Part shown: positions 1 through 64,000 of the stretch, one piece after another
How positions within the stretch are numbered: position 1 is the first letter of the stretch
How the letters are laid out: every line of letters begins with the position of its first letter
Virus record (IMG/VR): IMGVR_UViG_3300026522_000001
Location: 54,806-118,805 of that record
Length of the DNA stretch: 64,000 nucleotides
Source of the DNA: a virus
Strand: one strand, 5' to 3'
Notes under the pieces: generated by a model
What the model saw: only the letters and a program-made list of their open reading frames with translations
Database searches by the model: none
Told to the model about the DNA's origin: nothing
Position numbers and translations under genes: made by a program

Positions 1-565
1 TCTTTAGATTTTCCCATGCTTTATATTTATTTGGAAGTAATAGTTTTATTCCATCTCTGCCTTGTGAAACTTCTGACAAAAGACTTGTATCACACTCATC
101 ACTATTCTTAAATTTAAGTCTACTTATTTTCTTAAATTTCTGATTTCCATTTTCATCTAAAACAGGACTACCATCTACGTCTGTTTCTGGTACTTCTTCT
201 GTATAGAATGACATATAATCTCCTATGTCTGCTTTTGCTATTTTTAGATTATATTCTACATATTCTAGTGGGTCTATATCTAAAGTATATGCCATTAACT
301 TCTTTGCTCTTTTTAGTGCGGCCTGTATTTTAGGCTTTTTTATTTCCATATTTCCTAAAACACCTGCTGTTTTCTTATTCTTTACATTAAAAGCACTAAA
401 ATAAGAAATTGTAGGATTTGAATTAGAAAGATATAGCATAACAAAATCTTTTTGTTTATCAGTTAAATCTGAATCACCAAAAATATCATCATATATTTTT
501 TCTCTTAATTCTTTATTTTCTTCAAAAGAATTAACAACACGCTCTTCTTCTTTTTTCTTTGCCAT
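1..565 (-). CDS. terminase small subunit, N-terminal part (3' end lies beyond the window start)
   Basis: Open frame runs off the window edge. ATG at 565-563 follows AAAGGGGA. Translation MAKKKEEERV..DLTDKQKDFVMLYLSNSNPTISYFSAFNV..KKPKIQAAL has the LTxKQxxF..Y helix-turn-helix N-terminus typical of phage TerS. Confidence 0.6.
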   Translation of the reverse strand, partial: MAKKKEEERVVNSFEENKELREKIYDDIFGDSDLTDKQKDFVMLYLSNSNPTISYFSAFNVKNKKTAGVLGNMEIKKPKIQAALKRAKKLMAYTLDIDPLEYVEYNLKIAKADIGDYMSFYTEEVPETDVDGSPVLDENGNQKFKKISRLKFKNSDECDTSLLSEVSQGRDGIKLLLPNKYKAWENLK

Positions 566-612
566 CTAAAAAGTCCCCTTTATCTAAATGATTAGCATAC
601 TGTTATATCAGT

Positions 613-641
613 ATTATAGCATATTTTTAATAAAAAATCAA
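613..641 (-). promoter_or_regulatory. sigma70-type promoter upstream of terS
   Basis: Minus strand reads TTGATT, a 17-nt spacer, then TATAAT, about 45 nt upstream of the terS ATG. Confidence 0.5.
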
Positions 642-650
642 GATATTATA

Positions 651-688
651 TACAACAAAATAGCTACTGTGGTTAATCAGTAGCTATT
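651..688 (-). terminator. intrinsic terminator after the tRNA cluster
   Basis: 10-bp perfect stem (atagctactg / cagtagctat), followed on the minus strand by TTTTGTTG. Confidence 0.5.
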
Positions 689-761
689 TGCACAAGGAGA
701 CTGAAAAATGGAAACCGAATTCATTGGCAATCTTTATGTGTTTAGCATATTGATTGCATGT

Positions 762-835
762 TGGAGCGAATAATCAGAATCGAACTGACATATTATCCTT
801 GGAGGGGATATGTTCTACCATTGAACTATATTCGC
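762..835 (-). tRNA. tRNA-Gly (anticodon UCC)
   Basis: Hand-folded cloverleaf: acceptor gcgaata/tattcgc, T arm gtcag-ttcgatt-ctgat, anticodon loop cctccaa, CCA encoded. Position 33 is C, which is unusual. Confidence 0.75.
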
Positions 836-837
836 AT

Positions 838-911
838 TGGATGCGGAAGAAAGAGTTGCACTTTCATCTCCTGCCTATGAAACAAGTATTCTTCTGTTAA
901 ACTATTCCGCT
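838..911 (-). tRNA. tRNA with CAU anticodon (Met or lysidine-Ile2), non-canonical
   Basis: Anticodon arm cttgt-ttcatag-gcagg, T arm gaaag-tgcaact-ctttc, CCA encoded. It has an A1.A72 mismatch, a G.U-rich D stem and no GG in the D loop. Confidence 0.6.
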
Positions 912-912
912 A

Positions 913-1231
913 TGGTTGAGATAGATGGGCTTGAACCATCGACCTTTGGTTTATCTTGCTACTACATATTTCTATGTCCACAAAAAATATTGTGTTGTAG
1001 TCTGGGCTATATCTTCATCATTTCAGATGGGCAACGTATAGTCTCTACGAATCCTGTGCAATCAGTTTTCTCGGTATTGTCTTTAGCATTACCTAGTAAG
1101 AGTTTCACCGATATAGTTGCCTGCACTTTATACATTAACTCATTACATTAAATCTATTGCAAGTAATGATTCTGTATAAAGGCTCATATTATGTTTAAGA
1201 CCACTGCTCTAACCTACTGAGCTATATCTCA
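913..1231 (-). tRNA. tRNA-Ile (anticodon UAU) split by a 242-nt group I intron between positions 34 and 35
   Basis: 5' exon 1231-1197: tgagata ta gctc agtaggtta gagc a gtggt ctt. 3' exon 954-913: ataa accaa aggtc gatgg ttcaagc ccatc tatctca a cca. Acceptor, D and T stems pair perfectly only when the two halves are joined. Confidence 0.8.
955..1196 (-). mobile_element. group I intron (IC3-like, no ORF) in the tRNA anticodon loop
   Basis: Follows U34 and ends in G. It starts aaacataatatGAGCCttta (compare AAAUAAUUGAGCCUUA in the cyanobacterial tRNA-Leu intron) and contains cgTAGAGACTATACGttgccc, the P7/J8-7 core as in the Azoarcus/Anabaena tRNA introns. Confidence 0.8.
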
Positions 1232-1235
1232 ATTA

Positions 1236-1310
1236 TGGTGGGCTTACTAAGAATCGAACTTAGATTGTGGGATTAGAAGTCCCATGTATTATCCTTTATA
1301 CTATAAGCCC
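1236..1310 (-). tRNA. tRNA-Arg (anticodon UCU)
   Basis: Acceptor gggctta/taagccc, anticodon arm tggga-cttctaa-tccca, T arm ctaag-ttcgatt-cttag, CCA encoded. Confidence 0.85.
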
Positions 1311-1533
1311 ATTATTACAAGTTTTTTCCTGTTTCCCCACCAAGCAGAATGGAAAACTTGAAAAACCATCTAACACACCCACATATTACTATGTATATAT
1401 CCATATGTAATGTTAGTCCCTAAGCCAGCTTACATTTTACTAGACGCATTTGATAAAGATTTATAAATCATATATGTATAACTTTTTTCAATTAATTGCT
1501 GTGTGCGTCTATTCCCTTACCGCTTATATATTT

Positions 1534-1562
1534 ATTATACCACAGGTTAAGCCCTGTGTCAA
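1534..1562 (-). promoter_or_regulatory. consensus promoter driving a ~215-nt leader plus the tRNA cluster
   Basis: Minus strand reads TTGACA, a 17-nt spacer, then TATAAT with an extended TG. Confidence 0.65.
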
Positions 1563-1647
1563 TACCTTATTTTTTTTTATTCTCCAAACTTGAAATTCTG
1601 TTCTCCCCGATGACATGTACTTATTCTAACACATATTAGCCCCAATG

Positions 1648-3204
1648 TCAACAGTATTTGAAAATTTCTTCGACAACGTCATAGCGGGACTTATTCAGCT
1701 GTCTGCAAAAGGCTTTATATGGGTCAAGTTCATTACAACAAACCATATCTACAAGCTCTTTACTAAATCCACTCAAAAGAATTACACCATTTCTTGAGCT
1801 TTGAATTGGGACTGTACCATCATTATAACAAGAGACATTCCAAAAAATGAGTTTAGGAAGTTCATACCCACAATCCTTATACTTCTTCTCAATATTCTCA
1901 AATAATGTGTCATTTTCTTGTATATTTTGATTGCGTAATGGGAATCCAAATGCATCTGTATCACACATAGCAGTATTAAACTGCATATCAGAAATGATAA
2001 GAACATTCTTTGGCATATCTGCCTGTGTCGCATTACACTTCTTTGCTGTTTTTAGGATGAGGTCAAATACAGATTCAACATTAGTTGTACTACATTCTGT
2101 ATTTTTCATTAGCTTTTCTATATTGTCCCTTAATGTATTGCAGTTTACTGTAATCATCTTTGGGTTATTAGAAAATGCCATGATTTTATCTTTGAATACA
2201 CCTGTATTATTTTTTGCACAATACAGAGCAATTGAATCCCCAATTTCCATCGCTGAAACATTTTTTGATACATATGATAACATAGAGCCACTTCCATCTC
2301 TAACAACAAGCGTATCAGCAAATGTTTTTGGTTTCTTTTGAGATTCCCAAAGACTCTCTAGGGTATTGTCAACAGGTTTCATTCCAATGCCAAAAAAATT
2401 AGCATCTTTCTCATATGCATGAACTATGTCATACAAAAACATAGAATTAGCATTTATCTTATTTTCGCCACGAGCTACATCAATAAGATATTCATTTCTT
2501 CTAGCAAAATCGTGCTTAAGAAAAGAATCCTTATACTTGATATTTGCTAAAGATGGTACATGAGAGTAATCTACTTTATCCCATTTATTTGAACTTAACT
2601 TTACCTCTAAAACATCTAGCCCTTTTCTTAGTTTAGAAAGTGTTTTTCTATACTGTGAAGGAGACATTCTAAAATATTTTCTAAGTTCATTACCAACTGC
2701 TACTGTTTTCTTTGAAGATGTATTGATACTCGGCATCCATTTTGCTAAAAGACTGTATGGCTTTCCATTGGAATAATTATATAAGTCATCATAAAGCTGT
2801 TCTTGCAAAATCCCTGCAATATATATTTTTAAGTCATCATATTTTGTATTTGCAAAAAGATAAATATAGTCGTCCCATCTGCCAAATTCAGGCAAGTCAA
2901 CCGTGTAAATAAATCTATAGAAAATAGACATATCGATTTCTGTAAGATGAAGTAGCAACTTTCTAAAAGTATCTCTTTCACCCATTCCTTCTCTGACATC
3001 TCTCAAAAAGAGAAGGAATCTTAATGTCATAGCTTTATCTTGATAATATGCTTCATCAAAAAGAGAATAATCTATTGGATTTTCCCTAAATGATGAAACT
3101 TTATAGAAAAAATCTAAAAGTTTACTGCCTGTTGTAGCATAAGCTACTGCACCATTTTCTGTTGTTGTTTTTACATTGTTTTCAAGATTTTCAATAAAAT
3201 TCAT
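1648..3204 (-). CDS. DUF2828-like protein with C-terminal vWA/MIDAS domain (Ro60-like architecture)
   Basis: N-terminus TENGAVAYATTGSKLLDFFYK..LRFLLFLRDVREGMGERDTFRKL matches the DUF2828 signature as I recall it. VVRDGSGSM is a DxSxS MIDAS motif. Confidence 0.6.
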   Translation of the reverse strand: MNFIENLENNVKTTTENGAVAYATTGSKLLDFFYKVSSFRENPIDYSLFDEAYYQDKAMTLRFLLFLRDVREGMGERDTFRKLLLHLTEIDMSIFYRFIYTVDLPEFGRWDDYIYLFANTKYDDLKIYIAGILQEQLYDDLYNYSNGKPYSLLAKWMPSINTSSKKTVAVGNELRKYFRMSPSQYRKTLSKLRKGLDVLEVKLSSNKWDKVDYSHVPSLANIKYKDSFLKHDFARRNEYLIDVARGENKINANSMFLYDIVHAYEKDANFFGIGMKPVDNTLESLWESQKKPKTFADTLVVRDGSGSMLSYVSKNVSAMEIGDSIALYCAKNNTGVFKDKIMAFSNNPKMITVNCNTLRDNIEKLMKNTECSTTNVESVFDLILKTAKKCNATQADMPKNVLIISDMQFNTAMCDTDAFGFPLRNQNIQENDTLFENIEKKYKDCGYELPKLIFWNVSCYNDGTVPIQSSRNGVILLSGFSKELVDMVCCNELDPYKAFCRQLNKSRYDVVEEIFKYC

Positions 3205-3468
3205 CTTTTTTCTTCCTTCCTAGATACAAAATAATTATCCCATATTATTATTTATTATTGATTGCTGTATGTATCTAAATAAATTAAAATTATATTATAA
3301 ATACTTTAGGTTATGAATACCAAAACAAATCAATACAATTCCTGAAATTAGAATAAGACTAACTAGCATTATATATCTCCAAAAAGCAATTTGCTTTAAC
3401 ATCTATTGGTTTCATCATTTTGACTACTTATGCTATCCACCACGTAAAGGTTGATGTTACTGGATAAC

Positions 3469-3549
3469 TGCCCCTGACAGGATTCGAACCTGCACGTCTT
3501 TCGACAACGGATTTTGAATCCGCACTGTCTTCCATTCCAGCACAAGGGC
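3469..3549 (-). tRNA. tRNA-Leu (anticodon CAA), class II
   Basis: Acceptor gcccttg/caggggc, anticodon arm gcgga-ttcaaaa-tccgt, long variable arm tgtcgaaagacgt, T arm gcagg-ttcgaat-cctgt. CCA is not encoded. Confidence 0.85.
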
Positions 3550-3640
3550 AATAATTGGTTTTTTCGTTTTTTCCTTAACGACCTAGCTTTTCAGATGCGT
3601 TTTAGTGCTGGCCAGTCACTTCAAGCATAGTCCTATCCGC

Positions 3641-3760
3641 TTGACACTCCCCATGCCTAAAGGCAGGGGATTCTTGGTTCAACGACCAGTGCACCGCTTC
3701 CAAGGAATTGGTGTCTTACATGATTTCCCCAAGCGTGAATTCCCGTGTGTCCCACGGTAT
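3641..3760 (-). ncRNA. orphan TnpB omega-RNA-like scaffold, copy A
   Basis: 120 nt, about 85% identical to 59985-60104 with compensatory changes. It shares the blocks tgtaagac / gtgca.t / gttga.accaa.a / ggagt.tgtcaa with the 3' UTR of tnpB-2. It begins at the predicted TSS of a consensus promoter and ends in hairpin + TCAA. Confidence 0.6.
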
Positions 3761-3766
3761 GTTTAT

Positions 3767-3795
3767 ATTATAACACACCCTAAAACACATGTCAA
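3767..3795 (-). promoter_or_regulatory. consensus promoter for ncRNA copy A and tRNA-Leu
   Basis: Minus strand reads TTGACA tgtgttttagggtgtgt TATAAT. The predicted TSS falls on ...ATACCGTGGG, the first conserved bases of the repeat. Confidence 0.65.
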
Positions 3796-4120
3796 CACCT
3801 TTTCTGAAAAATTTTGACGAAAATTGAAAAATATATTCTGACCTCGTAGAAGCCGTTCTGAGAGTATTTTTCCCTCTATGAGTATAAATATACCTAAAAA
3901 TGCTTGGGAGCCCCTTAGTGGGCATCCTTCGAAACGACACAGGGTTTTATATTTATATTCTTTTCTCCAACCTGCACAAAAATAAAAATATTGGCCAAAA
4001 AATGAATTTTATATATATAGTGAAATTTTTCACAAGCTATACACTATTTTTTTAGGAGAGGGAGACAGCTAAAGGTAGTTCCCCTCATGGTATACATTTT
4101 ACACATTTGTCCATTTCGTC

Positions 4121-4305
4121 TTATATTATATATTATTATATTATATATACGAACGTAGTGAGTATATTTAATATATAATATATAATATAATATATATAAA
4201 AAATAATATAATAAATATATATATATAAATAATAAAATATTATATATGCTATATATATTATATTATATATACTCACTACGTTCGTATATATAATATAATA
4301 TATAT
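4121..4305. repeat. large inverted repeat flanking a pure A/T spacer
   Basis: Perfect 25-bp arms atatatacgaacgtagtgagtatat (4143-4167) and atatactcactacgttcgtatatat (4267-4291), extended by imperfect TA-rich pairing. The ~100-bp spacer contains only A/T. Confidence 0.8.
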
Positions 4306-4635
4306 AGGGCAAAATAAGCACCTGTCTTTTAGAGAAAGACAAATTATAAAGACTACTTTTTAGCTAAAAATTAGACTAAAGTCCTATTTACTATTTAGAC
4401 AAAATACTTTATAATATATAAAATAATAAAAATAAATAAAAAATAATAATATTTTATCTAAACAGAGCATATAATATTTAGATAAAAATAAATATAAAAT
4501 AATCTTAAATAATAAATTTAATATTAATTTTTATAAATAAAATATAATAATAAATTCTAAATAATTATTATATGTTTAGATTAACATAAATATAAGAATT
4601 TAATAAAAGTTTAATAAAATAAATTAAAATTTCTA

Positions 4636-4664
4636 TTGACAGCTATATATACGTATGATATAAT
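4636..4664 (+). promoter_or_regulatory. consensus promoter of the plus-strand gene block
   Basis: TTGACA gctatatatacgtatga TATAAT (17-nt spacer), about 65 nt before the 4731 ATG. Confidence 0.65.
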
Positions 4665-4730
4665 ATATGTATAGAGAAAAAGGAAATAAGGATTTTAGAG
4701 ATAATAATAAAAAGAAGTGAAAGGAAAAAT

Positions 4731-5255
4731 ATGATTCAAAAACACATAAATATAAAAAATTTACAAGGAACAGTTTCTTTGAATAAAGATATTCTTGTAG
4801 ATTTAGCAGAATTAGTAAGAATTTCACCTATTTCATCAAGACTATTATTCTTTATTATGGGTTATGCAGATGATAATAATGAAATTATTACAAATGTAAA
4901 GACTTTATCTAAATATTTAGGAAAAAATAGAGGATTAATAGAATATGCAATTAAAAATCTAGTTAAAAATGGATATATTACTATGTCATGTGTAGATATA
5001 GATAAATCTATTGATATTATTGGTAAAGAGCATGATATGGAACTCTATTTAGCTTCAAATAAACGTATTTGGAAAGTTATAGGAAATAAATATATTGGAA
5101 CTTTTAAGATTAAGGGAAAATATATTAAACTTAAAGTTAATGAGAATATTATTAAGTGTTCAAATAATAGAACAGGAAATATTATTCTTAATATAAAAGA
5201 TAATTTATATTATGATACAAGAATTGAAGATAATGATTTAAAGTGGGAGTTATAA
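4731..5255 (+). CDS. hypothetical protein, possible winged-helix DNA-binding protein
   Basis: ORF track. First gene after the promoter. The segment SKYLGKNRGLIEYAIKNLVKNGYI looks wHTH-like. Confidence 0.55.
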   Translation: MIQKHINIKNLQGTVSLNKDILVDLAELVRISPISSRLLFFIMGYADDNNEIITNVKTLSKYLGKNRGLIEYAIKNLVKNGYITMSCVDIDKSIDIIGKEHDMELYLASNKRIWKVIGNKYIGTFKIKGKYIKLKVNENIIKCSNNRTGNIILNIKDNLYYDTRIEDNDLKWEL

Positions 5256-5258
5256 TAT

Positions 5259-5423
5259 ATGCAGTCTACAAGAATTATTTTTAATATAAATACTAGACTA
5301 AAAGAAATGTTTGAAGATATTTGTAAAGAAAAAGGACTTACAAAAACTAAAGTTATTACAATGCTAATTAAAAAATATGTTAATGATAATAATAAAATTG
5401 AAAGAGAGGAAATTAAGGTTTGA
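5259..5423 (+). CDS. ribbon-helix-helix (CopG/Arc-like) small protein
   Basis: 54-aa ORF below the track cutoff: MQSTRIIFNINTRLKEMFEDICKEKGLTKTKVITMLIKKYV. It has a beta-alpha-alpha pattern and overlaps the next start by 4 nt. Confidence 0.5.
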   Translation: MQSTRIIFNINTRLKEMFEDICKEKGLTKTKVITMLIKKYVNDNNKIEREEIKV

Positions 5424-6217
5424 TAGAAAAAGAAAAATTACTATCAGATAAACTAAATACACATACATTCTCTTTTAGAACAACTCAAGATAAAATGTTT
5501 TTAGTAGTTTTATCTGATATACACATGGGAGCTTGTAATAGAGAATATCTTAGAGAAATTATCTCTTTTATTCTTAGTATTAAAAACTGTTATGTTATCT
5601 TAGGTGGAGATGCTACAAATAGTACAACTACTACTTCTAAAGGAAATGTTTTAGAAGAACAATTATCAGGTGATAAACAGATTTATGCTATTGTAGAAGA
5701 TTTAAAGCCATTAGTAGAAAACAATAGATTAATTGCTATTGGTGAAACAGGAAATCATGGTAATAGAATTTATGATAATTCTTATATAAGCATCAATAAG
5801 ATGATTGCTGTTTTGCTAGGTGTTCCTAAACTATATAAGGGAAATGCTCTTTTTGGATTTATCAATGTAAATAATATTTGTTATACAATATCAGTAATTC
5901 ATAAAAACAGAAAAGCAAAAAATTATTATGAATATGCTAGATGTGATATTCTTTATAAAGAACATTGGCATGAACTTAGATATGAACAAAAACTTGTTTA
6001 TGAATGGAATAAATATAATAAGTCACTAAGTGTTATTCCAACATTTGAAATTTATAATGGTTCTTTTTTGAATTTTCCTGAATATAGCTTGAAAGCTAAT
6101 TATAGACCACAGTTTATTGGAACATACTTTACTCTTTTAGACGGTAAAAAGAGATATATTCAACCATTTATAGATAAAGATTTATATTACATTATCAATA
6201 ATGGGTTTAAGGCTTAA
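5420..6217 (+). CDS. calcineurin-like metallophosphoesterase
   Basis: Motifs LSDIHMG (DxH), ILGGDATN (GD) and GNHGNR (GNH). Confidence 0.65.
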   Translation: MIEKEKLLSDKLNTHTFSFRTTQDKMFLVVLSDIHMGACNREYLREIISFILSIKNCYVILGGDATNSTTTTSKGNVLEEQLSGDKQIYAIVEDLKPLVENNRLIAIGETGNHGNRIYDNSYISINKMIAVLLGVPKLYKGNALFGFINVNNICYTISVIHKNRKAKNYYEYARCDILYKEHWHELRYEQKLVYEWNKYNKSLSVIPTFEIYNGSFLNFPEYSLKANYRPQFIGTYFTLLDGKKRYIQPFIDKDLYYIINNGFKA

Positions 6218-6229
6218 AGGGGAAAATAA

Positions 6230-6514
6230 ATGAGTGAATTAAGCATATCAGATAAGTTTTTAGATTTTCTAAAAAATAAAATTAATGAACATGTAGATAT
6301 TGTAAATAATTATTCTTATAACGAAGAAAAACTAAACAAGGCTTTAGAAAAATTACAAGTAGAAACAACTATTTATGCTAATCTTGTAACAATTTATACA
6401 AATTCAAAAACAAAAGAAATTACAGATGAAATTATTAATAGTATGAAAAATGTTGACGCTGATACTATCAATAATGCAATAAGTCAGTTTAGTAATTTTA
6501 CAGATAAGAATTAA
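6230..6514 (+). CDS. hypothetical protein
   Basis: ORF track. Co-directional, tightly packed, RBS GGGGAAAA upstream. Confidence 0.55.
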   Translation: MSELSISDKFLDFLKNKINEHVDIVNNYSYNEEKLNKALEKLQVETTIYANLVTIYTNSKTKEITDEIINSMKNVDADTINNAISQFSNFTDKN

Positions 6515-6528
6515 GACGGGGTAATTAT

Positions 6529-6981
6529 ATGAAGCCAATTAGAGAATTTAAGTCAGACGAAGAATTTCAAAAGATTGCTAAAGACCTACAGCATAAACTC
6601 TTTTTAGATGATTGGTTTATCATTTTTGGGCTTACAGATGAGCCAATTAAGATTTCTGAAGGATATGCTAGTGGATTAACACATTATGATTATGATAATA
6701 GAGAAGCTACAATTCTTGTTCTAAATAAAGATAATTGGGATTATTCACCAGAAGTAGCAGAGCATAAACCTGCTGTAACTAGGAATTGTGCCTTATTGAA
6801 TCTTCTACATGAATTATTGCATCTAAAGAGAGAGTATATAGTTCCTTCTGATATTCTTGGAAATGAAGCAGATGAATTATCTGAAATGGAAAGAGAAGAA
6901 GTTCATGTAAATCTTGAAAAGATGGCAAAAACACTTTTCATGGCACTAACAGGAACTAATACAGATTATTTTCTAAAATAA
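6529..6981 (+). CDS. hypothetical protein with HExxH motif (possible metallopeptidase)
   Basis: LLHELLHLKRE contains HExxH. RBS GACGGGG upstream. Confidence 0.5.
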   Translation: MKPIREFKSDEEFQKIAKDLQHKLFLDDWFIIFGLTDEPIKISEGYASGLTHYDYDNREATILVLNKDNWDYSPEVAEHKPAVTRNCALLNLLHELLHLKREYIVPSDILGNEADELSEMEREEVHVNLEKMAKTLFMALTGTNTDYFLK

Positions 6982-7006
6982 AAAGAATAAAGGAGTTTTC
7001 TATTAT

Positions 7007-7690
7007 ATGAGAAAACAAGACAATGATTATATAGACTTAAAGAATATGAAAGAAAGAGATAGAATATTCCTAAAGTTCAATAAAGAACAAAAAGAAATGT
7101 TTAAGTCTATACAAGATAATATATTCACATTTGTAGAAGCAAAGTCAGGAACAGGAAAGACATTAGTCTCTATTTCTGCTATGATTGACCTTTTGGCAAA
7201 CGACGAAATTAATAAGATTGTGTATTTCCAAAAAGTAAGTGACAGATACCTAGAGCATGGATTTTTAGCGGGAAGTTTAGAAGAAAAAACAAATATGCTT
7301 TGGACTCCATTTTATGATGCAATGAATACTTTAGGATTTTTTGAAAGCACTATTCAACATCTTATTGATAAAGAAATTATTGTATTGACAACAGATAGTG
7401 TTCTTAGAGGAGTTAATTTAGAGAAGTGTGGTGTTATTGCAGATGAGTGTGAAAACTGTGACACAGAAACACTAAGGCTTATTTTTACAAGATGTCATGA
7501 TGATTGTCATATAGTAATGCTTGGTGATTCAATGCAAAAAGACAATGCACATAAAGATAATAAAGAGTTTGTTTACTATGGTGAATATCTTTCTAATCAA
7601 GAATTTGGTGATAGATGCAAACTAACTAAGAATTATAGAGGTAAATTCAGTAAGTGTGCAGAAGATTTTATTTATAATTTTAAAGAATGA
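7007..7690 (+). CDS. phoH: PhoH-like ATPase
   Basis: Walker A AKSGTGKTLV, GFLAGSLEEK (PhoH GFLPG-like), Walker B-like VIADECEN, and MLGDSMQKD (GDxxQ.D). Confidence 0.7.
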   Translation: MRKQDNDYIDLKNMKERDRIFLKFNKEQKEMFKSIQDNIFTFVEAKSGTGKTLVSISAMIDLLANDEINKIVYFQKVSDRYLEHGFLAGSLEEKTNMLWTPFYDAMNTLGFFESTIQHLIDKEIIVLTTDSVLRGVNLEKCGVIADECENCDTETLRLIFTRCHDDCHIVMLGDSMQKDNAHKDNKEFVYYGEYLSNQEFGDRCKLTKNYRGKFSKCAEDFIYNFKE

Positions 7691-7704
7691 GATAAATATA
7701 ATAT

Positions 7705-7875
7705 ATGACATATACTAAATTAAAAAAAAATACTATTGATTCAGTCCTTGCAAATAATGCAATAACTGATAAATCTAGCAAAATTAGTCAATATATTAAG
7801 TTAATGGAAGATTTTAGTAATAAATATGAAATTTACTTTTTAACTGTTATGGATAGTGATGGTGATACACATTGA
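7705..7875 (+). CDS. hypothetical small protein
   Basis: 56-aa ORF filling the gap between neighbours, with a 4-nt overlap onto the next start. Confidence 0.35.
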   Translation: MTYTKLKKNTIDSVLANNAITDKSSKISQYIKLMEDFSNKYEIYFLTVMDSDGDTH

Positions 7876-8423
7876 GTACTGATAGTAGAGCTTTTTTTGA
7901 GCGAGAACTAAAGATTTTGGAGGATGAATCAGAAAAAGATGATAAGGCTATTTTTGATAAAACAGGCAAATATCCTTCTCCTTCTGCTTTGTCCGTCCAA
8001 AAGAAAGTTACAAATGCTATCTTAGAATTACATGATGTATTTGCTAAACAACATCATGATAATTTTAGTGCTAGTTATGTAATGGATTTATTTTATAAAC
8101 TTGTTCATTTTACACCTCTTTCGCCGCTTACTGGTAAAGATGAAGAATGGGAACCTGTAGATGGTATGGATAATACAGAATATAATACTAGATTTACTGG
8201 TATTAGTCGTACTAATAAAGATAATAGTACTGCTATTTGGAATGATGGTATTCTATTTTGTGAACCAAATAATAATAATTGGTTTGGGGCTAAAGAATCA
8301 AGAGTAAACGTATCATTTCCTTTTTCTGATTTTGCGCGAAAGCTATATGTGTTGAAATATAAATGTGAAGATAAACCTATTGCAGACCAGCTTAAAGATG
8401 GAGATTATGAGGTTGTGAATTAA
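7872..8423 (+). CDS. hypothetical protein
   Basis: ORF track (TTG start), co-directional packing. Confidence 0.55.
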   Translation: MSTDSRAFFERELKILEDESEKDDKAIFDKTGKYPSPSALSVQKKVTNAILELHDVFAKQHHDNFSASYVMDLFYKLVHFTPLSPLTGKDEEWEPVDGMDNTEYNTRFTGISRTNKDNSTAIWNDGILFCEPNNNNWFGAKESRVNVSFPFSDFARKLYVLKYKCEDKPIADQLKDGDYEVVN

Positions 8424-8502
8424 TGTCAGTATCCCTACATAAAAACATCAAATTATTATCTATGCGTAAAAATTATCTGTGTGAACTAAGAAAGGTGGTG
8501 TA

Positions 8503-8724
8503 GTGGCGATTCCTCCCACGGGCTTGCCCGTGGGTTTCCTCGCCACAGATATTATGACTTATCGTATTACATTCACAAACGGCGAAGTAAAAGAAGTAGA
8601 GAGCGTTACAGACATTGTTTTAGACAAGGACGGTATGTGTAAGGTTTCTGTTGAATGGACTGAATCGGCATATCTTATTTTTCCTAAGTCTAAGATTGAA
8701 CTAATTGAACTTATTGAAGCGTAA
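8503..8724 (+). CDS. hypothetical small protein (start uncertain: GTG 8503 or ATG 8548)
   Basis: ORF track. RBS AAAGGTGG lies before the GTG. The first 44 nt form a GC-rich hairpin. Confidence 0.45.
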   Translation: MAIPPTGLPVGFLATDIMTYRITFTNGEVKEVESVTDIVLDKDGMCKVSVEWTESAYLIFPKSKIELIELIEA

Positions 8725-8755
8725 ATAAACGAGAGGAAAGCAATTTCCTCTTTTT

Positions 8756-9232
8756 GTGCATATATATATGAAAACAAAAAAGACAAAAGAAATAGAAAAT
8801 TATTTATATCTGTTTTTACAGAGAAAAGGAACATTTTGTTGTCCAGAAGTAAAGATGGGTATGGGGAATACAGGTAAACATGGTATAGTAGACTATCTTA
8901 GTCTAACAACTAAAGGTATAGTTACCTGTTATGAAATAAAGGTAACTAAAGAAGATTTAGTTAATAGTAGTCATGGTCATAATTTTTATGGTAATTACAA
9001 TTTCTATGTTATTCCAATAGGATTGTATTCAAAAATTAAAGACTTTGTGCCAAAATATGTTGGTGTAATAGGCTTTGATATAGATGGTCATGCTAAATAC
9101 TTAAAAGAAGCAAAATTCCTTACTATAAGAAATCTTTCTAGTATTAAATTATACTTGATACGTTCTTTATATAGGGAATTTCAAAAAACGATGAATGATA
9201 AATTACATGTTGATAAAAATATAGAATTTTAG
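8756..9232 (+). CDS. PD-(D/E)XK nuclease, MmcB-like
   Basis: GIVDYLS...CYEIKVTKEDL gives a D...E-x-K pattern. The overall resemblance to the MmcB family is from memory. Confidence 0.45.
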   Translation: MHIYMKTKKTKEIENYLYLFLQRKGTFCCPEVKMGMGNTGKHGIVDYLSLTTKGIVTCYEIKVTKEDLVNSSHGHNFYGNYNFYVIPIGLYSKIKDFVPKYVGVIGFDIDGHAKYLKEAKFLTIRNLSSIKLYLIRSLYREFQKTMNDKLHVDKNIEF

Positions 9233-9244
9233 AGGTGTTATGTA

Positions 9245-9406
9245 TTGAAATCAATAAATGAAAAATACATGTACGCTAAACCAGTAAAAGTATTAGTTAA
9301 AAAATATAAAGTAGGTGGTGCTTATATCATAGAGTATGAAAATGGCAAAAAGGAAATAATTAGTGAAGAAGAACTATTTAGAAATTTTGAAACTAGATGG
9401 GAATAA
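9245..9406 (+). CDS. hypothetical small protein
   Basis: 53-aa ORF with a TTG start, 12 nt after AGAGGTG. Confidence 0.35.
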   Translation: MKSINEKYMYAKPVKVLVKKYKVGGAYIIEYENGKKEIISEEELFRNFETRWE

Positions 9407-9432
9407 TTTTATAATAAAGGAGAAAACTTATT

Positions 9433-9678
9433 ATGACTTGGCGCGGAGTACAAGGAAGAAAAAAGAAACTAGAAAAGCTATATAAAGAGTCTAATAGGCA
9501 TTATGGTGGGGCATATAAAGATAATGATGGAAGAATTAAACAATGTAGTTTTAGTAGAAATAGTGATATGCCAAAGTTCTATAAACGTAAAAGTAATAAG
9601 AAACTTAGACAAATGAAAGATGAAGAACTTCCTGATTCATACAAAAAAGCATATGACTATTGGTGGAATTTATATTGA
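9433..9678 (+). CDS. hypothetical basic protein
   Basis: ORF track. RBS AAAGGAGAA upstream. Confidence 0.55.
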   Translation: MTWRGVQGRKKKLEKLYKESNRHYGGAYKDNDGRIKQCSFSRNSDMPKFYKRKSNKKLRQMKDEELPDSYKKAYDYWWNLY

Positions 9679-9693
9679 GAAAAGGAGAACGCT

Positions 9694-9879
9694 TTGAATA
9701 AATATATAAAAAAGAAAAGAAAAGAAGTTATAGCTAACGAGAGGTATATAAAGTTTATCATCAAGCATCAAAATAAACTGCATAGAAGATATTATTCAAG
9801 TAATGTGCCTAAAAAATATAAAGTAGTTAATGTACTTAGAGCTAGAAAGCTGATGTATAAAAACACTTATAAGGATTGA
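9694..9879 (+). CDS. hypothetical basic protein
   Basis: ORF track. RBS AAAGGAGAA upstream. Confidence 0.5.
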   Translation: MNKYIKKKRKEVIANERYIKFIIKHQNKLHRRYYSSNVPKKYKVVNVLRARKLMYKNTYKD

Positions 9880-9904
9880 CAAATATAATTTTTTGTTATA
9901 TACT
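9876..9904 (+). promoter_or_regulatory. promoter of a candidate ~70-nt sRNA
   Basis: TTGACA aatataattttttgtta TATACT (17-nt spacer). Confidence 0.5.
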
Positions 9905-9910
9905 ATATAT

Positions 9911-9982
9911 AGTGGATTAAGTGGTGAATCTGAGGACGAACCACGAAGTCCTGCCTATCTACGGAGAAGCAGGGCTTTTTTT
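9911..9982 (+). ncRNA. candidate small RNA (promoter-to-terminator unit, no ORF)
   Basis: The predicted TSS is followed by hairpin gtggt..accac, then the terminator gtcctgc-N14-gcagggc-TTTTTTT (9948-9982). The next gene has its own promoter. Confidence 0.4.
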
Positions 9983-10056
9983 AGTGCAAAAAATTATTAA
10001 TGGCAATAAAAGCAGAGGAGGGGTGGACAAGTGGGGTAAAAAAATAAAAAAATGTA

Positions 10057-10085
10057 TTGACAAGTGGTCTGTGGTGTGGTATTAT
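10057..10085 (+). promoter_or_regulatory. sigma70-type promoter
   Basis: TTGACA agtggtctgtggtgtgg TATTAT. Confidence 0.55.
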
Positions 10086-10155
10086 AATAGTTGAAATAGG
10101 ACATGTTTGTGGTATGAATAAAATAAGCTAGTATAAATAAGAGGAGACATAAAAT

Positions 10156-10596
10156 ATGATTAAGTATTTTATTAATGAAGAAAAGAAAACAGTAGTTGCA
10201 AAGTTTGAAACCACTTCTGTACTTACAGATAAGGATGTATGGAAAAAATATATTGTTAATCATATTTTCAAGACAATCAGAAAAACAAAAAGTGGCATCG
10301 ATTTATACTTGGATGATAAAGATATTTATTATAAGTTTATTGAAGATGCTATTAAACAAAATGATTCATGCTATGGTATTGCAAAGTGTGCAGACACAGA
10401 TACATTTGATATTGAAAAAGGAAAAGAAATTGCTAAAAAGCGTTTGCTAAAGAAATATTATAATACACAAAAAAGAGCACTACTTAATATTATTCATGCT
10501 ATGAATAATGTTCAGCAGGTTCTTTTTAAGGATTATCATAAGTCTAAAAATAAGGCAGGAAAGGTTGCACAGGAAATTTACTGCTTTCAAAAATAA
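10156..10596 (+). CDS. hypothetical protein (paralog of 26862-27281)
   Basis: ORF track. It shares the N-terminus MIKY.xNxExKxVVAxF and the C-terminal IAKKRL pattern with the minus-strand ORF at 26862. Confidence 0.6.
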   Translation: MIKYFINEEKKTVVAKFETTSVLTDKDVWKKYIVNHIFKTIRKTKSGIDLYLDDKDIYYKFIEDAIKQNDSCYGIAKCADTDTFDIEKGKEIAKKRLLKKYYNTQKRALLNIIHAMNNVQQVLFKDYHKSKNKAGKVAQEIYCFQK

Positions 10597-10629
10597 TTAG
10601 TATGAAATTAGTGAAAAGGAGATATCTAT

Positions 10630-10962
10630 ATGGATAACATTGGTAATAAAACAGGTTTAGAAGAAAAGTATGAGATTGCATTAAATAAAATGTATTCTAC
10701 TATAGACAAAATTATTGAGATATTAGAAGAAGAAAAAGAAACACATGAAAACAATCTTTCGATTAGAGACTATGAAACTCTATATACATCTGCGACAAAT
10801 CTGAAAGAAGAAGTTGATGCTACTATGGGTGCAATATATGAGGTACTTTCACTATATAAAGGAGAATTGGTAGTAGAAAAACAAACAATGGAACTGGAAG
10901 AAAAATATTTCAATTTCATTAAAGAGTTGACTAAAAAGATTCCTGATTGGGTATTTATGTAA
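10630..10962 (+). CDS. hypothetical protein
   Basis: ORF track. RBS AAAGGAGA upstream. Confidence 0.55.
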   Translation: MDNIGNKTGLEEKYEIALNKMYSTIDKIIEILEEEKETHENNLSIRDYETLYTSATNLKEEVDATMGAIYEVLSLYKGELVVEKQTMELEEKYFNFIKELTKKIPDWVFM

Positions 10963-10985
10963 AGAAAATAGAAAATAAATAGTAG

Positions 10986-11014
10986 AAATGCCCCAAAATT
11001 TAGGGGCATTTTTA
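10986..11014 (+). terminator. intrinsic terminator
   Basis: aaatgcccc-aaaattta-ggggcattt followed by TTT. Confidence 0.6.
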
Positions 11015-11046
11015 GTAAAAAATAGGGAATGGCCCTAAAAATGCCA

Positions 11047-11075
11047 TTGACAGGGCGGGTAGTCTGTGTTATACT
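11047..11075 (+). promoter_or_regulatory. sigma70-type promoter
   Basis: TTGACA gggcgggtagtctgtgt TATACT. Confidence 0.55.
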
Positions 11076-11137
11076 AAAACCATAGGGGAACAAGAGAGAC
11101 AATGAATAGAGAGACATGAAAAAATGGAGGGCTAAAA

Positions 11138-11494
11138 ATGTTTATTGTGGTTATGCTTATTGTTATGCTTACACCATTTCTTGTGGGAGCATTTTTTGGA
11201 ATTTCATATTTATATGAATACACTATAAAGTTAGTATATGAGTGTGGCTACAATAAAAATAGAGAAAATAAAAGAAGTTTGAATATTAGTGATTATAAAG
11301 ATTATGCGGCTTTATCAGTAATAGCACTACTTGCATATCTTACTGTACTTCTTCACATTTCAACTTTATTTTGGAATACTCTTGTGGTAACTTTACCTAT
11401 GACAGTAACAGTATTTGCAGTATGGGCTGTTATAGACTATGCAGTATTCTATAAACTAGGACGCAAAAATGGGAATAAAGAGCTGGCTGTATAA
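11138..11494 (+). CDS. membrane protein
   Basis: ORF track. About three hydrophobic segments. RBS GGAGGG upstream. Confidence 0.6.
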   Translation: MFIVVMLIVMLTPFLVGAFFGISYLYEYTIKLVYECGYNKNRENKRSLNISDYKDYAALSVIALLAYLTVLLHISTLFWNTLVVTLPMTVTVFAVWAVIDYAVFYKLGRKNGNKELAV

Positions 11495-11567
11495 AACTAT
11501 TTTATGCTTATATCAGAAGCATATATGTTGTTAAAAGAGAACATGAAGTGGTAGAAGAAGGTAAATA

Positions 11568-11912
11568 ATGATTGAAGTAATCTGTATTTTTTGTTTAGGC
11601 ATTTGCATAGGTTCAATAGGAACAAATATTTATACCACAGAAAAAATAAGACAGTTTTGGCATGAAGCCGTTTTAGGAATGACAGACTTTGATATTAAGT
11701 GTATGAATTATGAATACTCACGAAGAAAATCAAAAGGGAATATCATGACCAATGGTGAGAAATATGCAGGAGAATCACATAACCATTATGTTTTTGAACG
11801 CATGTGCCCTAAATGCAATAGCACTGTGTGCGGACGCGAACCATCAGATTTTAGAGATTGTAGAATCAAAGATAAACATGATTATGAACAATGGCTAAAG
11901 AAGTATATTTAA
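11568..11912 (+). CDS. hypothetical protein with N-terminal TM segment and CxxC pair
   Basis: ORF track. Contains CPKCNSTVCG. Confidence 0.55.
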   Translation: MIEVICIFCLGICIGSIGTNIYTTEKIRQFWHEAVLGMTDFDIKCMNYEYSRRKSKGNIMTNGEKYAGESHNHYVFERMCPKCNSTVCGREPSDFRDCRIKDKHDYEQWLKKYI

Positions 11913-11913
11913 C

Positions 11914-12093
11914 ATGATTGAGGATAATATTGACAGTGTAAAAAATAGAATTAAAGACATCACACTAAAGATTAATTTCCATGAAAATAGAATTTCAATG
12001 CATCGCTCAGCAATTAAAAAGTTACGAAATGAAAGAGCTATTTTGATGAAGGTGAAGAAAGGGCTAGAAGAAGATGGTAAAGAAATCAAATAA
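11914..12093 (+). CDS. hypothetical coiled-coil small protein
   Basis: 59-aa ORF below the track cutoff, starting 2 nt after the upstream stop. Confidence 0.35.
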   Translation: MIEDNIDSVKNRIKDITLKINFHENRISMHRSAIKKLRNERAILMKVKKGLEEDGKEIK

Positions 12094-12331
12094 AAAAGAT
12101 TTATCATGGCATGAAAAGCTAAAGTATATTTGGTGTGTTTTTAGATATTCAAAACATATGGCAAATTGGGTTGTGATGGATTGTGAGTATTGTCATCATT
12201 ATGAATTGGAAAGAACTGGGAATCCGATAATAAGCGATGTCAATGGACAAAAAGAGTTCCAGCAAAAATATAGATGCTTACATTGTGGTGCTATTGGAAT
12301 AGTTACGCAAATATGGGTTAAGGAGCATTGA
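12074..12331 (+). CDS. zinc-ribbon small protein
   Basis: ORF track. Contains CEYCHH ... CLHCG. Confidence 0.5.
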   Translation: MVKKSNKKDLSWHEKLKYIWCVFRYSKHMANWVVMDCEYCHHYELERTGNPIISDVNGQKEFQQKYRCLHCGAIGIVTQIWVKEH

Positions 12332-12520
12332 GTATGTCAGAAAATACAATGATATTCTTTGATACGTGGGAAGAATTTGAAAAACAATATGGATTTCATG
12401 ATAGTAAACAGGTATATATGTTTGGCAATACTATGCTTACACCAAGTTTTAGAATACAGTAATGGTTAGACTATATAGAAGATATGAGATATAAGAGACA
12501 GTTTAGGAGCAGGAAGAATA

Positions 12521-12715
12521 ATGAAAATCGGTGCTAAAGCAAGAGTAATTGCTCAACAGTCAGTATATTCAGAAGAGAATGTTAGTCTTATCAGAGAAGA
12601 AGATAATGAATACATATTTACTAATGAAAAACATAAATGTGGTACATTGATAGTTAATAAAAATTTAGCACATGATTTTATTGTGTGGGAGTGTAGTTCA
12701 GATGGCAAAGAATAA
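12521..12715 (+). CDS. hypothetical small protein
   Basis: ORF track. RBS AGGAGCAGGAAG upstream. Confidence 0.5.
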   Translation: MKIGAKARVIAQQSVYSEENVSLIREEDNEYIFTNEKHKCGTLIVNKNLAHDFIVWECSSDGKE

Positions 12716-13094
12716 AGCAGAGCAATATTGCAAATTACCAATTCCAATTACGGCATATCAGACAGATAAAGAGTTTGATATTGAAACGCTTGAAGGAACA
12801 CATCATGCAAGCATTGGTGATTGAATAATTACAGGAGTAAAAGGTGAGCAATATCCATGTAAGCCAGATATTTTCGCGAAGACATATATTAAATGTGGTC
12901 AAGCGAATAAGATGGAACAGGTCGTGGCGATGTTTGGAAAAAAACTAAATGAAGAGTTTACTATTAAATATGAAGGTAGACGCTATAGGGCATACTTTAA
13001 GAAAAGTGGAATTAGAGTACGTGGTTTATATTATATGGATTGGAACAATGTTCTTGTTGGACTTCTTACCGGGGAATCGACAATTATTGACTGA
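12702..13094 (+). pseudogene. PGDYG-like ORF with an in-frame TGA at 12822-12824 (3' part = track ORF 12912-13094)
   Basis: The single frame reads MAKNKAEQY..THHASIGD*IITGVKGEQYPCKPDIFAKTY... The stop sits where homologues, as I recall them, have an aromatic residue (GD[W/Y]II). Confidence 0.4.
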
Positions 13095-13254
13095 ATTAGA
13101 TTGGCTTGACTAATAAAAATGAAGTGTAATAATGGAACTAGAAAATTTCCTGTATTTACATTGTGGTGAGCACAGAAAAATTACGCATTTATTATCAGTT
13201 TAGAAAAAGCCACTTGATAAAACAGAGGAGTAAAAACAGAAGGAGGTAATTAGT

Positions 13255-13488
13255 ATGAAACCACTATATATAGGAAACAATGTTTATATTGACAGCAATA
13301 CAATTTTATGTATTATGTCAGCATGGCATTCTGAAGCAAAGAAACTTATTGCACAAGCAAAGAAAGAAAATACTCTTTTGGATTTTACGTCAGGTAATGC
13401 AAGACAATCTGTCATTATTCTTAATACAGGTAGTATCATTATTTCAACAGTATTGCCAAATGATATTGCTGATAATATAGAAAGCTGA
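13255..13488 (+). CDS. DUF370 / RemA-like DNA-binding protein
   Basis: LYIGNNVYIDSNTILCI..AKKLIAQAKKENTLLDFTSGNARQSVIILNTG follows the RemA pattern (NIGfGN..a.rI.AI...P.KR....A...g.liD.T.Gr..r.vi..ds). Confidence 0.5.
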   Translation: MKPLYIGNNVYIDSNTILCIMSAWHSEAKKLIAQAKKENTLLDFTSGNARQSVIILNTGSIIISTVLPNDIADNIES

Positions 13489-13560
13489 AATATAACATAG
13501 CAAGTAAACTATATAATTATACATCCAAATCGGCAGAGAATAAAAAAGATAAAAAGAGAA

Positions 13561-13595
13561 AGCCCTCAAGCAGAAAAGCCTTGAGGGTGTTTTTT
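13561..13595 (+). terminator. intrinsic terminator ending the plus-strand block
   Basis: ccctcaag-N9-cttgaggg followed by TGTTTTTT. Confidence 0.65.
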
Positions 13596-13823
13596 ATATA
13601 AAGCTATATAGCTTGTGGCAAAGAAAAAGAAAAGAAATGGTGGTGTATATACATATTACAAATCAAAATCTATCAAAAAATTTTATAGCTAAAAAGAATA
13701 CATAGATATAATAAAAAGAGGGGTATACTTAATAGGCAATGCTAATAAGTTAAGCAAAAACAGTTTCAAAGCAAAAGTACCCAATTCTCAATCAAAGAGA
13801 AAATAGTTTCCGATTTTCATTTG

Positions 13824-14708
13824 TTATCCTCTTTTTCTTATTAAAATTCTGGCGTATTTAGATTTACCATTGATAGCAACACGACCACCGACTAAAAATT
13901 CTTTTGGTACAGTGTATCTGTCAAGACCAACTATTTCAAATTGTTCTGGATTATATTTATCAAGAAATGTAATCGGCACACCCATTACACCATTATAATC
14001 AATAGGTATATCAGCAACGTGTCCTACTTCAATACCATCATAACCATCATATTTAGGGTATTCTTCTGTCGTATAATGTTTCCATAAAATCAGCTTTTCA
14101 TGCCGCTTTGCAACATCCAAATTTGTGAACCAACCAACATTGCCAAACTTCTTAATACTACCACCAGGCTGTAAAAACTCTTTTACATTCGTATAGCCAA
14201 GCCATACTTTGTTATCCTTTAGTAACGGAAAGAACTCTTTGTATGTGATTGCGTTTTTATTCCCGATAATCAGAAACTTCTTCTCATGCTCCATCAGAAC
14301 AGCCACATACTCACGAAACAGGCTGAAAGGCGGGTTCGTTACAACAATATCTGCCTCGTCCAAAATGTCAAGACATTCCTGATTACGGAAGTCACCATTA
14401 CCCTCTAACGTGGTCTTTACACCGACCTCAATATCATTGTCATTGCCACCTGTGTATTCCATCTTATAGGTAGGTTGAGTTTTATCATAATGAGTGGAAA
14501 TTAGCTTCTTGAGACCAAGAGCTGAGAAGTTCAGAAGGAAATATTTCCAAAATGCTGACAAAGTGGGGTCATCACAATTACAGAGTATGGTCTTATCCTT
14601 AAAATGCTGCTTATAATGCATCAGCTCCTTTGATACATCTGTGAGCTGAGTATAGAACTCATCATTCTTCGCATCTTTTGCTTTATGAAGATTTGCATTT
14701 GTTGACAT
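13824..14708 (-). CDS. N6-adenine DNA methyltransferase (EcoRI-methylase-like family)
   Basis: DEFYTQ near the N-terminus, CNCDDP, and the catalytic VTNPPFSLFREY (NPPF). Confidence 0.7.
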   Translation of the reverse strand: MSTNANLHKAKDAKNDEFYTQLTDVSKELMHYKQHFKDKTILCNCDDPTLSAFWKYFLLNFSALGLKKLISTHYDKTQPTYKMEYTGGNDNDIEVGVKTTLEGNGDFRNQECLDILDEADIVVTNPPFSLFREYVAVLMEHEKKFLIIGNKNAITYKEFFPLLKDNKVWLGYTNVKEFLQPGGSIKKFGNVGWFTNLDVAKRHEKLILWKHYTTEEYPKYDGYDGIEVGHVADIPIDYNGVMGVPITFLDKYNPEQFEIVGLDRYTVPKEFLVGGRVAINGKSKYARILIRKRG

Positions 14709-15371
14709 ATATACTATTACGTCCTTTCTTATAAAGTAACGGTATAGTGGTACTCCGAGAGTAAAGAAATATGCCTATCTTCTGACAAGCAAATCAGTAC
14801 CACTATAGTATCCCTATCCATTAGTAATTATACTACTATAAAGTTGTAAATGCAACTTTTTATATACTATAAAAGAACTGGTTATGTTTCGGCAATAAGA
14901 GAAAGAAAGAGAACATTTATATTACTAAAAATCCGGTAGTAAAAGAAAAGAAGAAAAGCGTATGTATAAATTATACTATATAGAGAGTATAGAAAGAAAG
15001 AGAGAGAGAAACAAACTATATATAAGAATACTATATAAACACTCTATAAAATTAAATAGAAAGTTTTAGGTTTTTATTATGTGATGTTATAAAATTTAGA
15101 ATATAGAATAGAGCAATGTGTATATACAGAACCAAATAGAAAATCTCAAAAAATTTTTCATCATGGGTTGTACAGCTGGCCCAATCTCAAAACTTGAATC
15201 CACGGGGCCTATATTCACTTTTAATATTTCAATAATATTTTTATAATTTTATAATATTTAATTTTTATATAATATTTTTATAATACATAGTAACATGATA
15301 GGCTATCAATAAGATAGGTTATAAAATTGATAGGCTATAAAACATAGTGAAAAGATATGTAATAAAGAGAA

Positions 15372-15408
15372 GAAAAAAAAGAGGAAGAATTTTTTTTCTT
15401 CCTCTTTG
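15372..15408 (-). terminator. intrinsic (bidirectional) terminator
   Basis: aagaggaagaa-tttttt-ttcttcctctt flanked by an A-run and a T-run. Confidence 0.65.
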
Positions 15409-15414
15409 AGATAT

Positions 15415-15681
15415 TTACTCACAGTAAACTTTTTTGTAATGCTCTTGTAACTCCCTGAAATATTCGAGAGTTTCTTTCACGGAATCGGCATAAGATTCCG
15501 ATTCAGTGGTATTTTCTGCCATGCCAGTGCCAAGCGTCTGCTCTGCCCAAATATGGAATACTTTTTTATACGGATTCCATGCATACGCGATGTTTCCTCT
15601 CCAAAAATGGGACGGTCTATCCCATGCATCATAGGCACAGCCAGCGCTAAAATGTATTGGACGAAACTTATGTTCATTCAT
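15415..15681 (-). CDS. hypothetical protein in GC-rich island
   Basis: ORF track. Trp/aromatic-rich. 4-nt overlap with the upstream gene. Confidence 0.6.
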   Translation of the reverse strand: MNEHKFRPIHFSAGCAYDAWDRPSHFWRGNIAYAWNPYKKVFHIWAEQTLGTGMAENTTESESYADSVKETLEYFRELQEHYKKVYCE

Positions 15682-16154
15682 TCTTTCTTCTCTCCCTTCT
15701 GGGCTTTGACGGCCTTGCTAGCGGCCTTGCTAGTGGCCTTCTTGACTGTTGTCTTGCTAGTGACTTTCGCCGCCTGCACGACAGGCTTATTAGATGGCGC
15801 GCTAGGGGCTTTTGCGGGCTTGTCCTCCGCTGTCTTGTCACGCCTATGGGACTTATACGGCGTGACTTCTTCCCACGCCTGCCCTACAGACTTGAAGAAG
15901 TTCGTACTCTTGAGAAGTTCGTCAAGCGCCTGCGCGAATGACATGCCATTCGCCGTGCCGTAGCGACGAATGACGGTGCTTGCCCGCCCGCTAATTCTCA
16001 CAGGCACGCTTTCACCTGTCCAGCTTTTTGCTTTTGCTTTGAGAACGGCCGCCTTCTTAGCCTCCTCTTTTGCGTTCTCTTTGCAGGCCGGGCAGATGAC
16101 TTCTCTACCCGTCGCAACGAACTCGTGACCGCACTTAACACAATACTTTTTCAT
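15678..16154 (-). CDS. zinc-ribbon protein with Lys/Ala-rich histone-H1-like tail
   Basis: CVKCGHEF..CPAC at the N-terminus. C-terminus is KPAKAPSAPSNKPVVQAAKVTSKTTVKKATSKAASKAVKAQKGEKKE. Local GC is far above the surroundings. RBS AAAGGAG upstream. Confidence 0.65.
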   Translation of the reverse strand: MKKYCVKCGHEFVATGREVICPACKENAKEEAKKAAVLKAKAKSWTGESVPVRISGRASTVIRRYGTANGMSFAQALDELLKSTNFFKSVGQAWEEVTPYKSHRRDKTAEDKPAKAPSAPSNKPVVQAAKVTSKTTVKKATSKAASKAVKAQKGEKKE

Positions 16155-16299
16155 GATAGAACTCCTTTCTGCCGTCTCTTGACGGCAACACCAATTAATT
16201 TTGTCTTGTTCCCTTGGAACAATTATATATTACTACGCCGCCACAAAAATTGCAATTATAAAAGCATTAAAAATAAAATTAGAGAAATCGCTGGTGTAG

Positions 16300-17640
16300 G
16301 CCTGTAGGCAAAATATCTTTTTCCTTCTATATATAGGAAGGAAAATGTACTGTATATACACAAGCAGGAAATATACACACTTTCTTCTATTATATAGAAA
16401 GAAAAAGCTAGCACGCTTGACTATATACTGCATATCAGGCAGGTATGTTATTATATGCTATATATATATACGCCTATATATCCTTATATATAATATTATC
16501 TATGTTTCACGTGAAACATCTATATAGCGCCCTATAATTGTATCTATAATTGTATATGATTTTGGTTTGAAATTTTTTTTGAGATAAGATTTTTTCGTTG
16601 TTGCTTTCTATATAGCTATAATTATACTATGTTGTTTATGCCGATTTTTGCCCTTTTTCACTGTTAAAATCTTGTGATAATCTTGCTAAAATCTTTATGT
16701 TTTTAGGCTATATTTTATGCTATGTTTGCTATAATTGTGTTCTCTATTTAGCTATATAGATGTATCTATAATTGTGTTTATATACTTATCCACATCTTAT
16801 CCACTTTATACACATCTATAATTGTCTATAATTGTCTGTCTGCGAATTTCAGACGATTTACCACTATCTTTTGCCATATTGTATATATATATAGCTATAA
16901 TCACATATAATTTTTCTAAAACGATTTACCACATCTTTTTGCCAATCTATATATATAAAATCTAAAAAACGATTTGCCACTATCTTTTGCCAATCTATAT
17001 ATATATAGCTATATTACATTTCTTTTTTCTATTGATAATGGTAAAACTATTTTACCATTTATATTCTTTTCTATATAGTGTATCTTTTCCTATATAGTTT
17101 TACCTCTATATAGTATATTCTTTATTACTCTTATTCTCTATATTACTATAATTGTATAATATCCTTTTCTTTTTTTGTTTACTGCCGGAAGGTGAAATGA
17201 TTTATTCTTTATGTTGTTACTACTCTTATTCTATATAGTATACTCTTTTTCTTTTTCTCTTTTGTTTACTGCCGAATAATCTATGATATATTCTCTATAT
17301 AGCTATATATGTTATAATTGTTATACATTCTTTTCTTTTTTCTTTTTTCTTTCTGCCGCGCTGAAAGTTGATATAATTGTAGATATACTGTTTATATACT
17401 GTTGATACACTGTTGATATAATTGTGTTATATTTTATACACATATCTATGTTATAATTCTTGTTATTTATTATGTGATAAATTATAACATAAATTATCGT
17501 ATTCTTATGTTACACCTTATAGTATAATTGTTATTATAATCATTGTTATATTAAGTATTTTTATTGATTTTTCATATGGATAATATATAATTGATTCTAT
17601 CTATATATTACAGACGTTTTTCCCATATATATTGTATAAA
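16300..17640. repeat. repeat-dense non-coding field (palindromic CTATATAG boxes, TATAATTGT boxes, three ~45-nt direct repeats)
   Basis: Exact CTATATAG at 16519, 16608, 16752, 17071, 17090, 17106, 17231 and 17295. CTATAATTGT at 16532, 16544, 16729, 16766, 16816, 16826 and 17146, plus variants. acgatttaccac.atctttt.gcca occurs three times between 16853 and 17005. There is no credible ORF. Confidence 0.8.
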
Positions 17641-17668
17641 AAAAATAGCTCCATTGATGGAGCTATAA
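17636..17668 (-). terminator. intrinsic terminator
   Basis: atagctccat-tgat-ggagctat followed on the minus strand by TTTTTTTT. Confidence 0.6.
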
Positions 17669-17681
17669 AACATATTATCTT

Positions 17682-17879
17682 TTATTCTGCTTTTGCCGCA
17701 AAATCACCGCAACATACAGTTTTTGCAGTAGCAGAATATCTCACTAGGGAATAATCATATTCCCATGTGTTGAAATTGTTTTTTGCATACTGATAGTATG
17801 CATTAACAACCGCCTGTTCTGGTGGAACAGTATAGATATATGCATTCCTTGTTCCGAGCTGATACACAATAGTTTTCAT
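17682..17879 (-). CDS. hypothetical small protein
   Basis: ORF track. RBS AAAGGAGAG upstream. Confidence 0.55.
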   Translation of the reverse strand: MKTIVYQLGTRNAYIYTVPPEQAVVNAYYQYAKNNFNTWEYDYSLVRYSATAKTVCCGDFAAKAE

Positions 17880-17960
17880 GATAATCTCTCCTTTAGTTCA
17901 GTTTGTTCTCTAACTCTCTATATTGTTTGAGAGTTGAGATTCTTTTTCTAACTGCTAATC

Positions 17961-18314
17961 TCATTTTTCCACTTCTTTCTTAATTTTCATAATCAGCCGC
18001 GCCGCCTGATACAGTGCGCGTGCTTGTACGTCAATCCATGTTTCCTGTTTGTTCGGGCGACGTTCTCCGCCCTTTGTTTTCTTGATTTCAGATGGCGTAC
18101 AAAGACGATGACAGATGTCAATGTTATAAATCAATGCACATCCTCCCTCGCTATACTGTTTCCAGTTATCAGCGCCGTTGAGAAGATTCTTTTCAGTGAT
18201 TTCTTCATCATCTATGCTATCCAATATATCAATAGCATAGAGAATTACTCCCTTCTTCCACGCGGAACGAGCTTTTTCTTCCATAATTGCTTTTTTGATT
18301 TCTTCTTTCGTCAT
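17961..18314 (-). CDS. hypothetical protein (start moved to MTKEEIKK)
   Basis: The internal ATG follows AAGAGAGGAAGATAAAA. The N-terminus is duplicated at 32440. Confidence 0.55.
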   Translation of the reverse strand: MTKEEIKKAIMEEKARSAWKKGVILYAIDILDSIDDEEITEKNLLNGADNWKQYSEGGCALIYNIDICHRLCTPSEIKKTKGGERRPNKQETWIDVQARALYQAARLIMKIKKEVEK

Positions 18315-18428
18315 TTTTATCTTCCTCTCTTTCCTGCCCTTATGGGCAACACTTGTTTCAACTTTCAACTATATATTAACACTTTTTGCCATCGTTGTCT
18401 TTAGAATAGCATTAAAATTTCACTAAGG

Positions 18429-18467
18429 CAAAAAAAAATAAGAGGAAAAATATCTTTCCTCTTATGG
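18429..18467 (-). terminator. intrinsic terminator
   Basis: ataagaggaaa-N5-tttcctcttat followed on the minus strand by TTTTTTTT. Confidence 0.6.
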
Positions 18468-18474
18468 TTGATAT

Positions 18475-18675
18475 TTATTTGTTGAAACTCTTTTTAAATC
18501 TTTCTAAAGATTCTCTAACTTCTTCTCTTGATTTTACACTATAACTGAATCCCATTTTAACACCAATATCTCTATCCCTGTATTCTTCTTCTACAACGAA
18601 ATTTTTATTCGTTGTACTATATGAAACAGTAATTCTATTATCACCAAAAATATAACCAGCCATTGCGATTTTCAT
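18475..18675 (-). CDS. hypothetical small protein
   Basis: ORF track. RBS AAGGAAAG upstream. Confidence 0.5.
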   Translation of the reverse strand: MKIAMAGYIFGDNRITVSYSTTNKNFVVEEEYRDRDIGVKMGFSYSVKSREEVRESLERFKKSFNK

Positions 18676-18712
18676 AATACATCTTTCCTTTCTTTGTTCT
18701 TTTTCATGATTT

Positions 18713-18907
18713 TTAATCCATACAATAGACTATGTGGTAGCTTTCAGACTGATGTGTTTTGTGTACGGCCCATCTGTAGCCCCGCCACTTTATCCACTCG
18801 ATCTCGTTGGCTACATCATAATGTAGCTGGCGGGTGATATAGATAGTTTTAAAGATGTTGCGTTCCGGTCTATCCTGCCGGATTGCTACTGTGATTTTGT
18901 CCATCAT
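18713..18907 (-). CDS. hypothetical small protein
   Basis: ORF track. RBS AAGGAGGAG upstream. Confidence 0.55.
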   Translation of the reverse strand: MMDKITVAIRQDRPERNIFKTIYITRQLHYDVANEIEWIKWRGYRWAVHKTHQSESYHIVYCMD

Positions 18908-19454
18908 TTCATTCCACTCCTCCTTTTCTTTTGGCCTTCCTTTCGGCTTATGTCAAGTATACCACATTCTCGCCGTGTCTGTACAGTTAAAATTTTATTA
19001 AAACATTCTTAACAGCTAAACGATTTCTTGTTGCTATGTATATATAGAAGAAAAGTTATAAAAATAATGCTAAAATATGTGTTCGCGCTTTATTCTACAA
19101 GGCTTTACATGCTTTTCACTATACTATGTTTAGCCAGTCTTTTTATATCTGTTAGCTACAATACATATATTCAAGGTATGTATTATATTTCTTATCTATC
19201 TTATATTTCATAATTATCATATATGTATTATCTATCTTATATGTATTGTATGATATATGTATGTGTATATGTGTATACATATGTGCATACATGCACAGGC
19301 TAAATAAATCTTAATATCTCAATGATTCTTTATTGCCTGCCCTATAATTGTATTTGTTTTTGAAAAACATTTTGGTTAAAAATAGTTAAGCACCTATCAA
19401 TATCTTATCACATTCTATAATTGTATTTGATTTCAAAAAACATTTTAGACAAAA

Positions 19455-19495
19455 AAATAGCCACTAGATATTATTTCTAGTGACTAAATATCTTA
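19455..19495 (-). terminator. intrinsic terminator
   Basis: Hairpin tcactagaaataatatctagtgg followed by CTATTTTTTT on the minus strand. Confidence 0.5.
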
Positions 19496-19497
19496 TG

Positions 19498-19857
19498 TTA
19501 ATGCCTATCTTCGTCTACATCATTGATATATTCTTTGATGCAGTCCATTTCTCCCATAACTTCTTTATACAGTTTCTTTGATATTCTCTTATTGGCGCTT
19601 GCCGATAAAAGAATACTTTCGATGTTTCTCAAACTAACTTCAATTTTATCAATGCAAGCATCAAGATTTCCTGCACTCTCTTCCAACAAATCTGTGTACC
19701 TGCTATAATCTTCAAGTCTCTTTTCTTCTTTTTCAACCTTTCTTTCTTCTTTTTCAAACACATCAAATATGTCGTTTGATATGTCATAACCTAATACTTT
19801 ATCTAGGTAATTCCGCACATCATACTTATCATCAAAATAAACATTTTGGCTATTCAT
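19498..19857 (-). CDS. hypothetical acidic coiled-coil protein
   Basis: ORF track, co-directional array. Confidence 0.55.
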   Translation of the reverse strand: MNSQNVYFDDKYDVRNYLDKVLGYDISNDIFDVFEKEERKVEKEEKRLEDYSRYTDLLEESAGNLDACIDKIEVSLRNIESILLSASANKRISKKLYKEVMGEMDCIKEYINDVDEDRH

Positions 19858-19883
19858 TTCTAATCCTTCTTTCTATCTTTTAA

Positions 19884-20120
19884 TTATTTTACTTCACGCA
19901 ATTCACAATACGGGTTGCCATCATAATCTACATAGATAACCCCCTTGTTAGTAGCATCTAAGTCAATTTTATATGGGTCATCAAGACCCAATTTTTTACA
20001 GATACTTGATTTAGATGTATCTGTATAAATGATGATGCCTGTTGGGATTACATCATTCACACTATACCCACCTTCTTCGTTTCTCCAAACGTCATAGTCA
20101 AAGATTTCGTACTTTTTCAT
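19884..20120 (-). CDS. hypothetical small protein
   Basis: ORF track. RBS GGAGGAGAA upstream. Confidence 0.55.
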   Translation of the reverse strand: MKKYEIFDYDVWRNEEGGYSVNDVIPTGIIIYTDTSKSSICKKLGLDDPYKIDLDATNKGVIYVDYDGNPYCELREVK

Positions 20121-20233
20121 ATTTTTCTCCTCCTATCGTGCCATATGGGCTTCCCTACGGCCTGCCTTGTTTTTCTTTACACCTATAATATAGCACAAAT
20201 AAGGCTATTTTACAAGTTAGAATTAAATTAAAA

Positions 20234-20449
20234 TTATTGGTCAGCACGCATACACTCATCAAGATAAATCTTGCGATTGTGTGAAACAAAATAGCTACGC
20301 TCTTTTTCATACCGTATTTTAGAATATCTTGTCTTTTCCACTTTACCACAGATATTCCATGAAAACTTGATTTTATCGTCGATGTCATAGATAACATCAT
20401 AAATGATAATACAAACGTTTTCTGTTACTGGATAATAAGCCTTAATCAT
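20234..20449 (-). CDS. hypothetical small protein
   Basis: ORF track. RBS GGAGGAAT upstream. 8-nt overlap with the upstream gene. Preferred over the overlapping ORF 20155-20400. Confidence 0.5.
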   Translation of the reverse strand: MIKAYYPVTENVCIIIYDVIYDIDDKIKFSWNICGKVEKTRYSKIRYEKERSYFVSHNRKIYLDECMRADQ

Positions 20450-20666
20450 TTTTAATTCCTCCTATCATTGCAACGTGTTCACACATCCAATTACGGAGTG
20501 CTTGATGGAAAATCAACAAATCATCACTAGATTTGTAATTCTTTTCCATCTTCTTGATAATAAGAAACATCACATAAGCCTTTTCTGAATAAGAAATCAG
20601 CTTATTTTCATTGATTTTGTTGAGTTTCTTATTCAACAAATTGATAATATTTTCATACTTTTCCAT
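20442..20666 (-). CDS. hypothetical small protein
   Basis: ORF track. RBS GGAGGAGGAG upstream. Confidence 0.55.
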   Translation of the reverse strand: MEKYENIINLLNKKLNKINENKLISYSEKAYVMFLIIKKMEKNYKSSDDLLIFHQALRNWMCEHVAMIGGIKND

Positions 20667-20736
20667 ACTTTTCTCCTCCTCCTGTTTCTGTCCTTATTAT
20701 ACAGTATGAGAACTGGAATTGCAAATTAAAATTTTA

Positions 20737-21069
20737 TTAATATAAAATTAACGTACCGTGCACTTTTAAGTATCTCAAGAATGTTTCATCATCGTCTAAA
20801 ACATATATAGATGGTACTAGCTCTGTTTCAACTCCAATCTTATTATTATATATTCCATTGGCTATCTGTACTGCTTTTTTCAAGTCTTTTTGTTCATCAT
20901 CAAAGTAATATTCTAAACAAACATTATTTTTTAAGATAATAACATAGTGCTTTTTCTTTTTATATTTTATATGATAAACAGAAAGTATCTTCTTGATGTA
21001 TTTATACTTTCTTTTAGGTACAAGCTCGTAGGCTATAATTGTATTCGTGTATCTATACAGCTGTCTCAT
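20737..21069 (-). CDS. hypothetical protein
   Basis: ORF track. Confidence 0.5.
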   Translation of the reverse strand: MRQLYRYTNTIIAYELVPKRKYKYIKKILSVYHIKYKKKKHYVIILKNNVCLEYYFDDEQKDLKKAVQIANGIYNNKIGVETELVPSIYVLDDDETFLRYLKVHGTLILY

Positions 21070-21113
21070 AAAGCATCATCCCTTAAATATATATATCTAT
21101 AATTGTAGTTGTA

Positions 21114-21368
21114 TTAACCAAAAATTATCTTAGATGGATTTACTAAGATAAGGTATTTTTCTTCAACGCCTGTATACCCATTATTTGGGTCATCATTTCC
21201 TGCTGCAGGAGTTATCATATATTCAAAATCACCCGGTTCGAAATCACCCGCTACAGAACGATACAAGCCATCACCGGTTATATTATATTCTTTACTAGGA
21301 ATTGGATGACCAGCACGCTTTTTACCTGTATATCTTACTCTATCTCCTACTTTAAATTTTGGTTTCAT
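21114..21368 (-). CDS. hypothetical protein
   Basis: ORF track. RBS AAAGGAGA upstream. Confidence 0.55.
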   Translation of the reverse strand: MKPKFKVGDRVRYTGKKRAGHPIPSKEYNITGDGLYRSVAGDFEPGDFEYMITPAAGNDDPNNGYTGVEEKYLILVNPSKIIFG

Positions 21369-21384
21369 TATTGTTATCTCCTTT

Positions 21385-21912
21385 TTATTTTGTTAGATAC
21401 ACAAACATCTTAATGCTATCTTCTACTCTTAATTGTCCTTCTAGTATTTGTGAAATAATAAATCCACTAGTCCATTTATATTTGTTATTTCCATATACAC
21501 CATAATATACAGCATACAAGAATGAAACATATTCATTCTTTTCTAGCTGTTTTAATACATCAATATCTTTTGTTTTTAGAAAATTCTTTGCTTTGGTCTT
21601 TACACTTGTATCTGCAAATTCTTCTATATATTCTAGCTTGTTTTTATAATGCTTATAGAAAGCACTCTTTTTATCTAATTGTGTCTCTACTACACAGATA
21701 ACATCATAACTTAACTTATCTACCAACTTATCAAATTCTTTTAATTCTTTTGTTGGTAGATTCATTTCTTTTGTGTATAGAAAATATACATCATCCTTTT
21801 TTGGTGAAAATAAACTGTCTGTATTGATGTAGTCAAATACGTTCTTTACGAATTTATAGTCTTTTAATACATCATTTAGACGTGTTCTATTCCCTACAAG
21901 TATCCTAAACAT
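21385..21912 (-). CDS. hypothetical protein
   Basis: ORF track. RBS AAGGATGA upstream. Confidence 0.55.
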   Translation of the reverse strand: MFRILVGNRTRLNDVLKDYKFVKNVFDYINTDSLFSPKKDDVYFLYTKEMNLPTKELKEFDKLVDKLSYDVICVVETQLDKKSAFYKHYKNKLEYIEEFADTSVKTKAKNFLKTKDIDVLKQLEKNEYVSFLYAVYYGVYGNNKYKWTSGFIISQILEGQLRVEDSIKMFVYLTK

Positions 21913-22004
21913 TGGACTATCATCCTTCTTATACGTATATCACAAACTTATACATACATCACAAATTGCCTAGCTATTAGCGTAGCTAGGCTAGGATATT
22001 TTAT

Positions 22005-22280
22005 TTACTCTTCTTCATCGTCATCGTCGTCGTCATTTTCGTCATCATCTTCATCATACAGATGCATGATGTCTGAAAGACTAAACCAAATAAAATCATT
22101 AAGCTCAGCTTCACTAGGAATATATCCTAATACGTCCTCTGACATATATTCTTCAATGATATTCATTGCTTCTTCTTCTCTACCCTGCTTCTCAATATCA
22201 TCTAATGTAGTACGTGCTCCACTCCATGCATTTCCTTTATACTCATCCCATCCGTATCTCTCTACAGTAACTTTAATCAT
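22005..22280 (-). CDS. small protein with poly-acidic C-terminal tail (start moved to MIKVTVERYGW)
   Basis: The ATG at 22280 follows AAGGAGGAA, and a promoter lies inside the longer track ORF. The tail is EDDDENDDDDDDEEE. Confidence 0.55.
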   Translation of the reverse strand: MIKVTVERYGWDEYKGNAWSGARTTLDDIEKQGREEEAMNIIEEYMSEDVLGYIPSEAELNDFIWFSLSDIMHLYDEDDDENDDDDDDEEE

Positions 22281-22343
22281 TACAAATTCCTCCTTGTGTT
22301 GTGAATACCCTGTTTTTCTGTTTTGTTCCCTTTGAACAGTTTC

Positions 22344-22372
22344 ATAATAACATACCTTGTGGGCTATGTCAA
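22344..22372 (-). promoter_or_regulatory. sigma70-type promoter
   Basis: TTGACA tagcccacaaggtatgt TATTAT. Confidence 0.55.
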
Positions 22373-22415
22373 TTAGAAATTCATTAAAAAACACTATAAT
22401 TGTATTTATTCTATT

Positions 22416-22619
22416 TCAAATTCCTTTTGATGTAAGATATAATATATAGAAGTCATACAATACATTATTTGTACATCTATTTATACCACAACATACTTTA
22501 TTTATTTCTTTTAGGTTGTTGTAGTATTTTATGTCTTTTGTTGCTATGAAATTATTTAGATTTTCTTGTAATTTTTCTTTGTAAAATTCTTCCAAGATAT
22601 TTTCACCACCATTATACAC
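22416..22619 (-). CDS. hypothetical small protein
   Basis: ORF track. Overlaps the upstream gene by 8 nt. Confidence 0.5.
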   Translation of the reverse strand: MYNGGENILEEFYKEKLQENLNNFIATKDIKYYNNLKEINKVCCGINRCTNNVLYDFYILYLTSKGI

Positions 22620-22944
22620 CTAAAAATACTGCATTATCTTTTACTGTATACTCTTTAGGAACATCACCATTACATCTAAGATTATGTGTAGTGATTACTT
22701 CTCCAGTATCTAGCATTTTAATACGAAATTTCATCCCTCCATATCCTAATCCGTATGTGTTTATTAAATCTTTTGGTTCCTTACCTATATGATAGCAAAC
22801 GCCTTTAATAATTACTGCACTATCATCTAATGCTAATTGCCAAAATCTTTTAGAAAAGCATTTTTCGTCACCACATAGCCCTGAAAATTCACTGCCTTTG
22901 TAGTAATCTTTCTTTACTTCTTTTCCACAGATAGGACATTTCAT
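22612..22944 (-). CDS. hypothetical protein with N-terminal CxxC
   Basis: ORF track. MKCPICGKEV..CGDEKC. Confidence 0.55.
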   Translation of the reverse strand: MKCPICGKEVKKDYYKGSEFSGLCGDEKCFSKRFWQLALDDSAVIIKGVCYHIGKEPKDLINTYGLGYGGMKFRIKMLDTGEVITTHNLRCNGDVPKEYTVKDNAVFLGV

Positions 22945-22969
22945 AATATCACGCTCCTATAATTGTATG

Positions 22970-23947
22970 TTATTCACAAAACATTTCTCTATATACGGTT
23001 GCAATAAATAATTCTTTTAGCATATCATTACTTGCATTTGTCTGCAGGTCATAGAAATCATTCATAATTTTTTTTGCAACACTAACATATCCTTTAATAT
23101 CATTTTCAAGAACATCAGGTATTCCTGTAAGTGTAATATCTTTTGTCTTTCCATATACACAAATACCTAGCACAAAGCTAAAGAAATTTCTTGTAAAGAT
23201 TTCTATATTTGTAACGCTATTTAGTGTCGTTACAACATCTTTAATGTTCTTTGTCATAATGCCCTCAAGAATATTAAACATATCGTCATATTTACCACAT
23301 AACATATTTGTTACTGTTGACATAGTGATATGTTTTTCACCAATTACTTTTTCAAGATTACTAATAGCTTTACGCATAGAACCATCAGAACGCCTTGCAA
23401 TTTCTTTTAGTGCTAGACTATCGTATGATGTTCCTTCACAGTCACAAATATATTTCAACCTATTTGTAATATCTACTGTTCCAATACTGTTAAATACAAG
23501 TGTTTTTACACGACTTTTAATCGTATCAATCAGCTTATCATATTCTGTTGTTGTGAGAATATAGATAACATAACTAGGTGTATTCTCTAAAGCTAAAAGT
23601 AACTTTTGTCCACCAATGCTATCTTTTCTCATAAAGATGTTATGTGCTTCTTCTAGGATAATAACAAGTTTTTCATATCCGATTGGTTTTGTCATTGTTA
23701 GATTGATGATTTCTTCTACATTTTCTGCTTTATTAAACATAGACGAATCAATCGTGTATGTATAGGCATTAATTGTTTTAGCAAAAATCTTAGCGGTATT
23801 ACTTTTTCCACATCCATATTTTCCTGCAAAACAATAACAGTTAGGAAATTTATTTGTCTTGATGTCATGTTTAAGAATATCTATAGTTGTATCCTGTCCA
23901 ACAATGTCATCTAATGTTTTACATTCATATTTATTGTAAAGTGCCAT
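22970..23947 (-). CDS. AAA+ clamp-loader subunit (DNA pol III gamma/tau or RFC-like)
   Basis: DDIVGQD, Walker A GKYGCGKSNTAK, Walker B VIILEEAH, and sensor-1 TIKSRVKTLVF. Confidence 0.7.
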   Translation of the reverse strand: MALYNKYECKTLDDIVGQDTTIDILKHDIKTNKFPNCYCFAGKYGCGKSNTAKIFAKTINAYTYTIDSSMFNKAENVEEIINLTMTKPIGYEKLVIILEEAHNIFMRKDSIGGQKLLLALENTPSYVIYILTTTEYDKLIDTIKSRVKTLVFNSIGTVDITNRLKYICDCEGTSYDSLALKEIARRSDGSMRKAISNLEKVIGEKHITMSTVTNMLCGKYDDMFNILEGIMTKNIKDVVTTLNSVTNIEIFTRNFFSFVLGICVYGKTKDITLTGIPDVLENDIKGYVSVAKKIMNDFYDLQTNASNDMLKELFIATVYREMFCE

Positions 23948-24015
23948 GATTCTACCTCACTTTTTAATTATAAATAAGCAGGAAATTCACTACACTTCCT
24001 GCTAGATAAATACAA

Positions 24016-24297
24016 TTAATTTACTTTTGCTAATCTATAAACATCCTTAATGCATTTTTTGTCAAACCAATAACTATCACCATCAATAATGATTACAAAA
24101 TCAACCATGTTTACTCGTTCTACTTTATACATCTTTGATGTCCCGAGAGCGTCTACCATTTCTGGACTAAAATATATATTATCTGCAATTAATGATTTTC
24201 CACAACCATTTACAATAAGTTCACAACCATTATATAACTTCATTACGTCTTTCAATGATTTTAATGTAATATAGTCACCAGTTTCGATGTTCATCAT
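24016..24297 (-). CDS. hypothetical protein (tandem paralog A)
   Basis: Shares MNIxxGDYxxLKS...FDKKCxKDVYRLxxV with 24318-24614. Confidence 0.6.
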   Translation of the reverse strand: MMNIETGDYITLKSLKDVMKLYNGCELIVNGCGKSLIADNIYFSPEMVDALGTSKMYKVERVNMVDFVIIIDGDSYWFDKKCIKDVYRLAKVN

Positions 24298-24317
24298 TAT
24301 GTCCTCCTGTCTATTGT

Positions 24318-24614
24318 TTATTCCACCCGTACAAGTCTATAGACATCTTTTACACACTTTTTATCAAACACATATGCATCCTTACCAATGAATACACAAA
24401 CTCTATTATCATCTGACCATGCTACTCTATACACATCGCATGCATCCATAGCATCTAACATAACCTGTGAAAAATATCTATCACCTATGTCTACATATAT
24501 CTCAACCTTTCCTGATGCATTTTTAAGTTTAAAAGTCGTTTTCCATTTTTTGTAAAGACTCTTTACTTCATCTACTGATTTTAACATAACATAATCTCCT
24601 GCATGGATATTCAT
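24318..24614 (-). CDS. hypothetical protein (tandem paralog B)
   Basis: See 24016-24297. Confidence 0.6.
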   Translation of the reverse strand: MNIHAGDYVMLKSVDEVKSLYKKWKTTFKLKNASGKVEIYVDIGDRYFSQVMLDAMDACDVYRVAWSDDNRVCVFIGKDAYVFDKKCVKDVYRLVRVE

Positions 24615-24764
24615 TGTTTATTCCTCCTGTTCATCTTTACTAATGACTTTTACCTTAGTATTCCTTTTGACCTACCTATAGTATAGCACAAGCACGACCA
24701 AAGTCAATTATAAAACCATTATAGAAACATTAAAAATGACCCTGCTCGTGCTTTTATTTATACT

Positions 24765-25046
24765 TTATCTTGTTTTATCTAATTCTCTTGTATAGTTATT
24801 TTTAGCACTACATATATCATCATATTCTGCTTCGCTAAAAATAAAATTCTCTTCATCCTCTATTGCACTATTCATTGCCAGCTTAAACCATCTATTCTTT
24901 TTATTTCTCATACATCTATTATTAGGACAATCATTACTATTGCAATATGAAAAATCATTGTCATTAAATAAAGCATAAGATGTTGGCGATTCATATAATG
25001 CAAAAGAACCAAATTTTTTTTGAGATGTATTATTATACCACCACAT
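24765..25046 (-). CDS. hypothetical Cys-containing protein
   Basis: ORF track. Confidence 0.5.
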   Translation of the reverse strand: MWWYNNTSQKKFGSFALYESPTSYALFNDNDFSYCNSNDCPNNRCMRNKKNRWFKLAMNSAIEDEENFIFSEAEYDDICSAKNNYTRELDKTR

Positions 25047-25049
25047 GTA

Positions 25050-25505
25050 TTACACCTTCTTTTTTCTTGCCGTTTTATTTTTTAGAATTTTCTTTTTCTT
25101 ATTAGAAATTATGTTTTCATCAATAATTGTTATGTTTTTTATAGAACATTTTGTGTAAAGAATTTTACCATTTCTATAATCTTTACTGTAAGCATATACA
25201 GTTCCTTTTGCTAAAAATCTTCCTTTTGGTATTCTATTAAATTCATTTTCGTGAATCCATAAATGGTTAAATGTTTCTGCCATACCCATATCTTTATCAT
25301 GCTGATTCAATGAAATATCAGTAATTAGGAGTGATTTTCCTACATAATCTAAAGAAACAACATCTGTTTCACTTACGATTACTCCTGAGAAATATACTTC
25401 TTTATCTATATATTTAATTAGTCTTTGTTTTTCTTTATTGTTTTTTCTAAAATAATTCTTTTTCCCTTTTGGCAGTCGATTTTTCTTTAGTCTTACTTTA
25501 ATCAT
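25050..25505 (-). CDS. hypothetical basic protein (start moved to MIKVRLKK)
   Basis: The ATG follows GAAGGTG and overlaps the upstream stop by 8 nt. Confidence 0.5.
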   Translation of the reverse strand: MIKVRLKKNRLPKGKKNYFRKNNKEKQRLIKYIDKEVYFSGVIVSETDVVSLDYVGKSLLITDISLNQHDKDMGMAETFNHLWIHENEFNRIPKGRFLAKGTVYAYSKDYRNGKILYTKCSIKNITIIDENIISNKKKKILKNKTARKKKV

Positions 25506-34951: not shown

Positions 34952-35470
34952 TTATTGTAGCATACGGCTTTTAAGTTCTTGTGCAGTTTTATATTCTTCA
35001 AACAATTCACAAGGCTTTTTATTTTCAATTCTAGCATCAATCATGCTATAGATTCTTTCGATGTTGTTTTCGCATTCTTCTACATTAGAAGGAATACGGA
35101 TAAACCTGTCTGCACTAATTTTAAGAATATCAGCTAACCTACCTGCATAACACAAAGGAATAGGTTGTCTATATTCTCCATTATCATCTTTCTTATCTAC
35201 AAACTGTTTTAGAACATAGCATGTAGATGTTGCTTGAATGAAGTATGGATACTCTAGGATAAGAACATGGCTAAATCTAGCTTTCTGTTCTTTTGTCCAA
35301 CTTTTCTTTTTCTTTCTAGCTTCTTGTAATGTTTTCTTGATTTTTTCTGTACTAGAGCTATAAACAATTTTTTTGATTCTTACTCTCTTTTTCTTTACAG
35401 GCATTTCCTGCGCCTGTAATTGTTCTTGTACTTTTGTCTTTTTGTTCTTTGACCCCTTTGGTCTACCCAT
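34952..35470 (-). CDS. hypothetical protein with basic N-terminus
   Basis: ORF track. RBS AAGGAGGG upstream. Confidence 0.55.
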   Translation of the reverse strand: MGRPKGSKNKKTKVQEQLQAQEMPVKKKRVRIKKIVYSSSTEKIKKTLQEARKKKKSWTKEQKARFSHVLILEYPYFIQATSTCYVLKQFVDKKDDNGEYRQPIPLCYAGRLADILKISADRFIRIPSNVEECENNIERIYSMIDARIENKKPCELFEEYKTAQELKSRMLQ

Positions 35471-35603
35471 AATTAACCCTCCTTAATGCAGGTTTCAATT
35501 ATTTCATACAAACACAGTATAACATGAAAAAAGCCTTGTGTCAATAGGAATTTCATTAAAATTTACTGACACAAAGCTAATTTATTTTTATGTAAACACA
35601 GAA

Positions 35604-36167
35604 TCACTCCTTTTGCATAAGCAATTTTCTTGCCCTTAAATCTGTTAAGCCCATAAACAAGTTTGCTATACATTCAATTGCTATAGCTGTCTCAATGTTC
35701 ATAGTTCCTAATACAAGAATGATTAAGCCACCTGCTAAAGAAGCATAGAGTTCATAACTATTCGATAGGCTTTGCCATATAGTCAATTCTTCGCCGTTAA
35801 TGATGTGGTTTATGGAATTTCTCATTACGCATACCCACAAGGTAGTAGATATTGCATTTATAAGAGCCATCCCTATAAATCTCGCCGTAGCCATTTCCAT
35901 ACCTGCACAAGATACGACCATAAATGATAGAACGTCTGTTACTACGATGAATGTAAAATGTTTGTCATACCACCTCAAAAATTTTTCTTTTGTGATGGAT
36001 GTATTTGTAATAGCTGCTATTCCTACTGCCAGCATATTAGAAATAGCTAATACAGAAGAATCTATGAGCTGCATAAAATATATTTGAATTACAGGCGAAG
36101 TCATCGCTACCGCAAAAGAAAATACAACTGGGCCAATTAAAAGCCATCTTTTTTGTTTATTATTCAT
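35604..36167 (-). CDS. integral membrane protein (5-6 TM segments)
   Basis: ORF track. Hydrophobic throughout. Confidence 0.6.
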   Translation of the reverse strand: MNNKQKRWLLIGPVVFSFAVAMTSPVIQIYFMQLIDSSVLAISNMLAVGIAAITNTSITKEKFLRWYDKHFTFIVVTDVLSFMVVSCAGMEMATARFIGMALINAISTTLWVCVMRNSINHIINGEELTIWQSLSNSYELYASLAGGLIILVLGTMNIETAIAIECIANLFMGLTDLRARKLLMQKE

Positions 36168-36180
36168 TTAAGCATCAGTT

Positions 36181-37308
36181 TTAGTCCTCTGTAATAGCTT
36201 TGTTTAGCTGTTCACTAATCTTATCAAAAATATCTTTATTTCTTTCAAGGTAATCCATCAGTTTTAGCTTACCTGCAAAAGAACAAGGCTCTCCTGATTC
36301 TGATTCAATGACTTCTCCATTTTCATTTTCATAGGAATACCATGCACCTTTTTGTTTGATAATTCCATAAGTAATTGCCATATTTACTGTGTCGATATAT
36401 CCATCTACACCTTTTGTATATGTAATAGCAAACTTACTTAATCTTCTGTTTGGCTTTGTTGCTTTATTCTTAATTACTTCAACTTCACTATAATTACCGT
36501 ATGCATCTTCTGGATGTGCTTTTAAGTCAGCATATTTATCATCAAAGAACTTACCTTTTTTTAGAAGAAGTCTAATTGAGCAAGTATGTTGCCACATTTT
36601 TCCGCCTGGTGTGATTACACGGTTATACCCACTCATATCGGCTCTAGTTTGGTTGATGCCAATAAACAAACACTTATGTTTATTACATAGTGGAAGTAGC
36701 TTACTAGAAAATACAGATAGTGGTTGAGAGATTCCTGCCATTGTTTTTTCTTCCATTGTTTTTTCCATTGTTTGTTGACTGACTAATGCAGGAATAGAAT
36801 CAAGAATAAAACAACCAATACCATCTGATGCAATAAGCTGTAGTGTAATCTCAAATAGCTGTTCTGCTGTCTGATTATCAGGTGCAATAAATACTAGGTC
36901 ATCAACGTCTACACCATTCTTTTCTAGCCAATCGTTAGAAGTAGAAAACTCACTATCAAGATATGCAACCTTTTGATAACCACGCTCTTTCAAATAAGCA
37001 AGTCTTTCTTTTTGTTCTTTATTTGGCTTTTCAATTTCTTCAAGTGCTGATACTTCTTCTTCATATTCTTTCTTTAATTGTTTTTGTGCTTGTCCACAGA
37101 TAGAATATGACAAGCTCGATTTTCCTGCTCCGGGCTGGCCCGCAAGCTCTGCAACTGTTCTAGGCATACCACCATGAAAAAGAAAAGTTAGTGATGGCGT
37201 AACAAAAGGAACTTTTTCATAATTTCTTTGCTTAACATCACTCTTACCAATAATTTTTTCTTTGTACTTTTTGTTAATATCTTTAATAACATCATCTAGT
37301 GCTGACAT
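36181..37308 (-). CDS. RecA/UvsX-family recombinase
   Basis: Walker A GQPGAGKSSLS, Walker B FILDSIPAL, and GINQTRADM (RecA NQxR). Confidence 0.8.
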   Translation of the reverse strand: MSALDDVIKDINKKYKEKIIGKSDVKQRNYEKVPFVTPSLTFLFHGGMPRTVAELAGQPGAGKSSLSYSICGQAQKQLKKEYEEEVSALEEIEKPNKEQKERLAYLKERGYQKVAYLDSEFSTSNDWLEKNGVDVDDLVFIAPDNQTAEQLFEITLQLIASDGIGCFILDSIPALVSQQTMEKTMEEKTMAGISQPLSVFSSKLLPLCNKHKCLFIGINQTRADMSGYNRVITPGGKMWQHTCSIRLLLKKGKFFDDKYADLKAHPEDAYGNYSEVEVIKNKATKPNRRLSKFAITYTKGVDGYIDTVNMAITYGIIKQKGAWYSYENENGEVIESESGEPCSFAGKLKLMDYLERNKDIFDKISEQLNKAITED

Positions 37309-37365
37309 ATAAATATTCTCCTTATATTCTTTACTAAATTTAACTTGACTTAACTTAACTTTACT

Positions 37366-37863
37366 TTACATATTGTTATTTCGTGTTAATTCCATTTCTG
37401 AAATCTTACTGCTAATAATTTTCCTGAGTGTGTCATTAAGTCTTTCTGCACTTGAATATCTATTCTTTAGGATTTTATAAGCCCTATCAAAAATAATATT
37501 TACAAGTTCTTCTTCTTTTACATCCTCTAATGCTTGTGCTTGCTTATCTGCAATCGTTCCTTTTTCAATAGAAATATAACTTTTATTATATTTCTCATCC
37601 CTAATGATGTTAGCGATGCTAGAACGTAACCCAACCTTTTCTACATGAGAGGACAAGAAGAAAAGATAACTTGCTACTCTTAGTGCCATATTATTTAGGT
37701 CATCTAAAGATACCTCCTCTGTACCATTCTCTAGGAACTTCCTGATATTATCTACATAGGCTTCTAGTGCTCCTGTTGATTCAGAAACTACCCTATCAAT
37801 AATCTTATCTAATACAGAAGAATCTTGCTCAACGTGCTCGATAATTGTATTGTTTACATTCAT
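37366..37863 (-). CDS. hypothetical protein
   Basis: ORF track. Confidence 0.55.
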   Translation of the reverse strand: MNVNNTIIEHVEQDSSVLDKIIDRVVSESTGALEAYVDNIRKFLENGTEEVSLDDLNNMALRVASYLFFLSSHVEKVGLRSSIANIIRDEKYNKSYISIEKGTIADKQAQALEDVKEEELVNIIFDRAYKILKNRYSSAERLNDTLRKIISSKISEMELTRNNNM

Positions 37864-37876
37864 GAGAGTTTTCCTT

Positions 37877-38338
37877 TCAATGCTTGTTCAAATCTTCAAC
37901 AAACTTTTTCATATTGTACTCAAAATACAGTCTTTTCTTTTTACCTTGAAGTTCTATACATACTTCATCATCATAACTTACTTTCTTCTCACCGGATTCA
38001 ATCAGCTTAACAATATAATTCATGTTAAATGCTTTTGTTACTCCTTTTTCATAAAAGAATATAACGACATAACACTCAACATTAGCTTTATTCTCACAGA
38101 TTTGTTTCATTTCATCTATCTGATGTTGTGCAAATCCACTAAAATAAAAACTCTTATTCTTTGTTGCTTTACACTCAATATAGTAACTTCCATATTGAGT
38201 AAACAAGATGTAGTCAGATGGATAATGTAAAGCAAGTTTACTCATGTTGTCGTACAGTCTTTGTATGACAATTTCATCTTGTAATTGCTCTCTAAGTTGT
38301 TTAGCAAAGTCAATCTCAAAGTTCTTTCCTATGCTCAC
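37877..38338 (-). CDS. RecU-like Holliday-junction resolvase (PD-(D/E)XK)
   Basis: PSDYILF...YYIECKATK gives D..E-x-K in a RecU-like context. Confidence 0.5.
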   Translation of the reverse strand: MSIGKNFEIDFAKQLREQLQDEIVIQRLYDNMSKLALHYPSDYILFTQYGSYYIECKATKNKSFYFSGFAQHQIDEMKQICENKANVECYVVIFFYEKGVTKAFNMNYIVKLIESGEKKVSYDDEVCIELQGKKKRLYFEYNMKKFVEDLNKH

Positions 38339-38347
38339 TTATTTATT

Positions 38348-39187
38348 TTACACCTCTGCTTCGTCTTTGTCAATAGTATATTCGTTAATACCAATATCTT
38401 TACATTTACTCTTATAAATGCAATATGCACAATCTCTTTTTGTTACAGTCATTGGTTTAGAGAGAATAACACCACTATCTACTGCTTCAATAACAGAATT
38501 GATTTTATTCTTTAGTGTTTCTTTTTCATCCCTGCTAGGTGTATAGCTATATGTCTTTACATTTGGAATATCTCTGCTGAAATACATAAACACAACCGTA
38601 GGAATATCTAAAAGTAAGCTATATGCTGTAGCCTGATTCTTGTGTTTTTCTTGTACCCCATCTTGCTTGAAAAATGCTCCTGAACCTTCTGTCTTGATTT
38701 CTAGGATATAATATTTACCTGTTTTCTTACTCTTTAGTACACCATCACATAAAAAAGACACAATAGGCTTATCATTTTTCATGTAATATAGATGGGTTTC
38801 AAACTCATCAACAAAGTTACTTTCTTTATAAACAACAATATTCTTAGGCTTAAACTTCCTAACGTAGTCAGCAACATTTACATACTCAAAGGATGAAAGA
38901 GAAAGACAATTTTTCTGAACAAATTCATGTGTTTTTGTTCCAATCTCACAGATGATGTCTAGTGTATAAGACTTCTTTACATTAGTTGGTTTTATACCAT
39001 TATATTTAAAACACATCTGTCTTACACAATTCATAGAAGAGGGGGAAACGGTTTTGCTAGGGATATGGTCAACTTCACCATTTTCTTCTACTGTTTTAAT
39101 AAAGTCATCTTTTAATATATTCGAGATGTCATTTTTCTTTACTTCTTCTTCTGCATGCTTAATCATGCTGATTAGATTTTTTCTCAT
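38348..39187 (-). CDS. Cas4/RecB-like exonuclease with Fe-S cysteine cluster
   Basis: ILEIKTEG (ExK), one N-terminal Cys (MNCVRQMC), and C-terminal CAYCIYKSKC (C-x2-C-x5-C). Confidence 0.7.
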   Translation of the reverse strand: MRKNLISMIKHAEEEVKKNDISNILKDDFIKTVEENGEVDHIPSKTVSPSSMNCVRQMCFKYNGIKPTNVKKSYTLDIICEIGTKTHEFVQKNCLSLSSFEYVNVADYVRKFKPKNIVVYKESNFVDEFETHLYYMKNDKPIVSFLCDGVLKSKKTGKYYILEIKTEGSGAFFKQDGVQEKHKNQATAYSLLLDIPTVVFMYFSRDIPNVKTYSYTPSRDEKETLKNKINSVIEAVDSGVILSKPMTVTKRDCAYCIYKSKCKDIGINEYTIDKDEAEV

Positions 39188-39452
39188 TATCTAAAAATTC
39201 CTCCATATTCCTAACATACATTTCAACAAAATTATAAACATGTGCTCTAGTTTTCTTATTTTCAATACTAATAGTTAAAAATGCTCCAGTTACATTAAGT
39301 GTAAGTGCCAATTCTTCAATCTCTTTATTTTCATAGCGTTCATACAAAGTATCAAAGATATTTCTTAAAATTATTTTATGGTTGATGTCACTTCCAATAT
39401 AGTCTACATACATCCTCTCATCGAAACCATAGTCTATAACAATGTCTCCCAT
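39159..39452 (-). CDS. hypothetical protein (start moved to MGDIVIDY)
   Basis: The ATG follows AAGAAAGGATG. Confidence 0.5.
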   Translation of the reverse strand: MGDIVIDYGFDERMYVDYIGSDINHKIILRNIFDTLYERYENKEIEELALTLNVTGAFLTISIENKKTRAHVYNFVEMYVRNMEEFLDNEKKSNQHD

Positions 39453-39466
39453 AATAACATCCTTTC

Positions 39467-40549
39467 TTATTTTTCCTCTACTTTTTCTGTTGTCTCTGAA
39501 ACAACGTAACAACCTGTCACATCTTCAAGAACAACATATTTCCCTTCATTCATATAGATATTGATTTTACCAATATCCAATAATTTCACAAACTGCATCA
39601 TTTTGTCAAGAAGGAATACACCTTTTACTGTGGCTTCTGTACTTGTTTCTGCTTCTAGTTCTTCTTTTGTCTGCCCTGTTGTGCTTTCCAAAAGTACACT
39701 ACCTTTATTCAATGTGATTCTTACCTTCGGATAGTCAACGATTGTACGAATGAAGTCACTTCTCTTTAATGCATTTAAGAAACTCATCTTATCTACACTA
39801 AAATGCGGGAAATTCTCATAATTAAAGAATGGTGTAATGATATTCTTTGGGAAAATATCTTCTGTTGTCACAACTTTTTCATACACTTCAATGTTATTTG
39901 TTGAAATCCTATACCCATCTGCTATCTTAGAGATGTTTACTAGATTTCTTGGAATCCTTGAAATGTGTTCAATGATTTCATTGTTCAATTCATTGAACGG
40001 AAGTTTTGTATTAACAATAGAGATTGTTTTAGCGTTTGTAGAAACAGTCTTACCATCAATACAAACAAATCTCTGAAATTCCGGATGTGACCATGCATCT
40101 TCTGGGATAGAGCATTTTCCTCTGCTGATAATTTCTTTTGCATTGTCTACAAAGAACTCAACAGAATCTTTATTTTCCGGCATAGAAAGAGGAAGGTCAA
40201 TTTTATCTCCATTTTCATCAAACATAGCTTCTACCTTATATTTTCCTTTACCTGAAACAATCATAAGATAGTCACTCTTATTGTAGAGATATGTATGGTC
40301 ACTATCAAGTAGTTTAACAATACTATTAAACCTGCTAAGTTGTACTGTAATGCTACTCATAGGAATGTCTTTTTCATCGTTCAATACATTCTTATAGACC
40401 ATAGCAGTCTTTTTATTTGTTGCACCAAATTGGATGAGCTTATTTTCACTCACACTTATCTCAATAAGGTCACTCATTACATTTAGCTTATCCTGCTTAA
40501 TGATGCTCTGAAACAAACTCAATGTAGCTTTTAGTGTTTTCGTATTCAT
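39467..40549 (-). CDS. probable sliding clamp (DnaN-like)
   Basis: The 360-aa size and replication-module context fit. The N-terminus KATLSLFQSIIKQDKLNVMSDLIEISVSENKL is beta-clamp-like. No strict motif. Confidence 0.45.
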   Translation of the reverse strand: MNTKTLKATLSLFQSIIKQDKLNVMSDLIEISVSENKLIQFGATNKKTAMVYKNVLNDEKDIPMSSITVQLSRFNSIVKLLDSDHTYLYNKSDYLMIVSGKGKYKVEAMFDENGDKIDLPLSMPENKDSVEFFVDNAKEIISRGKCSIPEDAWSHPEFQRFVCIDGKTVSTNAKTISIVNTKLPFNELNNEIIEHISRIPRNLVNISKIADGYRISTNNIEVYEKVVTTEDIFPKNIITPFFNYENFPHFSVDKMSFLNALKRSDFIRTIVDYPKVRITLNKGSVLLESTTGQTKEELEAETSTEATVKGVFLLDKMMQFVKLLDIGKINIYMNEGKYVVLEDVTGCYVVSETTEKVEEK

Positions 40550-40884
40550 AAATCTTCTTCTTCCTTTTCTTTTCTTGTGAATCCTTCTAAATCTGTGTTA
40601 TTTGTATTTATATACAAACCATTATTGATGAATGAATCTTTTGTCCAGCAATAGTCATTATATTTAATAAGACTACCATGTGTTAGTTCATCAAAATATA
40701 ACATGTCTACTGCTGAATAGAATCCTTGTTTTTGAGCAAATAGATTCAACCAAACATCTTTTTCCTCTCCTGTCTTTTTCCATACACCGCTATGAAATCT
40801 TTTTTCATATAATCTTTTTGTTTCTTCATACGGTAAAAAGTAACTAATCAGCCCTTCCACTACTTGTTTCTTATATATTTTCAT
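40546..40884 (-). CDS. hypothetical protein
   Basis: ORF track. RBS AAGGAGGTG upstream. Confidence 0.55.
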   Translation of the reverse strand: MKIYKKQVVEGLISYFLPYEETKRLYEKRFHSGVWKKTGEEKDVWLNLFAQKQGFYSAVDMLYFDELTHGSLIKYNDYCWTKDSFINNGLYINTNNTDLEGFTRKEKEEEDL

Positions 40885-40925
40885 AACACACTATTTCACC
40901 TCCTTTACACTCTCTGTTTAGGTTT

Positions 40926-40964
40926 AGTTTAACACAAAAGCCCCTATATGTCAATAGGGGCTTA
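40926..40964 (-). promoter_or_regulatory. overlapping terminator hairpin and promoter
   Basis: The stem aagcccctat/ataggggctt is followed by TTTTGTGTT. The loop carries TTGACA, and TAAACT lies 17 nt downstream. Confidence 0.5.
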
Positions 40965-40977
40965 CATTAAAATTATA

Positions 40978-41190
40978 TTATTTTTCCTTTTCCATGTTTG
41001 CTAAAAGATTATGGTTGACATCAAACACAAATTCTTTTCTTTTAGTATCATATGGGAAGAATGGCATTGAGTGATAATTTACGTATCTACTCTTTGCTTG
41101 TTTGTCTGAAAGCCTTTGTTCTTTAATTGTTTTACATTTACAAAGCAACTCATCAATGTTATTTCTCATTGTCATGACGTAAGCTCCCAT
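40978..41190 (-). CDS. hypothetical small protein
   Basis: ORF track. Confidence 0.5.
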   Translation of the reverse strand: MGAYVMTMRNNIDELLCKCKTIKEQRLSDKQAKSRYVNYHSMPFFPYDTKRKEFVFDVNHNLLANMEKEK

Positions 41191-42947
41191 CTGGTATTTC
41201 CACTACGATATACTTTCTTACACTTAAAACAATTTACCATAATATAATTTTCAATATTATTAGCATTATTATCAATAGCTTCTTGATAATATTGTGGAAA
41301 TTTATTTTTTAGTTTTTGTACTTGGCATTGTTCACGTTTATACCATTCATCAAGTGTTCTAAACCAATAATAGTTTGGTTCTGCTTGCTTAATATACTTA
41401 AATCCAAGCCTTTCATAAATACTGCCATCAAAATAATCATTATCGCTATATGATAAAATGTTTTTCGGCGAAAAATCTTGAATAAAATGACTCAATAATT
41501 TATTAGCTCCACCAATAATTGTATATTCACTCTTTACACAATATCTGTGTAATTCATAATATCCATTTAGTTGCTTTTTTAATCGACGTTTGCCGAAAGT
41601 CATAACAGAAAGAAGTTCATCATTATAATAAAGTCCATAACAAATACTACTTAAATTTGTATGACCTTGTAAATGATACTTATCACAAAATTCATTTGCA
41701 ATAGATTTATCAATAGATTTAATACTACAATTTCTAGCATATATTTTTTGTTTTGTGGTAAATAAATCTTTTAGATATGCTTTTACTTTATCATTCCAAT
41801 CAATATCAAAAATAGAAATTAAATGAACCCCTTGCTTTTTAGCTTGTAAAAACTTATCACGATGATAATATTTGTCTTTATTATCATATACTCCATTTAA
41901 TGACGCATGAAAAGCTGAACCATTATATTCAATTCCGATATTATATTGTGGAATATACATATCAATTTCTTGCATTACTTTTGCTTGTAGAATCCTATCT
42001 TTATAACAATTTACCCCAAGTGATTGAATATATTTTCTAACACAATCTTCTTCATAACTACCATCATCACAACCACAAGAATGTGAAACATTATTTTTTA
42101 ATTTCCATGCGTTTTTTATAGTCATGTTACCACAATCACATTTACATAACCATTTTGAATCACCAACATATTTAATTACTGTAAGTTTTCCAGAACGCAA
42201 TCCTGTTAAATCTTCTGGATGTGATAGATGGTTAATGCAACCACACGATTTTGTATTCCCTGTCAATAAATTACTATTAGGAACTATTGTGTAATTCCCA
42301 CAATCACATTTACATTTCCAATACGATATTCCATCTTCCATTCTATCTAAACAAACTACTGTTAATCTGCCATATCTTTCGCCAGTCATATCATGGTATT
42401 TACCACAACCACAACTAGTTCTTCTACCAGCAGTAAGTTCATATCCTGCAATATCTTTTATATTACCACAATCACATCTACAAGTAAAGTATGCAATTCC
42501 ATCTTTTGTATATGCTAATTTCTCAACAACTAATTTACCAAAACGTTTACCAGTTAAATCTTTAATTTTATGTACGTTACTACCACAATCATGCCAATAT
42601 TCTTTATTTGCTAGTTGGTCTGTATACCTTACACATGTATTTCCACAGGAACATTTACAATTCCAATAATTTTTACCATTTTTCTTATATGCGAATGATG
42701 TAACAGTAAGCTCACCAAATTCTTTACCAACTAAATCTACTTTACCGCCACATTTACCACATGAATGGAAGTGTCCTCCTTGTCTTAAATAAGAACCATT
42801 TACAACTTTTGTGTTACCACAGTCACATTTACATAACCAATACCTCCCTCTCTTATCACTATGGTCGTATTTAATTACTAAAAGTTTGTCAAATCTTTTC
42901 CCTGCTAAATCATACATTAAAATCACCCATATACCAATGCCGTTCAA
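41172..42947 (-). CDS. multi-zinc-ribbon repeat protein with Vsr/DUF559-like PD-(D/E)XK nuclease core (free-standing homing-endonuclease candidate)
   Basis: About six repeats of GK[RE]FG.L.V......G...W.C.CDCGN. The nuclease core is EIDMYIPQYNIGIEYNGSAFH. The C-terminal ARNCSIKSI..FCDKYHLQG module is seen in phage Hef-like proteins as I recall them. Confidence 0.55.
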   Translation of the reverse strand: MNGIGIWVILMYDLAGKRFDKLLVIKYDHSDKRGRYWLCKCDCGNTKVVNGSYLRQGGHFHSCGKCGGKVDLVGKEFGELTVTSFAYKKNGKNYWNCKCSCGNTCVRYTDQLANKEYWHDCGSNVHKIKDLTGKRFGKLVVEKLAYTKDGIAYFTCRCDCGNIKDIAGYELTAGRRTSCGCGKYHDMTGERYGRLTVVCLDRMEDGISYWKCKCDCGNYTIVPNSNLLTGNTKSCGCINHLSHPEDLTGLRSGKLTVIKYVGDSKWLCKCDCGNMTIKNAWKLKNNVSHSCGCDDGSYEEDCVRKYIQSLGVNCYKDRILQAKVMQEIDMYIPQYNIGIEYNGSAFHASLNGVYDNKDKYYHRDKFLQAKKQGVHLISIFDIDWNDKVKAYLKDLFTTKQKIYARNCSIKSIDKSIANEFCDKYHLQGHTNLSSICYGLYYNDELLSVMTFGKRRLKKQLNGYYELHRYCVKSEYTIIGGANKLLSHFIQDFSPKNILSYSDNDYFDGSIYERLGFKYIKQAEPNYYWFRTLDEWYKREQCQVQKLKNKFPQYYQEAIDNNANNIENYIMVNCFKCKKVYRSGNTRWELTS

Positions 42948-43569
42948 TAGTTACATCACAGGTAAGATTAAACGGGAGTGCGCTTGCCGCTTTTATTGCA
43001 AGATACTCTAATCTTTTAGCTACCTCATCTGCATATTGTACATCACAGATGACACCTTGTTCATCATGGATGGACATTACTAGCTTTGCATCATACTTTC
43101 TCATTACCTCATCATGGTAAATAGAATTAAGAGCAATTTTACAGATGTCAGCACTACTACCTTGAATTATGCTATTTGCTACTTCTCGTAGTGCTTTTGC
43201 TTTCTTACCTGTATTGTCGATAATTGTAATATTATGCTTTTGTGCATAATTTATGATTTGTTGTTTTTCTGTTCTTTTAGCATGAGACAACCTATTGATA
43301 AAATCTTCTTTGTAGAACACCTGACTTTCTTCGTTATATTCTTTACCAAAAATAAATTCATAGTCATCTAACAGTAATTCAGGAAGTCTCCTTCTTCTTC
43401 CGTAGAAGCCATCAATGTAACCATTCTTCTTAGCAAAGTTTTGTACATCTTGCAACCATTGATGCATATCAGGAAACGCTTTCATAACACTATCATAGAT
43501 TTCTTGTGCCTTTTCTGTTGTTACATGTAAATCTTCACCAATAGCTTTAACACCTTTTGAATATAAAAT
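42910..43569 (-). CDS. DNA polymerase I family (PolA), exon 2
   Basis: Begins ILYSKGVKAIGE, completing motif B. Motif C is MSIHDEQG. Confidence 0.8.
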   Translation of the reverse strand: MLYSKGVKAIGEDLHVTTEKAQEIYDSVMKAFPDMHQWLQDVQNFAKKNGYIDGFYGRRRRLPELLLDDYEFIFGKEYNEESQVFYKEDFINRLSHAKRTEKQQIINYAQKHNITIIDNTGKKAKALREVANSIIQGSSADICKIALNSIYHDEVMRKYDAKLVMSIHDEQGVICDVQYADEVAKRLEYLAIKAASALPFNLTCDVTIERHWYMGDFNV

Positions 43570-43931
43570 CAACTTCAATTATTATTGAAGCTAGACTATA
43601 TCTTCACCCACGTTATTACGTTTGGTCTTATAGTGTGCAAATAACTATAAGAATGATACTATATATCATGTGTGAGGCACTTCGGATATATGAATTTCAC
43701 AAATATCCTACTCCCTGCCGGGATAGTCGTTTGACTTTTCTACATATTTTATATGTAAACTTAGCACTGGATTGTAATTATATTTAGAGGGTTACTAAAC
43801 TAATCATGTCCCCAGTCAGCATCTAAATTAGTCACCATTTCCTGTGATTACTATACGTTTTAGACACACCCTAGATTTCTAGGTTCACCTCATTACAATA
43901 TACTATTTCTAGTATATGGAGCGTTTTATTC
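43570..43931 (-). mobile_element. group I intron (IA2-like, no ORF) in polA motif B
   Basis: 5' splice site after ggT, 3' end ..gaagttG. It contains acgactatcccggcagggagtagg and gaagatatagtctagc, which match the T4 td-type cores AACGACTATCCC..GGGGAGTAGG and GAGATATAGTCTG. Confidence 0.75.
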
Positions 43932-45548
43932 ACCCAATACGATTGCTTTTGCTTTACTTCTTCTTTCTTTTCCTTCTTTATTTGTTGTTCCGTCATCATT
44001 AAACTCACAACAATCTTTGTATGGAACATTAAATGCAAGACTAGCTACATGAGAATAAATGTCTATGCCATCCCTAAACGCTTGAATCATCTTCTCATCA
44101 CCGGAAACTGCCGCACATACCGCAACTTCTTGTCTTGAGTAGTCACACAGAATCAAAACCTTATTATCACCTGCATAGAACATATTTCTTATATCGCCCA
44201 TGTGCGAGGGCAGTTGCTGGATGTTAATCTCACCACTACTAGATAATCTTCCAGTCCTTGTTCTAACACTATTAAAGTCTGGTCGAACTACATGATTCTT
44301 GTCTGATTCAGCCAAGTCAATAATTTTATTGATAAATGTTCCTAGTGCTTTATCATATTTCTTTACATCTACTAGTGCTCCTGCTATTTTCTTTAGCTGT
44401 GTATTTTCATATTTAGGACTAGTTAAGATTTTATCTAGTACATGCTTTCCTGTTCCATTAGGCTCTTTTTCAAAAATCACACCTGTGTTAATAATCTCAT
44501 AGAACAAGATTTTTATTTGAACAGGGCTATTATAGTTTATTGGATATTCTAGCTGTGTTCCTGCATGTTGCTTTATATAGAATTTTATTTTATCCTCTAG
44601 GGGAGATACAGCTTCATTGAATTTCTCTAATGCTTCTTTTTGTAGCTTCTCATATTTTTCTTTTAGCTTATATGCCATTTCAATATCAATTTGTATTCCA
44701 CGCCATTTCATATCAGCAAGAACTTCAATCAGAGGAAGTTCTTCTGTATGAAATACTTTTGAAACACCCTCTAAATGACATACCTTACATTCTTCTGTTC
44801 CTACTGTTAGATATGGTTTTTGGAATAGATATAGTTGTTCTGTCATTAAACAGTCATGTGCTGAATAATAATATCCAACTTTAGGATTAATTCTATTAAA
44901 AGGAATCCCATCAAATAGCTCAACAAACTTATGAACCCCTGCTTTACCTTCCATAACATATTTATCATATAGAACCTTCAAGCTATGTGGCTCATTTTCA
45001 TTTAACATTGCCGCCGCTACTAATGTATCCCAATATACACTAGGGAAATATCCCAAAACAGCTTTCAACACAATCAAGTCGTAGTAAGCATTATGAAATA
45101 CATATCTACAATGCTTTTTATTCATGATGTCAAAGCCTTGTTTTATGCTTTCTTTACTTACTTGATTGCTTAATGGTTGTTCTGTTATGCTACTGATATG
45201 ACCAACAGGTGCATAGGCTTCTGTTTGCCCAATACTCTTGATACATACACCTGCTAGTCCTTCTGTCTGGTCTTTGAATGATAACCCGCTTGTTTCTGTA
45301 TCAAGAGAAACAATATCGTTTTCATGGATATTATTACAATATTCATTCCATTTTTCATTACTGTCTAAAAGAATTGGATGATAATCACCAAGGTTTGTTT
45401 TTACATTCAACTCAATTTCTTTTAGCTTATTGATTAGTGTTCCTTTCTTTACAGAAATCTTTGACTTGTTACATTCTTCTTCTCTAATCTTTGCAATTAT
45501 ACGTGAAACATTAGGTGATTGTCTTTCTTGTAGTTTGAATAGCTCCAA
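43932..45548 (-). CDS. DNA polymerase I family (PolA), exon 1 with 3'-5' exonuclease domain
   Basis: Exo I VSLDTETSGL, Exo II FHNAYYDL, Exo III YYSAHDCL, motif A ILCDYSRQEV, then RRSKAKAIVLG| (first half of motif B). The likely TTG start at 45548 follows AAGGAGG. The longer track ORF overlaps the upstream gene. Confidence 0.8.
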
Positions 45549-45567
45549 CAGAAAGTCCTCCTTTTTA

Positions 45568-45783
45568 TCAATTATAAAGATGGCCTTTATATTCTGTGAA
45601 CACAGATGTACCTGTAATATAATAATTATCTTTATTTTTTCTTTCTTCTGTGTTATCTTTTGCAGGCAAATTATCAATAATCTTTCCAATAAGGTCTTTT
45701 GCTTCTTGATATAATCCTGCCGCGCCAACTACTTCAAACTCATCATCATACTCAAATGTAACAACATACACAAAATCTACCAT
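45568..45783 (-). CDS. hypothetical small protein
   Basis: ORF track. RBS GGGAGG upstream. Confidence 0.55.
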   Translation of the reverse strand: MVDFVYVVTFEYDDEFEVVGAAGLYQEAKDLIGKIIDNLPAKDNTEERKNKDNYYITGTSVFTEYKGHLYN

Positions 45784-45803
45784 AATAGCATGCCTCCCTA
45801 GAT

Positions 45804-45839
45804 TTTACACTCCCCTAGCTGAAGATAGGGGTTTTACGG
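45804..45839 (-). repeat. member of the CCCC-stem-loop-GGGG(A) terminal-hairpin family
   Basis: Plus strand reads ccccta-gctgaaga-tagggg. The flanks ccgtaaaac / agtgtaaaa match the copies at 62440 and 60625. Confidence 0.5.
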
Positions 45840-45920
45840 TGGTTTGTATAATAACAACCTCACTTTCTTTCTTCCTCCCTTTCGATGATTCTACTATTGC
45901 ATATTGCATAGGATAGGACA

Positions 45921-45962
45921 AAATCGGCAAAGAAAAGAATTAGGACTTTTCTTTGCCGATTT
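45921..45962. terminator. 17-bp perfect hairpin (bidirectional terminator-like)
   Basis: aaatcggcaaagaaaag-aattagga-cttttctttgccgattt, directly after the tRNA-like gene. Confidence 0.55.
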
Positions 45963-45963
45963 T

Positions 45964-46037
45964 CAGAGGTAGCTAGACTCGAACCAACGGAAGCAGAAGT
46001 CAAAGTCCCACGCCTTAATCAACTTGACTATACCCCC
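45964..46037 (-). tRNA. degenerate tRNA-Gln (anticodon UUG) or tRNA pseudogene
   Basis: T arm gttgg-ttcgagt-ctagc and anticodon loop ctttgac. The acceptor, anticodon and T stems contain many G.U pairs. Confidence 0.4.
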
Positions 46038-46083
46038 TATTGGTGTACCAATCGCGGTTCGAACACACGCCAAATCTAATTAC

Positions 46084-47010
46084 TCAAAACGGAAGTTTTA
46101 TTCCATGCGCCGTGAAAAAATCGTGCATAACATTTTTTGTTTTTTCTGTTACTAATACACAAAGAATACTAAAGTCTATCTTTGGATTCTTGAATTTCTT
46201 TACGAAGTGCCATGCTTCTTCTGAGATAAGCTCATGATAGACACTATTAAGACATCTGCCAATACACTTATTATCCCAATTATCGGCTCCAATATCTTCT
46301 AGAATCTTAGCAAGCTCTTTTTCGATAAAAGCATCAGTACAGAATTTTTCTACGATTGATTCCTCGATTTCGTTTGAAGAAACTTCTCGATGAATCTTTT
46401 TTGACGCCATGAACTCTTTGCGTACAATCTTCGCCCATGTAGTACGACCGTACTTATTCTTCCATCCATCATAGCGTTTAATGACAAGTCCTTCACCGGG
46501 AGTTTTGTCGTCAGACTGAAGAAACGTTGTTTTATCAAGATAAGGCAAGATATCTTCTTTTGATGGATGATTTAATACGGCAATCAATGGAACATATTCA
46601 ATATTATACTTCTTAAGAAGTGGCTCGTACTCCTCATAAGATAGATATCGTGGATTCTCTGGGTTGCTGTAGTCTACTACATCGAATACATACAGCTTTC
46701 TCCAAGCAGAATCTTTATAAGTTCTGATGCTCTGCTTTACAAGAAATTCTCCATAAAGGTAGAGATTTGGGAACTCTTTGAAGAACTGCTCGAATTTAGG
46801 CTGAGACAATATGTAAGCCATACAACCAGCATTATCTTTACCTTCTGATAGCTCTCTTTTACGGCTATTTACGATGACCTTGCCATTATCGTAATGAACG
46901 CCTGCATTTGTTCCATCGAGCTTAGTATAAATATATACTTTTCCGTCAAGAATACCGTCAACTTCATCGCTACCAAGACGTTCTACATGTTGATAAAATT
47001 GGGTTTTCAA
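46084..47010 (-). CDS. ATP-dependent RNA ligase (Rnl2/RNA_ligase family)
   Basis: Nucleotidyl-transferase motif I YTKLDGTNAGV, plus YLYGEFL and GEGLVIK motifs. Confidence 0.6.
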   Translation of the reverse strand: MKTQFYQHVERLGSDEVDGILDGKVYIYTKLDGTNAGVHYDNGKVIVNSRKRELSEGKDNAGCMAYILSQPKFEQFFKEFPNLYLYGEFLVKQSIRTYKDSAWRKLYVFDVVDYSNPENPRYLSYEEYEPLLKKYNIEYVPLIAVLNHPSKEDILPYLDKTTFLQSDDKTPGEGLVIKRYDGWKNKYGRTTWAKIVRKEFMASKKIHREVSSNEIEESIVEKFCTDAFIEKELAKILEDIGADNWDNKCIGRCLNSVYHELISEEAWHFVKKFKNPKIDFSILCVLVTEKTKNVMHDFFTAHGIKLPF

Positions 47011-47047
47011 AAATATCTACCTCCTTCTTTTTATGTTAGAATCCATA

Positions 47048-47761
47048 TTAGAATCCATGTGTGTTTCTACGTACAGGAACTTCATTTCCCGATTCCGTGA
47101 ATGGCACTTCATCTCCTGCACTCCCACCAATGATGGCTGAAAGCTCATTATCTGAAAGAGATTGTACAATAGATTTAAGGTCTGATTCAATATCTGTATT
47201 ATAGACTTTGATATATTCCTCAACACTCTTTACTGGTTCAAGCGGATGACCTTCAAACTTATCCTCTACTGGATAAAGTGTATATGTTGTCTGCTTACCA
47301 CTACCATTCTTTTGGATTTCAATATACCCACCAAAGTTAAACCGTTCCGCAAATGGAAGAATCGTTGAACTGTAGAACCCTGCACTACGAGTCCAATACT
47401 CTACAGCAGGTGCTACATTACCGTCCTTATCAATCGCGGTAAAATTAACAAGCGGGATAACAACCTTATCATGTTTGAAGCTCACTGTGCCATTCGGATT
47501 ATTGATTGCATATTTGCAAAGCGGGCAATCCTCTCCCATGCAATCCACTTCCTGAAAAAACCGTTTGCCATTCTTACTAATCTTCTGAATGGTATGCGTT
47601 GTGTAAACAGGCACTTCATCTGTACTATTGAGAAGGAATTTTACAAGAGCGTTATTTCTTCCATTCTTTCTAAAATAGAAGTTACGTGCAAACTTCCTCC
47701 CACGAGTTTGTTCTGCTTCTTTTTCATGATTGAGCATTTCTGCAAGATTGATGCGAGCCAT
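47048..47761 (-). CDS. probable ssDNA-binding protein (gp32-like, zinc-containing)
   Basis: VDCMGEDCPLCKYA zinc motif, acidic C-terminal tail, position next to the primase. Start taken at MARINLAEM after AAAGGAGAG. Confidence 0.45.
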   Translation of the reverse strand: MARINLAEMLNHEKEAEQTRGRKFARNFYFRKNGRNNALVKFLLNSTDEVPVYTTHTIQKISKNGKRFFQEVDCMGEDCPLCKYAINNPNGTVSFKHDKVVIPLVNFTAIDKDGNVAPAVEYWTRSAGFYSSTILPFAERFNFGGYIEIQKNGSGKQTTYTLYPVEDKFEGHPLEPVKSVEEYIKVYNTDIESDLKSIVQSLSDNELSAIIGGSAGDEVPFTESGNEVPVRRNTHGF

Positions 47762-47909
47762 TTTTAGCTCTCCTTTCTTTGTACGTGTGTTTCTTACACA
47801 ACTTTTCATTTAACACGCCTTATTGCGTGTTCCTCTTTACAATTAATAGTATACCAAACCTCTACTGGTATGTCAACACTTTATTTCTTAAAATTAAATT
47901 AGAAATATA

Positions 47910-48923
47910 TTACATTGCCATGCAATGAGCTAACAACTCTTCTTTTGTCTTGCAAAAAGATAAGTCGTTAAAGTCTTTTGTTTTATCAAGCACCTTTAGT
48001 CTTTTTACTATTTTATTGTAACACAGCTTTTTTCTTAATTTATTACAACCTACTTCTCCTGCTTCATCACTATCCAAAGCTAAAACTACTTTTCTATATG
48101 GTAGTTTCTTTAATATATTTGCTTGCTTACTTGTTCCTGTACCTAACAATGCTACTGTTGGAAATCCTAATCTATTTAGTGTATATAAGTTAAATACACT
48201 TTCACATACATATATTTCATTGGTAGATGGAAATTGCTTTTTCATCTCATAATATCCATAAAGATAATCACCCTTACTAAAATCTTTTGGGTAATAATAA
48301 TGCTTACTATAGATAGTCCTTCTACCTAAAGAAACACATTTTCCCGCTTCATTACGAATTGGAAATACAATGCACTTTCCAAAAATATTATTGTTGTCAT
48401 AACCTAAATCGTATTTATAGATATCCTCATCTGTTAATCCACGTTTATATAGATATGGATGTGTATACCTGTACTTGTCTAGCTGTTCTTCTGTTATATA
48501 GGGTTGTTTTTCTACTTCTTTTTCTTTTACACTTGTCTTTACAGGAATACTTAATTTGTGCATCATTCCCTCTCTATTTTCTATTTCATAGTTTGAGTAT
48601 CTATTTAATAAATAGCTTTTGCCAAACTCTCCATTATCTTTTTTACCATATAGATGGCTAATAAGTTCAGGTAATGTTCCTTTTGCCTTACATCCAAAGC
48701 AATAGAAAAATCCTGCTTCATGTTTATCAGTAGTAAACTTACTAATCATTAAATCAGGTTGATTTCTATTCTCATGGAAACAGCAACTAACCATAATATA
48801 ATTGCTATTTCTGTTATTTACTTTTTCAAATATTCTTATATTGCTATTTGCAAACTCTATCTTTAAGTCGTTTATTACTTCTTCTACTGTTGTTAATATA
48901 GGAATATTATCTATAAATAACAT
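47910..48923 (-). CDS. DNA primase (DnaG-like: CHC2 zinc finger + TOPRIM)
   Basis: CCFHENRNQPDLMIS..YCFGCKAKG zinc finger. TOPRIM motifs VCESVFN and LALDSDEAG. Confidence 0.75.
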   Translation of the reverse strand: MLFIDNIPILTTVEEVINDLKIEFANSNIRIFEKVNNRNSNYIMVSCCFHENRNQPDLMISKFTTDKHEAGFFYCFGCKAKGTLPELISHLYGKKDNGEFGKSYLLNRYSNYEIENREGMMHKLSIPVKTSVKEKEVEKQPYITEEQLDKYRYTHPYLYKRGLTDEDIYKYDLGYDNNNIFGKCIVFPIRNEAGKCVSLGRRTIYSKHYYYPKDFSKGDYLYGYYEMKKQFPSTNEIYVCESVFNLYTLNRLGFPTVALLGTGTSKQANILKKLPYRKVVLALDSDEAGEVGCNKLRKKLCYNKIVKRLKVLDKTKDFNDLSFCKTKEELLAHCMAM

Positions 48924-48937
48924 TACTTCAACCCTCT

Positions 48938-49090
48938 TTAATCCAAAATTTCAAACGAAGCATCATCTAAATTTGTAGATTCTTTTACAGATTCATCTAT
49001 ATACTTGAGTATTCCCTCTCTTGTTTGATATTCCTTTGGAACTTCTAAATACAATGTTTCTTTCTTATCAACAGTTATTTTTATTTTCAA
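48938..49090 (-). CDS. hypothetical small protein
   Basis: 50-aa ORF with a TTG start after AGGGAG. Confidence 0.35.
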   Translation of the reverse strand: MKIKITVDKKETLYLEVPKEYQTREGILKYIDESVKESTNLDDASFEILD

Positions 49091-49147
49091 ATTAATCAAC
49101 TCCCTATTTTCATATTATAACATAGAAAGCAGGGAATGGCAAATTTA

Positions 49148-49885
49148 TTATTGAGTGTCTTTTTCTTTTTCTAGTAATTTCTTTTTTAGCTTTTTAACTT
49201 CTTTTATTTCATCTTTTGTTTCTTTGCGCTGGTCTACATGGCTATTATTGCTTATCCTCTCTGCCGCCGCATATCCACAAACAGGACAATAAATAAGTCT
49301 AAATTTCAGCTTCTTTTCTCTATCTGTCATTACTTTCTGTTTGCTATCTATTGACACCGTTGTATCATAGATATATCTATTCTTACAAATAGGGCAAGAG
49401 TTGTATACAATATTACGCCTATCTAAATAATACAAAAAGTCTATAGTATCTTTTAGCTTTTGTATTTCTTCTACTTCGTAATCATATACCGCCGAGATTT
49501 TTCTATAATTTATTAAGCCAGTAAGGAATTTAATTATCTTTTTTCTCTTTTTAGCAATATAATTCCAATCCCTCCTTCTTGTTTTTCTTTTAATCATAGA
49601 TTCTTTATTTCTTAAATATACTATAGATTCTTTACATTCTTTTTTACCACAATTATCTTTTCCTTCCATTAAATTTCTTGCATAGGTTTCAAATACCTTT
49701 CCGCAATTCATGCACTTTACGATTACTTTATGTTTTTTATATTTTTCTTTATAGTCTAATATATCCTCTACAACATAGAGAGTACCAAACTGTTTTCCTT
49801 TCAATAAGTAATCAAAAGTACCTGCTCTCTTATTTAATTGATTTTTAGGTTCATATTCATAATTTACTATAATCATTGTATACAC
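49148..49885 (-). CDS. zinc-ribbon protein
   Basis: CMNCGKVF, CPICKNRY and CPVCGY. The N-terminal GKQFGTLYVV..KCMNCG resembles one repeat of 41172-42947. Confidence 0.55.
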   Translation of the reverse strand: MYTMIIVNYEYEPKNQLNKRAGTFDYLLKGKQFGTLYVVEDILDYKEKYKKHKVIVKCMNCGKVFETYARNLMEGKDNCGKKECKESIVYLRNKESMIKRKTRRRDWNYIAKKRKKIIKFLTGLINYRKISAVYDYEVEEIQKLKDTIDFLYYLDRRNIVYNSCPICKNRYIYDTTVSIDSKQKVMTDREKKLKFRLIYCPVCGYAAAERISNNSHVDQRKETKDEIKEVKKLKKKLLEKEKDTQ

Positions 49886-49891
49886 CTTCTT

Positions 49892-51175
49892 TTAGAAAAT
49901 GCTCTTGAAGTTTTCTTTATTTTCTTCTGTTTCCTGTTTTGTTTCCTCATCGTTATTTATATCTTCGATATTTTGGATATATGTATATGTATTTATATCA
50001 GGATTCCAGTTATAAATACACTTTGTTTCTTTTCCGCTCTTGCCATAACGATTCTTTGTAATGGTCATTTCAAGAATAGGATTTTTATTTACAATACTAA
50101 TAAGTCTTGTGCAACTTGCACCAATCTTATCACTTCCTGTAATGTTTTCGGTTCCAATATAATCTTTATCATTTTCTACTGCTTTTCTGTTTGTTTGGAT
50201 AACAACAACTACTGGAATACTTAATTCACGAGAAAGTGAAAGTAAATCCTGTGCAATATGCCCTAACTGATTAGGAACACTATCAGATTTCTTTGCTCTC
50301 TCATCAATAAGATAATCAAAGCCATCAATAAAAAGAATATCAGCTGTTGTTGCCTTACAGAAAGTTCTGATTTTACTGATTGTACATTCATTGTCAAAAT
50401 CTTCGAGGGTACTAATACAAAATCTATTTTTGCTCTGTTTTAGTTTTGTTAAAAAATCTTTATACCCATTAACCTTACCACAATACATAAGGTTATTAAG
50501 GCTGAATCCTCCCATAGTGCTATCCACACGTTCTGCAAACTGATTTACCGTCATTTCTGGAGAAATCAATGCTACATTAAATCCTTGTTCAAATACACTT
50601 GATGCTGATTTTGTAAGCACAAAAGATTTACCTTGTCCTGTTCTTGCTGTAAAAAGAACAAGGTCATCTCGCCTTTCATATCCAATAAATCCATGTGCAT
50701 CCAATTCATCAAATCCACTTGGCATAAAATATTTTGAGAAATTATTCTGTCTTTCTAAATATTCATTATACCTAGTGTCTACATCATGTGCGATGTCTAC
50801 AAAGTGCATAGAGTATTTAGGCTTTAACTTATCAATATTTGCTAAAAGAAACTTTGCACCTTCATTTGCATCTTTCTCAAATAGTTCTGTGCTTTTATTG
50901 ATTACATAACAAGCACTTCTAAATAATGACTGCTCTCTTAAATCATCAACAATAGACTGTGAATCCTGCTGAACACTAAAAAATTCAAACTCACCAAACT
51001 TCCCTGCTATTGTTGTCTTATCAGGAACATCATTATATTTGTTATGAAATTCTTTAATAAACTCAAATACATTTCTACAAGTTGTAAAGTCATTACTTGT
51101 AATATTATTATTCTCAACTAAAGAATAATCTTTAGTTTCAAGCAATTTATTGATAAACTGTTCTTCACAAAGCAT
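49892..51175 (-). CDS. replicative DNA helicase (DnaB family)
   Basis: Walker A ARTGQGKSFVL, Walker B ILFIDGFDYL, QTNR arginine-finger region, and N-terminal DnaB-like domain. Confidence 0.8.
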   Translation of the reverse strand: MLCEEQFINKLLETKDYSLVENNNITSNDFTTCRNVFEFIKEFHNKYNDVPDKTTIAGKFGEFEFFSVQQDSQSIVDDLREQSLFRSACYVINKSTELFEKDANEGAKFLLANIDKLKPKYSMHFVDIAHDVDTRYNEYLERQNNFSKYFMPSGFDELDAHGFIGYERRDDLVLFTARTGQGKSFVLTKSASSVFEQGFNVALISPEMTVNQFAERVDSTMGGFSLNNLMYCGKVNGYKDFLTKLKQSKNRFCISTLEDFDNECTISKIRTFCKATTADILFIDGFDYLIDERAKKSDSVPNQLGHIAQDLLSLSRELSIPVVVVIQTNRKAVENDKDYIGTENITGSDKIGASCTRLISIVNKNPILEMTITKNRYGKSGKETKCIYNWNPDINTYTYIQNIEDINNDEETKQETEENKENFKSIF

Positions 51176-51178
51176 ATC

Positions 51179-51868
51179 TTATTCCCCTTTGCGCTTATAT
51201 GTATTTGTGTAGTTTCTTCTGCTATTACCAACTAACTTTATTACAATATCACTACTGATTCTATCTGCTATTCTTACACCAACAGCTTTAGCTAATTCTG
51301 ATAGACTTAAATTGCTTGTATAGATTGTTGCATAACCATTACTTGTTCTACAATCTATTACATTAGTCAAAACACTAATATCATAGTTACTATTCATTAC
51401 TGCACCAATATCGTCGATAATTACTAAGCTACTATTCATAGCTTTATCTAGCAGTTCTTTTCTGTTGTCATTGCTGAAATCTTTTTGCTGTGCTAAAAAA
51501 GTTGGTACAAACAAAAAGAAACATTTTTTATTGTTAAAGCCATTCCCACTAGCAATCATAGCCATATAGGTTAATGCCATCTTACAAGCCCAAGATGTTT
51601 TTGCACATCCTGTATTTCCATAAAGATACAACTGTCTACCTTCTTCTGTAAAAGCTAAAATATCTTTCTTAATGTCAGACAGTGTATAAAAAGACTCAAG
51701 GTCATCTTCTTCGGGGAATAATTCTTTTGGCTTTTTATACTTTTGTGGAATATTACTTTCTTCCACCAAATAGGAAAATTCTGTAATGATGTTACAACCA
51801 CCATCACAAGGTTTATGCTTTTGCCTAGCGCATACACCATTGAATGGACAATTCTTATAGGTATACAT
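51179..51868 (-). CDS. DnaC/IstB-like AAA+ helicase loader
   Basis: LYLYGNTGCAKTSWA (Walker A variant) and LVIIDDIGA (Walker B). N-terminal Cys cluster. Confidence 0.6.
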   Translation of the reverse strand: MYTYKNCPFNGVCARQKHKPCDGGCNIITEFSYLVEESNIPQKYKKPKELFPEEDDLESFYTLSDIKKDILAFTEEGRQLYLYGNTGCAKTSWACKMALTYMAMIASGNGFNNKKCFFLFVPTFLAQQKDFSNDNRKELLDKAMNSSLVIIDDIGAVMNSNYDISVLTNVIDCRTSNGYATIYTSNLSLSELAKAVGVRIADRISSDIVIKLVGNSRRNYTNTYKRKGE

Positions 51869-51954
51869 ACACGTTCAACCTCCTACTCAATAGTATAACA
51901 CAAAATGGGAGGAATTTCACCTCCCATTTGCATTAAAATTTTATTAAACTGAAA

Positions 51955-52479
51955 TTAAACGTTTGATTTATCAATTTCTCTAAACATTATCTGTTGTGGC
52001 AATACATTATGGCATATATATATGCTAGAAAATGGTGTATTAACCTTTACTTGTCTATCTGCACCAATAAATGAAACTCTTTTATCAAAATTCATTACTT
52101 CAAATTTATTTTTAGAGAAAATATTGTATCTTCTCTTACTTTCAAATACACCTACACACCCAACAAGTACAGCAAATGGCTTATCTATTTCAAACAGTCT
52201 TTCAAATATTTCTGTTTTCAAGCTAAATGGAATATTTGATACAATAGCATCACATTCAGGTACTTCTATCTTAAAGAAATCTCCTCCTGTGTCTTTATGT
52301 GTGTAAATAACTTCATGGTCTTTTGAAAGCATCTTAACATAGTTACTCCAGTCCATATCAAAAGGACACCAAATCTTTTTGAATGGTTTTAAGAATGGTA
52401 ATAATGGTTCGATTGCATATTTTGGTGTGTAGTATTCATCATTCTTCTTGTATATTTTCTTTATATTCATTAAACTCAA
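51955..52479 (-). CDS. short N6-adenine methyltransferase-like protein (paralogous pattern to 13824-14708)
   Basis: DEYYTPKYAI, WCPFDM and SNIPFSL parallel DEFYTQ / CNCDDP / TNPPFSL. Confidence 0.5.
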   Translation of the reverse strand: MSLMNIKKIYKKNDEYYTPKYAIEPLLPFLKPFKKIWCPFDMDWSNYVKMLSKDHEVIYTHKDTGGDFFKIEVPECDAIVSNIPFSLKTEIFERLFEIDKPFAVLVGCVGVFESKRRYNIFSKNKFEVMNFDKRVSFIGADRQVKVNTPFSSIYICHNVLPQQIMFREIDKSNV

Positions 52480-52486
52480 TTAGCTC

Positions 52487-53131
52487 TCACATCCGCTTTA
52501 CATATTTTGCATACAAGTCCTCAAAGAATACAGGATAATGCTTATATAATAGTGTGAGTGCTGTTGTAATTAGTGCTCTTATGTCTTGTTGTGCATGTGT
52601 ATCACATCTAAGCTCTATTACATGCCGCCACTCTCTGATATTACCACTAGCAATAATATGTGTAGCAAGAGAGGTATTCAATACACTTCTTGCTGTTTCT
52701 GGAGCACATCCCGCATCTAATAACTTAAAATAATCTTCTTCTGATTTCTTACAAGACTCTTCCCAAATCTTCTCTTGTTCTTCTGTTACAATGCCTAATG
52801 GCTTCACAAAAGAAACACTATGATTAAACTTTCCTTTTGAGTAATTACAATACCTAGCTGATTCAACTGCTAGACTGAGTAGTCTATGTCTTGATAGCTG
52901 TCCGAGAAAATTTCTGTCGCCAACAAATCTAAATGTAATATTATTCATCTCAATAGGGCTACCATGACCAATAGCAATTAGTTTTCTTGCTAGTGCTTCT
53001 GCACTTTCAATATTATCTGTTTTGTCATTCAGGCTCTGATAACAATTCCTTGCCGCTGTATTAAATGTCATTAGTACAGTTTCATAGCTTGGTGGATTAA
53101 CTAAAGAAACATCTCTTATTGTAGTTTTCAA
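52487..53131 (-). CDS. thyX: FAD-dependent thymidylate synthase ThyX
   Basis: QLSRHRLLSLAVESARY (RHR...S.RY signature). The TTG start at 53131 follows AGGAAAGGTG. An ATG at 53167 would be leaderless. Confidence 0.85.
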   Translation of the reverse strand: MKTTIRDVSLVNPPSYETVLMTFNTAARNCYQSLNDKTDNIESAEALARKLIAIGHGSPIEMNNITFRFVGDRNFLGQLSRHRLLSLAVESARYCNYSKGKFNHSVSFVKPLGIVTEEQEKIWEESCKKSEEDYFKLLDAGCAPETARSVLNTSLATHIIASGNIREWRHVIELRCDTHAQQDIRALITTALTLLYKHYPVFFEDLYAKYVKRM

Positions 53132-53174
53132 AATAAAAACACCTTTCCTTTCTAGTCTTTTCCTCATATATTTC

Positions 53175-53203
53175 AGTATACCACAAAATGAGAGCATTGT
53201 CAA
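53175..53203 (-). promoter_or_regulatory. sigma70-type promoter upstream of thyX
   Basis: TTGACA atgctctcattttgtgg TATACT. Confidence 0.55.
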
Positions 53204-53272
53204 TAGGGAAACAAAAAAAATAGCACAGGAATTTCCCCATGCTAACACAATACATCACATTATTTTGTTATG

Positions 53273-53764
53273 TTACTCTGTTGTATTTACCCAAACATTA
53301 TTTATCTTTTTCCAAATGTTTTGGTTACTACTTCCTCTAAATTCTAGTGTTAAATCTCTTAACTCATCAACGTATCTACCATCAACAATAGTATCTACAT
53401 TGTCTAGTATTTCTTTACCGTACTTTAATCGTTTTACTTCTTCAAAGGTATACCCAGTATAAACCCAAATAATTATATCAGTTACACTCTTTCTGATTTC
53501 AATAATAGTTTGTAATACATCATATATATTCTCTTTTGCTAATGGTTCCCCGCCTAAAATAGATACCCTTTTAATAAATGGTCTATTTACAAGTTTCATA
53601 AACTTATTGCAAGTTTCCCTTGTAAATTCTTTACCACCATCAAAATCCCATGTAGATTTATTAAAACAGTTTTTACAATGGAAATGACACCCTTGTGTAA
53701 ATAATGCTACACCAATACCATTTCCATTTGATATATCCATATCTCTTATACTAGCATATCTCAT
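53273..53764 (-). CDS. nrdG: anaerobic ribonucleotide reductase activating protein NrdG
   Basis: Radical-SAM cluster GCHFHCKNCFN. Size and position directly after nrdD fit. Confidence 0.85.
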   Translation of the reverse strand: MRYASIRDMDISNGNGIGVALFTQGCHFHCKNCFNKSTWDFDGGKEFTRETCNKFMKLVNRPFIKRVSILGGEPLAKENIYDVLQTIIEIRKSVTDIIIWVYTGYTFEEVKRLKYGKEILDNVDTIVDGRYVDELRDLTLEFRGSSNQNIWKKINNVWVNTTE

Positions 53765-54080
53765 GGTTGTCTAAATGCACATACCTTTCTGCTATTTCTT
53801 CTGTACGTCCTTGATTGAAAAAGTTACTACTAATGTACCCACAGACCCTGCGCCTTATAATCATTTGACTATGGTCTTGATTACCGCAATTAGGACATTC
53901 CCAATCAAGTTTACCATCTTTATCAATAATTTTTATTTCGCCATCAAAACCACACTTACAACAATGGTCGCTCTTTGTATTTAACTCTGCATATAATATG
54001 GTATTATATATGTGTTTTATTATTGATAATACTGCGTCAATATTATTATTCACATCTGCACACTCAACATAGCTTATTGC
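53751..54080 (-). CDS. nrdD: anaerobic ribonucleotide reductase NrdD, exon 4
   Basis: Begins AISYVE. Zn ribbon CCKCG..CPNCG and glycyl-radical tail RRVCGY. Confidence 0.85.
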   Translation of the reverse strand, partial: AISYVECADVNNNIDAVLSIIKHIYNTILYAELNTKSDHCCKCGFDGEIKIIDKDGKLDWECPNCGNQDHSQMIIRRRVCGYISSNFFNQGRTEEIAERYVHLDNHEIC

Positions 54081-54832
54081 CAAAGTCCTTTACTTTTTAA
54101 TTTTTCTTCAACAATAGTTCTTAATTCTTGTTTCTTTGCTTGTGGTAAATCTAAAGTATATTCATATTTCCTAACTTGCTCTTCTTTATTAGCAAATTCT
54201 TTAAATAATAATTTTTCTGCATAATATCTTTTATATACCGCATTTTTTAATTCTTTTTCATAACCTAGATGACACCTTTTTTCTTGTAATCTTATTTCAG
54301 AATCATACCTATCATGGTATTTATCATACCTTACACCAATAAAATTTGATGTATTTCTTTTCATATATGATTTATTTAATACATTTTGCCCTTGTGTACA
54401 AATACGTAAATTACATTTTCTATTATCAAAAGCATTACAATTAATATGGTCTACTACATAACCACTATCAATTTGTTCTCTCGTAATTCCAATAATAATC
54501 CATGATAAATCTTTTTGTGTTCCTTTGCTTGGTAATCCTGTTACTACATGGTCATGACTTATTCTCCATTTATGATATTTTACTTTTTCAATATCATCAA
54601 AGTCAATAATAAACTCACCATTTTTTACATTCTTTTGATTATATAAATTAAACGTAACAGTATTTGTATCATAGTTTATTGTGTAATCATTTAGGTCTGA
54701 ATTTGTTCTTTGAATATTATCTAAGAATTTACCATATTTTAATAATTGATGCATGTGTTTACTGCATAAGCAATAACCATATAAACTAATTTTCTTTTTT
54801 AATTCTCTACCACAAATATCACATTTGTACAT
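54074..54832 (-). CDS. HNH-AP2 homing endonuclease (intron-encoded)
   Basis: VVDHINCNAFDNRKCNLRICTQGQNVLN (HNH) and FIGVRYDKYHDRYDSEIRLQEKRCHLGY (AP2 domain). The stop overlaps the 3' splice site by 7 nt. Confidence 0.8.
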   Translation of the reverse strand: MYKCDICGRELKKKISLYGYCLCSKHMHQLLKYGKFLDNIQRTNSDLNDYTINYDTNTVTFNLYNQKNVKNGEFIIDFDDIEKVKYHKWRISHDHVVTGLPSKGTQKDLSWIIIGITREQIDSGYVVDHINCNAFDNRKCNLRICTQGQNVLNKSYMKRNTSNFIGVRYDKYHDRYDSEIRLQEKRCHLGYEKELKNAVYKRYYAEKLLFKEFANKEEQVRKYEYTLDLPQAKKQELRTIVEEKLKSKGLWQ

Positions 54833-55067
54833 ATTTTAACCTCCGACTATATCTTAGAGTAACGGGAAATCACCGCTTTACTCCATCTGCGCTTCAACAT
54901 AGTGCTTATCTCTATGCTTACATAATAGTCTGTACACCTTCTATATAAAATAGCTTGGCACGGTATTTCCTCATTCGTGTCTACCGTTAGCACATAAATA
55001 ATTATGCACACCCTTTAGCAAGGTTCACAGATTTTAGGGTGGCTTTTCGGCTATATTGATTGTCCAA
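54081..55067 (-). mobile_element. group I intron 3 of nrdD carrying an HNH-AP2 endonuclease gene
   Basis: 5' splice site after ggtggT, omega-G at 54081. The ribozyme core (..ctctaagatatagtcgg..) lies upstream of the ORF. Confidence 0.7.
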
Positions 55068-55755
55068 ACCACCCGGACTTAGGGATTGATATTTAGCTTC
55101 ATTTGTTAATTTTGTAAATGGGTCTACTTTATCACGTACAAAATAATGATAACTATTTGTTATATAATCTCTATCTGTTATTCCTTCTATAACACCAAAT
55201 CTACGTTTTAATGCAAGTGCAAATTTATATGTACCTGTTTCCATTGGTGTTCCATATAGTGAATAATCTATATCTTCCTCTTTCTTCCATTGACTACATT
55301 TATCATTTAGAGCTTGCATTACTTTCATGCCAAACTCTGTTCCTTCTGCACCGTCCATATGAGATTTACCTGTCATATATTTAACACATTCATATAAACC
55401 TGCATATCCTAATGAACATGTAGCATATCCACCTTTAAATAGCTTACCTATTTTCTCACCATGTTTTAGACGTGCTAATGCTCCGTCCATCCACATGATA
55501 GGTGCTTCATCTGCTACTGTATCTTTTATATGGTTTATACGTTCTTTATGTGCTTTGTGACATAACTCTGCACGTTCATCAAAAATCTTCCAAAACTGTT
55601 CAAAATCACCTTCTGATGATAATGCTATATCAACTAAGTTTAATGTGACTACACCTAAATTAAACCTACCATAATATTTCTTACCGTTCACCCAATTATT
55701 TGCGTTTGCAATATTTGTTTGTGTTCTATCTGGTGTTAGGAACGAGCGACAACCC
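55068..55755 (-). CDS. nrdD: NrdD, exon 3
   Basis: Begins (M)GCRSFLTPD and ends ..YQSLSPGG. The frame joins exons 2 and 4 exactly. Confidence 0.85.
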
Positions 55756-56063
55756 CTCTTTGTTCATAGTAGTTCGCAACACTACTACAGTTCTCTTATG
55801 AACTTCTATATATCACTATATAGAACAGACTATATCTATATGTTGATAAAAACATAGCTACTATTTCGTTTTAAGTGGTATTACGTGTCCGCAATCACAA
55901 CCACACCTCATTAGCTTAGGCACTACGATTAAAAATCTAGTCGTTTGGCATTTATCAGTTTATATAAGCTGATATTTAGCACAGGATTGACTTATAATAA
56001 GTTATCCCCTGTTTAAGTAGCTTATTCATTTAGTTCTCACAAACTAAAGGCACTAATTTGTCA
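55756..56063 (-). mobile_element. group I intron 2 of nrdD (IA2-like, no ORF)
   Basis: Contains aaacaggggataac..aatcctgtgctaaat, gccaaacgactag and agatatagtctgttc, matching the td-type P3/P7 elements. It ends ..aacaaagaG. Confidence 0.75.
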
Positions 56064-56563
56064 ATGCACGGATATACGTCACCCTTTAATTTTTTCATTA
56101 TCTTAGCTGATATATAATCTGGAACCATTCTTTTTGCAGTACATTTTGCCGCAAGCTCTGTTAGATAATAATATTTGCTATCTTCATGTATATTGTTTTC
56201 ATCTAAACAATACAGTAGCTTTGGAAATGCTTGTGTTATGTAGTGTCCATCACGATTTTTCATTCCTTGAATACGTTGTTTTAAAAATTCTTCAATTAAC
56301 ATAGCAACTTCTTCTGTATATTCTGTATCTTCATTTAAATACATAAATACACTGACAAAAGGACTCTGTCCATTGACATTACTCATGCTATTTATTTGAT
56401 AATTGAATGTTTGTACTGCATCTTCTATTTCTTTATGCAAATCTTCTTTTGCATATTTTTCACAATCTTCTTTATTAAATCCTCTATTTTTATACTTATC
56501 TAAAAATCTATTATAACTACTTCTTACAAATGGTGCTAAATGTGTTAATGTTATTGTAGTTCC
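56064..56563 (-). CDS. nrdD: NrdD, exon 2
   Basis: Begins GTTITLTHLAPFV and ends ..GDVYPC + AT. The codon ATG is completed by the first G of exon 3. Confidence 0.85.
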
Positions 56564-57728
56564 CAAATGCTATATAAGTCTGTATTCTACATATAGCTTA
56601 GACTATTTCTTATTACTATTTGTGTTTAGTAATCAGTATGTTTCAGATTTTGCTACCAAAACCTTACAATTAGTCGTTACAATTATTCTATAATTTTAAT
56701 ATCATGTTTTTCAGCTTCGTCAAGCCATCTTCTAGCTTGTGTTTCTGATTTATCAATAAATCTTGCAAATGCTGATACCGTATGAAATTCATATGTTCCT
56801 TTATATATGAAATGTTTATACTTTCTATTTTTAACTCCTACTCTTACTTTTTTCCTATGTAAAACCTCATAAGCATGTTTATTATTTTCTGACTGGCTAA
56901 CCCACTCTAAATTATTAGCATTATTATTTGTTTTATCTCCATCAATATGATTTACAGTATTTCTTTCTTCTGAATATCCATCACAAAAAGCATGTGCAAC
57001 AATTCTAGCTAATTGAAGTGTCTTACCTTTGATATATATATAATATCTCCCAGTATATTTATTATAATCATTAGTGAGTAAAATATATTTATCATATGTT
57101 TTTATATAATGTTTTACTCTACCATAATTAGATACATAATAGTCATCATAACCTAAAATTTGTTTCCAAGTTTCATTTTCAAATTCTTCAAAATCATAGT
57201 TATTACTACTATCATTAATCATTTTATTTACTGCTTCTTTGTGCTTTTTGTGAATCCTAGCTACATAATCATTTTTTGCTTTTTCTAAAACCTTATCATA
57301 ATAAAAAATAGTTCTTAATGTTTCTTTTGAACAATGTAACTCTTTAGCTATATCTGCTAATGATATATCATTGTCTAATCTACTTTTTATTAACTGCTTA
57401 TTCTTATTGTAAAACTTTTCTGTTGATGGATTCATATATCTATGTGGTTCAGCTTTTGGTAATTTCCAAATATCATTTATATACATAATCAATGTTTTTC
57501 TGTTTAATTCTAATAAACGTGCTATATACGATTTTGTTCTACCCTCTTTTGAGTATAATTGATAAATTGTATTTTTTAACATTTCATATTTATTTTCCAT
57601 TAGGCATTTCCAACCTTTCATTATAGAATAATCACGAGATTAGCTTTTCCAACCTGCCTCGTTAGCCGTGTATTTAATACGCAACCCTGTTGTGACAGTT
57701 AATACTGTTTTACTACGGCAGAATTTAG
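56564..57728 (-). mobile_element. group I intron 1 of nrdD carrying an HNH endonuclease gene
   Basis: 5' splice site after tacggT, omega-G at 56564. The 3' core is aagaaatagtctaagc. Confidence 0.7.
56683..57621 (-). CDS. HNH homing endonuclease with NUMOD4 and HTH modules (intron-encoded)
   Basis: YYVSNYGRVKH (NUMOD4), NHIDGDKTNNNANNLEWVSQSENNKHA (HNH), and N- and C-terminal HTH-like segments. Confidence 0.8.
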   Translation of the reverse strand: MKGWKCLMENKYEMLKNTIYQLYSKEGRTKSYIARLLELNRKTLIMYINDIWKLPKAEPHRYMNPSTEKFYNKNKQLIKSRLDNDISLADIAKELHCSKETLRTIFYYDKVLEKAKNDYVARIHKKHKEAVNKMINDSSNNYDFEEFENETWKQILGYDDYYVSNYGRVKHYIKTYDKYILLTNDYNKYTGRYYIYIKGKTLQLARIVAHAFCDGYSEERNTVNHIDGDKTNNNANNLEWVSQSENNKHAYEVLHRKKVRVGVKNRKYKHFIYKGTYEFHTVSAFARFIDKSETQARRWLDEAEKHDIKIIE

Positions 57729-58388
57729 ACCGTAGCTGGAAGATGTAACTGCGGTTATGATTTGTGTGACAATCGTAGTAGCAGTTGTCAACATGTGTGG
57801 TTTATCAATATGTACGCCATTTATATTTGTACCATAGTTTAACATATCTTCAAGATTAATTAATTCACAATTTGTTAAATGCTGAATTGCATAATCTAAA
57901 TCGTGTATCTTAATAATAGCTTCTTTATCTGCTTGGACTACATCTGGTGTAAATATATATTTCTTAGATAATGCTTTTGACATTACACCTGCCATATAGT
58001 CTCTTTTTGTAGTTACTAGTTCTGAATTTTTGTTTGAATTTTCTGTTGTCCAATATTCATCATCATTACCTAGCATACTCATGATTTGCTTTTCTGATTC
58101 ATTGTCTATGTTACGTTGATATTCTCTTACTGCTCTATAACCTTCATAACTTTTTGCAGTATTTTTATGACCATGCTTAACAAGCAAATTAAATACATCT
58201 GTTTCTATTTCACTTATATTTATTGGCATATTTTCATTTACATGTTTTATGTAAATTTCTTCTCCTATTTTATGTGCAACAGTTTCAGAAATTTTACCAC
58301 TCATATTCATAGCTTTTTTAATGGCATTATATATCTTATCTCTATTAAATGGAACAATACTACCATCACGTTTTTTTACAGAAAGCAT
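57729..58388 (-). CDS. nrdD: NrdD, exon 1 (ATP-cone + N-terminal core)
   Basis: MLSVKKRDGSIVPFNRDKIYNAIKKA (ATP-cone). It ends ..TQIITAVTSSSYG, joining to GTTITL (conserved SQYGG region). Confidence 0.85.
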
Positions 58389-58409
58389 TTAACCACCCCA
58401 ATATGAATA

Positions 58410-58796
58410 TTAAAAACCTATCTTTGAAATATTGTGTTTATGTGAATCTGACTTTGAAAAAGTTAGATTTTCACCTGTATTATATGTATTAGAAGTATAA
58501 AAAGATGTTGTATCAAATGCGATTTGTCTATATCCATTTAATGTACTTCTTCTTACACTATTTACCCTAAATTGTTTTGGAAGTTTTTTAAGCAATTCTA
58601 ATTGCATCTCCCAACTAACTCTAGTAGGATAATTTTTTTGTGCTTTTCTTGATTTAAGGTATTTATCTATTTCAGTAAGAAGTTCTTTATCACCAAAAAA
58701 CTTCTTCTCTGCCATCTCAAATAATGATTCTTTTGATTTTGTTTTTTTATTGTCACTATCTAAATCAGTATAATCGTTTCCTTGAAATAGCAACAC
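58410..58796 (-). CDS. hypothetical protein
   Basis: ORF track (non-ATG start). Confidence 0.5.
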   Translation of the reverse strand: MLLFQGNDYTDLDSDNKKTKSKESLFEMAEKKFFGDKELLTEIDKYLKSRKAQKNYPTRVSWEMQLELLKKLPKQFRVNSVRRSTLNGYRQIAFDTTSFYTSNTYNTGENLTFSKSDSHKHNISKIGF

Positions 58797-58827
58797 AGCA
58801 TTAACCTTCTTTCTACACTAGGTTAGC

Positions 58828-59067
58828 TTATTCTCTTTTTACAAGAACATTATTTTGTGTTCTGATAATTTTCCATGCAGGGTCAATCTCACACTCAAAA
58901 TCTGTTACGGAATCAGTTAATTCTTCTTTATTGAATCTTTTATCCCATCGTGGTACTACAATAGAACCGTCCTCCTTGTCTACATATACAATATCATCTA
59001 CTTTAATACTTCCGTCTGTGTTACATCTTGTAACCTTGTATGCAACATCGGGCTTAATATACATCAC
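58828..59067 (-). CDS. hypothetical small protein
   Basis: ORF track. 4-nt overlap with the upstream gene. Confidence 0.55.
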   Translation of the reverse strand: MMYIKPDVAYKVTRCNTDGSIKVDDIVYVDKEDGSIVVPRWDKRFNKEELTDSVTDFECEIDPAWKIIRTQNNVLVKRE

Positions 59068-59336
59068 TTACTATCCTCCTTATCTTTTTCATTCTCTTTG
59101 TCATCAGAAGTATTGTTATTATAGCACAAATTGATAAATTCTTCAACTTGTGAGTCAATCTGTGAATTAGCCCTGTCATACAGTTCTCTTGTTGCATTTC
59201 CAACATCATCCTTTTTATCTAGTGTTGCAGTATACTCTGTTTCAAAACTAACAAAAGTATCTACTGTTGTACCAACCTTAATATGCTCTGTACGCTTACT
59301 AGATACTCTTACTTCTTTAATTTCCATAATAAACAC
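59064..59336 (-). CDS. hypothetical protein
   Basis: ORF track. RBS GAGGTG upstream. Confidence 0.55.
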   Translation of the reverse strand: MFIMEIKEVRVSSKRTEHIKVGTTVDTFVSFETEYTATLDKKDDVGNATRELYDRANSQIDSQVEEFINLCYNNNTSDDKENEKDKEDSK

Positions 59337-59344
59337 CTCATGTT

Positions 59345-59695
59345 TTATTTATTCTTGTTTTTATTCTTTTTGAATGTTACTGCAAATGTATGTGTTGTTT
59401 CAATAGCATCTTGGAACAGACTAGCATCTACTGTTCCATTGTAGATGTCGTTCTCTAGCTTTTCTTCATCTACTGTTTCTTTAAGTAGCCAATTAAGTTT
59501 ATTCTTTTTGATGATGTCAACACACTTGTCTGTATTAAATGACTCTCTTACCCTATCTTTTACACAAGCAATATATTTATCTCCTGCATAGTCACCTACA
59601 CCATTAGCCTTTAATTCTTTTTTTGCTTCATCTAGCTGTTTCTTTAGTGTGTTAATCTTTTTGTTTAGTTCATATACTTCATCAATGTTAATCAT
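59345..59695 (-). CDS. hypothetical coiled-coil protein (start moved to MINIDEVYEL)
   Basis: The ATG follows GGAGGAG. Confidence 0.55.
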   Translation of the reverse strand: MINIDEVYELNKKINTLKKQLDEAKKELKANGVGDYAGDKYIACVKDRVRESFNTDKCVDIIKKNKLNWLLKETVDEEKLENDIYNGTVDASLFQDAIETTHTFAVTFKKNKNKNK

Positions 59696-59787
59696 TATAA
59701 TCTCCTCCATGTGCACCTACAAAAAATGCAATTACTAAAGAACCACAAAAACTACCTGCAAAGAATGTTAAAACATAAGATAGCAAT

Positions 59788-59970
59788 TTATACACCTCTG
59801 CTAAAGATAAATGTAATGAACATTTTTAATGTATATAAAGAAATATACATACAATTTTTTAGCATCTGCACAAAGATGTAAATATTCTTTGTACTTTCTG
59901 TCATCTCACAAAGTAAGCACATTCTATTGAGTTTACTTTTTAGAGAATTTAGAGTATTGTTAGTTTCCAT
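59788..59970 (-). CDS. hypothetical small protein
   Basis: ORF track. The strong RBS AAAGGAG lies inside the guide-like tail of ncRNA copy B. Confidence 0.45.
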   Translation of the reverse strand: METNNTLNSLKSKLNRMCLLCEMTESTKNIYIFVQMLKNCMYISLYTLKMFITFIFSRGV

Positions 59971-59984
59971 ATATTACTCCTTTT

Positions 59985-60104
59985 TTGACACTCCCCACGG
60001 CTGAAGCCGGGGGATTCTTGGTTCGACAACCACTGCACCGCCTCCGAAGAATTGGCGTCTTACACGATTTCCCCAAGCGTGAATTCCTGTGTGTCCCACG
60101 GTAC
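59985..60104 (-). ncRNA. orphan TnpB omega-RNA-like scaffold, copy B
   Basis: Homolog of 3641-3760. Compensatory stems are cggc/gccg vs tgcc/ggca, and ttc[ttcg]gag vs ttc[cttg]gaa. It ends ggggagtgTCAA. Confidence 0.6.
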
Positions 60105-60111
60105 TAGAGAT

Positions 60112-60140
60112 ATTTATGCTACTTTGGGTTTCTCTTCCAA
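60112..60140 (-). promoter_or_regulatory. possible promoter for ncRNA copy B
   Basis: TTGGAA, a 17-nt spacer, then ATAAAT. This places the TSS on GTACCGTGGG, the same position as in copy A. Confidence 0.35.
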
Positions 60141-60148
60141 AGCGTGCT

Positions 60149-60592
60149 TCATAAAATTTCAACATTCATGTATCTTTTACCAAATCTCATACATTCTTGT
60201 TTGCTGTTCATATAGATGTCAATTGTGTTTGGTACACCGCATCTATCTTTTACTGTGTACACAACACCATTGATTCTTACCTTTGTTCCTAGTGGTAAAT
60301 CGTAACTAGCTACTGCACCAACATGAGCTTTTTCACCGTTTGCCATCGTATCACCAGGTGTATATGCGTCACCTACTGTGTATGCTGTTACATGGCATGA
60401 GATTACTTGTTTTCTATTTTGCTCCTTGTTGTTAGTTTCTTGTGTCTTCTTTTCCTCCAATTCTTTTTCCATCAGTTCTTTTTCAAGTGAATTAGTTTTA
60501 TAGATTTGTTCTTCTAATTCTCTTGAAGTTTCTTTTAGTTCATCATATAACTCATCATTTAATTCATTCGAGTAGTTATAATGATTTTTCAT
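60149..60592 (-). CDS. 3D-domain (MltA/RlpA-like) protein with coiled-coil N-terminus
   Basis: VTAYTVGDAYTPGDTMANGEKAHVGAVASYDLPLGTKVRINGVVYTVKDRCG..IDIYM follows the 3D-domain pattern. There is no obvious RBS before the ATG. Confidence 0.6.
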   Translation of the reverse strand: MKNHYNYSNELNDELYDELKETSRELEEQIYKTNSLEKELMEKELEEKKTQETNNKEQNRKQVISCHVTAYTVGDAYTPGDTMANGEKAHVGAVASYDLPLGTKVRINGVVYTVKDRCGVPNTIDIYMNSKQECMRFGKRYMNVEIL

Positions 60593-60616
60593 TTCTGTGA
60601 GCTGTTGATTTGATTC

Positions 60617-60760
60617 CTGAACCTCCCCATAGCTAAAGCTAGGGGATTCGTAAGAAGTTTAGTTTTTTATAACTCTTATTCTTACTGGTGTATTCAGTTC
60701 ACCTCTACTGTATAGTCCACTTAAGGACACAACATTACTTTTTCTTAATATGTTTAATGC
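60617..60760 (-). ncRNA. predicted omega-RNA / right-end region of tnpB-1 (bounds approximate)
   Basis: The 3' end of tnpB-1 plus 42 nt reads ..cagtaagaa-[stem]-cgaaTCCCC-tagc-ttta-gcta-t-GGGGAggTTCAG, the same architecture as copies A and B. Confidence 0.45.
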
Positions 60761-61900
60761 ACCATTTACATCTGCATTAAGTAGTATACCACTAGAAGTT
60801 TTATACAAGCCGCGCTTTATACGCTTTCCGCTAAAAATATGTTGTTTAGAATCACCATATACAGGAATCTCATCTTTATCCCAAAAACTTGCTTTTGATG
60901 TATAGCTTTCTTCTTGTTCTATCATATCAATGCCATATATTTTACATTGATATTCTAGCTTTTGTTGCAACTTATAAAAAGGCATTTGAACAAATATCTG
61001 ATTGTTTACCTTCCCTAAATTACTTTTCTGCTGAAATCCTTTATTATTACCAATAACAAGATTTCCTATATTATGCTCTAAACAGTAATTTATTATCTTT
61101 TTAGCTGTCTTACCTAGATAATCCCTTACACGATTTTCTCGTTTTCTAAGTAGTCTTGCTTGTCTTTTTGTTAGTGTCTTACTTAACTTCTGTTTGTCTT
61201 TAATGCTTTGCAATCTAGCATTTTCTTTATTATACCATTGGTTATAGCTTTTCAGCTTTTTCCCATCAAGTATAAAAGAGTCACCATCTGATGTTACACA
61301 AGTACAAAGATTGTTTACTCCTAAATCAATGGCTAGTGCTTTTGTTTTATCTAAATTTATTTTTGAAACATCTTTTACTTCATAAGTATAAACAATTTCA
61401 AAAAACCTAGCATTATATTTTGGGATTATTTTTATTTCTTTGACTTTCTTATCAGATAATATCGAAGGCATTTGAATATAAAATTTTTTATGTGTTTTTG
61501 CATATTCCCTTGAATATGGCATTTGAAACTTACCATTACGAATATTAATCTGTTGAATTATTAGCTGATTATATCCCTCTTTTGGTAAGTAATGCGGAAT
61601 ATTGACTTTATGAGCTACCTTCTTACTTTTTAAGCTACCAAAGAATGACTTAAACTCTGCATCAACCTTTCTCATAATCTGTTGTGCCATACTTGCTTGC
61701 AAAAGTTTATAATTATCACTTGTCTTTAGTGTCTTGTAGACCTCATTGTAATTTAGATAACTCTTATCACTGAAAAATTTCTGTCGTATCTCGTATAAAA
61801 CTTGATTTTTAAGATTTTTTGAAATACGACACTGTTCTTTAAGGACATTATATTCTTCCTTTGACAAATGGTTAAGCTGTTGTTTTACTACTAAGTACAT
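60659..61900 (-). CDS. tnpB: TnpB-family RNA-guided nuclease, variant without zinc-finger cysteines (tnpB-1)
   Basis: RuvC-I ALAIDLGVNNL, RuvC-II MIEQEESYTSKASFWD, RuvC-III LLNADVNGALNILRK. N-terminal OrfB helical region. Confidence 0.85.
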   Translation of the reverse strand: MYLVVKQQLNHLSKEEYNVLKEQCRISKNLKNQVLYEIRQKFFSDKSYLNYNEVYKTLKTSDNYKLLQASMAQQIMRKVDAEFKSFFGSLKSKKVAHKVNIPHYLPKEGYNQLIIQQINIRNGKFQMPYSREYAKTHKKFYIQMPSILSDKKVKEIKIIPKYNARFFEIVYTYEVKDVSKINLDKTKALAIDLGVNNLCTCVTSDGDSFILDGKKLKSYNQWYNKENARLQSIKDKQKLSKTLTKRQARLLRKRENRVRDYLGKTAKKIINYCLEHNIGNLVIGNNKGFQQKSNLGKVNNQIFVQMPFYKLQQKLEYQCKIYGIDMIEQEESYTSKASFWDKDEIPVYGDSKQHIFSGKRIKRGLYKTSSGILLNADVNGALNILRKSNVVSLSGLYSRGELNTPVRIRVIKN

Positions 61901-61926
61901 TTACAATTTCACCTCCTCTAGTAATT

Positions 61927-61956
61927 ATTATAATACTAAGTTAGTGAAATTGTCAA
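61927..61956 (-). promoter_or_regulatory. promoter upstream of tnpB-1
   Basis: TTGACA, an 18-nt spacer, then TATAAT, followed by the RBS AGGAGGTG. Confidence 0.5.
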
Positions 61957-61995
61957 GAAAAAATTATGTTGTTAGTAAGGTTGAATACATGAACC

Positions 61996-62260
61996 CTCTA
62001 ACTTTAACCTTCTTTAGGAGGTCTAGTTCATTACAAGTCGCTACACTCGTAACAGTTCTCTTATGAACTTCCTATCATTTCTGATAGGCACAGACTATAT
62101 CTTATCCATATCATATCTCTATGACTTAGGCGAAACCACTTCCATAGCCAATAGCTTGCTATGTACTTCCCTCAAGAGGAATAGTCGTTGAAGTTTCCCC
62201 TATTCGGGGCTTACCTGCTGATTACCAATTTTTGAAATAGGAATTAGGATTTAACCTTGT
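61996..62260 (-). ncRNA. group I intron 3' core-like sequence (IA2 type), bounds approximate
   Basis: agatatagtctgtgcc + covarying hairpin + gaagttcataagagaactgt, identical 20-mer to nrdD intron 2. caacgactattcctcttgagggaagta lies at 62164-62190. Confidence 0.6.
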
Positions 62261-62439
62261 CCCATCTACTAGATTTTTTCTGTTTTCACCGCATATCACG
62301 TTTAGGCTTGTTTCATCCTTACGTTGTAGCTCTAGTAGCTTTATGGTATTCCAGCAATTCAGTTTCTTTGTTGCATGGCTACACAAAACCATGTCTACAC
62401 ACCAATTTATTGATATGCTTACCTACTTATTCCCTTATA

Positions 62440-62470
62440 TCCCCATAGCTAAAACTAGGTGTTTTACGGG
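62440..62470 (-). repeat. decayed copy of the tnpB-1-type terminal hairpin
   Basis: cctagttttagctatgggga differs by 1 nt from cctagctttagctatgggga at 60625-60645. The 5' arm is eroded (acacc for tcccc). Confidence 0.5.
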
Positions 62471-62648
62471 AATTAGTGATAACACATTCCTCCTAATACT
62501 AGATTACTTAATAGCAATCCAAAAATTATTGTTTTTTCTACCTTGTTTTTCTTGCTTGCTCTCTTTGTCATTCTCAACGCCCTTTCTGCTTGACCTACAT
62601 TTATATTACCACATAAAACAAAAAATGGCAAGGGAATTTTGCTCTCTT

Positions 62649-62762
62649 TTGACATACTCCAGGTTGAACCCGCTGAATTTTGGTATCAACAAAGACTGCA
62701 CATCTCGCGATGGTCTTACATCTTCTTCTCCAATGGATGATGCCCCACCCATATTTATAGAT
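62649..62762 (-). ncRNA. predicted omega RNA of tnpB-2
   Basis: Starts at the tnpB-2 stop. It contains tgtaagac-catc[gcga]gatg-tgcagt..gttgataccaaaa..ggagtatgTCAA, collinear with orphan copies A and B. Confidence 0.55.
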
Positions 62763-63878
62763 TTATGCTGATAAAATTCTTAAACCTTCGTCTAAGATAT
62801 TCTGTGCAGCATTTCTATCCCTATCACAATGATGTCCACAAGAAGGACAAGTCCACTCACGAATAGATAAATCTTTTATTTTTGGATTTTGATAACCACA
62901 TTTATTACACAACTGACTTGATGGATAAAATCTGTCTATTTTAACAATCTTTGTGTTAAATTGTGGTGCTACATATTCAAGTATTCTCAAGAATTCACCA
63001 AATCCATAATCTCCAACTTTCTTGCCATGTCCTTTCTGCATCCATTTCATATTCAAATCTTCAAAACAAATAATAGAATATTTTTTGCAAAGTTCTCTTG
63101 CCAATTTCCAATGATAAGCATTACGCTGATTGGTTACCTTTCGATGTAACCTTGCTAAAGCAAGTTGTGCTTTATGCCTGTTATTTGAACGTAATCTTTT
63201 TGTAAAGAGATTTCGATTAGCTTTTGCAATAGCTTTTTGCTGTTTCTTGAAAAAACTTGGTGCAATTATGTCATCTTCTTTGTTTGGTGCTACAAGCATT
63301 TTACCCTTGAAGCCAAAATCAAATCCGATGCTTTTACCCAGTCTAGGTTTAATATTAACTTCTGGCGTTTCACAAACAAGATAAACATAGAAGTCTCCAC
63401 AAGAATCTTTCTTGACAGTAAGCATTTTAATCTTACCCTCTACTTCTCTTGACTTGAAAAACTTATATTTGTTCTTAGCAATCTTAATAGTATTATCTTT
63501 AATAGCGTTTTTACCTACTTCATCATAAGAAAATGAACAATACTTTCTATAAGGCTTAAATTTTGGCGGGGATGTTTTCTTTTTTCGTTTTAGATTTCCC
63601 CAAAATAATTTATAGCCATTATCTATTCTACACACGACATCATGAATAGCATGAGATTGTAAATCTTTCCAATAAGCATACTTATCTAGTTTTTTGAGCT
63701 TAGTAATATGCTTTTGCAGTCTAAATTTATTCAAAGATTTATGATAAAGTTTCCAATATCGCTTATGGAGAGCAATGCAATGATTATATATCTTGCAAGC
63801 TACCCAAAGCTGATATTGTAACTTCTTATTCTTCTTGGAATTATATAGCTTAAATTTATATGTTTTCACATTGCTCAC
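62763..63878 (-). CDS. tnpB: TnpB (IS200/IS605 OrfB) RNA-guided nuclease, classical type (tnpB-2)
   Basis: RuvC-I SIGFDFGFK, RuvC-II ICFEDLNMKWM, zinc finger CNKCG..CPSCG, RuvC-III DRDRNAAQNI. Confidence 0.9.
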   Translation of the reverse strand: MSNVKTYKFKLYNSKKNKKLQYQLWVACKIYNHCIALHKRYWKLYHKSLNKFRLQKHITKLKKLDKYAYWKDLQSHAIHDVVCRIDNGYKLFWGNLKRKKKTSPPKFKPYRKYCSFSYDEVGKNAIKDNTIKIAKNKYKFFKSREVEGKIKMLTVKKDSCGDFYVYLVCETPEVNIKPRLGKSIGFDFGFKGKMLVAPNKEDDIIAPSFFKKQQKAIAKANRNLFTKRLRSNNRHKAQLALARLHRKVTNQRNAYHWKLARELCKKYSIICFEDLNMKWMQKGHGKKVGDYGFGEFLRILEYVAPQFNTKIVKIDRFYPSSQLCNKCGYQNPKIKDLSIREWTCPSCGHHCDRDRNAAQNILDEGLRILSA

Positions 63879-63955
63879 CTCTTGTTTGATATTATATCTA
63901 TTTATAAACTACATCTATCCCTGTGTCTAAAAGCAGCGGCTTGCGGTACAGAAAT
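63879..63955 (-). ncRNA. group I intron 5'-end-like sequence upstream of tnpB-2
   Basis: cataaatttctgtaccg..ttagacacaggg parallels the first 45 nt of nrdD intron 1 (ctaaattctgccg..tgtcacaacaggg). It begins at the stop of a frame entering from the window edge. Confidence 0.4.
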
Positions 63956-64000
63956 TTATGACATTAACATTTTAGTTAATGATGCAATAGATATATTATT

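Follow-up and report, generated by a model that had tools for sequence, protein, structure and literature searches.

A group I intron in the anticodon loop of a tRNA-Ile(UAU) gene within a phage tRNA cluster

The stretch of viral DNA analysed here (the window; 64,000 nt of IMG/VR record IMGVR_UViG_3300026522_000001) carries, close to its start, a cluster of tRNA genes with an unexplained gap. Run in its default mode, which does not allow for introns, ARAGORN reports five tRNAs in the window and none in the gap from 1231 to 913. Upstream of the gap on the minus strand is tRNA-Arg(UCU) (1236..1310), and downstream, on the same strand, are tRNA-Met(CAU) (911-838) and, beyond it, tRNA-Gly(UCC) (835-762). 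What occupies the gap, and could it provide the phage with a working tRNA? A preliminary description had placed here a tRNA-Ile(UAU) gene interrupted by a group I intron, and had proposed checking this with an intron-aware tRNA finder and with the Rfam group I model. When introns are allowed (ARAGORN -i), a tRNA-Ile(tat) of 77 nt is called in the gap, with a 242-nt intron and the junction '...gtctt-Intron-ataaa', and the same tRNA-Ile(tat) is called again once the exons have been joined. The two tRNA halves lie exactly 242 nt apart, as described, with a U before the insertion and a G at its end, and both are on the minus strand, a point on which the description was silent. All the intron strings it quoted are present, and its junction, ctt/ataa, is the one that ARAGORN finds.

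The 5' exon of the split gene (1197..1231, minus strand, 35 nt; ARAGORN -i and sequence check) has the sequence UGAGAUAUAGCUCAGUAGGUUAGAGCAGUGGUCUU from 1231 to 1197. It comprises the acceptor strand, the D arm, the 5' side of the anticodon stem and the loop residues C32 U33 U34, ending in ...GGUCUU. The 3' exon (913..954, minus strand, 42 nt; ARAGORN -i), AUAAACCAAAGGUCGAUGGUUCAAGCCCAUCUAUCUCAACCA from 954 to 913, starts AUAAACC with A35 U36 A37 A38 and continues through the 3' side of the anticodon stem, the variable loop, the T arm and the acceptor strand to A73 and an encoded CCA (915-913). A spacer of 4 nt separates the gene from tRNA-Arg, while tRNA-Met begins one base after its end. Between the exons lies the intron (955..1196, minus strand, 242 nt; ARAGORN -i, Rfam Intron_gpI, the covariance model described below and minimum free energy folding), whose first bases are AAACAUAAUAUGAGCCUUU and which includes CGUAGAGACUAUACGUUGCCC; a U precedes it, and G is its last base. 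The insertion point is within the anticodon loop, between positions 34 and 35 (U34/A35), and joining the exons restores a cloverleaf. This cloverleaf had been called perfect, which goes slightly too far, as the uppermost pair of the anticodon stem, G27.A43, is non-canonical; the same mismatch is present in a related phage contig (L023, see below). A weak Rfam match to YrlA (19.5 bits, E 0.14) that extends over tRNA-Arg and the 5' exon was read as tRNA-likeness only.

That the 242-nt insertion splitting the gene is a group I intron is almost certain. In a local scan of 451 nt, the Rfam model Intron_gpI matches 984-1159 on the minus strand (32.5 bits, E 1.2e-6), with an alignment that runs through P3, P4-P6, J6/7, P8 and J8/7. 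The match does not reach the RF00028 gathering score of 50, a threshold that characterises one generic model rather than the class of ribozymes. When the whole window was scanned, the intron was missed both at the gathering threshold, where only tRNAs were reported, and at E <= 0.05, so that the proposed model search succeeds locally and fails at the scale of the window. A more specific covariance model (R1) was built from the P3-to-terminal-G cores of the tRNA introns of 11 relatives, with the window left out and the helices given as structure. Against the 64-kb window, R1 matches 955-1125 on the minus strand with 133.5 bits (E 3.4e-32). The match spans the model in full (positions 1-166 of 166), none of the 27 modelled pairs is non-canonical in the window intron, and the alignment ends on G955. 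The unconstrained minimum free energy (MFE) fold of the 242 nt has -54.1 kcal/mol (z = -3.55, with 0 of 200 shuffled sequences as stable), and recovers on its own P2, P2.1, P3, P4, P5, P6, P8 and a three-way P9 junction.

By sequence analysis, helices P1 to P10 are all found in the intron. Reading along the minus strand, P2 (8 bp; 1181-1174 with 1133-1126, span 1126..1181) is supported by the MFE fold and by the 5' parts of family members, and encloses P2.1 (1169-1163 with 1146-1140; MFE fold). P3 pairs GGCAAC at 1121-1116 with GUUGCC at 1035-1030 (span 1030..1121; covariation and MFE), and inside it lie P4 (1111-1106 with 1076-1071; covariation and MFE), P5 (1101-1098 with 1083-1080; MFE) and P6/P6a (1070-1069 with 1050-1049, and 1065-1063 with 1056-1054). 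The P7 pseudoknot is formed by GAGACUAUA (1045-1037) and UAUAGCCC (1011-1004), spans 1004..1045, and encloses the 3' strand of P3 together with P8 (CAUC at 1029-1026 with GAUG at 1019-1016). The three-way P9 junction (955..1000) consists of P9.0 (1000-997 with 962-959; covariation, R1 and MFE), P9a (994-990 with 983-979) and P9b (977-973 with 968-964, closed by a GAAA loop), after which comes the terminal guanosine, G955. Covariation was assessed on an alignment of 14 sequences, including the window, over 35 pairs in P3, P4, P6, P7 (the pseudoknot), P8, P9.0 and P9b. Standard pairs occupy 97.1% of the cells, compared with 27-45% in a control with the 3' partners slid 1-3 columns; the helices were taken from the window, which biases the slid control somewhat towards the structure, while the two-sided changes are independent of this. 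Both sides change in 18 of the 35 pairs, including all 6 of P3 and 3 of P4, and none of 500 shuffles matches the observed values. The P3-P4-P6 and P7-P3'-P8 core, with its P3/P7 pseudoknot, is thus present by R1, covariation and MFE.

The ends of the intron show how it could recognise its exons. An internal guide GAG (1183..1185, minus strand) forms P1 with the exon residues C32 U33 U34 (1199-1197), the pairs being U34(1197).G1185, U33-A1184 and C32-G1183, which places a U.G wobble at the 5' splice site. Directly beside it, a P10 guide UAU (1186..1188, minus strand) pairs with AUA of the 3' exon (A35-U36-A37, 954-952). With these two guides, the window intron can form P1 as well as a P10 of 3 bp, and its last base is the terminal G (G955). 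The same arrangement is found across the related introns described below. Their guides are GAG, except for GCAG in Asn introns, and pair with the three or four bases that end the 5' exon. Each of the 18 family members scored forms P1, with U.G as the wobble pair at the splice site. The first P10 pair, between the base 5' of the guide and the first base of the 3' exon, forms in 17 of the 18 and tracks the anticodon: the two Ile introns and one Leu intron have A:U, those of Arg(UCU) and the UCA tRNA have C:G, and the Asn introns have U:A.

Related phages provide an independent view of this tRNA slot. Next to the tRNA cluster, the minus strand encodes a 518-aa protein (1648-3204), relatives of which occur on four viral contigs. 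On one of these, L022, where the protein is 92% identical, the slot holds an uninterrupted 77-nt tRNA-Ile(tat), and R1 finds nothing in this intron-less contig. The cluster order is common to L022 and the window: Leu(caa), the protein, Arg(tct), Ile(tat), Met(cat), Gly(tcc). On a second contig, L023 (protein 88% identical), the tRNA-Ile(tat) gene is about 1 kb long and has an intron of about 920 nt, with its exons joined by the group I rule (see below). The L023 junction is the same as that of the window, GGUCUU/AAA...AAG/AUAAACC, and the anticodon arms are identical. A chance insertion between unrelated tRNA-like fragments, or an assembly chimera, might be suspected in an uncultured sequence whose assembly quality is not known. 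The recurrence of the junction in the independent contig L023, the intron-less version in the L022 cluster and the R1 E-value of the ribozyme leave this suspicion next to no probability.

The three alleles also bear on mobility. The L023 intron contains an ORF of 252 aa with an HNH_3 domain (E 3.7e-14), while no endonuclease ORF is found in the 242-nt window intron, where the longest stop-free stretch is 64 codons. The site is polymorphic for the presence and absence of an intron, with lengths of 0, 242 and about 920 nt. Flanking tRNAs are 93-100% identical among the window, L022 and L023, and the tRNA-Ile of the window is 58% identical to that of L022 and 79% to that of L023. The cores of the window and L023 Ile introns are 68% identical, which rules out that the former is simply the latter minus its ORF. 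Judged from these sequences, the whole small tRNA-Ile gene appears to have been exchanged more than once. With exons of only 35 and 42 nt, co-conversion during homing would replace the entire gene, and this fits a repeated exchange. 'Recombination of the entire tRNA locus' has been published for tRNA-Leu introns, in the words of a title cited in a review (PMC3984707). The window intron may have begun as a selfish mobile intron that arrived by endonuclease-driven homing, and this copy would later have lost its endonuclease gene.

About 15 further viral contigs have tRNA genes with introns of the same kind. Searching viral contigs with a P7/J8-7 core pattern gave 21 loci, many of them tRNA genes into which 209-650 nt are inserted (ARAGORN with intron search); boundaries were reset by the group I rule, under which the 5' exon ends in U and the intron ends in G. 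Among the viral hosts, tRNA-Arg(UCU), split CUU/CUAA, occurs many times, tRNA-Leu(UAA) in contigs L004 and L071, tRNA-Asn(GUU), split after U35, and a long-arm tRNA with the anticodon UCA in L099; tRNA-Ile(UAU) is the host only in the window and L023. The ARAGORN labels 'Ser?', 'Lys?' and 'Stop' for several of these relatives were rejected by the group I rule, most of them (L013 included) being Arg(UCU), and L099 UCA. In several relatives the P2 loop is the site of an endonuclease ORF, which starts within the 5' strand of P2. A scan of prokaryotes (one genome per species, slightly broader core pattern) gave at least 124 matches. Among the 124 cellular matches listed, 68 are inside tRNA genes, with Arg, Asp, Leu, Met/Ile(CAU), Thr, Asn, Ser, Tyr, His and Phe as host tRNAs among the matches listed. 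R1 scores sampled bacterial tRNA introns (Accumulibacter, Bradyrhizobium, Microcoleus, Acidobacteria and others) at 57-118 bits, which places the window intron in a large bacterial family of tRNA-embedded group I introns. Published members of this family are the introns of cyanobacterial and plastid tRNA-Leu(UAA), cyanobacterial tRNA-fMet, Azoarcus tRNA-Ile(CAU) and alpha-proteobacterial tRNA-Arg(CCU) (PMC4033280, PMC3984707). By resemblance to these, the window intron may be labelled IC3. R1, covariation and the P1/P10 pairing together bear out the earlier proposal of a tRNA-type group I intron at U34/A35 of tRNA-Ile(UAU).

Two published systems are particularly close. The cyanobacterial and plastid tRNA-Leu(UAA) intron has the same U34/A35 insertion point and the same P1, made of C32-U33-U34 and a GAG guide, with C-C/U and a P2 hairpin after the guide; the Anabaena intron starts with AAAUAAUUGAGCC. 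An intron at U34/A35 of tRNA-Leu(UAA) is also present in a phage, L071. The window intron differs from the tRNA-Leu(UAA) intron in its tRNA-Ile(UAU) host gene, its phage genome and a P10 retuned to AUA, as well as in an extra P2 hairpin and an A.C mismatch in P7. Like the window intron, the Azoarcus tRNA-Ile intron is a compact ribozyme (~200 nt), interrupts the anticodon loop of a tRNA-Ile and does without large peripheral domains, and both have GUAGAGACUA in J6/7-P7; the tRNA(CAU) intron of Accumulibacter, an Azoarcus relative, scores 98.5 bits with R1. In contrast to the window, the Azoarcus tRNA has the anticodon CAU, read as Ile after lysidine modification, and another loop position is split; the host is bacterial, and self-splicing of its intron has been proven, whereas that of the window intron is predicted from sequence.

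Phages are well known as hosts of group I introns. The classical examples (T4 td, nrdB and nrdD/sunY; introns in the DNA polymerase genes of SPO1 and other phages) are likewise of a mobile type, often with HNH or GIY-YIG ORFs, but are located in protein-coding genes. In a 2014 review, all phage group I introns then known were in protein-coding genes, despite the many tRNA genes of phages (PMC3984707). Devoto et al. (2019) described 'enigmatic introns' in the tRNAs of Lak megaphages, called phage tRNA introns unreported till then, and tried Rfam on them, with no class given (PMC6784885); a 2026 survey reports intronic sequences in the tRNAs of alternatively coded jumbo phages (PMC13037316). These share with the window an interruption in the anticodon region that is seen only with intron-aware tRNA finders, but they are unclassified, and one of them is said to contain a tRNA gene of its own (PMC6784885, PMC13037316). 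The preliminary description had regarded an intron of this type as undescribed in phage tRNAs. This stands for group I introns in the full-text literature searched, a body that has most subscription journals outside it and in which no description of one in a phage tRNA gene was found, but not for phage tRNA introns as such, given the unclassified Lak and jumbo-phage cases. The mechanism and the family are known already; the tRNA-Ile(UAU) host gene and the setting in a phage tRNA cluster are new.

The window itself, with about 30% G+C, encodes a replication and nucleotide-metabolism module of a phage, with a family A DNA polymerase, a DnaB-like helicase, a primase and a UvsX-like recombinase (PHROGs), as well as a clamp, NrdD, ThyX and homing endonucleases. 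This module and the relatives in IMG/VR agree with the phage origin assumed earlier. The best cultured relatives by recombinase are phages of Clostridium, Bacillus and Streptococcus, at 33-37% identity. A megablast of 20 kb against GenBank phages gave no match, and a distant search returned only short matches to tRNAs or the P7 core. Codon usage was taken from 31 long ORFs. AUA, which the preliminary description held to be heavily used, is the second most used Ile codon, with 23.8% of Ile codons and 18.2 per 1000, a frequent codon but not an extreme one. AGA, GGA and CAA stand at 23.2, 19.2 and 17.9 per 1000 codons, and these frequent codons are matched by the phage tRNA-Arg(UCU), tRNA-Gly(UCC) and tRNA-Gln(UUG). 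With AUA frequent and other frequent codons matched in this way, it makes sense for the phage to encode a tRNA that reads AUA, a tRNA whose supply would hinge on the intron being removed.

Taken as a whole, the region is almost certainly a single tRNA-Ile(UAU) gene in the tRNA cluster of an uncultured, AT-rich phage, carrying a compact group I intron of the bacterial/plastid type at U34/A35. The intron probably splices itself actively to give a working tRNA-Ile(UAU), a claim held with less confidence than that of group I identity because of the P7 A.C mismatch and because splicing is predicted from sequence. The cluster would be transcribed as a precursor in which the intron folds, with the anticodon stem of the tRNA keeping both splice sites close. 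Free guanosine bound at the G-C pair of P7 would attack after U34, the released 3'-OH of U34 would attack after G955, and the 77-nt tRNA so freed would read AUA.

Removal might instead be assisted by, or dependent on, protein, either a phage or host factor or a cut by an endonuclease and resealing by a phage RNA ligase. The window does encode an RNA ligase family protein (46084-47010; PF09414, E 3e-22), and some group I introns need chaperones in vivo. The enzyme-spliced tRNA intron of archaea and eukaryotes is, however, short and sits at 37/38 inside a bulge-helix-bulge motif, while this intron is at 34/35, has 242 nt and a complete ribozyme core backed by covariation; no splicing endonuclease was seen, and phage RNA ligases are generally linked to the repair of nuclease-cut tRNA. 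A protein route is thus very improbable.

The one irregularity of the core is in P7. By comparison with Azoarcus, where guanosine binds at the G-C pair G129-C176 of P7 (PMC13168695), the guanosine-binding pair of the window intron would be G1043-C1005. The bulged A1044 is present, and the 5' strand, GAGACUAUA, is unchanged. The pair adjoining G1043-C1005 is an A1042.C1006 mismatch: the 3' strand (1011-1004) is UAUAGCCC, while L023 and every one of the 21 first-scan relatives have UAUAGUCC, which is also the sequence in 123 of 124 among the cellular matches listed. Across the 14 aligned sequences this position is A-U in 11 and A.C in 3. So close to the binding pair, A1042.C1006 could weaken or abolish guanosine binding; C1006 may also be a sequencing error.

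The mismatch opens the way to another reading, in which the element is a group I intron by descent, now decaying, crippled by the A.C pair and the loss of its endonuclease, and the tRNA is a split pseudogene, with AUA read by the host. C1006, absent from every first-scan relative and L023 and present in just one of 124 among the cellular matches listed, speaks for this, and L022 indicates that the lineage can have a different, intron-less tRNA-Ile, so that the window copy might be dispensable. Nor was a near-identical copy of the window intron found in viral contigs or metagenomes with the exact junction, the joined exon, the P3'-P8 string or the 3' junction as queries. Decay would be hard to reconcile, however, with 27 of 27 modelled pairs being canonical, with P1 and P10 that fit the exons perfectly, and with exons that retain a good cloverleaf, the T loop and CCA. 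Moreover, the combination GAGACUA / UAUAGCCC recurs in two other phage tRNA introns. Those two, in L071 and L099, are the only real cases left after filtering of a loose P7 pattern scan, whose 119 matches were chiefly due to chance. The L071 intron has 208 nt and interrupts tRNA-Leu(UAA) on a 385-kb contig, the L099 intron has about 190 nt and interrupts the tRNA(UCA), and the exons of both are intact. Since P3, P8 and P9 of L071, L099 and the window all differ from one another, the A.C variant has persisted on separate backgrounds, which suggests, as far as these sequences go, that it is tolerated. A protonated A.C pair can also take wobble geometry. Decay is for these reasons an unlikely reading, if a less remote one than a protein route, and self-splicing is the reading preferred here.

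The view that group I introns of phages reside in protein genes only needs revision, as phage tRNA genes are also targets, so far at least those for Arg(UCU), Leu(UAA), Asn(GUU), a UCA-anticodon tRNA and Ile(UAU). Default tRNA finders and whole-genome Rfam scans miss such split genes, so phage tRNA inventories and codon-supply analyses have been undercounted. The family is a candidate explanation for the published, unclassified introns of phage tRNAs. The alleles at this one site, intron-less, endonuclease-bearing and endonuclease-less, together with the rare guanosine-site variant, form a natural series that is useful for studying homing into very short genes and the tolerance of the ribozyme active site. 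It is a long shot that group I introns in phage tRNA genes make up a widespread, overlooked layer of phage biology and are not neutral passengers, splicing being able to gate tRNA supply, for instance via the level of guanosine nucleotides. If that were so, the rare A.C variants of P7 could be gated by pH or Mg2+ through the protonated wobble; alternatively, the anticodon loop, being split in the precursor, could be hidden from host anticodon nucleases until late. The introns termed 'enigmatic' in the tRNAs of Lak and other huge phages might then find their explanation in this family too.

The genome is rich in introns, and two protein-coding genes of the window are interrupted as well. The nrdD gene is in at least three pieces with HNH_3 ORFs between them, and Rfam gave no match in the nrdD gaps. 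The polA gene is split at 43579-43925 by a sequence that matches Intron_gpI.

Split tRNA genes occur on other viral contigs besides the window, in several isoacceptor families. On a 385-kb huge-phage contig (L071, IMGVR_UViG_3300009709_000001; locus 2886–3055), a tRNA-Leu(UAA) is interrupted by a group I intron of 208 nt, placed exactly at the U34/A35 site of the cyanobacterial and plastid tRNA-Leu(UAA) intron, and the rare A.C in P7 is common to this intron and that of the window. Four contigs have two split tRNA genes each (L004, at 3470–5353, L007, L010 and L020), the pairings including Arg(UCU) with Leu(UAA) and Arg(UCU) with Asn(GUU). In the Asn(GUU) genes the intron is placed after U35 and has GCAG as its guide, indicating from sequence that this tRNA intron family has been retargeted to a different position in the anticodon loop. 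On a 130-kb contig (L099, IMGVR_UViG_3300026522_000022), a tRNA with a long variable arm (locus 2226–2383) is split by a group I intron of ∼190 nt. Application of the group I boundary rules gives it the anticodon UCA, and so makes it a candidate TGA-reading tRNA, either a suppressor or one used in recoding, the production of which could depend on splicing. The label ‘Stop(tta)’ assigned by ARAGORN rests on other boundaries and was not adopted.

Within the window, a family A DNA polymerase gene (minus strand; Pfam DNA_pol_A) is divided into an upstream ORF (43926–45728), with the exonuclease domain and DNA_pol_A positions 5–213, and a downstream ORF (42910–43578), with positions 217–380. The intervening gap of ∼350 nt (43573–43925) gave a match to Rfam Intron_gpI in the local scan (43573–43854; 32.5 bits, E 1.6e-6), and is predicted to be a second group I intron of the window, without an ORF and at a location classical for phage. 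The anaerobic ribonucleotide reductase gene nrdD (53765–58388, minus strand) is, by domain matches, in at least three pieces: 57699–58388 (ATP-cone and NRDD 1–105), 56030–56566 (NRDD 112–250) and 55002–55691 (NRDD 271–470), all on the minus strand, as are the HNH_3 endonuclease ORFs between and after them (56683–57621 and 54074–54832). The local Rfam scan of this region returned no match, while R1, the covariance model built from the tRNA introns of 11 relatives with the window left out, gave weak matches at 54898–55001 (22.7 bits) and 55935–56014 (9.7 bits). The interruptions are probably several diverged introns; nrdD of phage T4 is likewise interrupted by introns. A marginal R1 match (62101–62263; 14.8 bits, E 0.04) lies between two neighbouring TnpB-like ORFs (60659–61900 and 62763–63878, minus strand; OrfB_IS605 and a Cas12f1-like TNB domain), and may represent either an IStron-like chimera of intron and IS605 element or chance.

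The 3′ CCA is genomically encoded in the split tRNA-Ile (913–915) and in tRNA-Arg(UCU) (1236–1238), both on the minus strand, and also terminates the tRNA-Ile of the related contigs L022 and L023. In the window and these two closest relatives, the tRNA cluster includes the gene for a 518-aa protein (1648–3204, minus strand in the window; PHROG 850 ‘RNA-binding protein’), which adjoins tRNA genes in contigs L024 and L025 as well. Its domain composition (DUF2828, DUF7788 and a weak VWA_2) recalls Ro60/TROVE-like RNA-binding proteins. A weak match to Rfam YrlA, a Y RNA-like family, at 1179–1280 most likely reflects mere tRNA-likeness. The interval separating the primase region from the polymerase contains a lone tRNA-Gln(ttg) (45964–46037) and, adjoining it, the gene for an RNA ligase family protein (46084–47010, minus strand; PF09414, E 3e-22), which may serve in tRNA repair, countering host anticodon nucleases.

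Follow-up and report, generated by a model that had tools for sequence, protein, structure and literature searches.

A tnpB-less omega RNA between a tRNA-Leu promoter and its tRNA in a phage genome, probably a relic of IS605-family decay

The DNA considered here is a stretch of 64,000 nt from an IMG/VR virus record (IMGVR_UViG_3300026522_000001, positions 54,806 to 118,805), which we call the window. Near its beginning, on the minus strand, lies a compact series of RNA features. A consensus sigma-70-type promoter (3767..3795; TTGACA, 17 nt, TGnTATAAT) is followed by a complete TnpB omega-RNA scaffold without tnpB, here called copy A (3641..3759), by a flank (3551..3640) whose sequence also occurs 5' of tRNAs in other phages, and by a gene for tRNA-Leu(CAA) (3468..3550; found by ARAGORN, Rfam tRNA 50.2 bits), which is co-oriented with copy A and lies 90 nt past its terminal TCAA. 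Directly 3' of the tRNA is a candidate HDV-like ribozyme of the theta type (3411..3468, minus strand), whose match to RF02682 (22.2 bits, E-value 0.07) is below the Rfam threshold, the gathering score being 44. The far end of the window carries three further loci on the same strand: a second copy of the omega-RNA type (copy B, 59985..60148), an IStron (60618..62480) and tnpB-2, a tnpB gene followed by an omega RNA and a right end that belong to it (62649..63878).

Copy A is 119 nt long; it runs from TACCGTGGGACACACGGGAAT to GAATCCCCTGCCTTTAGGCATGGGGAGTGTCAA, with the 3' end GGGGAGTGTCAA. Its identity rests on a covariance model, R1, made from nine tnpB-linked omega RNAs from which the nearest relatives (those of the loci L002 and L003) had been deliberately omitted. 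For this training set RNAalifold predicts 38 pairs, 19 of them with compensatory changes, and copy A matches the model over its full length (positions 1-126) with 82.3 bits and an E-value of 3e-19, a score in the middle of the range of 95 copies. An earlier note on this DNA had called the element omega-RNA-like and had named a covariance model of tnpB-2-type omega RNAs as a check; copy A passes the model of tnpB-linked omega RNAs full-length, and by R1 the wording can be strengthened to an actual orphan omega RNA. Across the 95 copies of the family (84 distinct), in an alignment fitted to R1, which favours the structure, 90.4% of cells are paired, compared with 35-44% in controls with slid partners, and 29 of the 38 pairs have changes on both sides. 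Copy A has standard pairs at 32 of the 38 positions, a number that copy B matches and that falls inside the range spanned by tnpB-linked copies. Its private substitutions at paired sites number two, both from G.U to A-U, with 5 of 38 G's standing in G.U pairs; this is weakly suggestive of continued structural constraint, but the changes could equally predate the loss of tnpB. The closest relatives among the stretches listed, at 92-93% identity, are tnpB-linked omega RNAs of Mitsuokella and of a Veillonellaceae genome. Rfam gave no family for copy A at either gathering or E-value thresholds, and a Megablast search of the copy A region and 20 kb of the window against the INPHARED phages gave no match.

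The 3' end of copy A has the form of a transposon end. An imperfect hairpin with a bulged U (3648..3669, minus strand) is preceded by GAAT and followed by AGTGTCAA, so that the right end as a whole reads GAAT-CCCCTGCCTTTAGGCATGGGG-AGTGTCAA, and then GCGG. This combination of GAAT, bulged-U hairpin and AGTGTCAA we take to be the recognition and cleavage signature of an IS608-type TnpA, going by the guide and cleavage rules for that enzyme. The right-end motif CCCCNNNCTTNAGNNNNGGGGA occurs three times in the window, with none expected. Homology of copy A to all other copies stops at TCAA, and homology to sister phages, described below, restarts directly after it. The left-end hairpins of the IS type to which copy A belongs are near-identical to its right-end hairpin; upstream of copy A there is neither a left-end hairpin nor a TTAT(C) motif, and TnpA therefore cannot move it. 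As judged from sequence and pairing, then, copy A is the orphaned right-end omega-RNA module of an IS608-like element of the IS605 family.

Two intact tnpB genes are present in the window, encoding 371 and 413 amino acids, and neither adjoins copy A or copy B. The nearest to copy A is the 413-aa ORF (60659-61900, minus strand) at 56.9 kb, which agrees with the statement in the earlier note that no tnpB lies within about 56 kb. There is no tnpA in the window, and copy A was accordingly rejected as an autonomous or tnpB-only IS608-like IS, since an adjoining tnpB is missing as well. A tnpB of the cognate type was found neither in the window nor in the 16 kb beyond its ends, that is, in about 80 kb of a genome of about 118.7 kb made up of two ENA contigs (87,637 and 31,030 nt).

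Of the two genes, tnpB-2 is the one with which copy A had been linked. Its product, TnpB-371, carries the Pfam OrfB_IS605 domain and a Cas12f1-like TNB domain; the ORF occupies 62763-63878, and the omega RNA that goes with it, together with the right end, 62649-62753, where the sequence closes in GGAGTATGTCAA, all on the minus strand. There is no exact product on record for the ORF. The claimed collinearity of copy A with the 3' UTR of tnpB-2 holds for the core, which comprises the UUGG/CCAA helix, UGUAAGAC, an apical stem, GUGCAG and GUUGA, but does not extend to the 5' hairpin and the terminal hairpin of copy A, both of which the tnpB-2 omega RNA lacks. Copy A is probably not of the tnpB-2 type: R1 gives the tnpB-2 omega RNA 15.7 bits against 82.3 for copy A, and TnpB-371 is just 32% identical to the L003-type TnpB, the carrier of copy A's omega-RNA type. 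In the alignment of these two proteins the RuvC-type acidic residues of TnpB-371 are, by eye, apparently kept.

The 413-aa gene belongs to the IStron, which was recognised by Pfam, by an Rfam match to Intron_gpI (64.3 bits, E 1.8e-15) and by its hairpins. From its left-end hairpin onwards it has a group I intron (62071-62422), then a promoter (61927-61956) and tnpB (60659-61900), and it closes with a right-end hairpin followed by GGTTCAG. TnpB-413 has no BLASTP similarity to TnpB of the copy A type. A left-end-like hairpin at 62440-62480 is that of the IStron, and the idea that it and copy B are the termini of a single IS was rejected on this ground. Copy B itself consists of an omega RNA of the same type as copy A (59985-60103, minus strand; 83.2 bits with R1) and the last ~45 nt of its tnpB ORF (60104-60148). 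Its sequence departs from that of copy A at about 10% of positions, and in two stems the changes are compensatory; from the intact IS of L001 and L003 it differs by a single mismatch in about 165 nt. The match includes the end of the tnpB ORF, and copy B is therefore the remnant of an IS truncated at its 5' side, independent of copy A in the same phage.

The block pattern common to copy A, copy B and the tnpB-371 UTR matched two IMG/VR contigs, and in both a tnpB stop codon immediately precedes the omega-RNA element. In L001 and L003 the element is a complete IS, in which a left-end hairpin is followed by a Y1 tnpA (136 aa), by a tnpB (374 aa) and by the omega RNA, whose right end closes in GTGTCAA. 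The copy A type of omega RNA also lies directly 3' of tnpB in L002 and in many bacterial genomes. Relatives of the L003-type TnpB occur at 39 loci in IMG/VR, and the regions 3' of them align as a single family; in bacterial genomes the IS type was detected in 88 stretches, of which 80 were listed. Among the stretches listed, most are from Selenomonas ruminantium, with many copies per genome, and from Mitsuokella, Anaerovibrio, Megasphaera and rumen or gut Clostridia. The IS type of copy A is abundant in rumen and gut Selenomonadaceae and Veillonellaceae and in their phages. At its left ends there is a near-identical hairpin, next to which stands TTAT(C) or TTTAT.

Loss of tnpB is an ordinary fate in this family. 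Of the 39 evaluable viral loci collected by the 5' motif of the family, 12 had no tnpB upstream, and in bacterial genomes it was missing from about 14 of 53 evaluable copies, so that tnpB-less omega-RNA elements make up about a quarter to a third of copies. Five of the 12 viral ones are PATE-like, with a left-end hairpin, a short linker and the omega RNA; the rest have no left end. Elements without tnpB that encode omega RNAs for use in trans have also been mentioned before (Meers et al., PMC10055086), and the suggestion that such a module had not been described is therefore overstated. What sets copy A apart is its exact fusion to a consensus promoter and its tRNA context: a pattern of promoter, spacer and omega RNA had no match in IMG/VR, and a promoter-like site within 50 nt was present in 2 of the 12 other orphans.

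The promoter has its -35 box TTGACA at 3795-3790 and its -10 box TATAAT at 3772-3767 on the minus strand, separated by a 17-nt spacer that ends TGT. It scores 12 out of 12 and has an extended -10 in addition, which bears out its earlier description as perfect. The window contains seven perfect sites of the form TTGACA-16..18-TATAAT, compared with 0.17 expected from Markov-1 simulations, so that the perfect TTGACA/TATAAT sites of the window are real phage promoters, and strong ones in the case of that before copy A; tgtgtTATAATa is common to several of them. Transcription is predicted to start about 7 nt past the -10 box, at about 3760, and this is 1-2 nt from the first conserved base of the element (T3759/A3758), on which the earlier note had placed it.

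The promoter is not, however, the element's own. Two IMG/VR contigs, L086 and L087, represent sister phages whose DUF2828 protein is 92% and 88% identical to that of the window and whose DNA is syntenic with it at 84-94% identity. They have no omega RNA at this place, and yet their -35 and -10 boxes are identical to those upstream of copy A; the flank that leads to tRNA-Leu, GC(G/A)G...GGACTATGCTTGAAGTGACTGG, is retained as well, and so is the junction TATAAT-7nt-TACCGTG. On this comparison the promoter is the ancestral, conserved one of the tRNA-Leu leader and not one dedicated to the omega-RNA element.

Where the window has copy A, the sister phages have another short RNA, a 75-nt element X that ends CCCTTGAT. 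A search of L086 and L087 with R1 returned nothing, and X was rejected as an omega RNA (1.6 bits with R1 and filters off; no match by nhmmer). By blastn-short, X shared exact matches of at most 14 nt (best E 0.11) with the window and the loci fetched by then, and an exact 22-mer from it matched only the two sister contigs. A JGI metagenome scan anchored on the flank located it in tRNA arrays of unrelated phages, in every case immediately 5' of a tRNA and as the 3' part of a longer conserved RNA that we call RNA Z. RNA Z is about 330 nt long in L095-L098 and shorter in L094, and X together with the flank aligns to it as a shortened form (mini-Z), including the 5' sequence ACCGTGAA of Z. Its core is predicted by RNAalifold to form the helices CCU/AGG, AGC/GCU and GAUGYG/CRCAUC and a terminal hairpin; there is covariation in GAUGYG/CRCAUC and in the terminal hairpin. 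Rfam has no family for either X or Z. Z is thus a conserved, unannotated leader RNA of phages, located ahead of tRNAs. The DUF2828/vWA protein encoded downstream was considered as a Ro60-like partner of a Y-RNA-like leader; this found no support, as no PDB sequence matched, and in the other phages no DUF2828 gene was found near Z.

These observations bear directly on the 20 bases that follow TCAA in the window (3621-3640), which had been read as a guide. They are the start of the 3' domain of RNA Z, and the sequence of which they are part stands 5' of tRNAs in L086, L087 and L094-L098; the right end of the IS interrupts the GAUGYG strand of Z at TTGAT|GCGG. The 20-mer is unique inside the window, as noted earlier, but as DNA it belongs to a conserved RNA of other phages, and it had no match in IMG/VR. 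Allowing up to three mismatches, its first 16 bases have besides themselves one match in the window, with three mismatches (0.10 expected in shuffles) and without supporting context. A search for guide targets next to TAMs yielded no exact match for the 16-20-mer in the window, in IMG/VR or in the JGI loci that carry the flank. The guide segment, written as target sequence, is GCGGATAGGACTATGC / GCGGATAGGACTATGCTTGA; its sister-phage variants are GCGGACAGG... and GCAGGTAGG..., such that the allele of L087 reads TTGAT+GCGGACAGGACTATGC, with one guide mismatch, and that of L086 TTGAT+GCAGGTAGG..., with two. The 20-mer is thus better described as the ordinary flank of an insertion site within a conserved leader RNA than as a guide. 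The view that tRNA-Leu is placed for co-transcription with copy A has fared better: besides their common orientation and the 90 nt that separate TCAA from the tRNA, a terminator scan of 3551-3640 predicted none between them. The scaffold is very probably transcribed as the 5' leader of a tRNA-Leu precursor, from which RNase P would release it.

Copy A is probably a relic, the right end of an IS605-family element that became stranded by decay behind the promoter of tRNA-Leu. We infer the following order of events. In the ancestral phage, a strong promoter would have driven a short structured leader RNA (mini-Z) and then tRNA-Leu. An IS would have transposed into the mini-Z leader, immediately 3' of ...CCCTTGAT (TTGAT). 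Both mini-Z and the omega RNA have TACCGTG at the 5' end, and a deletion or recombination would then have joined these two copies. Lost in this step would be most of mini-Z together with the IS left end and tnpA/tnpB, and transcription from the old promoter would now begin at the first omega-RNA base. Carried through, the steps yield exactly what the window shows, and because the junction falls inside the shared TACCGTG, the position of the start site on the first conserved base needs no selection.

It also helps this history that microhomologies of 7 bases between a leader of ~80 nt and an IS of ~1.8 kb are expected by chance about nine times. Some points count against it. Mini-Z and the omega RNA share CGGGAAT besides TACCGTG. 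The insertion site TTGAT is one base off the TTTAT or TTAT(C) at which other elements of this type are inserted, which would make the insertion near-cognate unless the ancestor differed at that base. A deletion that is exact at the first base of the omega RNA and that keeps the spacing from the -10 box is also a priori unlikely, so selection could have retained the arrangement. Most simply, copy A is nevertheless a tnpB-less relic expressed by accident, with an ordinary origin in transposon decay and presumably no function. The alternative offered earlier, a decayed PATE-like element that had kept its expression, comes close: it is decayed and its expression is probably kept, but it is not a PATE, as the left end is absent.

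Alternatively, copy A may be a functional stand-alone guide RNA, transcribed from the strong promoter and loaded in trans by TnpB-371 or by the cognate TnpB of a host IS. It would then cut the uninterrupted Z or mini-Z allele of co-infecting sister phages, leading to homing or exclusion, for which phage homing endonucleases in tRNA regions provide a parallel. In favour of this, the scaffold is intact and stands behind a consensus promoter, omega RNAs function in trans experimentally, and PATE-borne ones are presumed to be used in this way. Possible partners exist: the omega-RNA core of TnpB-371 shares UGUAAGAC, GUGCAG, GUUGA and the UUGG/CCAA helix with copy A and the protein appears by eye to keep its acidic residues, and Selenomonas, Mitsuokella, Anaerovibrio and Megasphaera carry multiple copies of the IS type with its tnpB intact. 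The alleles of L087 and L086, with their one and two mismatches, are the kind of empty site that TnpB guides normally target, and phage orphan guides (vsgRNAs) that hijack host Cas9 are a precedent. We nonetheless consider this reading unlikely. No cognate tnpB was seen in the ~80 kb of the ~118.7-kb genome, TnpB-371 is distant from the cognate type in its protein (32% identity) as in its omega RNA (15.7 vs 82 bits), and neither the window, IMG/VR nor the flank-carrying JGI loci contain an exact target. In the sister alleles the TAM is non-cognate, and the seed next to it is mismatched. The fusion of promoter and omega RNA was not found in IMG/VR, with a promoter-like site within 50 nt of 2 of the 12 other orphans, and the promoter and the flank are older than the element, so that the arrangement need not have evolved for the expression of a guide. 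Taken more broadly, the idea is that the phage keeps, behind a promoter that is among its strongest, a nuclease-less omega RNA whose guide segment agrees with the intact leader allele of sister phages except in the seed and the TAM. Loaded on the TnpB of the host or on that of the phage, it would either cut sibling phages that lack the insertion or tie up the host nuclease; this seems to us quite unlikely.

The scaffold might instead act without guiding cleavage, either as a decoy for host TnpB or as a stable 5' leader that substitutes for the lost 5' part of Z in the processing or stabilisation of the tRNA-Leu precursor. The omega RNA does occupy the very place in the transcript that otherwise belongs to the 5' half of the conserved leader, it is highly structured and well paired, and phage vsgRNAs, which inhibit Cas9 partly through sequestration, may be an analogous case. 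The insertion, however, destroys two helices of Z, CCU/AGG-AGC/GCU and GAUGYG/CRCAUC, with no mimicry of them, and we know of no reason for a phage to neutralise a host TnpB; a role of this kind is very unlikely. That copy A is a mobile non-autonomous PATE which transposed here as a unit is extremely improbable. PATE-like copies of the same family do exist in L054, L055, L063, L068, L072 and several bacterial genomes, each with a left-end hairpin, a linker of ~25-40 nt and the omega RNA with its right end. Copy A lacks the left-end hairpin, by which alone it had already been refuted as a PATE; the conserved phage promoter abuts its first base, and the 5' junction is not at a TAM but within sequence that the ancestral leader also has.

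Set beside the systems already described, copy A is closest to the omega RNA (reRNA) of IS608-like TnpBs. It belongs to the same covariance-model family with the same five helices, has the single-stranded motifs GGAAU, UGUAAG, GUGCAG and GUUGAA in common with it, and likewise ends at a right end of GAAT, bulged hairpin and N4-TCAA from which it reads into the flanking DNA. It differs in having no upstream tnpB, left end or tnpA, in sitting in a tRNA leader, and in owing its 5' end to a phage promoter instead of to processing of a tnpB mRNA. Omega-RNA-carrying PATEs (Meers et al., PMC10055086; Zedaveinyte et al., bioRxiv 10.1101/2023.11.20.567912) resemble copy A as protein-less IS605-family derivatives that keep the omega RNA and the right end, and any activity of either needs TnpB in trans; PATEs, however, still have the left end as well as the right and are mobilisable by TnpA, whereas copy A has lost its left end and is fixed in place. 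The phage-encoded vsgRNAs for Cas9, which have demonstrated targets and an anti-defence function (bioRxiv 10.64898/2026.06.01.729453), are also orphan phage guide-RNA genes without a nuclease gene of their own, and both could act on an RNA-guided nuclease of the host. The nuclease is Cas9 in one case and TnpB in the other, and copy A has no target found and an ordinary origin in transposon decay. Finally, the IStron of the same phage (60618-62480) has near-identical hairpins at its left and right ends; copy A has neither intron nor tnpB, and TnpB-413 is unrelated to the cognate type at the BLASTP level.

The locus of copy A is a well-resolved case of the decay of an IS605-family element inside a phage genome, and the relic shows a route by which a stranded scaffold may come to be expressed by accident. 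A strong promoter, an intact scaffold and an RNase P site supplied by the tRNA together amount to a natural single-guide expression cassette. Domesticated guide RNAs, of which TldR guides and phage sgRNAs are examples, could arise from raw material of this sort. If copy A did act as a guide in trans, it would be the TnpB counterpart of the phage-encoded sgRNAs for Cas9. The by-products of the analysis, namely RNA Z, the candidate HDV/theta-like ribozyme and the IStron, may be of more interest than copy A itself.

Phage tRNA arrays hold, directly 5′ of their tRNAs, a conserved, unannotated and structured RNA that is referred to here as RNA Z. The flank between copy A, the orphan omega-RNA scaffold, and tRNA-Leu is the 3′ part of this RNA (window 3551-3640, minus strand). 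RNA Z occupies L095:4440-4756 on the plus strand and L097:427-745 on the minus strand, recurs in the further metagenome phage contigs L096, L098 and L094, and is present as a mini form in the sister phages L086 (1539-1704) and L087 (498-663). It is ~330 nt long in L095-L098, shorter in L094 and ~165 nt in the mini form, and its 3′ ~90 nt are almost invariant among contigs that are otherwise unrelated. Two of its helices, GAUGYG/CRCAUC and the terminal hairpin, show covariation. A comparison of RNA Z with Rfam returned no matching family.

Between tRNA-Leu and the tRNA-Arg/Met/Gly cluster lies the gene for a 518-aa protein (window 1648-3204, minus strand) with DUF2828, DUF7788 and a weak vWA domain. 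The protein is kept in the sister phages and has no match among PDB sequences; no linkage of its gene to RNA Z was found in other phages. Gene tables of contigs L044 and L092 also show that the phage has an NrdD interrupted by HNH/NUMOD4 genes, a Mom-like and a Tad3-like gene and, just past the window end, an RVT_1 reverse-transcriptase gene. Upstream of the copy-A promoter, a repeat of ~84 nt (window ~3850-3930) occurs again at 32936-33019, near a promoter at 32825-32853.

The 413-aa tnpB is located inside an IStron (window 60618-62480, minus strand), which runs on that strand from a left-end hairpin (62440-62480) through a group I intron (62071-62422; RF00028, 64.3 bits, E 1.8e-15, a match absent from the whole-window scan at the gathering threshold) and a perfect promoter (61927-61956), followed by tnpB, to a right-end hairpin with GGTTCAG (60618-60645). 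In a solo IS608-like hairpin (45804-45850, minus strand) the 5′ flank is of the left-end type (CCGTAAAAC) and the 3′ tail of the right-end type (GGGGAGTGTAAA); tRNA-Gln lies ~110 nt upstream, and an RBS and ATG follow directly downstream. This hairpin could be a minimal relic, or else the scar of fused ends. In other phages, too, IS copies of the copy-A family sit in tRNA clusters (L059:114-313, minus strand; L057/L018; L048; L062). In L059 a tRNA-Leu(TAG) gene has its first base directly against the IS right end, and the IS left end comes after another tRNA. The right-end flank in L018/L057 consists of the 3′ half of a tRNA.

The tRNA-Leu gene does not encode CCA, and with the base that follows its 3′ end begins a weak match to RF02682, the F. 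prausnitzii HDV-like ribozyme (window 3411-3468, minus strand). The match scores 22.2 bits with E 0.07, where the gathering score is 44. "Theta ribozymes" have been described adjoining phage tRNAs (PMC10879173), and the position of this sub-threshold candidate fits them.

The tRNA-Leu(CAA) itself (window 3468-3550, minus strand) is strongly different in sequence from its counterparts at L086:1706-1792 and L087:666-755, although the DNA on either side is 85-93% identical to these sister phages, which suggests a cassette-like turnover at this locus of tRNA-Leu together with its leader.

Follow-up and report, generated by a model that had tools for sequence, protein, structure and literature searches.

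What function does a 1.4-kb gene-free field (16300-17640) serve in the 119-kb genome (118.8 kb analysed) of an uncultured phage from the pig gut? The field lies within the 64-kb window, i.e., the whole stretch of DNA considered here, and is densely occupied by short boxes, palindromes and direct repeats. As judged from its sequence, it is a conserved, putatively cis-acting site for the assembly of several DNA-binding proteins, predicted to include host DnaA in this lineage.

Extent and borders of the field

The absence of genes from the 1.4-kb field was correctly predicted: the interval 16155-17960 harbours no ORF of at least 70 aa, and searches of the field yielded neither a tRNA nor a credible Rfam match. 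A hidden gene is ruled out by the lack of such an ORF and by indels between relatives that are not multiples of three, and a known RNA family or tRNA by the negative Rfam and tRNA searches. The right border is formed by an intrinsic terminator (17645-17666, minus strand), the hairpin of which is preserved in the relative L068 via a compensatory T>C/A>G change. This terminator closes the long minus-strand gene array, so that the field is located behind it (17666-17645) at the downstream (3') end of the array and not, as originally assumed, at its start.

According to duplex stability calculated for the whole genome, the field ranks among the least stable regions. The minimum is found not in the field but at 4.1-4.6 kb, where also a 56-nt inverted repeat is located, and this region represents a competing origin candidate. 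GC and AT skew at four-fold sites showed no usable step along the genome, including the field. No similar DNA was found among 50,697 phage records, and IMG/VR yielded no matches when searched with the proteins flanking the field or with two conserved-DNA patterns from it.

A conserved family of 10-bp boxes

The 10-bp box TATAATTGT, reading ACAATTATAG on the gene strand, is present in 11 plus-strand copies at 16533-17531, i.e., in a single orientation within the field, and in one minus-strand copy at 16219. Dinucleotide-preserving local shuffles gave an expected mean of 0.14 for the field, and none of 2000 shuffles reached the observed 11. Likewise, none of 2000 such shuffles reached the eight exact copies of the palindrome CTATATAG in the field (16520-17302; 0.15 expected). 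Chance or low complexity as source of the repeats is ruled out by these shuffles. The counts agree with the original prediction of at least 12 boxes, including a tandem pair at 16816-16835 that is indeed present, and of at least eight palindromes where well under one would be expected.

Between 8 and 13 boxes per field, all in one orientation, are found in the window (WIN) and in the lineages L196, L197, L202, L204, L207 and L208; eight of the 11 boxes of the window align with intact boxes in all four full-length lineages. Most boxes are 37-320 bp apart, and head-to-tail pairs and triplets with steps of 10 or 12 bp occur in several lineages. The tandem ACAATTATAG-ACAATTATAG (16816-16835, minus strand, 10-bp offset) is retained in all seven lineages, with L204 carrying three copies at 10-bp steps. 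Two minus-strand boxes (16766-75 and 16729-38; region 16729-16775), which have DnaA boxes on one side and the conserved segment E on the other, keep their positions in the window, L196, L197, L202 and L208 and are missing in L204. Another minus-strand pair (16532-16553, 12-bp offset) is placed immediately before an 18-bp palindrome; it is present in the window, L202, L204 and L208 and falls within an indel missing from L196 and L197.

Further boxes, all in one orientation (minus strand), are located outside the field at 19342-51, 19415-24, 21033-42, 21097-106, 22394-403, 22957-66, 26837-45 and 30828-37, several of them displaying the long form AAATGTT-N14-ACAATTATAG. These boxes at 19-31 kb are retained at orthologous early-gene junctions in L196, L202 and L204. 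Considering the conserved number and position, the frequent head-to-tail arrangement at one helical turn and the recurrence at a handful of early-gene junctions, the boxes behave like targets of a phage protein that binds cooperatively and in a sequence-specific manner, and not like promoters. The box sequence matched only primers and unrelated sequences in the literature, and the tandem-box pattern only unrelated sequences in viral contigs as well as three sequences, all unrelated, in 185,579 species genomes.

Palindromes and other inverted repeats

The palindrome CTATATAG occurs 12 times in the 64-kb window and 15 times in the 118.8-kb genome. Five of the eight copies in the field (17071, 17090, 17106, 17231 and 17295) reside in a TATA-rich, poorly conserved segment (17071-17302), the remaining three at 16520, 16608 and 16752. 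The form TTCTATATAGTATA, which had been described as usual, fits some of the copies but not the others. What the relatives keep is a one-strand excess of TATAG, with 19-29 copies on the gene strand versus 6-15 on the other.

A perfect palindrome had been noticed at 16505-16518 (14 bp); its true length is 18 bp (ATGTTTCACGTGAAACAT, 16502-16519). It is unique in the genome and identical in every lineage except L207, CACGTG having only two occurrences in the whole genome. ATGTTTCACGTGAAACAT likely represents an operator for a dimeric protein. Judged by the refuting condition set originally, a lack of box conservation in relatives, TATAATTGT boxes, iterons and the palindrome stand, being kept across seven lineages, whereas exact CTATATAG fails, with 1-5 copies in relatives. 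The palindrome TGGTAAAA-cta-TTTTACCA (17039-17057), an inverted pair of the iteron half-site, is restricted to this genome. Two palindromes of the form TTCYTTCTATATATAGRAAGGAA are located at 16321-43 and 16381-404, the former being retained in relatives as TTCTTCTATATATAGAAGAA.

Iterons, phased 11-mers and conserved blocks

The three ~45-nt direct repeats originally reported for 16853-17005 were recovered as iterons on the minus strand (family D1, 16853-17007) with starts at 16853, 16921 and 16969. Their minus-strand reading, TATATATA followed by (A)TTGGCAAAAGATnnTGGYAAATCGT, comprises two TGG(C/T)AAA half-sites 13 bp apart. In this genome the paired pattern is confined to the iterons except for one stray copy, and two or three iterons are kept in all lineages. 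The three longer units previously placed at 17175-17360 were confirmed as a second minus-strand family (D2, 17160-17358) ending in (T)TTACTGCCG; in minus-strand reading, each unit consists of CGGCAG, a polypurine run and a ACAATTATA box. The number of D2 units varies from three in this genome to four in L068.

Segment E (16647-16696) is a near-invariant block containing three phased 11-mers at 16662-16695 (plus strand, TGnTAAAATCT/TGTGATAATCT; minus strand, AAGATTWT). This tandem is unique in the genome and was not mentioned in the original prediction. Segment E shares 92-96 % identity among the window, L196, L197 and L202, is present as a diverged copy in L208 and is missing in L204.

The most conserved block of the field, segment A (17400-17640, minus strand), carries 4-5 boxes (minus strand; 17586 as a variant, 17523-31, 17417-25 and 17372-80) and an imperfect 24-bp inverted repeat. 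Its inter-lineage identity over 17446-17595 amounts to 88-98 %, compared to 75-91 % for the flanking coding DNA; blocks A and E, at 88-98 % identity, are both more constrained than the coding DNA nearby. Segment A also contains an extended -10 element without a -35 (TGTTATAAT, 17481-17489, minus strand), conserved in the window, L196, L197 and L202, with exact TGTTATAAT also occurring in the fields of L204, L207 and L208. Since the same 9-mer marks consensus promoters of the phage at 29260, 31930 and 3767, it possibly represents a promoter reading leftward through the field.

DnaA boxes

On the plus strand at 16786-16814, a cluster overlooked in the original prediction comprises, within 29 bp, the perfect DnaA box TTATCCACA and beside it the two near-copies TTATCCACT and TTATACACA. 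The boxes are in direct orientation and spaced 9-11 bp start-to-start, and the perfect one is the only one in 118.8 kb. L196 to L200 have three perfect boxes and one near-copy in the same slot, whereas no DnaA boxes were found in the fields of L202, L204, L207 and L208 (four of seven lineages). Replication of iteron plasmids may be stimulated by DnaA without depending on it, e.g., for R1 (PMC4980987); lineage-specific DnaA boxes are therefore compatible with an accessory role. The tandem DnaA-box pattern matched at least 119 viral contigs, none of them related beyond a shared DUF932 protein.

The adjacent zinc-ribbon gene and candidate box binders

The field adjoins a gene (15678-16154, minus strand) for a 158-aa protein comprising a zinc ribbon, a long helix, a possible beta-alpha-alpha (RHH-like) module and a Lys/Ala/Ser-rich tail. 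This gene is located beside the field in every relative recovered, the relatives having been found through this very gene. Its sigma-A promoter (TTGCAA-17-TAATAT with a GC-rich spacer; 16219-16255, minus strand) is overlapped at the -10 and the start site by the reversed box at 16219-27, and the relatives combine the promoter TTGACA-17-TATTAT with the same reversed box. The zinc-ribbon protein, not proposed originally, is considered the best candidate for the box binder. Of the candidates that had been proposed, the RemA-like protein (13255) is disfavoured, since it is absent from the 20-kb syntenic loci of L196 and L202, both of which retain 11-13 boxes. The RHH protein (5259; 54 aa) is conserved (93 %), but its own promoter region is devoid of boxes.

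A possible iteron-type origin fused to a control region

The central ~400 bp of the field (16640-17010) combine three iterons, TATA-rich DNA that should melt readily, three phased AT-rich 11-mers and, in this lineage, the DnaA cluster; going by these motifs, they appear to have the grammar of an iteron origin. The interpretation that we tentatively favour, at a little less than an even chance, is that of a replication origin of the iteron type combined with a regulator-binding array or control region. An iteron-binding phage protein would open the AT-rich DNA, with host DnaA assisting in this sublineage, after which the DnaB-like helicase of the phage (49892-51175) would be loaded by the phage's own DnaI-like loader (51179-51868). 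The flanks of the origin core would be coated by the box binder, probably the neighbouring zinc-ribbon protein, which would also repress its own promoter via the reversed box (16219-27) and couple origin activity to the expression of the box-carrying early genes. Besides DnaB and the DnaI/DnaC-like loader, the phage encodes a primase, PolA and a clamp loader. A Rep, O or DnaA-type initiator was not recognised in the phage, nor was a DnaA domain IV (C-terminal domain) found; an HTH_36 protein of 174 aa weakly matched the PHROG 'replication initiation protein' family (E 2.5e-4).

Comparison with known systems

Non-coding origins of lactococcal and streptococcal phages (c2, Sfi21, phi31 'per' regions) span a few hundred bp and contain fewer motif families. 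The field shares with them an AT-rich, repeat-dense, non-coding character in Firmicute phages, the position at the edge of an early/replication module and a possible transcript through the region; it differs in its greater length and number of motif families, and the search of 50,697 phage records revealed no sequence similarity to them. In the ParR-parC system of plasmid R1 and for omega of pSM19035, short head-to-tail sites at about one helical turn precede the gene of a small DNA-binding protein, with one site over its promoter. An array upstream of the putative binder gene and a site over its promoter recur here; head-to-tail sites are seen as pairs and triplets, most boxes of the field being dispersed rather than contiguous. 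A ParA-type search revealed no partition NTPase, and the neighbouring protein, for which an RHH fold is no more than suggested, additionally has a zinc ribbon and a low-complexity basic tail.

Iteron-type theta origins with DnaA boxes are known from RK2 oriV, P1 oriR and pSC101 (PMC4980987). As in these origins and in lambda ori, the field displays one-orientation direct repeats suited for an initiator, host DnaA boxes as presumed helpers and a location beside replication/control genes; its AT-rich DNA with short phased repeats may correspond to their unwinding region. Unlike there, no Rep or O-type initiator gene is recognised, DnaA boxes are present in some lineages only, and the phage, apparently lytic, has a Firmicute host. 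Moreover, the core is surrounded by a second family, ACAATTATAG, that is far more numerous and recurs at gene junctions.

Competing interpretations

From the range of functions originally listed, origin and regulator array are both viable. Repeats and DnaA boxes need not mean an origin, as the iss region of T5 shows. A purely regulatory array without origin function, i.e., a sink or operator field for the box binder that would time the boxed early genes and autoregulate the zinc-ribbon gene, is somewhat unlikely. Short-repeat arrays are known as targets of RHH proteins (omega of pSM19035, ParR on parC), and head-to-tail box tandems, the same box at conserved early-gene junctions, the reversed box over the zinc-ribbon promoter and the constant adjacency of field and zinc-ribbon gene (in relatives recovered through that gene) would all suit such a role. 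The same applies to a smaller copy of the layout at 18.96-19.45 kb, composed of boxes, CATATACA-rich DNA, TTCTTCTATATATA and a promoter with GC-rich spacer. However, the iteron family, the phased 11-mers and the DnaA boxes, all of them missing from the gene junctions, would be left unexplained, at least 11 sites and 1.4 kb are much for a single operator, and the RHH-like fold of the candidate binder is only putative. A function of the boxes as promoters specific to the phage or as -10-like elements that act together with a phage activator, the array producing a non-coding RNA or priming replication by transcription, is very unlikely. While the plus-strand reading of the box contains a perfect TATAAT, the minus-strand reading a TACAAT with the conserved AAATGTT 12-14 nt upstream at gene junctions, and the conserved extended -10 at 17481-89 and polypurine runs downstream on the same strand would fit, there is no -35 at workable spacing (16-18 bp) from the boxes on either strand, and tandem copies 10-12 bp apart cannot act as separate promoters. 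In addition, the block of genes following the 19.4-kb boxes possesses a conserved sigma-A promoter of its own, a search for sigma region 2 in the phage was negative, and segment A folds as RNA no better than shuffled sequence (z -1.24, not significant). Promoter-like sites are also not enriched at 13-32 kb (113 versus 114.7 in shuffles).

Repeat Region 3 of T5 (injection stop signal) is a 1.2-kb untranslated region with nested repeats, palindromes and DnaA boxes; it exceeds nearby ORFs in conservation and is situated next to the pre-early genes (Davison preprint, 10.1101/866236). A corresponding DNA-entry or terminal-region element in the present phage would delimit, on its inner side, a first-injected block or long terminal repeat carrying the plus-strand takeover/anti-defence module at 4.7-13.5 kb. 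The field indeed resembles the T5 region as a gene-free stretch of ~1.2-1.4 kb with untranslated nested direct and inverted repeats, palindromes and DnaA boxes that is better conserved than nearby ORFs and located near an early takeover module; the oppositely oriented 9-kb module, encoding Tad3, PhoH and a metallophosphoesterase, is ~3 kb away, and the genome of 119 kb is similar in size to that of T5. Nevertheless, this interpretation is quite unlikely. The T5 region contains in all relatives eight DnaA boxes, arranged in pairs 3 bp apart within 131-bp inverted repeats (10.1101/866236), whereas here 2-4 direct DnaA boxes are restricted to one sublineage and absent from four lineages. Boxes common to field and gene junctions are not a feature of T5, no homology to T5 was seen, and the phage polymerase is nearest to Clostridium and Streptococcus phage polymerases. 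The 127-bp terminal repeat of the record, equal in length to a common largest assembler k-mer, is most simply explained as assembler overlap. Partition or packaging functions, likewise part of the original prediction, proved weak, and a centromere-like or pac/cos site is highly improbable: short direct-repeat arrays beside a small gene whose product is possibly of the RHH type are reminiscent of parC-parR, but neither a ParA-type ATPase (AAA_31/ParA search with working controls) nor an integrase was found, a search of 185,579 species genomes yielded no prophage or plasmid copies, and the large terminase gene (-1515 to -169 of the window) is ~16 kb away.

Implications

Iteron origins, phage DnaA-box fields and operators made of repeat arrays have all been described before; read as an origin with its control region, the field is a known kind of element in unusually elaborate form and involves no new principle. 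Rather unlikely is a new kind of phage chromosome-organising module, in which the zinc-ribbon/RHH-like protein with its histone-H1-like tail would nucleate on the about dozen ACAATTATAG boxes of the field and reach the boxed early-gene junctions by spreading or bridging, thereby shutting down the early region and firing the origin embedded in the field, to which one sublineage would have added host DnaA boxes.

Hardly any uncultured gut phage has a known origin or control region. Since the zinc-ribbon protein family has more than 1000 metagenome variants, those traced deriving from pig-gut samples, the phage group looks abundant. For elucidating how such phages initiate and time their replication, its conserved field offers testable parts, namely three or four separable site families, a neighbouring candidate binder and DnaA boxes varying by lineage, and these parts could serve as cis elements for vector building or phage interference.

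Genomic position of the field

The 118,805-bp IMG/VR phage record, the last 64 kb of which form the window, carries at its ends a 127-bp terminal repeat (exact end overlap), which we read as an assembly overlap, since assemblers often use 127 as their largest k-mer. The phage (G+C content ~30 %) possesses a gene set including PolA, a DnaB-like helicase, a DnaI/DnaC-like loader, a primase, a clamp loader and a RecA-like protein. Among characterised polymerases, those of Clostridium and Streptococcus phages come nearest to that of this phage, which makes a Firmicute the probable host. The minus strand carries almost all genes. The gene-free field (16160-17645) is bordered on the right by the intrinsic terminator ending the long minus-strand array (17666-17645, minus strand) and on the left by the sigma-A promoter of a zinc-ribbon gene (16255-16227, minus strand); thus, it lies at the downstream end of this array rather than at its start, where the original prediction had placed it. 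A second, independent assembly of the same phage (ERZ27252042) is 100 % identical over the parts fetched and broken into contigs of 87.6 and 31.0 kb (breaks at window 16008-16161 and about 47190). One of them interrupts the zinc-ribbon gene within its 5' end, and strain variation may be the cause.

Repeat elements

Every repeat element originally listed was found in the field. The palindrome CTATATAG occurs 8 times, with 7 more copies in the 118.8-kb genome (local-shuffle mean 0.15). The box, i.e., TATAATTGT on the plus strand, is present in 11 copies, with 10 more at 19.3-30.8 kb and 1 elsewhere (local-shuffle mean 0.14); on the minus strand it occurs once in the field (16219) and 4 times elsewhere. 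In 2000 shuffles of the field sequence itself that preserved dinucleotides, neither motif ever attained its observed count. A palindrome described as 14 bp long is present, but actually extends over 18 bp, and has no second copy in the genome. The inventory had left out a perfect DnaA box (TTATCCACA, 16786), the only one in the whole genome, which is followed by copies with one mismatch at 16797 and 16806 (chance expectation for such a triple ~10^-3 per this genome, by a rough Poisson estimate), as well as three phased 11-mers (16662-16695). The field contains no ORF of at least 70 aa, no tRNA and no credible Rfam match.

Conservation in related phages

Nearby small proteins and the field DNA, used as queries, yielded no match in IMG/VR or GenBank phages. 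A search from the clamp loader turned up one partial relative (L068), and contigs encoding homologues of the zinc-ribbon protein (>1000, about 60-79 % identity, nearly all of them located on short contigs from metagenomes) provided six further field-bearing lineages: L196 (a 115-kb scaffold), L197-L201, L202, L204-L206, L207 and L208. Presence of the zinc-ribbon gene in relatives recovered through it is given by construction, that of the field upstream is not. All these lineages have an ORF-free gap of >1 kb between the last small gene of the array and the zinc-ribbon gene; in L207, array and zinc-ribbon gene are 2.5 kb apart, and this stretch additionally contains two small called genes.

Conservation of the boxes, on which the original prediction had been staked, is evident: each field harbours 8-13 copies of the gene-strand form ACAATTATA(G), always in one orientation, and for 8 of the 11 boxes of the present field, each of the four full-length lineages has an intact box at the aligned position. 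Tandem boxes are spaced by exactly 10 bp (16835/16825; a run of three in L204) or by 12 bp (16553/16541; three in L196). All lineages retain the iterons, each composed of two TGG(C/T)AAA half-sites with 13-bp spacing, and all except L207 the 18-bp palindrome. The exact palindrome CTATATAG is not conserved (1-5 copies in relatives); the one-strand excess of TATAG persists (19-29 vs 6-15 copies). Two blocks, segment A (17446-17595, 88-98 % identity between lineages) and segment E (16647-16696, 92-96 %), are conserved at 88-98 %, as compared to only 75-91 % for the coding DNA flanking the field. Segment E, the 11-mer block, is near-invariant in this phage, L196, L197 and L202, diverged in L208 and absent from L204. 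The DnaA boxes are lineage-specific, with four in L196-L200 and three here in the same slot, which is occupied by unrelated sequence in L202, L204, L207 and L208.

Nature of the boxes

Outside the field, the boxes of the early small-gene region (19.3-30.8 kb) share one orientation and reside at gene junctions orthologous in L196, L202 and L204, often in a long form (AAATGTT-N14-ACAATTATAG). Boxes as ordinary promoters were rejected, as no -35 accompanies them on either strand; the 10-12 bp spacing between copies rules out independent promoters, and a separate sigma-A promoter, conserved and with a GC-rich spacer, serves the gene block that follows the tandem boxes at 19.4 kb. A role at the RNA level is unlikely, since two copies directly follow a terminator and one reversed box overlaps the zinc-ribbon promoter. 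In the simplest reading, the box is the predicted binding site of a cooperative, sequence-specific phage protein, which would target several promoters and find roughly a dozen sites within the field.

The stretch at 18960-19450 represents the field in miniature: behind a terminator lie two long-form boxes 73 nt apart, then ~300 nt of non-coding DNA rich in CATATACA, and finally TTCTTCTATATATA and a conserved sigma-A promoter whose spacer is GC-rich; this layout is conserved in L196, L202 and L204. This recurrence shows part of the field architecture to be promoter control, which counts against reading the field as an origin. At 22957-66, a box overlaps the Shine-Dalgarno sequence of the gene directly behind it (22612-22944, minus strand) in three of three lineages examined; the product starts with MKCPICGKEV and is another CxxC zinc-finger protein.

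Candidate binding proteins and further genes of the module

Two binders had been proposed. The RemA-like protein is disfavoured, because the 20-kb syntenic loci in L196 and L202 lack it but retain all boxes. The RHH protein (54 aa) is conserved at 93 % and an HTH_36 protein at 87 %; the promoter regions of their genes contain no box. On grounds of position, the best candidate is the zinc-ribbon protein (158 aa; 15678-16154, minus strand). Conservation is strong over its residues 1-107, which contain the invariant stretch GESVPVRIS, and its Lys/Ala/Ser/Pro-rich tail is hypervariable in length and sequence. The AF2 model comprises a zinc ribbon, a long helix and a coil-helix-helix, the latter having, as modelled, ribbon-helix-helix monomer topology. 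Top Foldseek matches of this model were mostly RHH proteins (Arc, CopG, ParG, NikA, antitoxins), all with E > 0.7, and no Pfam family besides the zinc ribbon was found.

The gene for an EcoRI-type adenine methyltransferase (13824-14708, minus strand) has no counterpart in the syntenic loci of L196 and L202 and, judged by this comparison, is variable cargo; L196 has, at another place in the module, a gene for a different N6/N4 methyltransferase. A TnpB (IS605-type) insertion adjoins the clamp-loader gene in L196 (2053-3165) and L202 (1821-2942) on different sides, the L202 copy lying immediately upstream of the boxed junction. The plus-strand module, with genes at 7872-8423 and 5420-6217, encodes PhoH, an SbcD-like metallophosphoesterase and a Tad3-family (anti-Thoeris) protein and has the appearance of a block for takeover and anti-defence.

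Possible function of the field

The favoured, though tentative, reading of the field is a composite of replication origin and regulator-binding control region. Iterons, DnaA boxes, phased AT-rich repeats and easily melted TATA-rich DNA give its central 400 bp, as far as sequence can tell, the grammar of an iteron origin. Helicase and loader are supplied by the phage itself, which lacks DnaA and any recognisable initiator. Since DnaA in iteron plasmids can be dispensable yet stimulatory (PMC4980987), the lineage-variable DnaA boxes fit an accessory DnaA. A conserved extended -10 (TGTTATAAT, 17481-89) could drive a purine-rich transcript through the field, which, speculatively, primes or activates replication. 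Against an origin at this site, the least stable DNA of the genome lies elsewhere, at 4.1-4.6 kb, together with a 56-nt inverted repeat. This region (3941-4730 overall; 17.6 % G+C at 4001-5000) contains the 91 % complementary repeat arms at 4134-4189 and 4245-4300; the segment 4100-4310, where the tRNA/structural genes and the plus-strand early module diverge, is a candidate second origin-like or cruciform site.

A further point against an origin is the iss region of T5, which is very similar in appearance to the field and was argued by its author not to be an origin, on the grounds that T5 replication starts from origins in the middle of its genome (10.1101/866236). A T5-like DNA-entry or terminal element is improbable here, a purely regulatory or titration array appears somewhat unlikely, and an array of promoters or ncRNAs quite improbable. 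A partition or packaging site is hardly credible, since ParA and integrase were looked for and not found, the terminase gene is ~16 kb away from the field, and the species genomes searched contain no prophage or plasmid copies.

Iteron origins, fields of DnaA boxes in phages and repeat-array operators are already known. New in the present case are the specific combination of elements, the fact that it is conserved across an abundant group of uncultured phages, and the linked family of zinc-ribbon proteins.

What the first reader, a model, noticed from the sequence alone, without database searches (positions are those of the whole stretch)
53751..58388. nrdD broken into four exons by three group I introns (two with HNH genes, one ORF-less)
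Seen in sequence: conserved NrdD peptides are restored in frame only at these junctions.
- ..VTSSSYG|GTTITL.. : exon 1 ends 57729, exon 2 starts 56563.
- ..DVYPC(M)|GCRSFL.. : the split codon AT|G, at 56064 / 55755.
- ..LSPGG|AISYVE.. : 55068 / 54080.

Each 5' exon ends in U and each intron ends in G. Each intron contains a td-like GATATAGTCTG/AATAGTCTA core. Intron 3's HNH-AP2 ORF runs 7 nt past the 3' splice site.

Established knowledge: T4 nrdD (sunY) has a single group I intron.

Inference: together with polA, the tRNA and the tnpB-associated element, this window has at least 6 intron-type insertions in 64 kb. That is an unusually high density.
Basis: partly seen in the sequence, partly recalled or inferred. 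Interest (0 to 1): 0.62.

Follow-up and report, generated by a model that had tools for sequence, protein, structure and literature searches.

The report
Three self-splicing introns in phage nrdD
The anaerobic ribonucleotide reductase gene of this uncultured 119-kb phage is cut into four pieces by three group I (self-splicing) introns, two of which carry homing-endonuclease genes; this is a clean, well-supported example of a known kind of selfish element, not a new kind.

Summary
It matches NrdD end to end and aligns without gaps across all three junctions to intron-less relatives.

All three inserts are group I introns:
- Each has a P1 helix with a U·G pair at the 5' splice site, a terminal G, the P3/P7 pseudoknot, P8 and the J8/7 consensus.
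- Each has orthologues at the identical nrdD position in other phages. On those alignments 94-96% of the cells form standard pairs, against 28-47% in the slid controls. There are 18-27 compensatory pairs, against 0-6.
- Only intron 2 reaches the Rfam Intron_gpI cut-off (50.3 bits).

None of the three sites is the T4 sunY site. Relatives of this gene carry introns at eight or more different sites, and one relative has four.

In intron 3 the HNH gene lies 3' of the ribozyme core. It reads through the 3' splice site and stops in exon 4. A 10-15-bp P10-like pairing starts directly after the stop codon. Both features are conserved in the two orthologues.

Multi-intron nrdD is already published for jumbo gut phages, so this is a new member of a known kind. 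Earlier notes of this scan cover this genome's tRNA intron and IStron, not nrdD.

The parts
57729..58388 (-). nrdD exon 1 (aa 1-220; ATP-cone and the N-terminal part of the NRDD domain); ends ...SSSYG, last base U
56564..57728 (-). Intron 1, 1165 nt, group I. P1 is exon CUACGGU (57735-57729) paired with the guide sequence GCCGUAG (57719-57713), with U.G at the splice site. P10 is UUCU/GGAA. P3 is CAGUAU/AUACUG. A 14-bp P6 stem closes the ORF loop. Also present: P7 GACUA/UAGUC, P7.2, P8, P9 and a terminal G.
   Evidence: orthologues at the same codon in Lactococcus phage P1048 and in IMG/VR record G001
56683..57621 (-). Intron 1 homing-endonuclease ORF (NUMOD4 + HNH_3 + HTH), looped out of P6. 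The likely real start is the ATG at 57600, which is preceded by AAGGUUGGA and matches the N-termini of the orthologues.
   Evidence: orthologue ORFs
56064..56563 (-). nrdD exon 2 (aa 221-387, first two bases of the Met387 codon)
55756..56063 (-). Intron 2, 308 nt, no ORF, IA2-like group I intron. P1 is GCAU|UGA paired with UUAGUGC (56056-56050), with U.G at the splice site. It also has P2, P3, P4-P6, P7, P7.1/7.2, P8, P9 (GUGA loop), P9.1 and P9.2. It sits one codon upstream of the catalytic Cys (T4 C290) codon.
   Evidence: RF00028 50.3 bits; fold z = -2.8; covariation; similar to Twort, Staphylococcus and Bacillus phage introns
55068..55755 (-). nrdD exon 3 (third base of the Met387 codon, then aa 388-616); ends ...LSPGG, last base U
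54081..55067 (-). Intron 3, 987 nt, group I. The ribozyme core occupies the first ~228 nt (55067-54840). P1 is exon GGGUGGU (55074-55068) paired with GCCACCC (55043-55037). P3 is AUCUGUG/CGCAGAU. There are two extra hairpins, then P4/P5, P6, P7 GACUA/UAGUC, P7.1/7.2 and P8. The intron ends in G.
   Evidence: orthologues at the same site in L255 and L260
54074..54832 (-). Intron 3 HNH endonuclease ORF (252 aa). The Shine-Dalgarno GGAGG directly follows the P7 3' strand. The ORF crosses the 3' splice site (54081|54080), and its stop codon UAA is exon 4 nt +5..+7.
   Evidence: same arrangement in L255 (7 nt) and L260 (8 nt)
55050..55059 (-). P1-loop strand UCAAUAUAGC of intron 3, which pairs with exon 4 (an offset P10)
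   Evidence: 10 bp here and in L255, 15 bp in L260, with compensatory changes; shuffled exons reach this length in 3/2000, 6/2000 and 0/2000 trials
54064..54073 (-). Exon 4 nt +8..+17 (GCUAUGUUGA), partner of the intron 3 P1 loop; it begins directly after the endonuclease stop codon
53751..54080 (-). nrdD exon 4 (aa 617-725; Zn-Cys cluster and glycyl-radical motif RRVCGY)
53273..53764 (-). nrdG (activase), overlapping the nrdD stop codon. Context only: it shows that the operon is otherwise intact.
   Evidence: Fer4_12 1e-40, Radical_SAM

Best explanation
nrdD is transcribed from the minus strand as one precursor. It contains three group I ribozyme introns of 1165, 308 and 987 nt.

**Splicing (inferred from the family mechanism).**
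- Each intron pairs its internal guide sequence with the last bases of the upstream exon. This P1 helix has a U·G wobble at the cleavage site.
- Free guanosine bound in P7 attacks the 5' splice site.
- The intron's terminal G then enters the same site, and the exons are ligated.
- The result is a 2178-nt ORF for a complete 725-aa class III ribonucleotide reductase.

**Homing (inferred).** Introns 1 and 3 each encode an HNH homing endonuclease. In mixed infections it would cut intron-less nrdD alleles and copy the intron in. Intron 2 has lost its endonuclease gene. Its orthologue in L257 still has an ORF in the P6 loop.

**Intron 3 architecture (shown).**
- It resembles the T4 sunY intron: the ribozyme core is at the 5' end and the endonuclease gene fills the remaining ~760 nt.
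- The remote 3' splice site is probably positioned by a 10-bp pairing between the P1 loop and exon 4 nt +8..+17.

**Shown versus inferred.**
- Shown: the junctions, the helices, their covariation, orthologues at the same sites, and empty sites in relatives.
- Inferred: that splicing and homing actually occur.
For: **The spliced product is a full NrdD.**
- Pfam NRDD 1-562/562 and PDB 9d3x/1h78.
- Gap-free junction alignment to intron-less relatives.

**Unspliced RNA cannot make the protein.** In-frame stops follow each 5' splice site within 9-22 codons.

**Intron 2.**
- RF00028 scores 50.3 bits against a cut-off of 50.
- 381 phage records share sequence with it. They include Twort and a record annotated Intron_gpI.
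- With three orthologues at the same site, 65 pairs are 95.6% paired, against 28-42% when slid. 27 pairs are compensatory, against 1-3.

**Intron 1.**
- Orthologues lie at the same SSxxG|G codon in Lactococcus phage P1048 and in G001.
- The P1 guide sequence covaries with the exon: CUACGGU/GCCGUAG, AUUCGGU/GCCGAAU and AUACGGU/GCCGUAU.
- P10 covaries too: UUCU/GGAA here, AAACU/GGUUU in P1048.
- 74 pairs are 94.9% paired, against 31-47% when slid. 21 are compensatory, against 1-6.

**Intron 3.**
- Orthologues lie at the same SPGG|A site in L255 and L260.
- 64 pairs are 94.2% paired, against 31-47% when slid. 18 are compensatory, against 0-2.
- The 7-bp P3 covaries in 12 sequence variants across the wider family, even where it spans 740-1170 nt of ORF.
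- P7 covaries: GACUA/UAGUC, GACCA/UGGUC and GAGCA/UGCUC.
- Family member L244 scores 62.5 bits on RF00028.
- The offset P10 is 10-15 bp long and has compensatory changes.

**Empty sites exist.** The 81 IMG/VR loci aligned, and the closest relative found (L252, 76% aa identity in its best segment), have no insert at these three positions.
Against:
- The default Rfam cmscan found no Intron_gpI in the region even at E<=10. The T4 sunY control scored 105 bits.
- Introns 1 and 3 never reach the RF00028 cut-off, even in the run that found intron 2.
- Introns 1 and 3 have two extra hairpins between the P3 5' strand and J3/4. The Rfam consensus lacks these and I could not name them.
- P4 of intron 1 (CGAG/CUCG) is invariant in its three sequences, so it has no covariation support.
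- The intron 3 P10 starts 7 nt downstream of the splice site, not at +1. Any P9.0 pairing is weak.
- The orthologue alignments have only 3-4 sequences each.
Confidence: 0.9

Rival explanations
1. Split or dead gene. The inserts are endonuclease cassettes that broke nrdD. The four pieces are either translated separately and assemble, as in Aeromonas phage Aeh1 nrdA split by mobE, or the gene is a pseudogene.
For: the ORF listing can start exons 2 and 4 at TTG codons. Split but functional phage RNR genes are documented (PMC3653736).
Against: - The breaks fall inside invariant motifs, and one falls inside a codon (AT|G).
- No Shine-Dalgarno sequence precedes the exon 2-4 fragments.
- All four exons are free of stops and frameshifts and keep the catalytic Cys, the Zn cysteines and the radical Gly.
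- The inserts fold into covarying ribozyme helices whose guide sequences track the exon sequence.
- Intron 2 has no ORF at all.
Confidence: 0.04
2. The inserts are real group I introns, but one is not autonomous. The most likely candidate is intron 3, with its remote 3' splice site. It would splice only with a helper, such as its own protein acting as a maturase or ribosome movement, or it would splice inefficiently so that NrdD output is throttled.
For: - About 760 nt of ORF separate the intron 3 core from its 3' splice site.
- P10 is offset and I found no P9 helix.
- RF00028 does not score intron 3.
- In jumbo gut phages, read mapping supported splicing for only 37 of 76 predicted introns, and one nrdD gap showed no spliced reads (PMC12880540).
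Against: - The same architecture is kept in three diverged orthologues, 70-75% nt identity, with intact exons.
- The long P1-loop/exon pairing covaries.
- From my own knowledge, T4 sunY has a similar layout and self-splices. The layout itself is shown.
Confidence: 0.1
3. The inserts are inteins or group II introns.
For: Both occur in phage RNR genes (PMC3653736).
Against: - In-frame stops follow every 5' junction, so there is no protein-level read-through.
- Pfam finds no Hint/intein domain and no reverse transcriptase in the insert ORFs.
- The boundaries and helices are those of group I introns.
Confidence: 0.01

Closest known systems
T4 nrdD (sunY) group I intron with I-TevII
   Same: - Same host gene.
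- IA2-type core with P7.1/P7.2.
- As in intron 3, the endonuclease ORF lies 3' of the ribozyme core and runs almost to the 3' splice site.
   Different: - Different insertion site: about aa 274 of this protein, against 220, 387 and 616 here.
- GIY-YIG endonuclease, not HNH.
- One intron, not three.
- The T4 core scores 105 bits on RF00028. Introns 1 and 3 do not score.
- Whether the T4 ORF stops before the splice site I did not check to the base.
nrdD of jumbo gut (Jug) phages, split into up to four fragments by group I introns and endonuclease genes (PMC12880540)
   Same: Gut-phage nrdD in four fragments; HNH genes in the gaps; splicing there is backed by metatranscriptome reads.
   Different: - A different phage group: 360-402 kb Bacteroides phages, against a 119-kb genome with terminal repeats.
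- I could not compare insertion sites or intron sequences, because those genomes were not at hand.
Staphylococcus phage Twort orf142 (three introns) and nrdE (two introns); Brochothrix phage A9 nrdE (three introns plus an intein)
   Same: Several group I introns in one phage gene, inserted at conserved catalytic motifs. Intron 2 shares sequence with the Twort orf142 record AF132670 (PMC3653736).
   Different: Other genes and hosts. Those introns were shown to splice, which these have not been.
Unannotated intron in nrdD of Lactococcus phage P1048 (MN552145)
   Same: Orthologue of intron 1: same codon (SSxxG|G), 66% nt identity over the ribozyme and the NUMOD4-HNH ORF.
   Different: The host NrdD proteins are only ~27% identical, so the intron has moved between distant nrdD genes. 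GenBank annotates the pieces as separate CDSs.
Group A IStrons (CdISt1-type; PMC4227781)
   Same: Ribozyme core at the 5' end, a long protein-coding cargo, and the 3' splice site at the far end. One sits in this same window (note e1-3488890).
   Different: The cargo here is an HNH homing endonuclease, not an IS200/IS605 transposase/TnpB. There are no transposon ends.

Membership tests
Group I intron | P1: the internal guide sequence pairs with the end of the 5' exon, with a U.G wobble at the splice site | tested here: met
   All three introns meet it. The guide sequence covaries with the exon in the orthologues of intron 1 and intron 3 (A-U for G-C at the first pair). The U.G pair is invariant in 4/4 site-2 introns.
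Group I intron | The intron ends in G (omega-G) | tested here: met
Group I intron | Conserved core in canonical order (P3, P4-P6, P7, P3', P8, J8/7, P7') with the P3/P7 pseudoknot | tested here: met
   - Covariation counts: 94-96% paired, against 28-47% when slid.
- P3 covaries in 12 variants.
- P7 covaries in the wider intron 3 family.
- Caveat: introns 1 and 3 carry two extra hairpins between P3 and J3/4.
Group I intron | J8/7-P7 consensus (GAUAUAGUC-like), part of the guanosine-binding region | tested here: met
   GAWATAGTC is found in each intron; 5 matches against 1.27 expected.
Group I intron | Score at or above the Rfam RF00028 gathering threshold (50 bits) | tested here: inconclusive
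   - Intron 2 scores 50.3 bits, but only with the genome search filters. The default cmscan missed it.
- Introns 1 and 3 get no hit at E<=10.
- Control T4 sunY scores 105 bits.
- L244, a member of the intron 3 family, scores 62.5 bits.
- The long ORFs and the extra hairpins are not in the model.
Group I intron | Guanosine-initiated self-splicing | not testable with these tools
Subgroup IA2 (T4/Twort type) | P7.1 and P7.2 between P7 and P3', with an extended P9, P9.1 and P9.2 | tested here: met
   - Intron 2 has all of them, with covariation in P9, P9.1 and P9.2.
- Introns 1 and 3 have P7.1/P7.2. P7.2 covaries.
- Intron 3 lacks a recognisable P9 domain.
HNH homing endonuclease | HNH catalytic motif (Pfam HNH_3) | tested here: met
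   - Intron 1 ORF: HNH_3 3.7e-8 plus NUMOD4.
- Intron 3 ORF: HNH_3 2.2e-6.
- PHROG HNH families at 1e-25 to 1e-30.
HNH homing endonuclease | Cleaves the intron-less allele at or near the insertion site | not testable with these tools
   Indirect support only. The same intron sits at the same site in distant nrdD genes, and empty sites occur in close relatives.
Class III ribonucleotide reductase NrdD | Full-length NRDD domain, catalytic Cys (T4 C290), C-terminal Zn-Cys cluster and glycyl-radical motif | tested here: met
   - MGCRSF aligns to T4 C290, and RRVCGY aligns to the radical-Gly position, which is Ala in the T4 crystal form.
- nrdG lies next to it.

The most novel reading that the evidence does not exclude
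**Proposal.** Intron 3 and its two orthologues carry a built-in switch between endonuclease expression and splicing.

**What is shown.**
- The HNH ORF starts at a Shine-Dalgarno sequence fused to the P7 3' strand.
- It reads through the 3' splice site and can only terminate at a stop codon supplied by exon 4.
- That stop abuts or overlaps (by 2 nt in L260) the 10-15-bp exon strand that pairs with the P1 loop.

**What would follow.**
- A ribosome finishing the endonuclease would melt the pairing that docks the 3' exon.
- A folded, splicing-competent RNA would hide the ribosome-binding site.
- An excised intron would lack a stop codon.
- So the endonuclease would be made only from unspliced precursor, and translation would transiently block NrdD mRNA maturation.
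Probability: 0.25. Interest if true: 0.55.

Novelty: new member of a known kind. Interest (0 to 1): 0.4.

Why it matters
**Annotation.** Gene callers will report nrdD here as four fragments plus two 'hypothetical' or HNH genes. GenBank already does this for Lactococcus phage P1048. The correct product is one 725-aa enzyme.

**Biology.**
- In this clade of gut and rumen phages nrdD is an intron hot-spot. I saw at least eight insertion sites, all in conserved motifs, and two different intron families targeting positions 5 nt apart next to the catalytic Cys codon.
- Intron 1 sits at the same codon in nrdD genes that are only ~27% identical. That is a clear case of intron transfer between distant phages.

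**Ribozyme detection.** The intron 1 and intron 3 families escape the standard Rfam model. Intron counts in phage metagenomes based on that model are therefore likely to be underestimates.

**A testable detail.** The endonuclease ORF that crosses the 3' splice site, followed by an offset P10, gives a small system for studying how translation and splicing compete on one RNA.

Tried and rejected
**Searches that led nowhere**
- The default Rfam cmscan, at the gathering threshold and at E<=10, found no intron here. The T4 control showed that the model works, so I turned to the genome search and to comparative analysis.
- Megablast of the locus against 50,697 phage records found nothing.
- A single-protein search of IMG/VR gave one locus.
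- A strict intron 1 pattern found only P1048.
- A 14-mer pattern gave mostly chance hits but did yield G001.

**Structural readings I dropped**
- For intron 1 I first read ACAGU/ACUGU as P2 and CUGUC/GGCAG as P4. The P1048 and G001 orthologues break both. They support P3 = CAGUAU/AUACUG, two hairpins, then UAA-P4 (CGAG/CUCG).
- For intron 3 I first considered P3 = UGUGC/GCGCA. Family covariation shows P3 = AUCUGUG/CGCAGAU.
- A MAFFT alignment of nine divergent family members misaligned the 3' half. I replaced it with orthologue-only alignments and a motif-anchored P3 table.

**Other**
- The AP2 domain of the intron 3 protein is not supported.
- A literature search for named 'P3.1/P3.2' elements found nothing relevant.

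Full report
**What is there.**
- The window is the right-hand 64 kb of a 118,805-bp IMG/VR virus record with direct terminal repeats.
- On the minus strand, four ORF fragments with NrdD-like sequence lie between 58388 and 53751. Two HNH ORFs lie between them.
- The product covers Pfam NRDD 1-562/562 (E 7e-166), with an N-terminal ATP-cone and a C-terminal glycine-radical domain.
- It aligns with solved NrdD structures over its whole length: 9d3x at 3-721 against 16-724, and T4 1h78 at 99-718 against 4-604.
- nrdG and thyX follow directly.

**The junctions are exact.**
- Intron-less relatives with 57% aa identity (Enterocloster phage CB457P2 and MT835469), together with other relatives, align without a single gap across the three joints. 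The motifs are SSQYG|GQTITL, YPCM|GCRSFL and SPGG|AISY.
- Junction 3 had one alternative, a shift of one base, that also obeys the U/G rule.
- Each 5' exon ends in U and each intron ends in G.
- Reading on from each 5' splice site meets a stop within 9-22 codons. Unspliced RNA therefore cannot give the enzyme.

**Are they group I introns?**
- The default Rfam scan said no, both at the gathering threshold over the whole window and at E<=10 over the locus. The T4 sunY intron, run as a control, scored 105 bits.
- A run with other filters scored intron 2 at 50.3 bits against a cut-off of 50. It also scored two further introns in the window, but not introns 1 and 3.
- I therefore mapped the helices by hand and looked for relatives to test them.

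*Intron 2 (308 nt, no ORF).*
- It shows P1 (GCAU|UGA with UUAGUGC, U·G at the splice site), P2, P3, P4-P6, P7, P7.1/7.2 and P8.
- It also shows P9 with a GUGA loop, then P9.1 and P9.2. This is the T4/Twort IA2 layout.
- It shares sequence with introns in 381 phage records. They include Twort orf142 and a record annotated Intron_gpI.
- Metagenome contigs L256, L257 and L260 carry introns at the identical position, AT|G. Two have no ORF and one has an ORF in the P6 loop.
- On the four-sequence alignment, RNAalifold recovers the group I helices.
- With P7 added, 95.6% of cells pair, against 28-42% when partners are slid. 27 pairs show compensatory changes, against 1-3.

*Intron 1 (1165 nt).*
- It has one full-length relative among GenBank phages. 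That relative lies in nrdD of Lactococcus phage P1048 at the same SSxxG|G codon, where the pieces are annotated as separate genes.
- A second relative lies in IMG/VR record G001.
- The guide sequence tracks the exon: CUACGGU/GCCGUAG, AUUCGGU/GCCGAAU and AUACGGU/GCCGUAU.
- P10 tracks the 3' exon: UUCU/GGAA here and AAACU/GGUUU in P1048.
- P3, P7.2, P8, P9 and the long P6 stem that closes the ORF loop all change in a compensatory way.
- Counts: 94.9% paired, against 31-47% when slid; 21 compensatory pairs, against 1-6.

*Intron 3 (987 nt).*
- Orthologues lie at the same SPGG|A position in contigs L255 (987 nt, 75% identity) and L260 (994 nt, 70% identity).
- Counts: 94.2% paired, against 31-47% when slid; 18 compensatory pairs, against 0-2.
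- Its core belongs to a large family found with an 18-base pattern. The pattern gave 36 IMG/VR stretches, a few of which are GC-rich chance matches.
- In that family the 7-bp P3 occurs in 12 different complementary versions. The 3' strand always lies directly after an AAG motif, even when 740-1170 nt of ORF intervene.
- P7 appears as GACUA/UAGUC, GACCA/UGGUC or GAGCA/UGCUC.
- One family member, L244, scores 62.5 bits on RF00028.

**Two features not in the Rfam consensus.**
- Introns 1 and 3 both have two extra hairpins between the 5' strand of P3 and the UAA that precedes P4. The second hairpin shows compensatory changes in both families. The first is only weakly supported.
- In the L244 hit, the Rfam model treats this stretch as an unaligned insert. 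This probably explains the missing scores. I found no name for these hairpins.

**Intron 3 architecture.**
- The ribozyme core is the first ~228 nt. The HNH ORF begins at a GGAGG that directly follows the P7 3' strand and fills the rest of the intron.
- The ORF crosses the 3' splice site and stops at UAA in exon 4, at nt +5..+7.
- L255 and L260 do the same, with 7 and 8 nt of overlap. L260 uses a different stop (UAG) made from a different synonymous exon sequence.
- From nt +8 here and in L255, directly after the stop, and from +7 in L260, overlapping its stop by 2 nt, the exon pairs with the P1 loop. The pairing is 10 bp here and in L255, with U·G replaced by C-G, and 15 bp in L260.
- Shuffled exons reach these lengths in 3, 6 and 0 of 2000 trials.
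- This is a long, offset P10. It is the likely means of bringing a splice site ~760 nt away into the core.
- T4 sunY has the same order, with the core first and the ORF running almost to the 3' end.

**Comparison of sites.**
- The T4 intron lies at about aa 274 of this protein, not at 220, 387 or 616.
- None of the 81 IMG/VR nrdD loci aligned has an insert at these three sites. Nine have one at aa 697/698, in the glycyl-radical motif.
- Other relatives have inserts at about aa 174, ~285-298 and 419.
- G001 and L259 have one 4-5 nt downstream of site 2, from the intron 3-like family.
- L260 has four introns.
- The closest relative found is L252, with 76% identity in its best segment. It lacks all three introns and has a different one.
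- Site 2 is one codon before the catalytic Cys, T4 C290 in the numbering of the alignment.

**What is known.**
- nrdD is the RNR gene most often found split in phages, and Brochothrix phage A9 nrdE has three introns and an intein (PMC3653736).
- Jumbo gut phages average 18.5 group I introns per genome. Their nrdD is split into up to four fragments, with read support for splicing at some gaps (PMC12880540).
- The present case is therefore a new member of a known kind. The ORF that crosses the splice site, followed by the offset P10, is the only part I did not find described. I searched only open-access text.

**Limits.**
- The orthologue alignments have three or four sequences each.
- P4 of intron 1 has no covariation.
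- The AP2 domain claimed for the intron 3 protein was not found.

Noticed in passing
window 43573-43932 (-): The polA gene is interrupted in its motif-B region (...KAIVLG|ILYSKG...) by an ORF-less group I intron of about 360 nt. It belongs to the same family as nrdD intron 3: GUGAACCUAGAAAUCUAGGGUGU, P3 UGAGGUG/UGCCUCA and GAAGAUAUAGUC. RF00028 did not score it.
   Followed up: partly
L093 (Lactococcus phage P1048, MN552145) 2472-3697: This cultured lactococcal phage has an unannotated group I intron with a NUMOD4-HNH gene in nrdD. GenBank lists exon 1, the endonuclease and exon 2 as three separate CDSs.
   Followed up: yes
L260 (ERZ808278 NODE-14) 6001-10504: This nrdD has four inserts, at about aa 284, 387, 617 and 697, giving five exons. 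That is one more insert than in the window.
   Followed up: partly
L225 (IMGVR_UViG_3300035522_000076) 171-2908: Three RF00028 hits above the cut-off (117, 80 and 73 bits) and a fourth, intron 3-like core lie within 3.4 kb. I did not identify the host gene.
   Followed up: no
L214 reverse complement 3580-4408 (G001); L259 6673-7677: A second intron family, intron 3-like, is inserted 4-5 nt downstream of the intron 2 site (ATGGGT(T)|(T)GT against AT|GGGTTGT). Two unrelated introns therefore target adjacent positions at the catalytic Cys codon of nrdD.
   Followed up: partly
window 55020-54975 (intron 3) and 57683-57649 (intron 1); alignments A4 and A5: Both intron families have two extra hairpins between the P3 5' strand and the UAA that precedes P4. 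The second hairpin shows compensatory changes. RF00028 has no positions for either hairpin, and I could not find them named in the literature I searched.
   Followed up: partly
L016, L024, L029, L041, L043-L045, L087, L090; Enterocloster phages CB473P1, CB473P3 and CB457P1: An insert of 220-960 nt recurs at aa 697/698, inside the glycyl-radical motif (RxCG|Y) of nrdD. It is absent from the window's gene. The Enterocloster phage hits stop at aa 697, which suggests the same insert.
   Followed up: partly
window 62038-62102 (-): The P8-P9 part of nrdD intron 2 is 81% identical over 64 nt to the ribozyme of the IStron in this window. The intron families within this genome therefore share sequence.
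   Followed up: no

Follow-up and report, generated by a model that had tools for sequence, protein, structure and literature searches.

Positions 59985 to 60104 on the minus strand of the 64,000-nucleotide stretch of viral DNA analysed here (hereafter the window) hold a 120-nt copy, copy B, of an omega-RNA-like scaffold whose second copy, copy A, lies at 3641-3760 on the same strand. The question raised by this locus is whether B is an expressed orphan guide RNA serving the tnpB genes of the same DNA, as a sequence-only reading had proposed, or what is left of a transposon. The window has 31% GC, five tRNA genes and nearly all of its genes on the minus strand, and in this it behaves like a large phage genome; no near match to it was found among GenBank phages. 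Copies A and B are alike at 105 of 120 bases, so that the copy reported earlier at about 85% identity is real and measures 87.5%. Their identity drops to chance just past both ends, where the flanks are unrelated, and a 22-mer common to A and B has no third site in the window (0 expected by chance). The repeat is therefore real and sharply bounded. The GC content is 57% in copy B and 52% in copy A.

The origin of the scaffold became apparent from an exact 22-mer search of IMG/VR, which matched two contigs. One of them, L002, carries the scaffold directly after an intact 396-aa tnpB, itself preceded by a 136-aa Y1 tnpA and a left-end hairpin, and Pfam recognised Y1_Tnp (E 5e-45) as well as HTH_OrfB_IS605, OrfB_IS605 and a Cas12f1-like TNB domain on this contig. 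Copy B differs at 1 nt from the tnpB-linked scaffold of L002 (99.2% identity) and scores 134.1 bits against R1, the family's covariance model. When one genome per species was scanned with a 20-mer, 20 loci were returned, whose named records are mostly Selenomonadaceae (Selenomonas ruminantium, Mitsuokella jalaludinii and Anaerovibrio), and a protein-based scan of IMG/VR returned 40 tnpB loci. At least 10 loci, which come from Selenomonas, Mitsuokella, Anaerovibrio and viral contigs, have the scaffold beginning 13-19 nt past the stop codon of an L002-like tnpB gene with Pfam matches to OrfB_IS605 and Cas12f1-like TNB. More distant TnpBs (41-49% identical) have recognisably homologous scaffolds at the same position, and the isolated Enterocloster phage CB473P3 shows the same layout of tnpB followed by scaffold. 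In all copies the shared identity ends at ..GTGTCAA, which is the transposon right end. The scaffold is the canonical omega-RNA and right end of a Selenomonadaceae IS605 family, and the proposal that B is an omega-RNA scaffold is borne out by these loci with Pfam-verified tnpB genes together with a covarying structure.

That structure was examined in an alignment of 28 scaffold sequences, whose consensus has six helices with 31 pairs; 14 of these pairs show double changes. Paired cells made up 96.3% of the alignment versus 87.3% in column shuffles, none of 500 shuffles reached the observed value, partner-slid controls were paired at only 39-50%, and the covariation score was 0.315 versus at most 0.119. 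The covariation, for which a check on more homologues had been asked, therefore holds among the 28 scaffolds. Between A and B themselves, three stems had been described as compensatory. The terminal hairpin is indeed so, with two fully compensatory pairs (CCCC-CGGC/GCCG-TGGGG in B versus CCCC-TGCC/GGCA-TGGGG in A), whereas the other two stems differ only by one-sided changes, G.U to A-U and U.G to U-A. Both the B variant (CGGC/GCCG) and the A variant (TGCC/GGCA) of the terminal stem occur in tnpB-linked copies elsewhere, indicating that the covariation arose in active transposons and not in the orphans. Since the differences between A and B pre-exist in tnpB-linked Selenomonadaceae copies, they are uninformative on selection in this phage, and the compensatory changes can no longer be read as a sign of selection here. 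B lies 1 nt from L002 and A lies nearest to other lineages, at 9-13 differences, which argues that A and B were acquired separately from active elements that had already diverged. The terminal hairpin doubles as the sub-terminal right-end hairpin, with CCCCTAGCTTTAGCTATGGGG as its counterpart at the left end, and is constrained as DNA recognised by TnpA as well as RNA.

The minus-strand polarity given for B earlier is supported, as several G.U pairs form only on the minus strand and intact relatives carry tnpB on the minus strand. Single-sequence folding of the minus strand gave no signal for B (z -0.26) or for the related 3' end of the second resident tnpB element described below (copy C, z -0.06), and copy A folded more strongly on the plus (z -3.3) than on the minus strand (z -1.8); these weak or contrary scores render minimum-free-energy z-scores uninformative on structure or polarity. 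Rfam returned no family for B, either over the whole window at the gathering threshold or over 59000-64000 at an E-value threshold.

How much of the transposon accompanies the scaffold can be read from the alignment with L002, in which window positions 59984-60159 match L002 1544-1719 at 98.3% identity over 176 nt. The scaffold, which is the right end (RE) of the element and terminates ..GGGGAGTGTCAA, is preceded on the minus strand by a remnant of the deleted tnpB at 60105-60150, consisting of the last 11 codons (KHALEEKPKVA), the stop codon TAA at 60114-60116 and a 9-nt spacer. The tail beside B was matched by tblastn to residues 383-396 of the L002 TnpB. The retention of 36 nt of tnpB coding sequence and the 98.3% match to an intact element suggest that B is a recent truncation. 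The 64-kb window contains no L002-type tnpB beyond this 14-residue tail and no Y1 tnpA, and the earlier designation of B as an orphan is correct in that no cognate tnpB lies within the window. B is thus, with high probability, the truncated right end of an IS200/IS605-family element that includes the guide-RNA scaffold and has lost the nuclease gene. A 63-aa ORF that runs through B (59974-60165) was taken as spurious, having no Pfam match and overlapping the scaffold. Nested insertion of the tnpB-1 element into an L002-type tnpB was also considered and is ruled out, as the window has no other fragment of an L002-type tnpB.

Both junctions of B conform to insertion by an element of this kind. 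The order in the window is ..ATTTTAT | GAAGCACGC..(tnpB tail)..scaffold..GTGTCAA | AAAAGGAGTAATATATGG. At the left junction, TTTAT (60151-60155, minus strand) is the target (TAM-like) motif of B's IS family, the members of which have TTTAT or TTAT at their left-end flanks; TTTAT is also among the published targets of related elements (PMC4227781), and B lies 3' of this T-rich motif, without target duplication, as IS200/IS605 elements do. The last T of the motif also opens the stop codon of the upstream gene, and the flank past the right end of B opens with AA, as expected if the element entered inside a TAA stop codon. The flank at guide position (59965-59984, minus strand, AAAAGGAGTAATATATGGAA) contains the RBS and start codon of the next gene, a 60-aa gene at 59788-59970 (minus strand) that is conserved in related phages. 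Its product is 68% identical to that of ORF 2901-3077 in the related contig L063, and a homologue is also present in L074. The earlier statement that the 20-mer at guide position overlies the RBS and start of this ORF is accurate, since it covers GGAG and ATG and the ORF is a real gene.

Comparison with related phages indicates where this flank came from. In L074 the upstream gene ends ..GTTTTGTAA and, 22 nt further on, the homologue of ORF 59788-59970 begins with no element in between, so that L074 shows the empty site for B. The same position is occupied by three extra small genes in L063 and by at least one gene in L075, and these differing contents across L074, L063 and L075 mark the locus as a variable spot. 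Because relatives have an empty site, the 'guide' of B is native phage DNA beside an insertion and not an acquired spacer. From these junctions we infer the following order of events. A canonical IS605 insertion would have occurred immediately 3' of TTTAT, a motif that overlapped the stop codon of the upstream gene. A deletion, probably across the imperfect repeat AAATTTTAT / AAATATTCT, would then have taken out the left end, tnpA and tnpB apart from its final 11 codons, and the same deletion would have regenerated a stop codon (TGA) for the upstream gene. Left behind would be TTTAT, 46 nt of tnpB tail and spacer, the 120-nt scaffold and the native flank.

Left-end-plus-scaffold derivatives are known in B's family, with the left end joined to the scaffold in L060, L049, L050 and a second copy in L004, and one may therefore ask whether B remains mobile as a miniature element of the PATE/MITE type, moved in trans by a Y1 TnpA. 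A left-end motif search found nothing adjoining B, which has neither left-end sequence nor hairpin, and TTTAT is joined straight to the tnpB tail. The window, moreover, encodes no Y1 tnpA, and we see next to no chance that B is mobile in this manner. In the L060 mini-element, the tnpB tail is joined to a left end and its promoter; this truncation is similar to that of B, and the truncation point thus recurs in this IS family. A left-end-like hairpin at 62434-62468 belongs to a different element, the tnpB-1 IStron described below, the boundaries of which are fixed by empty sites.

We then considered how B could be transcribed. The sequence-only reading had assigned it a weak promoter, TTGGAA-17-ATAAAT, which does not stand up. 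A sigma-70 scan of the B region found 4 promoter-like sites versus 3.7 expected, none of which is TTGGAA-17-ATAAAT, and the two hexamers are tnpB coding sequence (..ALEEKPKVA*) with its stop codon, being the codons ..TTG GAA.. and GCA TAA, identical in the intact L002. It is conceivable that these retained hexamers serve as a weak internal promoter of the native element. A terminator scan called none at B, and a role of B as terminator for the upstream gene is ruled out, there being no U-tract and no terminator called. B would instead be transcribed passively, within a minus-strand polycistronic message that runs from upstream promoters into ORF 59788-59970, and passive read-through most likely accounts for all of its transcription.

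Such a message would place B directly in front of a coding region, and B might have been recruited to act in cis, as a structured 5'-UTR or inter-cistronic element governing the translation or stability of ORF 59788-59970. The geometry is suggestive, as the scaffold stops 3-4 nt short of GGAG, lies about 15 nt away from the start codon on its upstream side and shares the strand of its neighbours. However, L074 and L063 carry the same gene without the element, no terminator was called, and B differs from the transposon version only by a change that breaks a stem. We regard co-option in cis as extremely unlikely.

Copy A, the second orphan scaffold of B's family (133.7 bits with R1), stands in a different setting, between a 12/12 consensus promoter (3767-3795) and a tRNA-Leu gene (3468-3550). 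Two relatives, L068 and L069, carry the same TTGACA-17-TATAAT promoter with its upstream TG, the 90 nt downstream of A and the tRNA-Leu gene; where the window has the scaffold, these relatives have a 76-nt leader that ends ..CCCTTGAT (TTGAT) and is followed by the 'guide' of A with 1-2 mismatches. Since the promoter is also present in these scaffold-free relatives, the promoter of copy A is the conserved tRNA-Leu promoter, and strong expression of copy A would likely be a by-product of it. A leader that ends in TTGAT and is followed by the guide marks the site of an IS605 insertion 3' of TTGAT. Divergence between the window and L068/L069 sets in right after a shared ATACCGTG, which is the scaffold start and also occurs within the leader of the relatives, and a deletion between the two ATACCGTG repeats would set the tRNA-Leu promoter directly before scaffold A. 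Copy A, like B, is also explained by insertion and then deletion. The possibility that the 76-nt leader is a short variant scaffold, and hence part of a conserved guide-RNA gene, was rejected, as it scores at most 4.5 bits with R1 and is not structured. The leader was not found elsewhere in IMG/VR, and its similarity to A is not significant without the first 8 nt.

The window also contains two resident tnpB genes, and their own guide-RNA scaffolds were sought by running R1 over the window without filters. Besides B (134.1 bits) and A (133.7 bits), two weaker matches were found at 60617-60713 (24.5 bits, E 5e-4) and 62649-62754 (22.5 bits, E 1.5e-3), which are the 3' ends of tnpB-1 and tnpB-2, respectively. 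Each ends exactly where homology to element-free relatives resumes (60616 and 62648), and ending at these insertion boundaries indicates that each resident tnpB has its own scaffold. The earlier view that B is not simply the omega RNA of tnpB-1 is therefore right, tnpB-1 having its own scaffold at 60617-60713. The tnpB-2 element, of the IS605 family, occupies 62649-63878 on the minus strand, with its left boundary near 63955 (approximate), and consists of tnpB-2 (62763-63878, Pfam) and scaffold C (62649-62762), which ends TGTCAA; L075 lacks it, and homology to L075 picks up at 62648. Copy C had been listed as a copy comparable with A and B and turns out to be a distant relative only (22.5 versus 134 bits for B). 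C and the 3' end of tnpB-1 share with B the general architecture, the terminal hairpin and a TCA(A/G) end.

The tnpB-1 element (60617-62478, minus strand, 1862 bp, with tnpB-1 at 60659-61900 by Pfam) proved to be an IStron. It starts after gTTAT with a left-end hairpin (62434-62468, minus strand), continues with a group I intron core (62071-62422, minus strand) and terminates GGTTCAG at its omega-RNA/right end (60617-60713, minus strand). The intron core matches Rfam RF00028 (Intron_gpI) at 64.3 bits against a gathering threshold of 50 (E 4.9e-16), a match seen only in a narrow 600-nt Rfam scan and missed when the whole window or 5 kb was scanned. Upstream of tnpB-1, a 12/12 promoter-like site was noted by inspection only. 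L063, L074 and L075 lack the IStron, with the junction falling precisely at 62479|60616, and in L063 the segment 1294-1757 aligns to window 60616-60153, immediately following the match to window 62479. B had been described as separated from tnpB-1 by an intact 3D-domain gene. That 147-aa ORF (60149-60616, minus strand) is in fact exon 2 of a 186-aa gene split by the 1862-bp element, and its Pfam 3D match is sub-threshold (E 0.05, 14 bits). Exon 1 (62479-62571, minus strand) has 31 codons, encodes a signal-anchor and ends ..TGT TAT, which gives TTAT as the insertion target. The joined exons (62571-62479 plus 60616-60149) encode a protein 92% identical and colinear to the 186-aa L063 protein, and the predicted exon junction at 62479|60616 reads ..TGTTAT|GAATCAAAT. 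The IStron guide GAATCAAATCAACAGC.. and its TTAT motif are unchanged in L063, making the L063 site a textbook candidate homing target for the IStron. Group A IStrons are recognised by an IS605-type ORF B, a 3' TCAG and restoration of the gene on precise removal, and they and IS605 elements use the targets TTGAT, ATTAT and TTTAT (PMC4227781). By target, terminus, size and ORF content the tnpB-1 element matches a group A IStron, with its splicing predicted.

With these neighbours defined, the proposal that two expressed orphan scaffolds and two tnpB genes form a small multi-guide system rather than random IS debris can be weighed. It holds that A and B are expressed orphan guides operating in this phage with tnpB-1 and tnpB-2. 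Two near-intact scaffolds do occur in one window together with two tnpB genes whose RuvC D/E/D motifs were found intact by inspection, A follows a 12/12 consensus promoter, and the architecture, terminal hairpin and TCA(A/G) end common to C and the tnpB-1 3' end are shared with the orphans. The partners nevertheless do not fit. The cognate, L002-type TnpB shares 32% identity with TnpB-2 and gives no BLASTP match to TnpB-1, and the scaffolds of the resident genes score 22-25 bits compared with 134 for B. Furthermore, the guides of A and B are native insertion flanks, as the empty sites demonstrate, and neither guide matches the window at a second site when up to 3 mismatches are allowed. The promoters are also against it, that of B being tnpB coding sequence not called by the scan and that of A being a tRNA-Leu promoter shared with scaffold-free relatives. 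Both stem variants were already in active transposons, and A and B each carry a private helix-breaking mismatch. A fresh truncation with its native flank, next to tnpB genes that have scaffolds of their own, makes such a multi-guide system very unlikely.

The private changes bear on whether B is still maintained. B has one private substitution, which creates a C-A mismatch in the P1 stem where 27 other sequences have C-G, and the private changes of copy A include an A-C mismatch in another helix. Broken pairs were found in 0 of 9 tnpB-linked versus 7 of 10 scaffolds without a detectable linked tnpB among 19 close members, a contrast that includes the non-independent L043, L047 and L056, some members at locus edges where linkage is not assessable, and some mismatches in a variable, redesigned hairpin that may be alignment effects. 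As evidence for the decay of orphans this contrast is suggestive only. B itself is starting to decay. We consider it very likely that B is a relic right end, non-autonomous and immobile, which receives only read-through transcription and lacks any function of its own. Three observations run against the relic interpretation: B is nearly intact (134 bits, a single mismatch) and could still fold and be bound; orphans elsewhere often begin at exactly the start base of B, which could reflect selection for a functional RNA unit; and a cognate tnpB might sit outside the 64-kb window, in the phage genome or the host.

The only activity left to B would be that, given a cognate TnpB in trans, it directs cutting of the uninterrupted allele TTTAT+AAAAGGAGTAATAT.... 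The candidate target would read TTTAT-AAAAGGAGTAATATAT, in which AAAAGGAGTAATATAT is the guide of B. On this basis B, and likewise A, might act as a trans-acting homing or retention guide, in which an L002-type TnpB from a host IS or from outside the window loads the read-through transcript, cuts siblings with an uninterrupted TTTAT and flank, and biases inheritance of the locus. The scaffold has stayed close to intact, genomes of Selenomonadaceae, which are plausible hosts, are rich in the family and carry several copies, and protein-less IS605 derivatives with omega-RNAs that must be used in trans have been described (PMC10055086). For A, L069 and L068 carry TTGAT followed by its guide with 1-2 mismatches. 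For B, in contrast, there is no sibling with its target, as L074, L063 and L075 differ in motif and flank. No IMG/VR contig contains the B junction, for which a junction 27-mer had no match there. B also has its P1 mismatch and no supported promoter, and the GC content of the window (31%) departs from that of the element (52-57%). Action of B in trans is the main alternative to the relic interpretation, though unlikely. In a bolder form, the phage would keep protein-less omega-RNA modules as weapons or drive, with A expressed through the tRNA-Leu promoter and tRNA processing, B by read-through, and the TnpB borrowed from a host IS605 or encoded outside the window. If so, A and B would cut siblings with an uninterrupted TTGAT or TTTAT allele and recombination would be biased towards this genome; we think this, too, improbable, slightly more so than homing or retention in trans.

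The relic interpretation of B corrects the picture of this locus, since the covariation, the promoter-like motif and the guide over the RBS all follow from ordinary transposon biology. Two cautions for genome scans arise from it: covariation seen in a pair of copies may have been passed down from active source elements, and the 'guide' of an omega-RNA is identical to its own flank by construction. Within 4 kb this phage genome has three IS605-family insertions, including the IStron that interrupts a phage gene. With empty sites for all three in related phages, they provide a convenient natural system for TnpB-driven homing between phages, and the neighbouring phage-borne IStron with its matched empty sites is a more useful by-product than B.

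Among known systems, TldR guides are encoded beside a tnpB homologue that is nuclease-dead, and they are directed at a site away from their own locus. B resembles these in its TnpB-derived scaffold and in a guide over the promoter/RBS region, but its guide is its own flank, no TldR-like gene adjoins it, and both TnpBs have D/E/D. A TldR-type repressor was rejected for B, as the TnpBs keep these motifs and the guide has no second site in the window. The tnpB-1 element, but not B, is akin to the group A IStrons of the CdISt1 kind (Tourasse 2014, PMC4227781; Zedaveinyte 2023 preprint, 10.1101/2023.11.20.567912) in its 5' group I intron, IS605-type ORF B, T-rich target, TCAG end, length of about 1.8 kb and in-frame position in a protein gene. 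It differs in lying in a phage gene of an uncultured phage and in that its splicing is predicted, while B has no intron part. PATE-like derivatives (Meers 2023, PMC10055086) share with B an omega-RNA right end without a nuclease gene that could act only via TnpB in trans. PATEs keep both ends and stay mobilisable, whereas B is a solo right-end relic, and the true mini-elements of its family are those in L060 and L049. The closest likeness is to the omega-RNA/right end of ISDra2-type IS200/IS605 elements (Karvelis 2021, PMC8612924; Meers 2023, PMC10055086). In both, intact relatives have the scaffold immediately 3' of tnpB, with a multi-helix covarying structure, a sub-terminal hairpin and a TCAA terminus at the right end, the guide is flanking DNA, and insertion is 3' of a T-rich pentanucleotide; unlike these elements, the window keeps only the last 11 codons of tnpB and has no left end, tnpA or cognate TnpB. 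B is a new instance of this known kind, ordinary transposon debris that is possibly usable in trans.

Scaffolds of the IS605 family to which copies A and B belong also occur without a protein gene in other genomes. Such protein-less copies were found at L047 (1313-1700), L056, L043 and L057, which are Selenomonas and Anaerovibrio loci, as well as at L049 (3990-4229) and L050. In these protein-less copies left-end promoter sequence is fused to the scaffold, and the scaffold always begins at one and the same position, (G/A)TACCGTGGG. Comparison of approximately 70 nt across L047, L056, L043 and L057 showed that the upstream stretch is conserved among the four, and in the same loci the internal hairpin has been fully re-designed with its pairing retained. 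In L047, the promoter lies approximately 170 nt from the scaffold, and a terminator follows immediately after approximately 15 nt of guide, the DNA flanking the right end. A different arrangement was seen at L004 (4160-4506), where one tnpB is followed by two tandem scaffolds. Since a left-end fragment precedes the second of these, it is read as a mini-element that inserted beside the first right end.

The window itself carries, near a tRNA-Gln gene, a relic of approximately 48 nt at 45804-45849 (-) that is preceded by TTATTAT. In this relic, left-end-like ACAAACCACCGTAAAAC and the hairpin CCCCTATCTTCAGCTAGGGG are combined with a tail, AGTGTAAA, that resembles the right end. The relic belongs to the IS family of copies A and B and represents a minimal hybrid of left end and right end. 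In an orphan scaffold on a viral contig (L001, 6009-6135), TTTAT lies 2 nt upstream of the scaffold start. This is the second case, after copy B, in which almost nothing separates the target motif from a site inside the element, and the two together hint at a recurrent mechanism of left-end-side deletion or aberrant excision.

The copy A region (3621-3795, minus strand) was compared with two related phages, L068 (1470-1760) and L069 (430-680). Copy A is flanked by a perfect consensus promoter on one side and by tRNA-Leu on the other. Both relatives keep the promoter and the flank, and the scaffold position is taken by a 76-nt leader ending in TTGAT. The sequence of their tRNA-Leu(CAA) gene also differs from that of the window, therefore the small region around copy A is mosaic. 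Within the phage tRNA gene cluster lies the gene of a 518-aa protein (1648-3204, minus strand) that matches DUF2828, DUF7788 and, weakly, VWA, and is 88-92% identical in L068 and L069.

Comparison of the copy B site (59950-60152) with related phages L063 (1783-2874) and L075 (1240-1568) identified a variable cargo locus, which in relatives holds zero, one or three small genes, encoding a 118-aa membrane protein, a 91-aa Cys-rich protein and a 137-aa protein. The tnpB-2 element (62649-63955, minus strand, the latter coordinate being approximate) has its own scaffold C and a TGTCAA end at 62649; L075 lacks this element and has 33 nt of different sequence in its place.

The tnpB-1 element (60617-62478, minus strand) is inserted in-frame after TTAT within a phage gene for a 186-aa product with a signal-anchor and a weakly 3D-like C-terminus, leaving exons at 62479-62571 and 60149-60616 on the minus strand. 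The same gene is uninterrupted in L063, L074 and L075 and carries the exact TAM and guide target. An Rfam scan of the whole window missed the group I intron of the element. Together, this intron, tnpB and omega-RNA make up the tnpB-1 element, which is an IStron of group A type.
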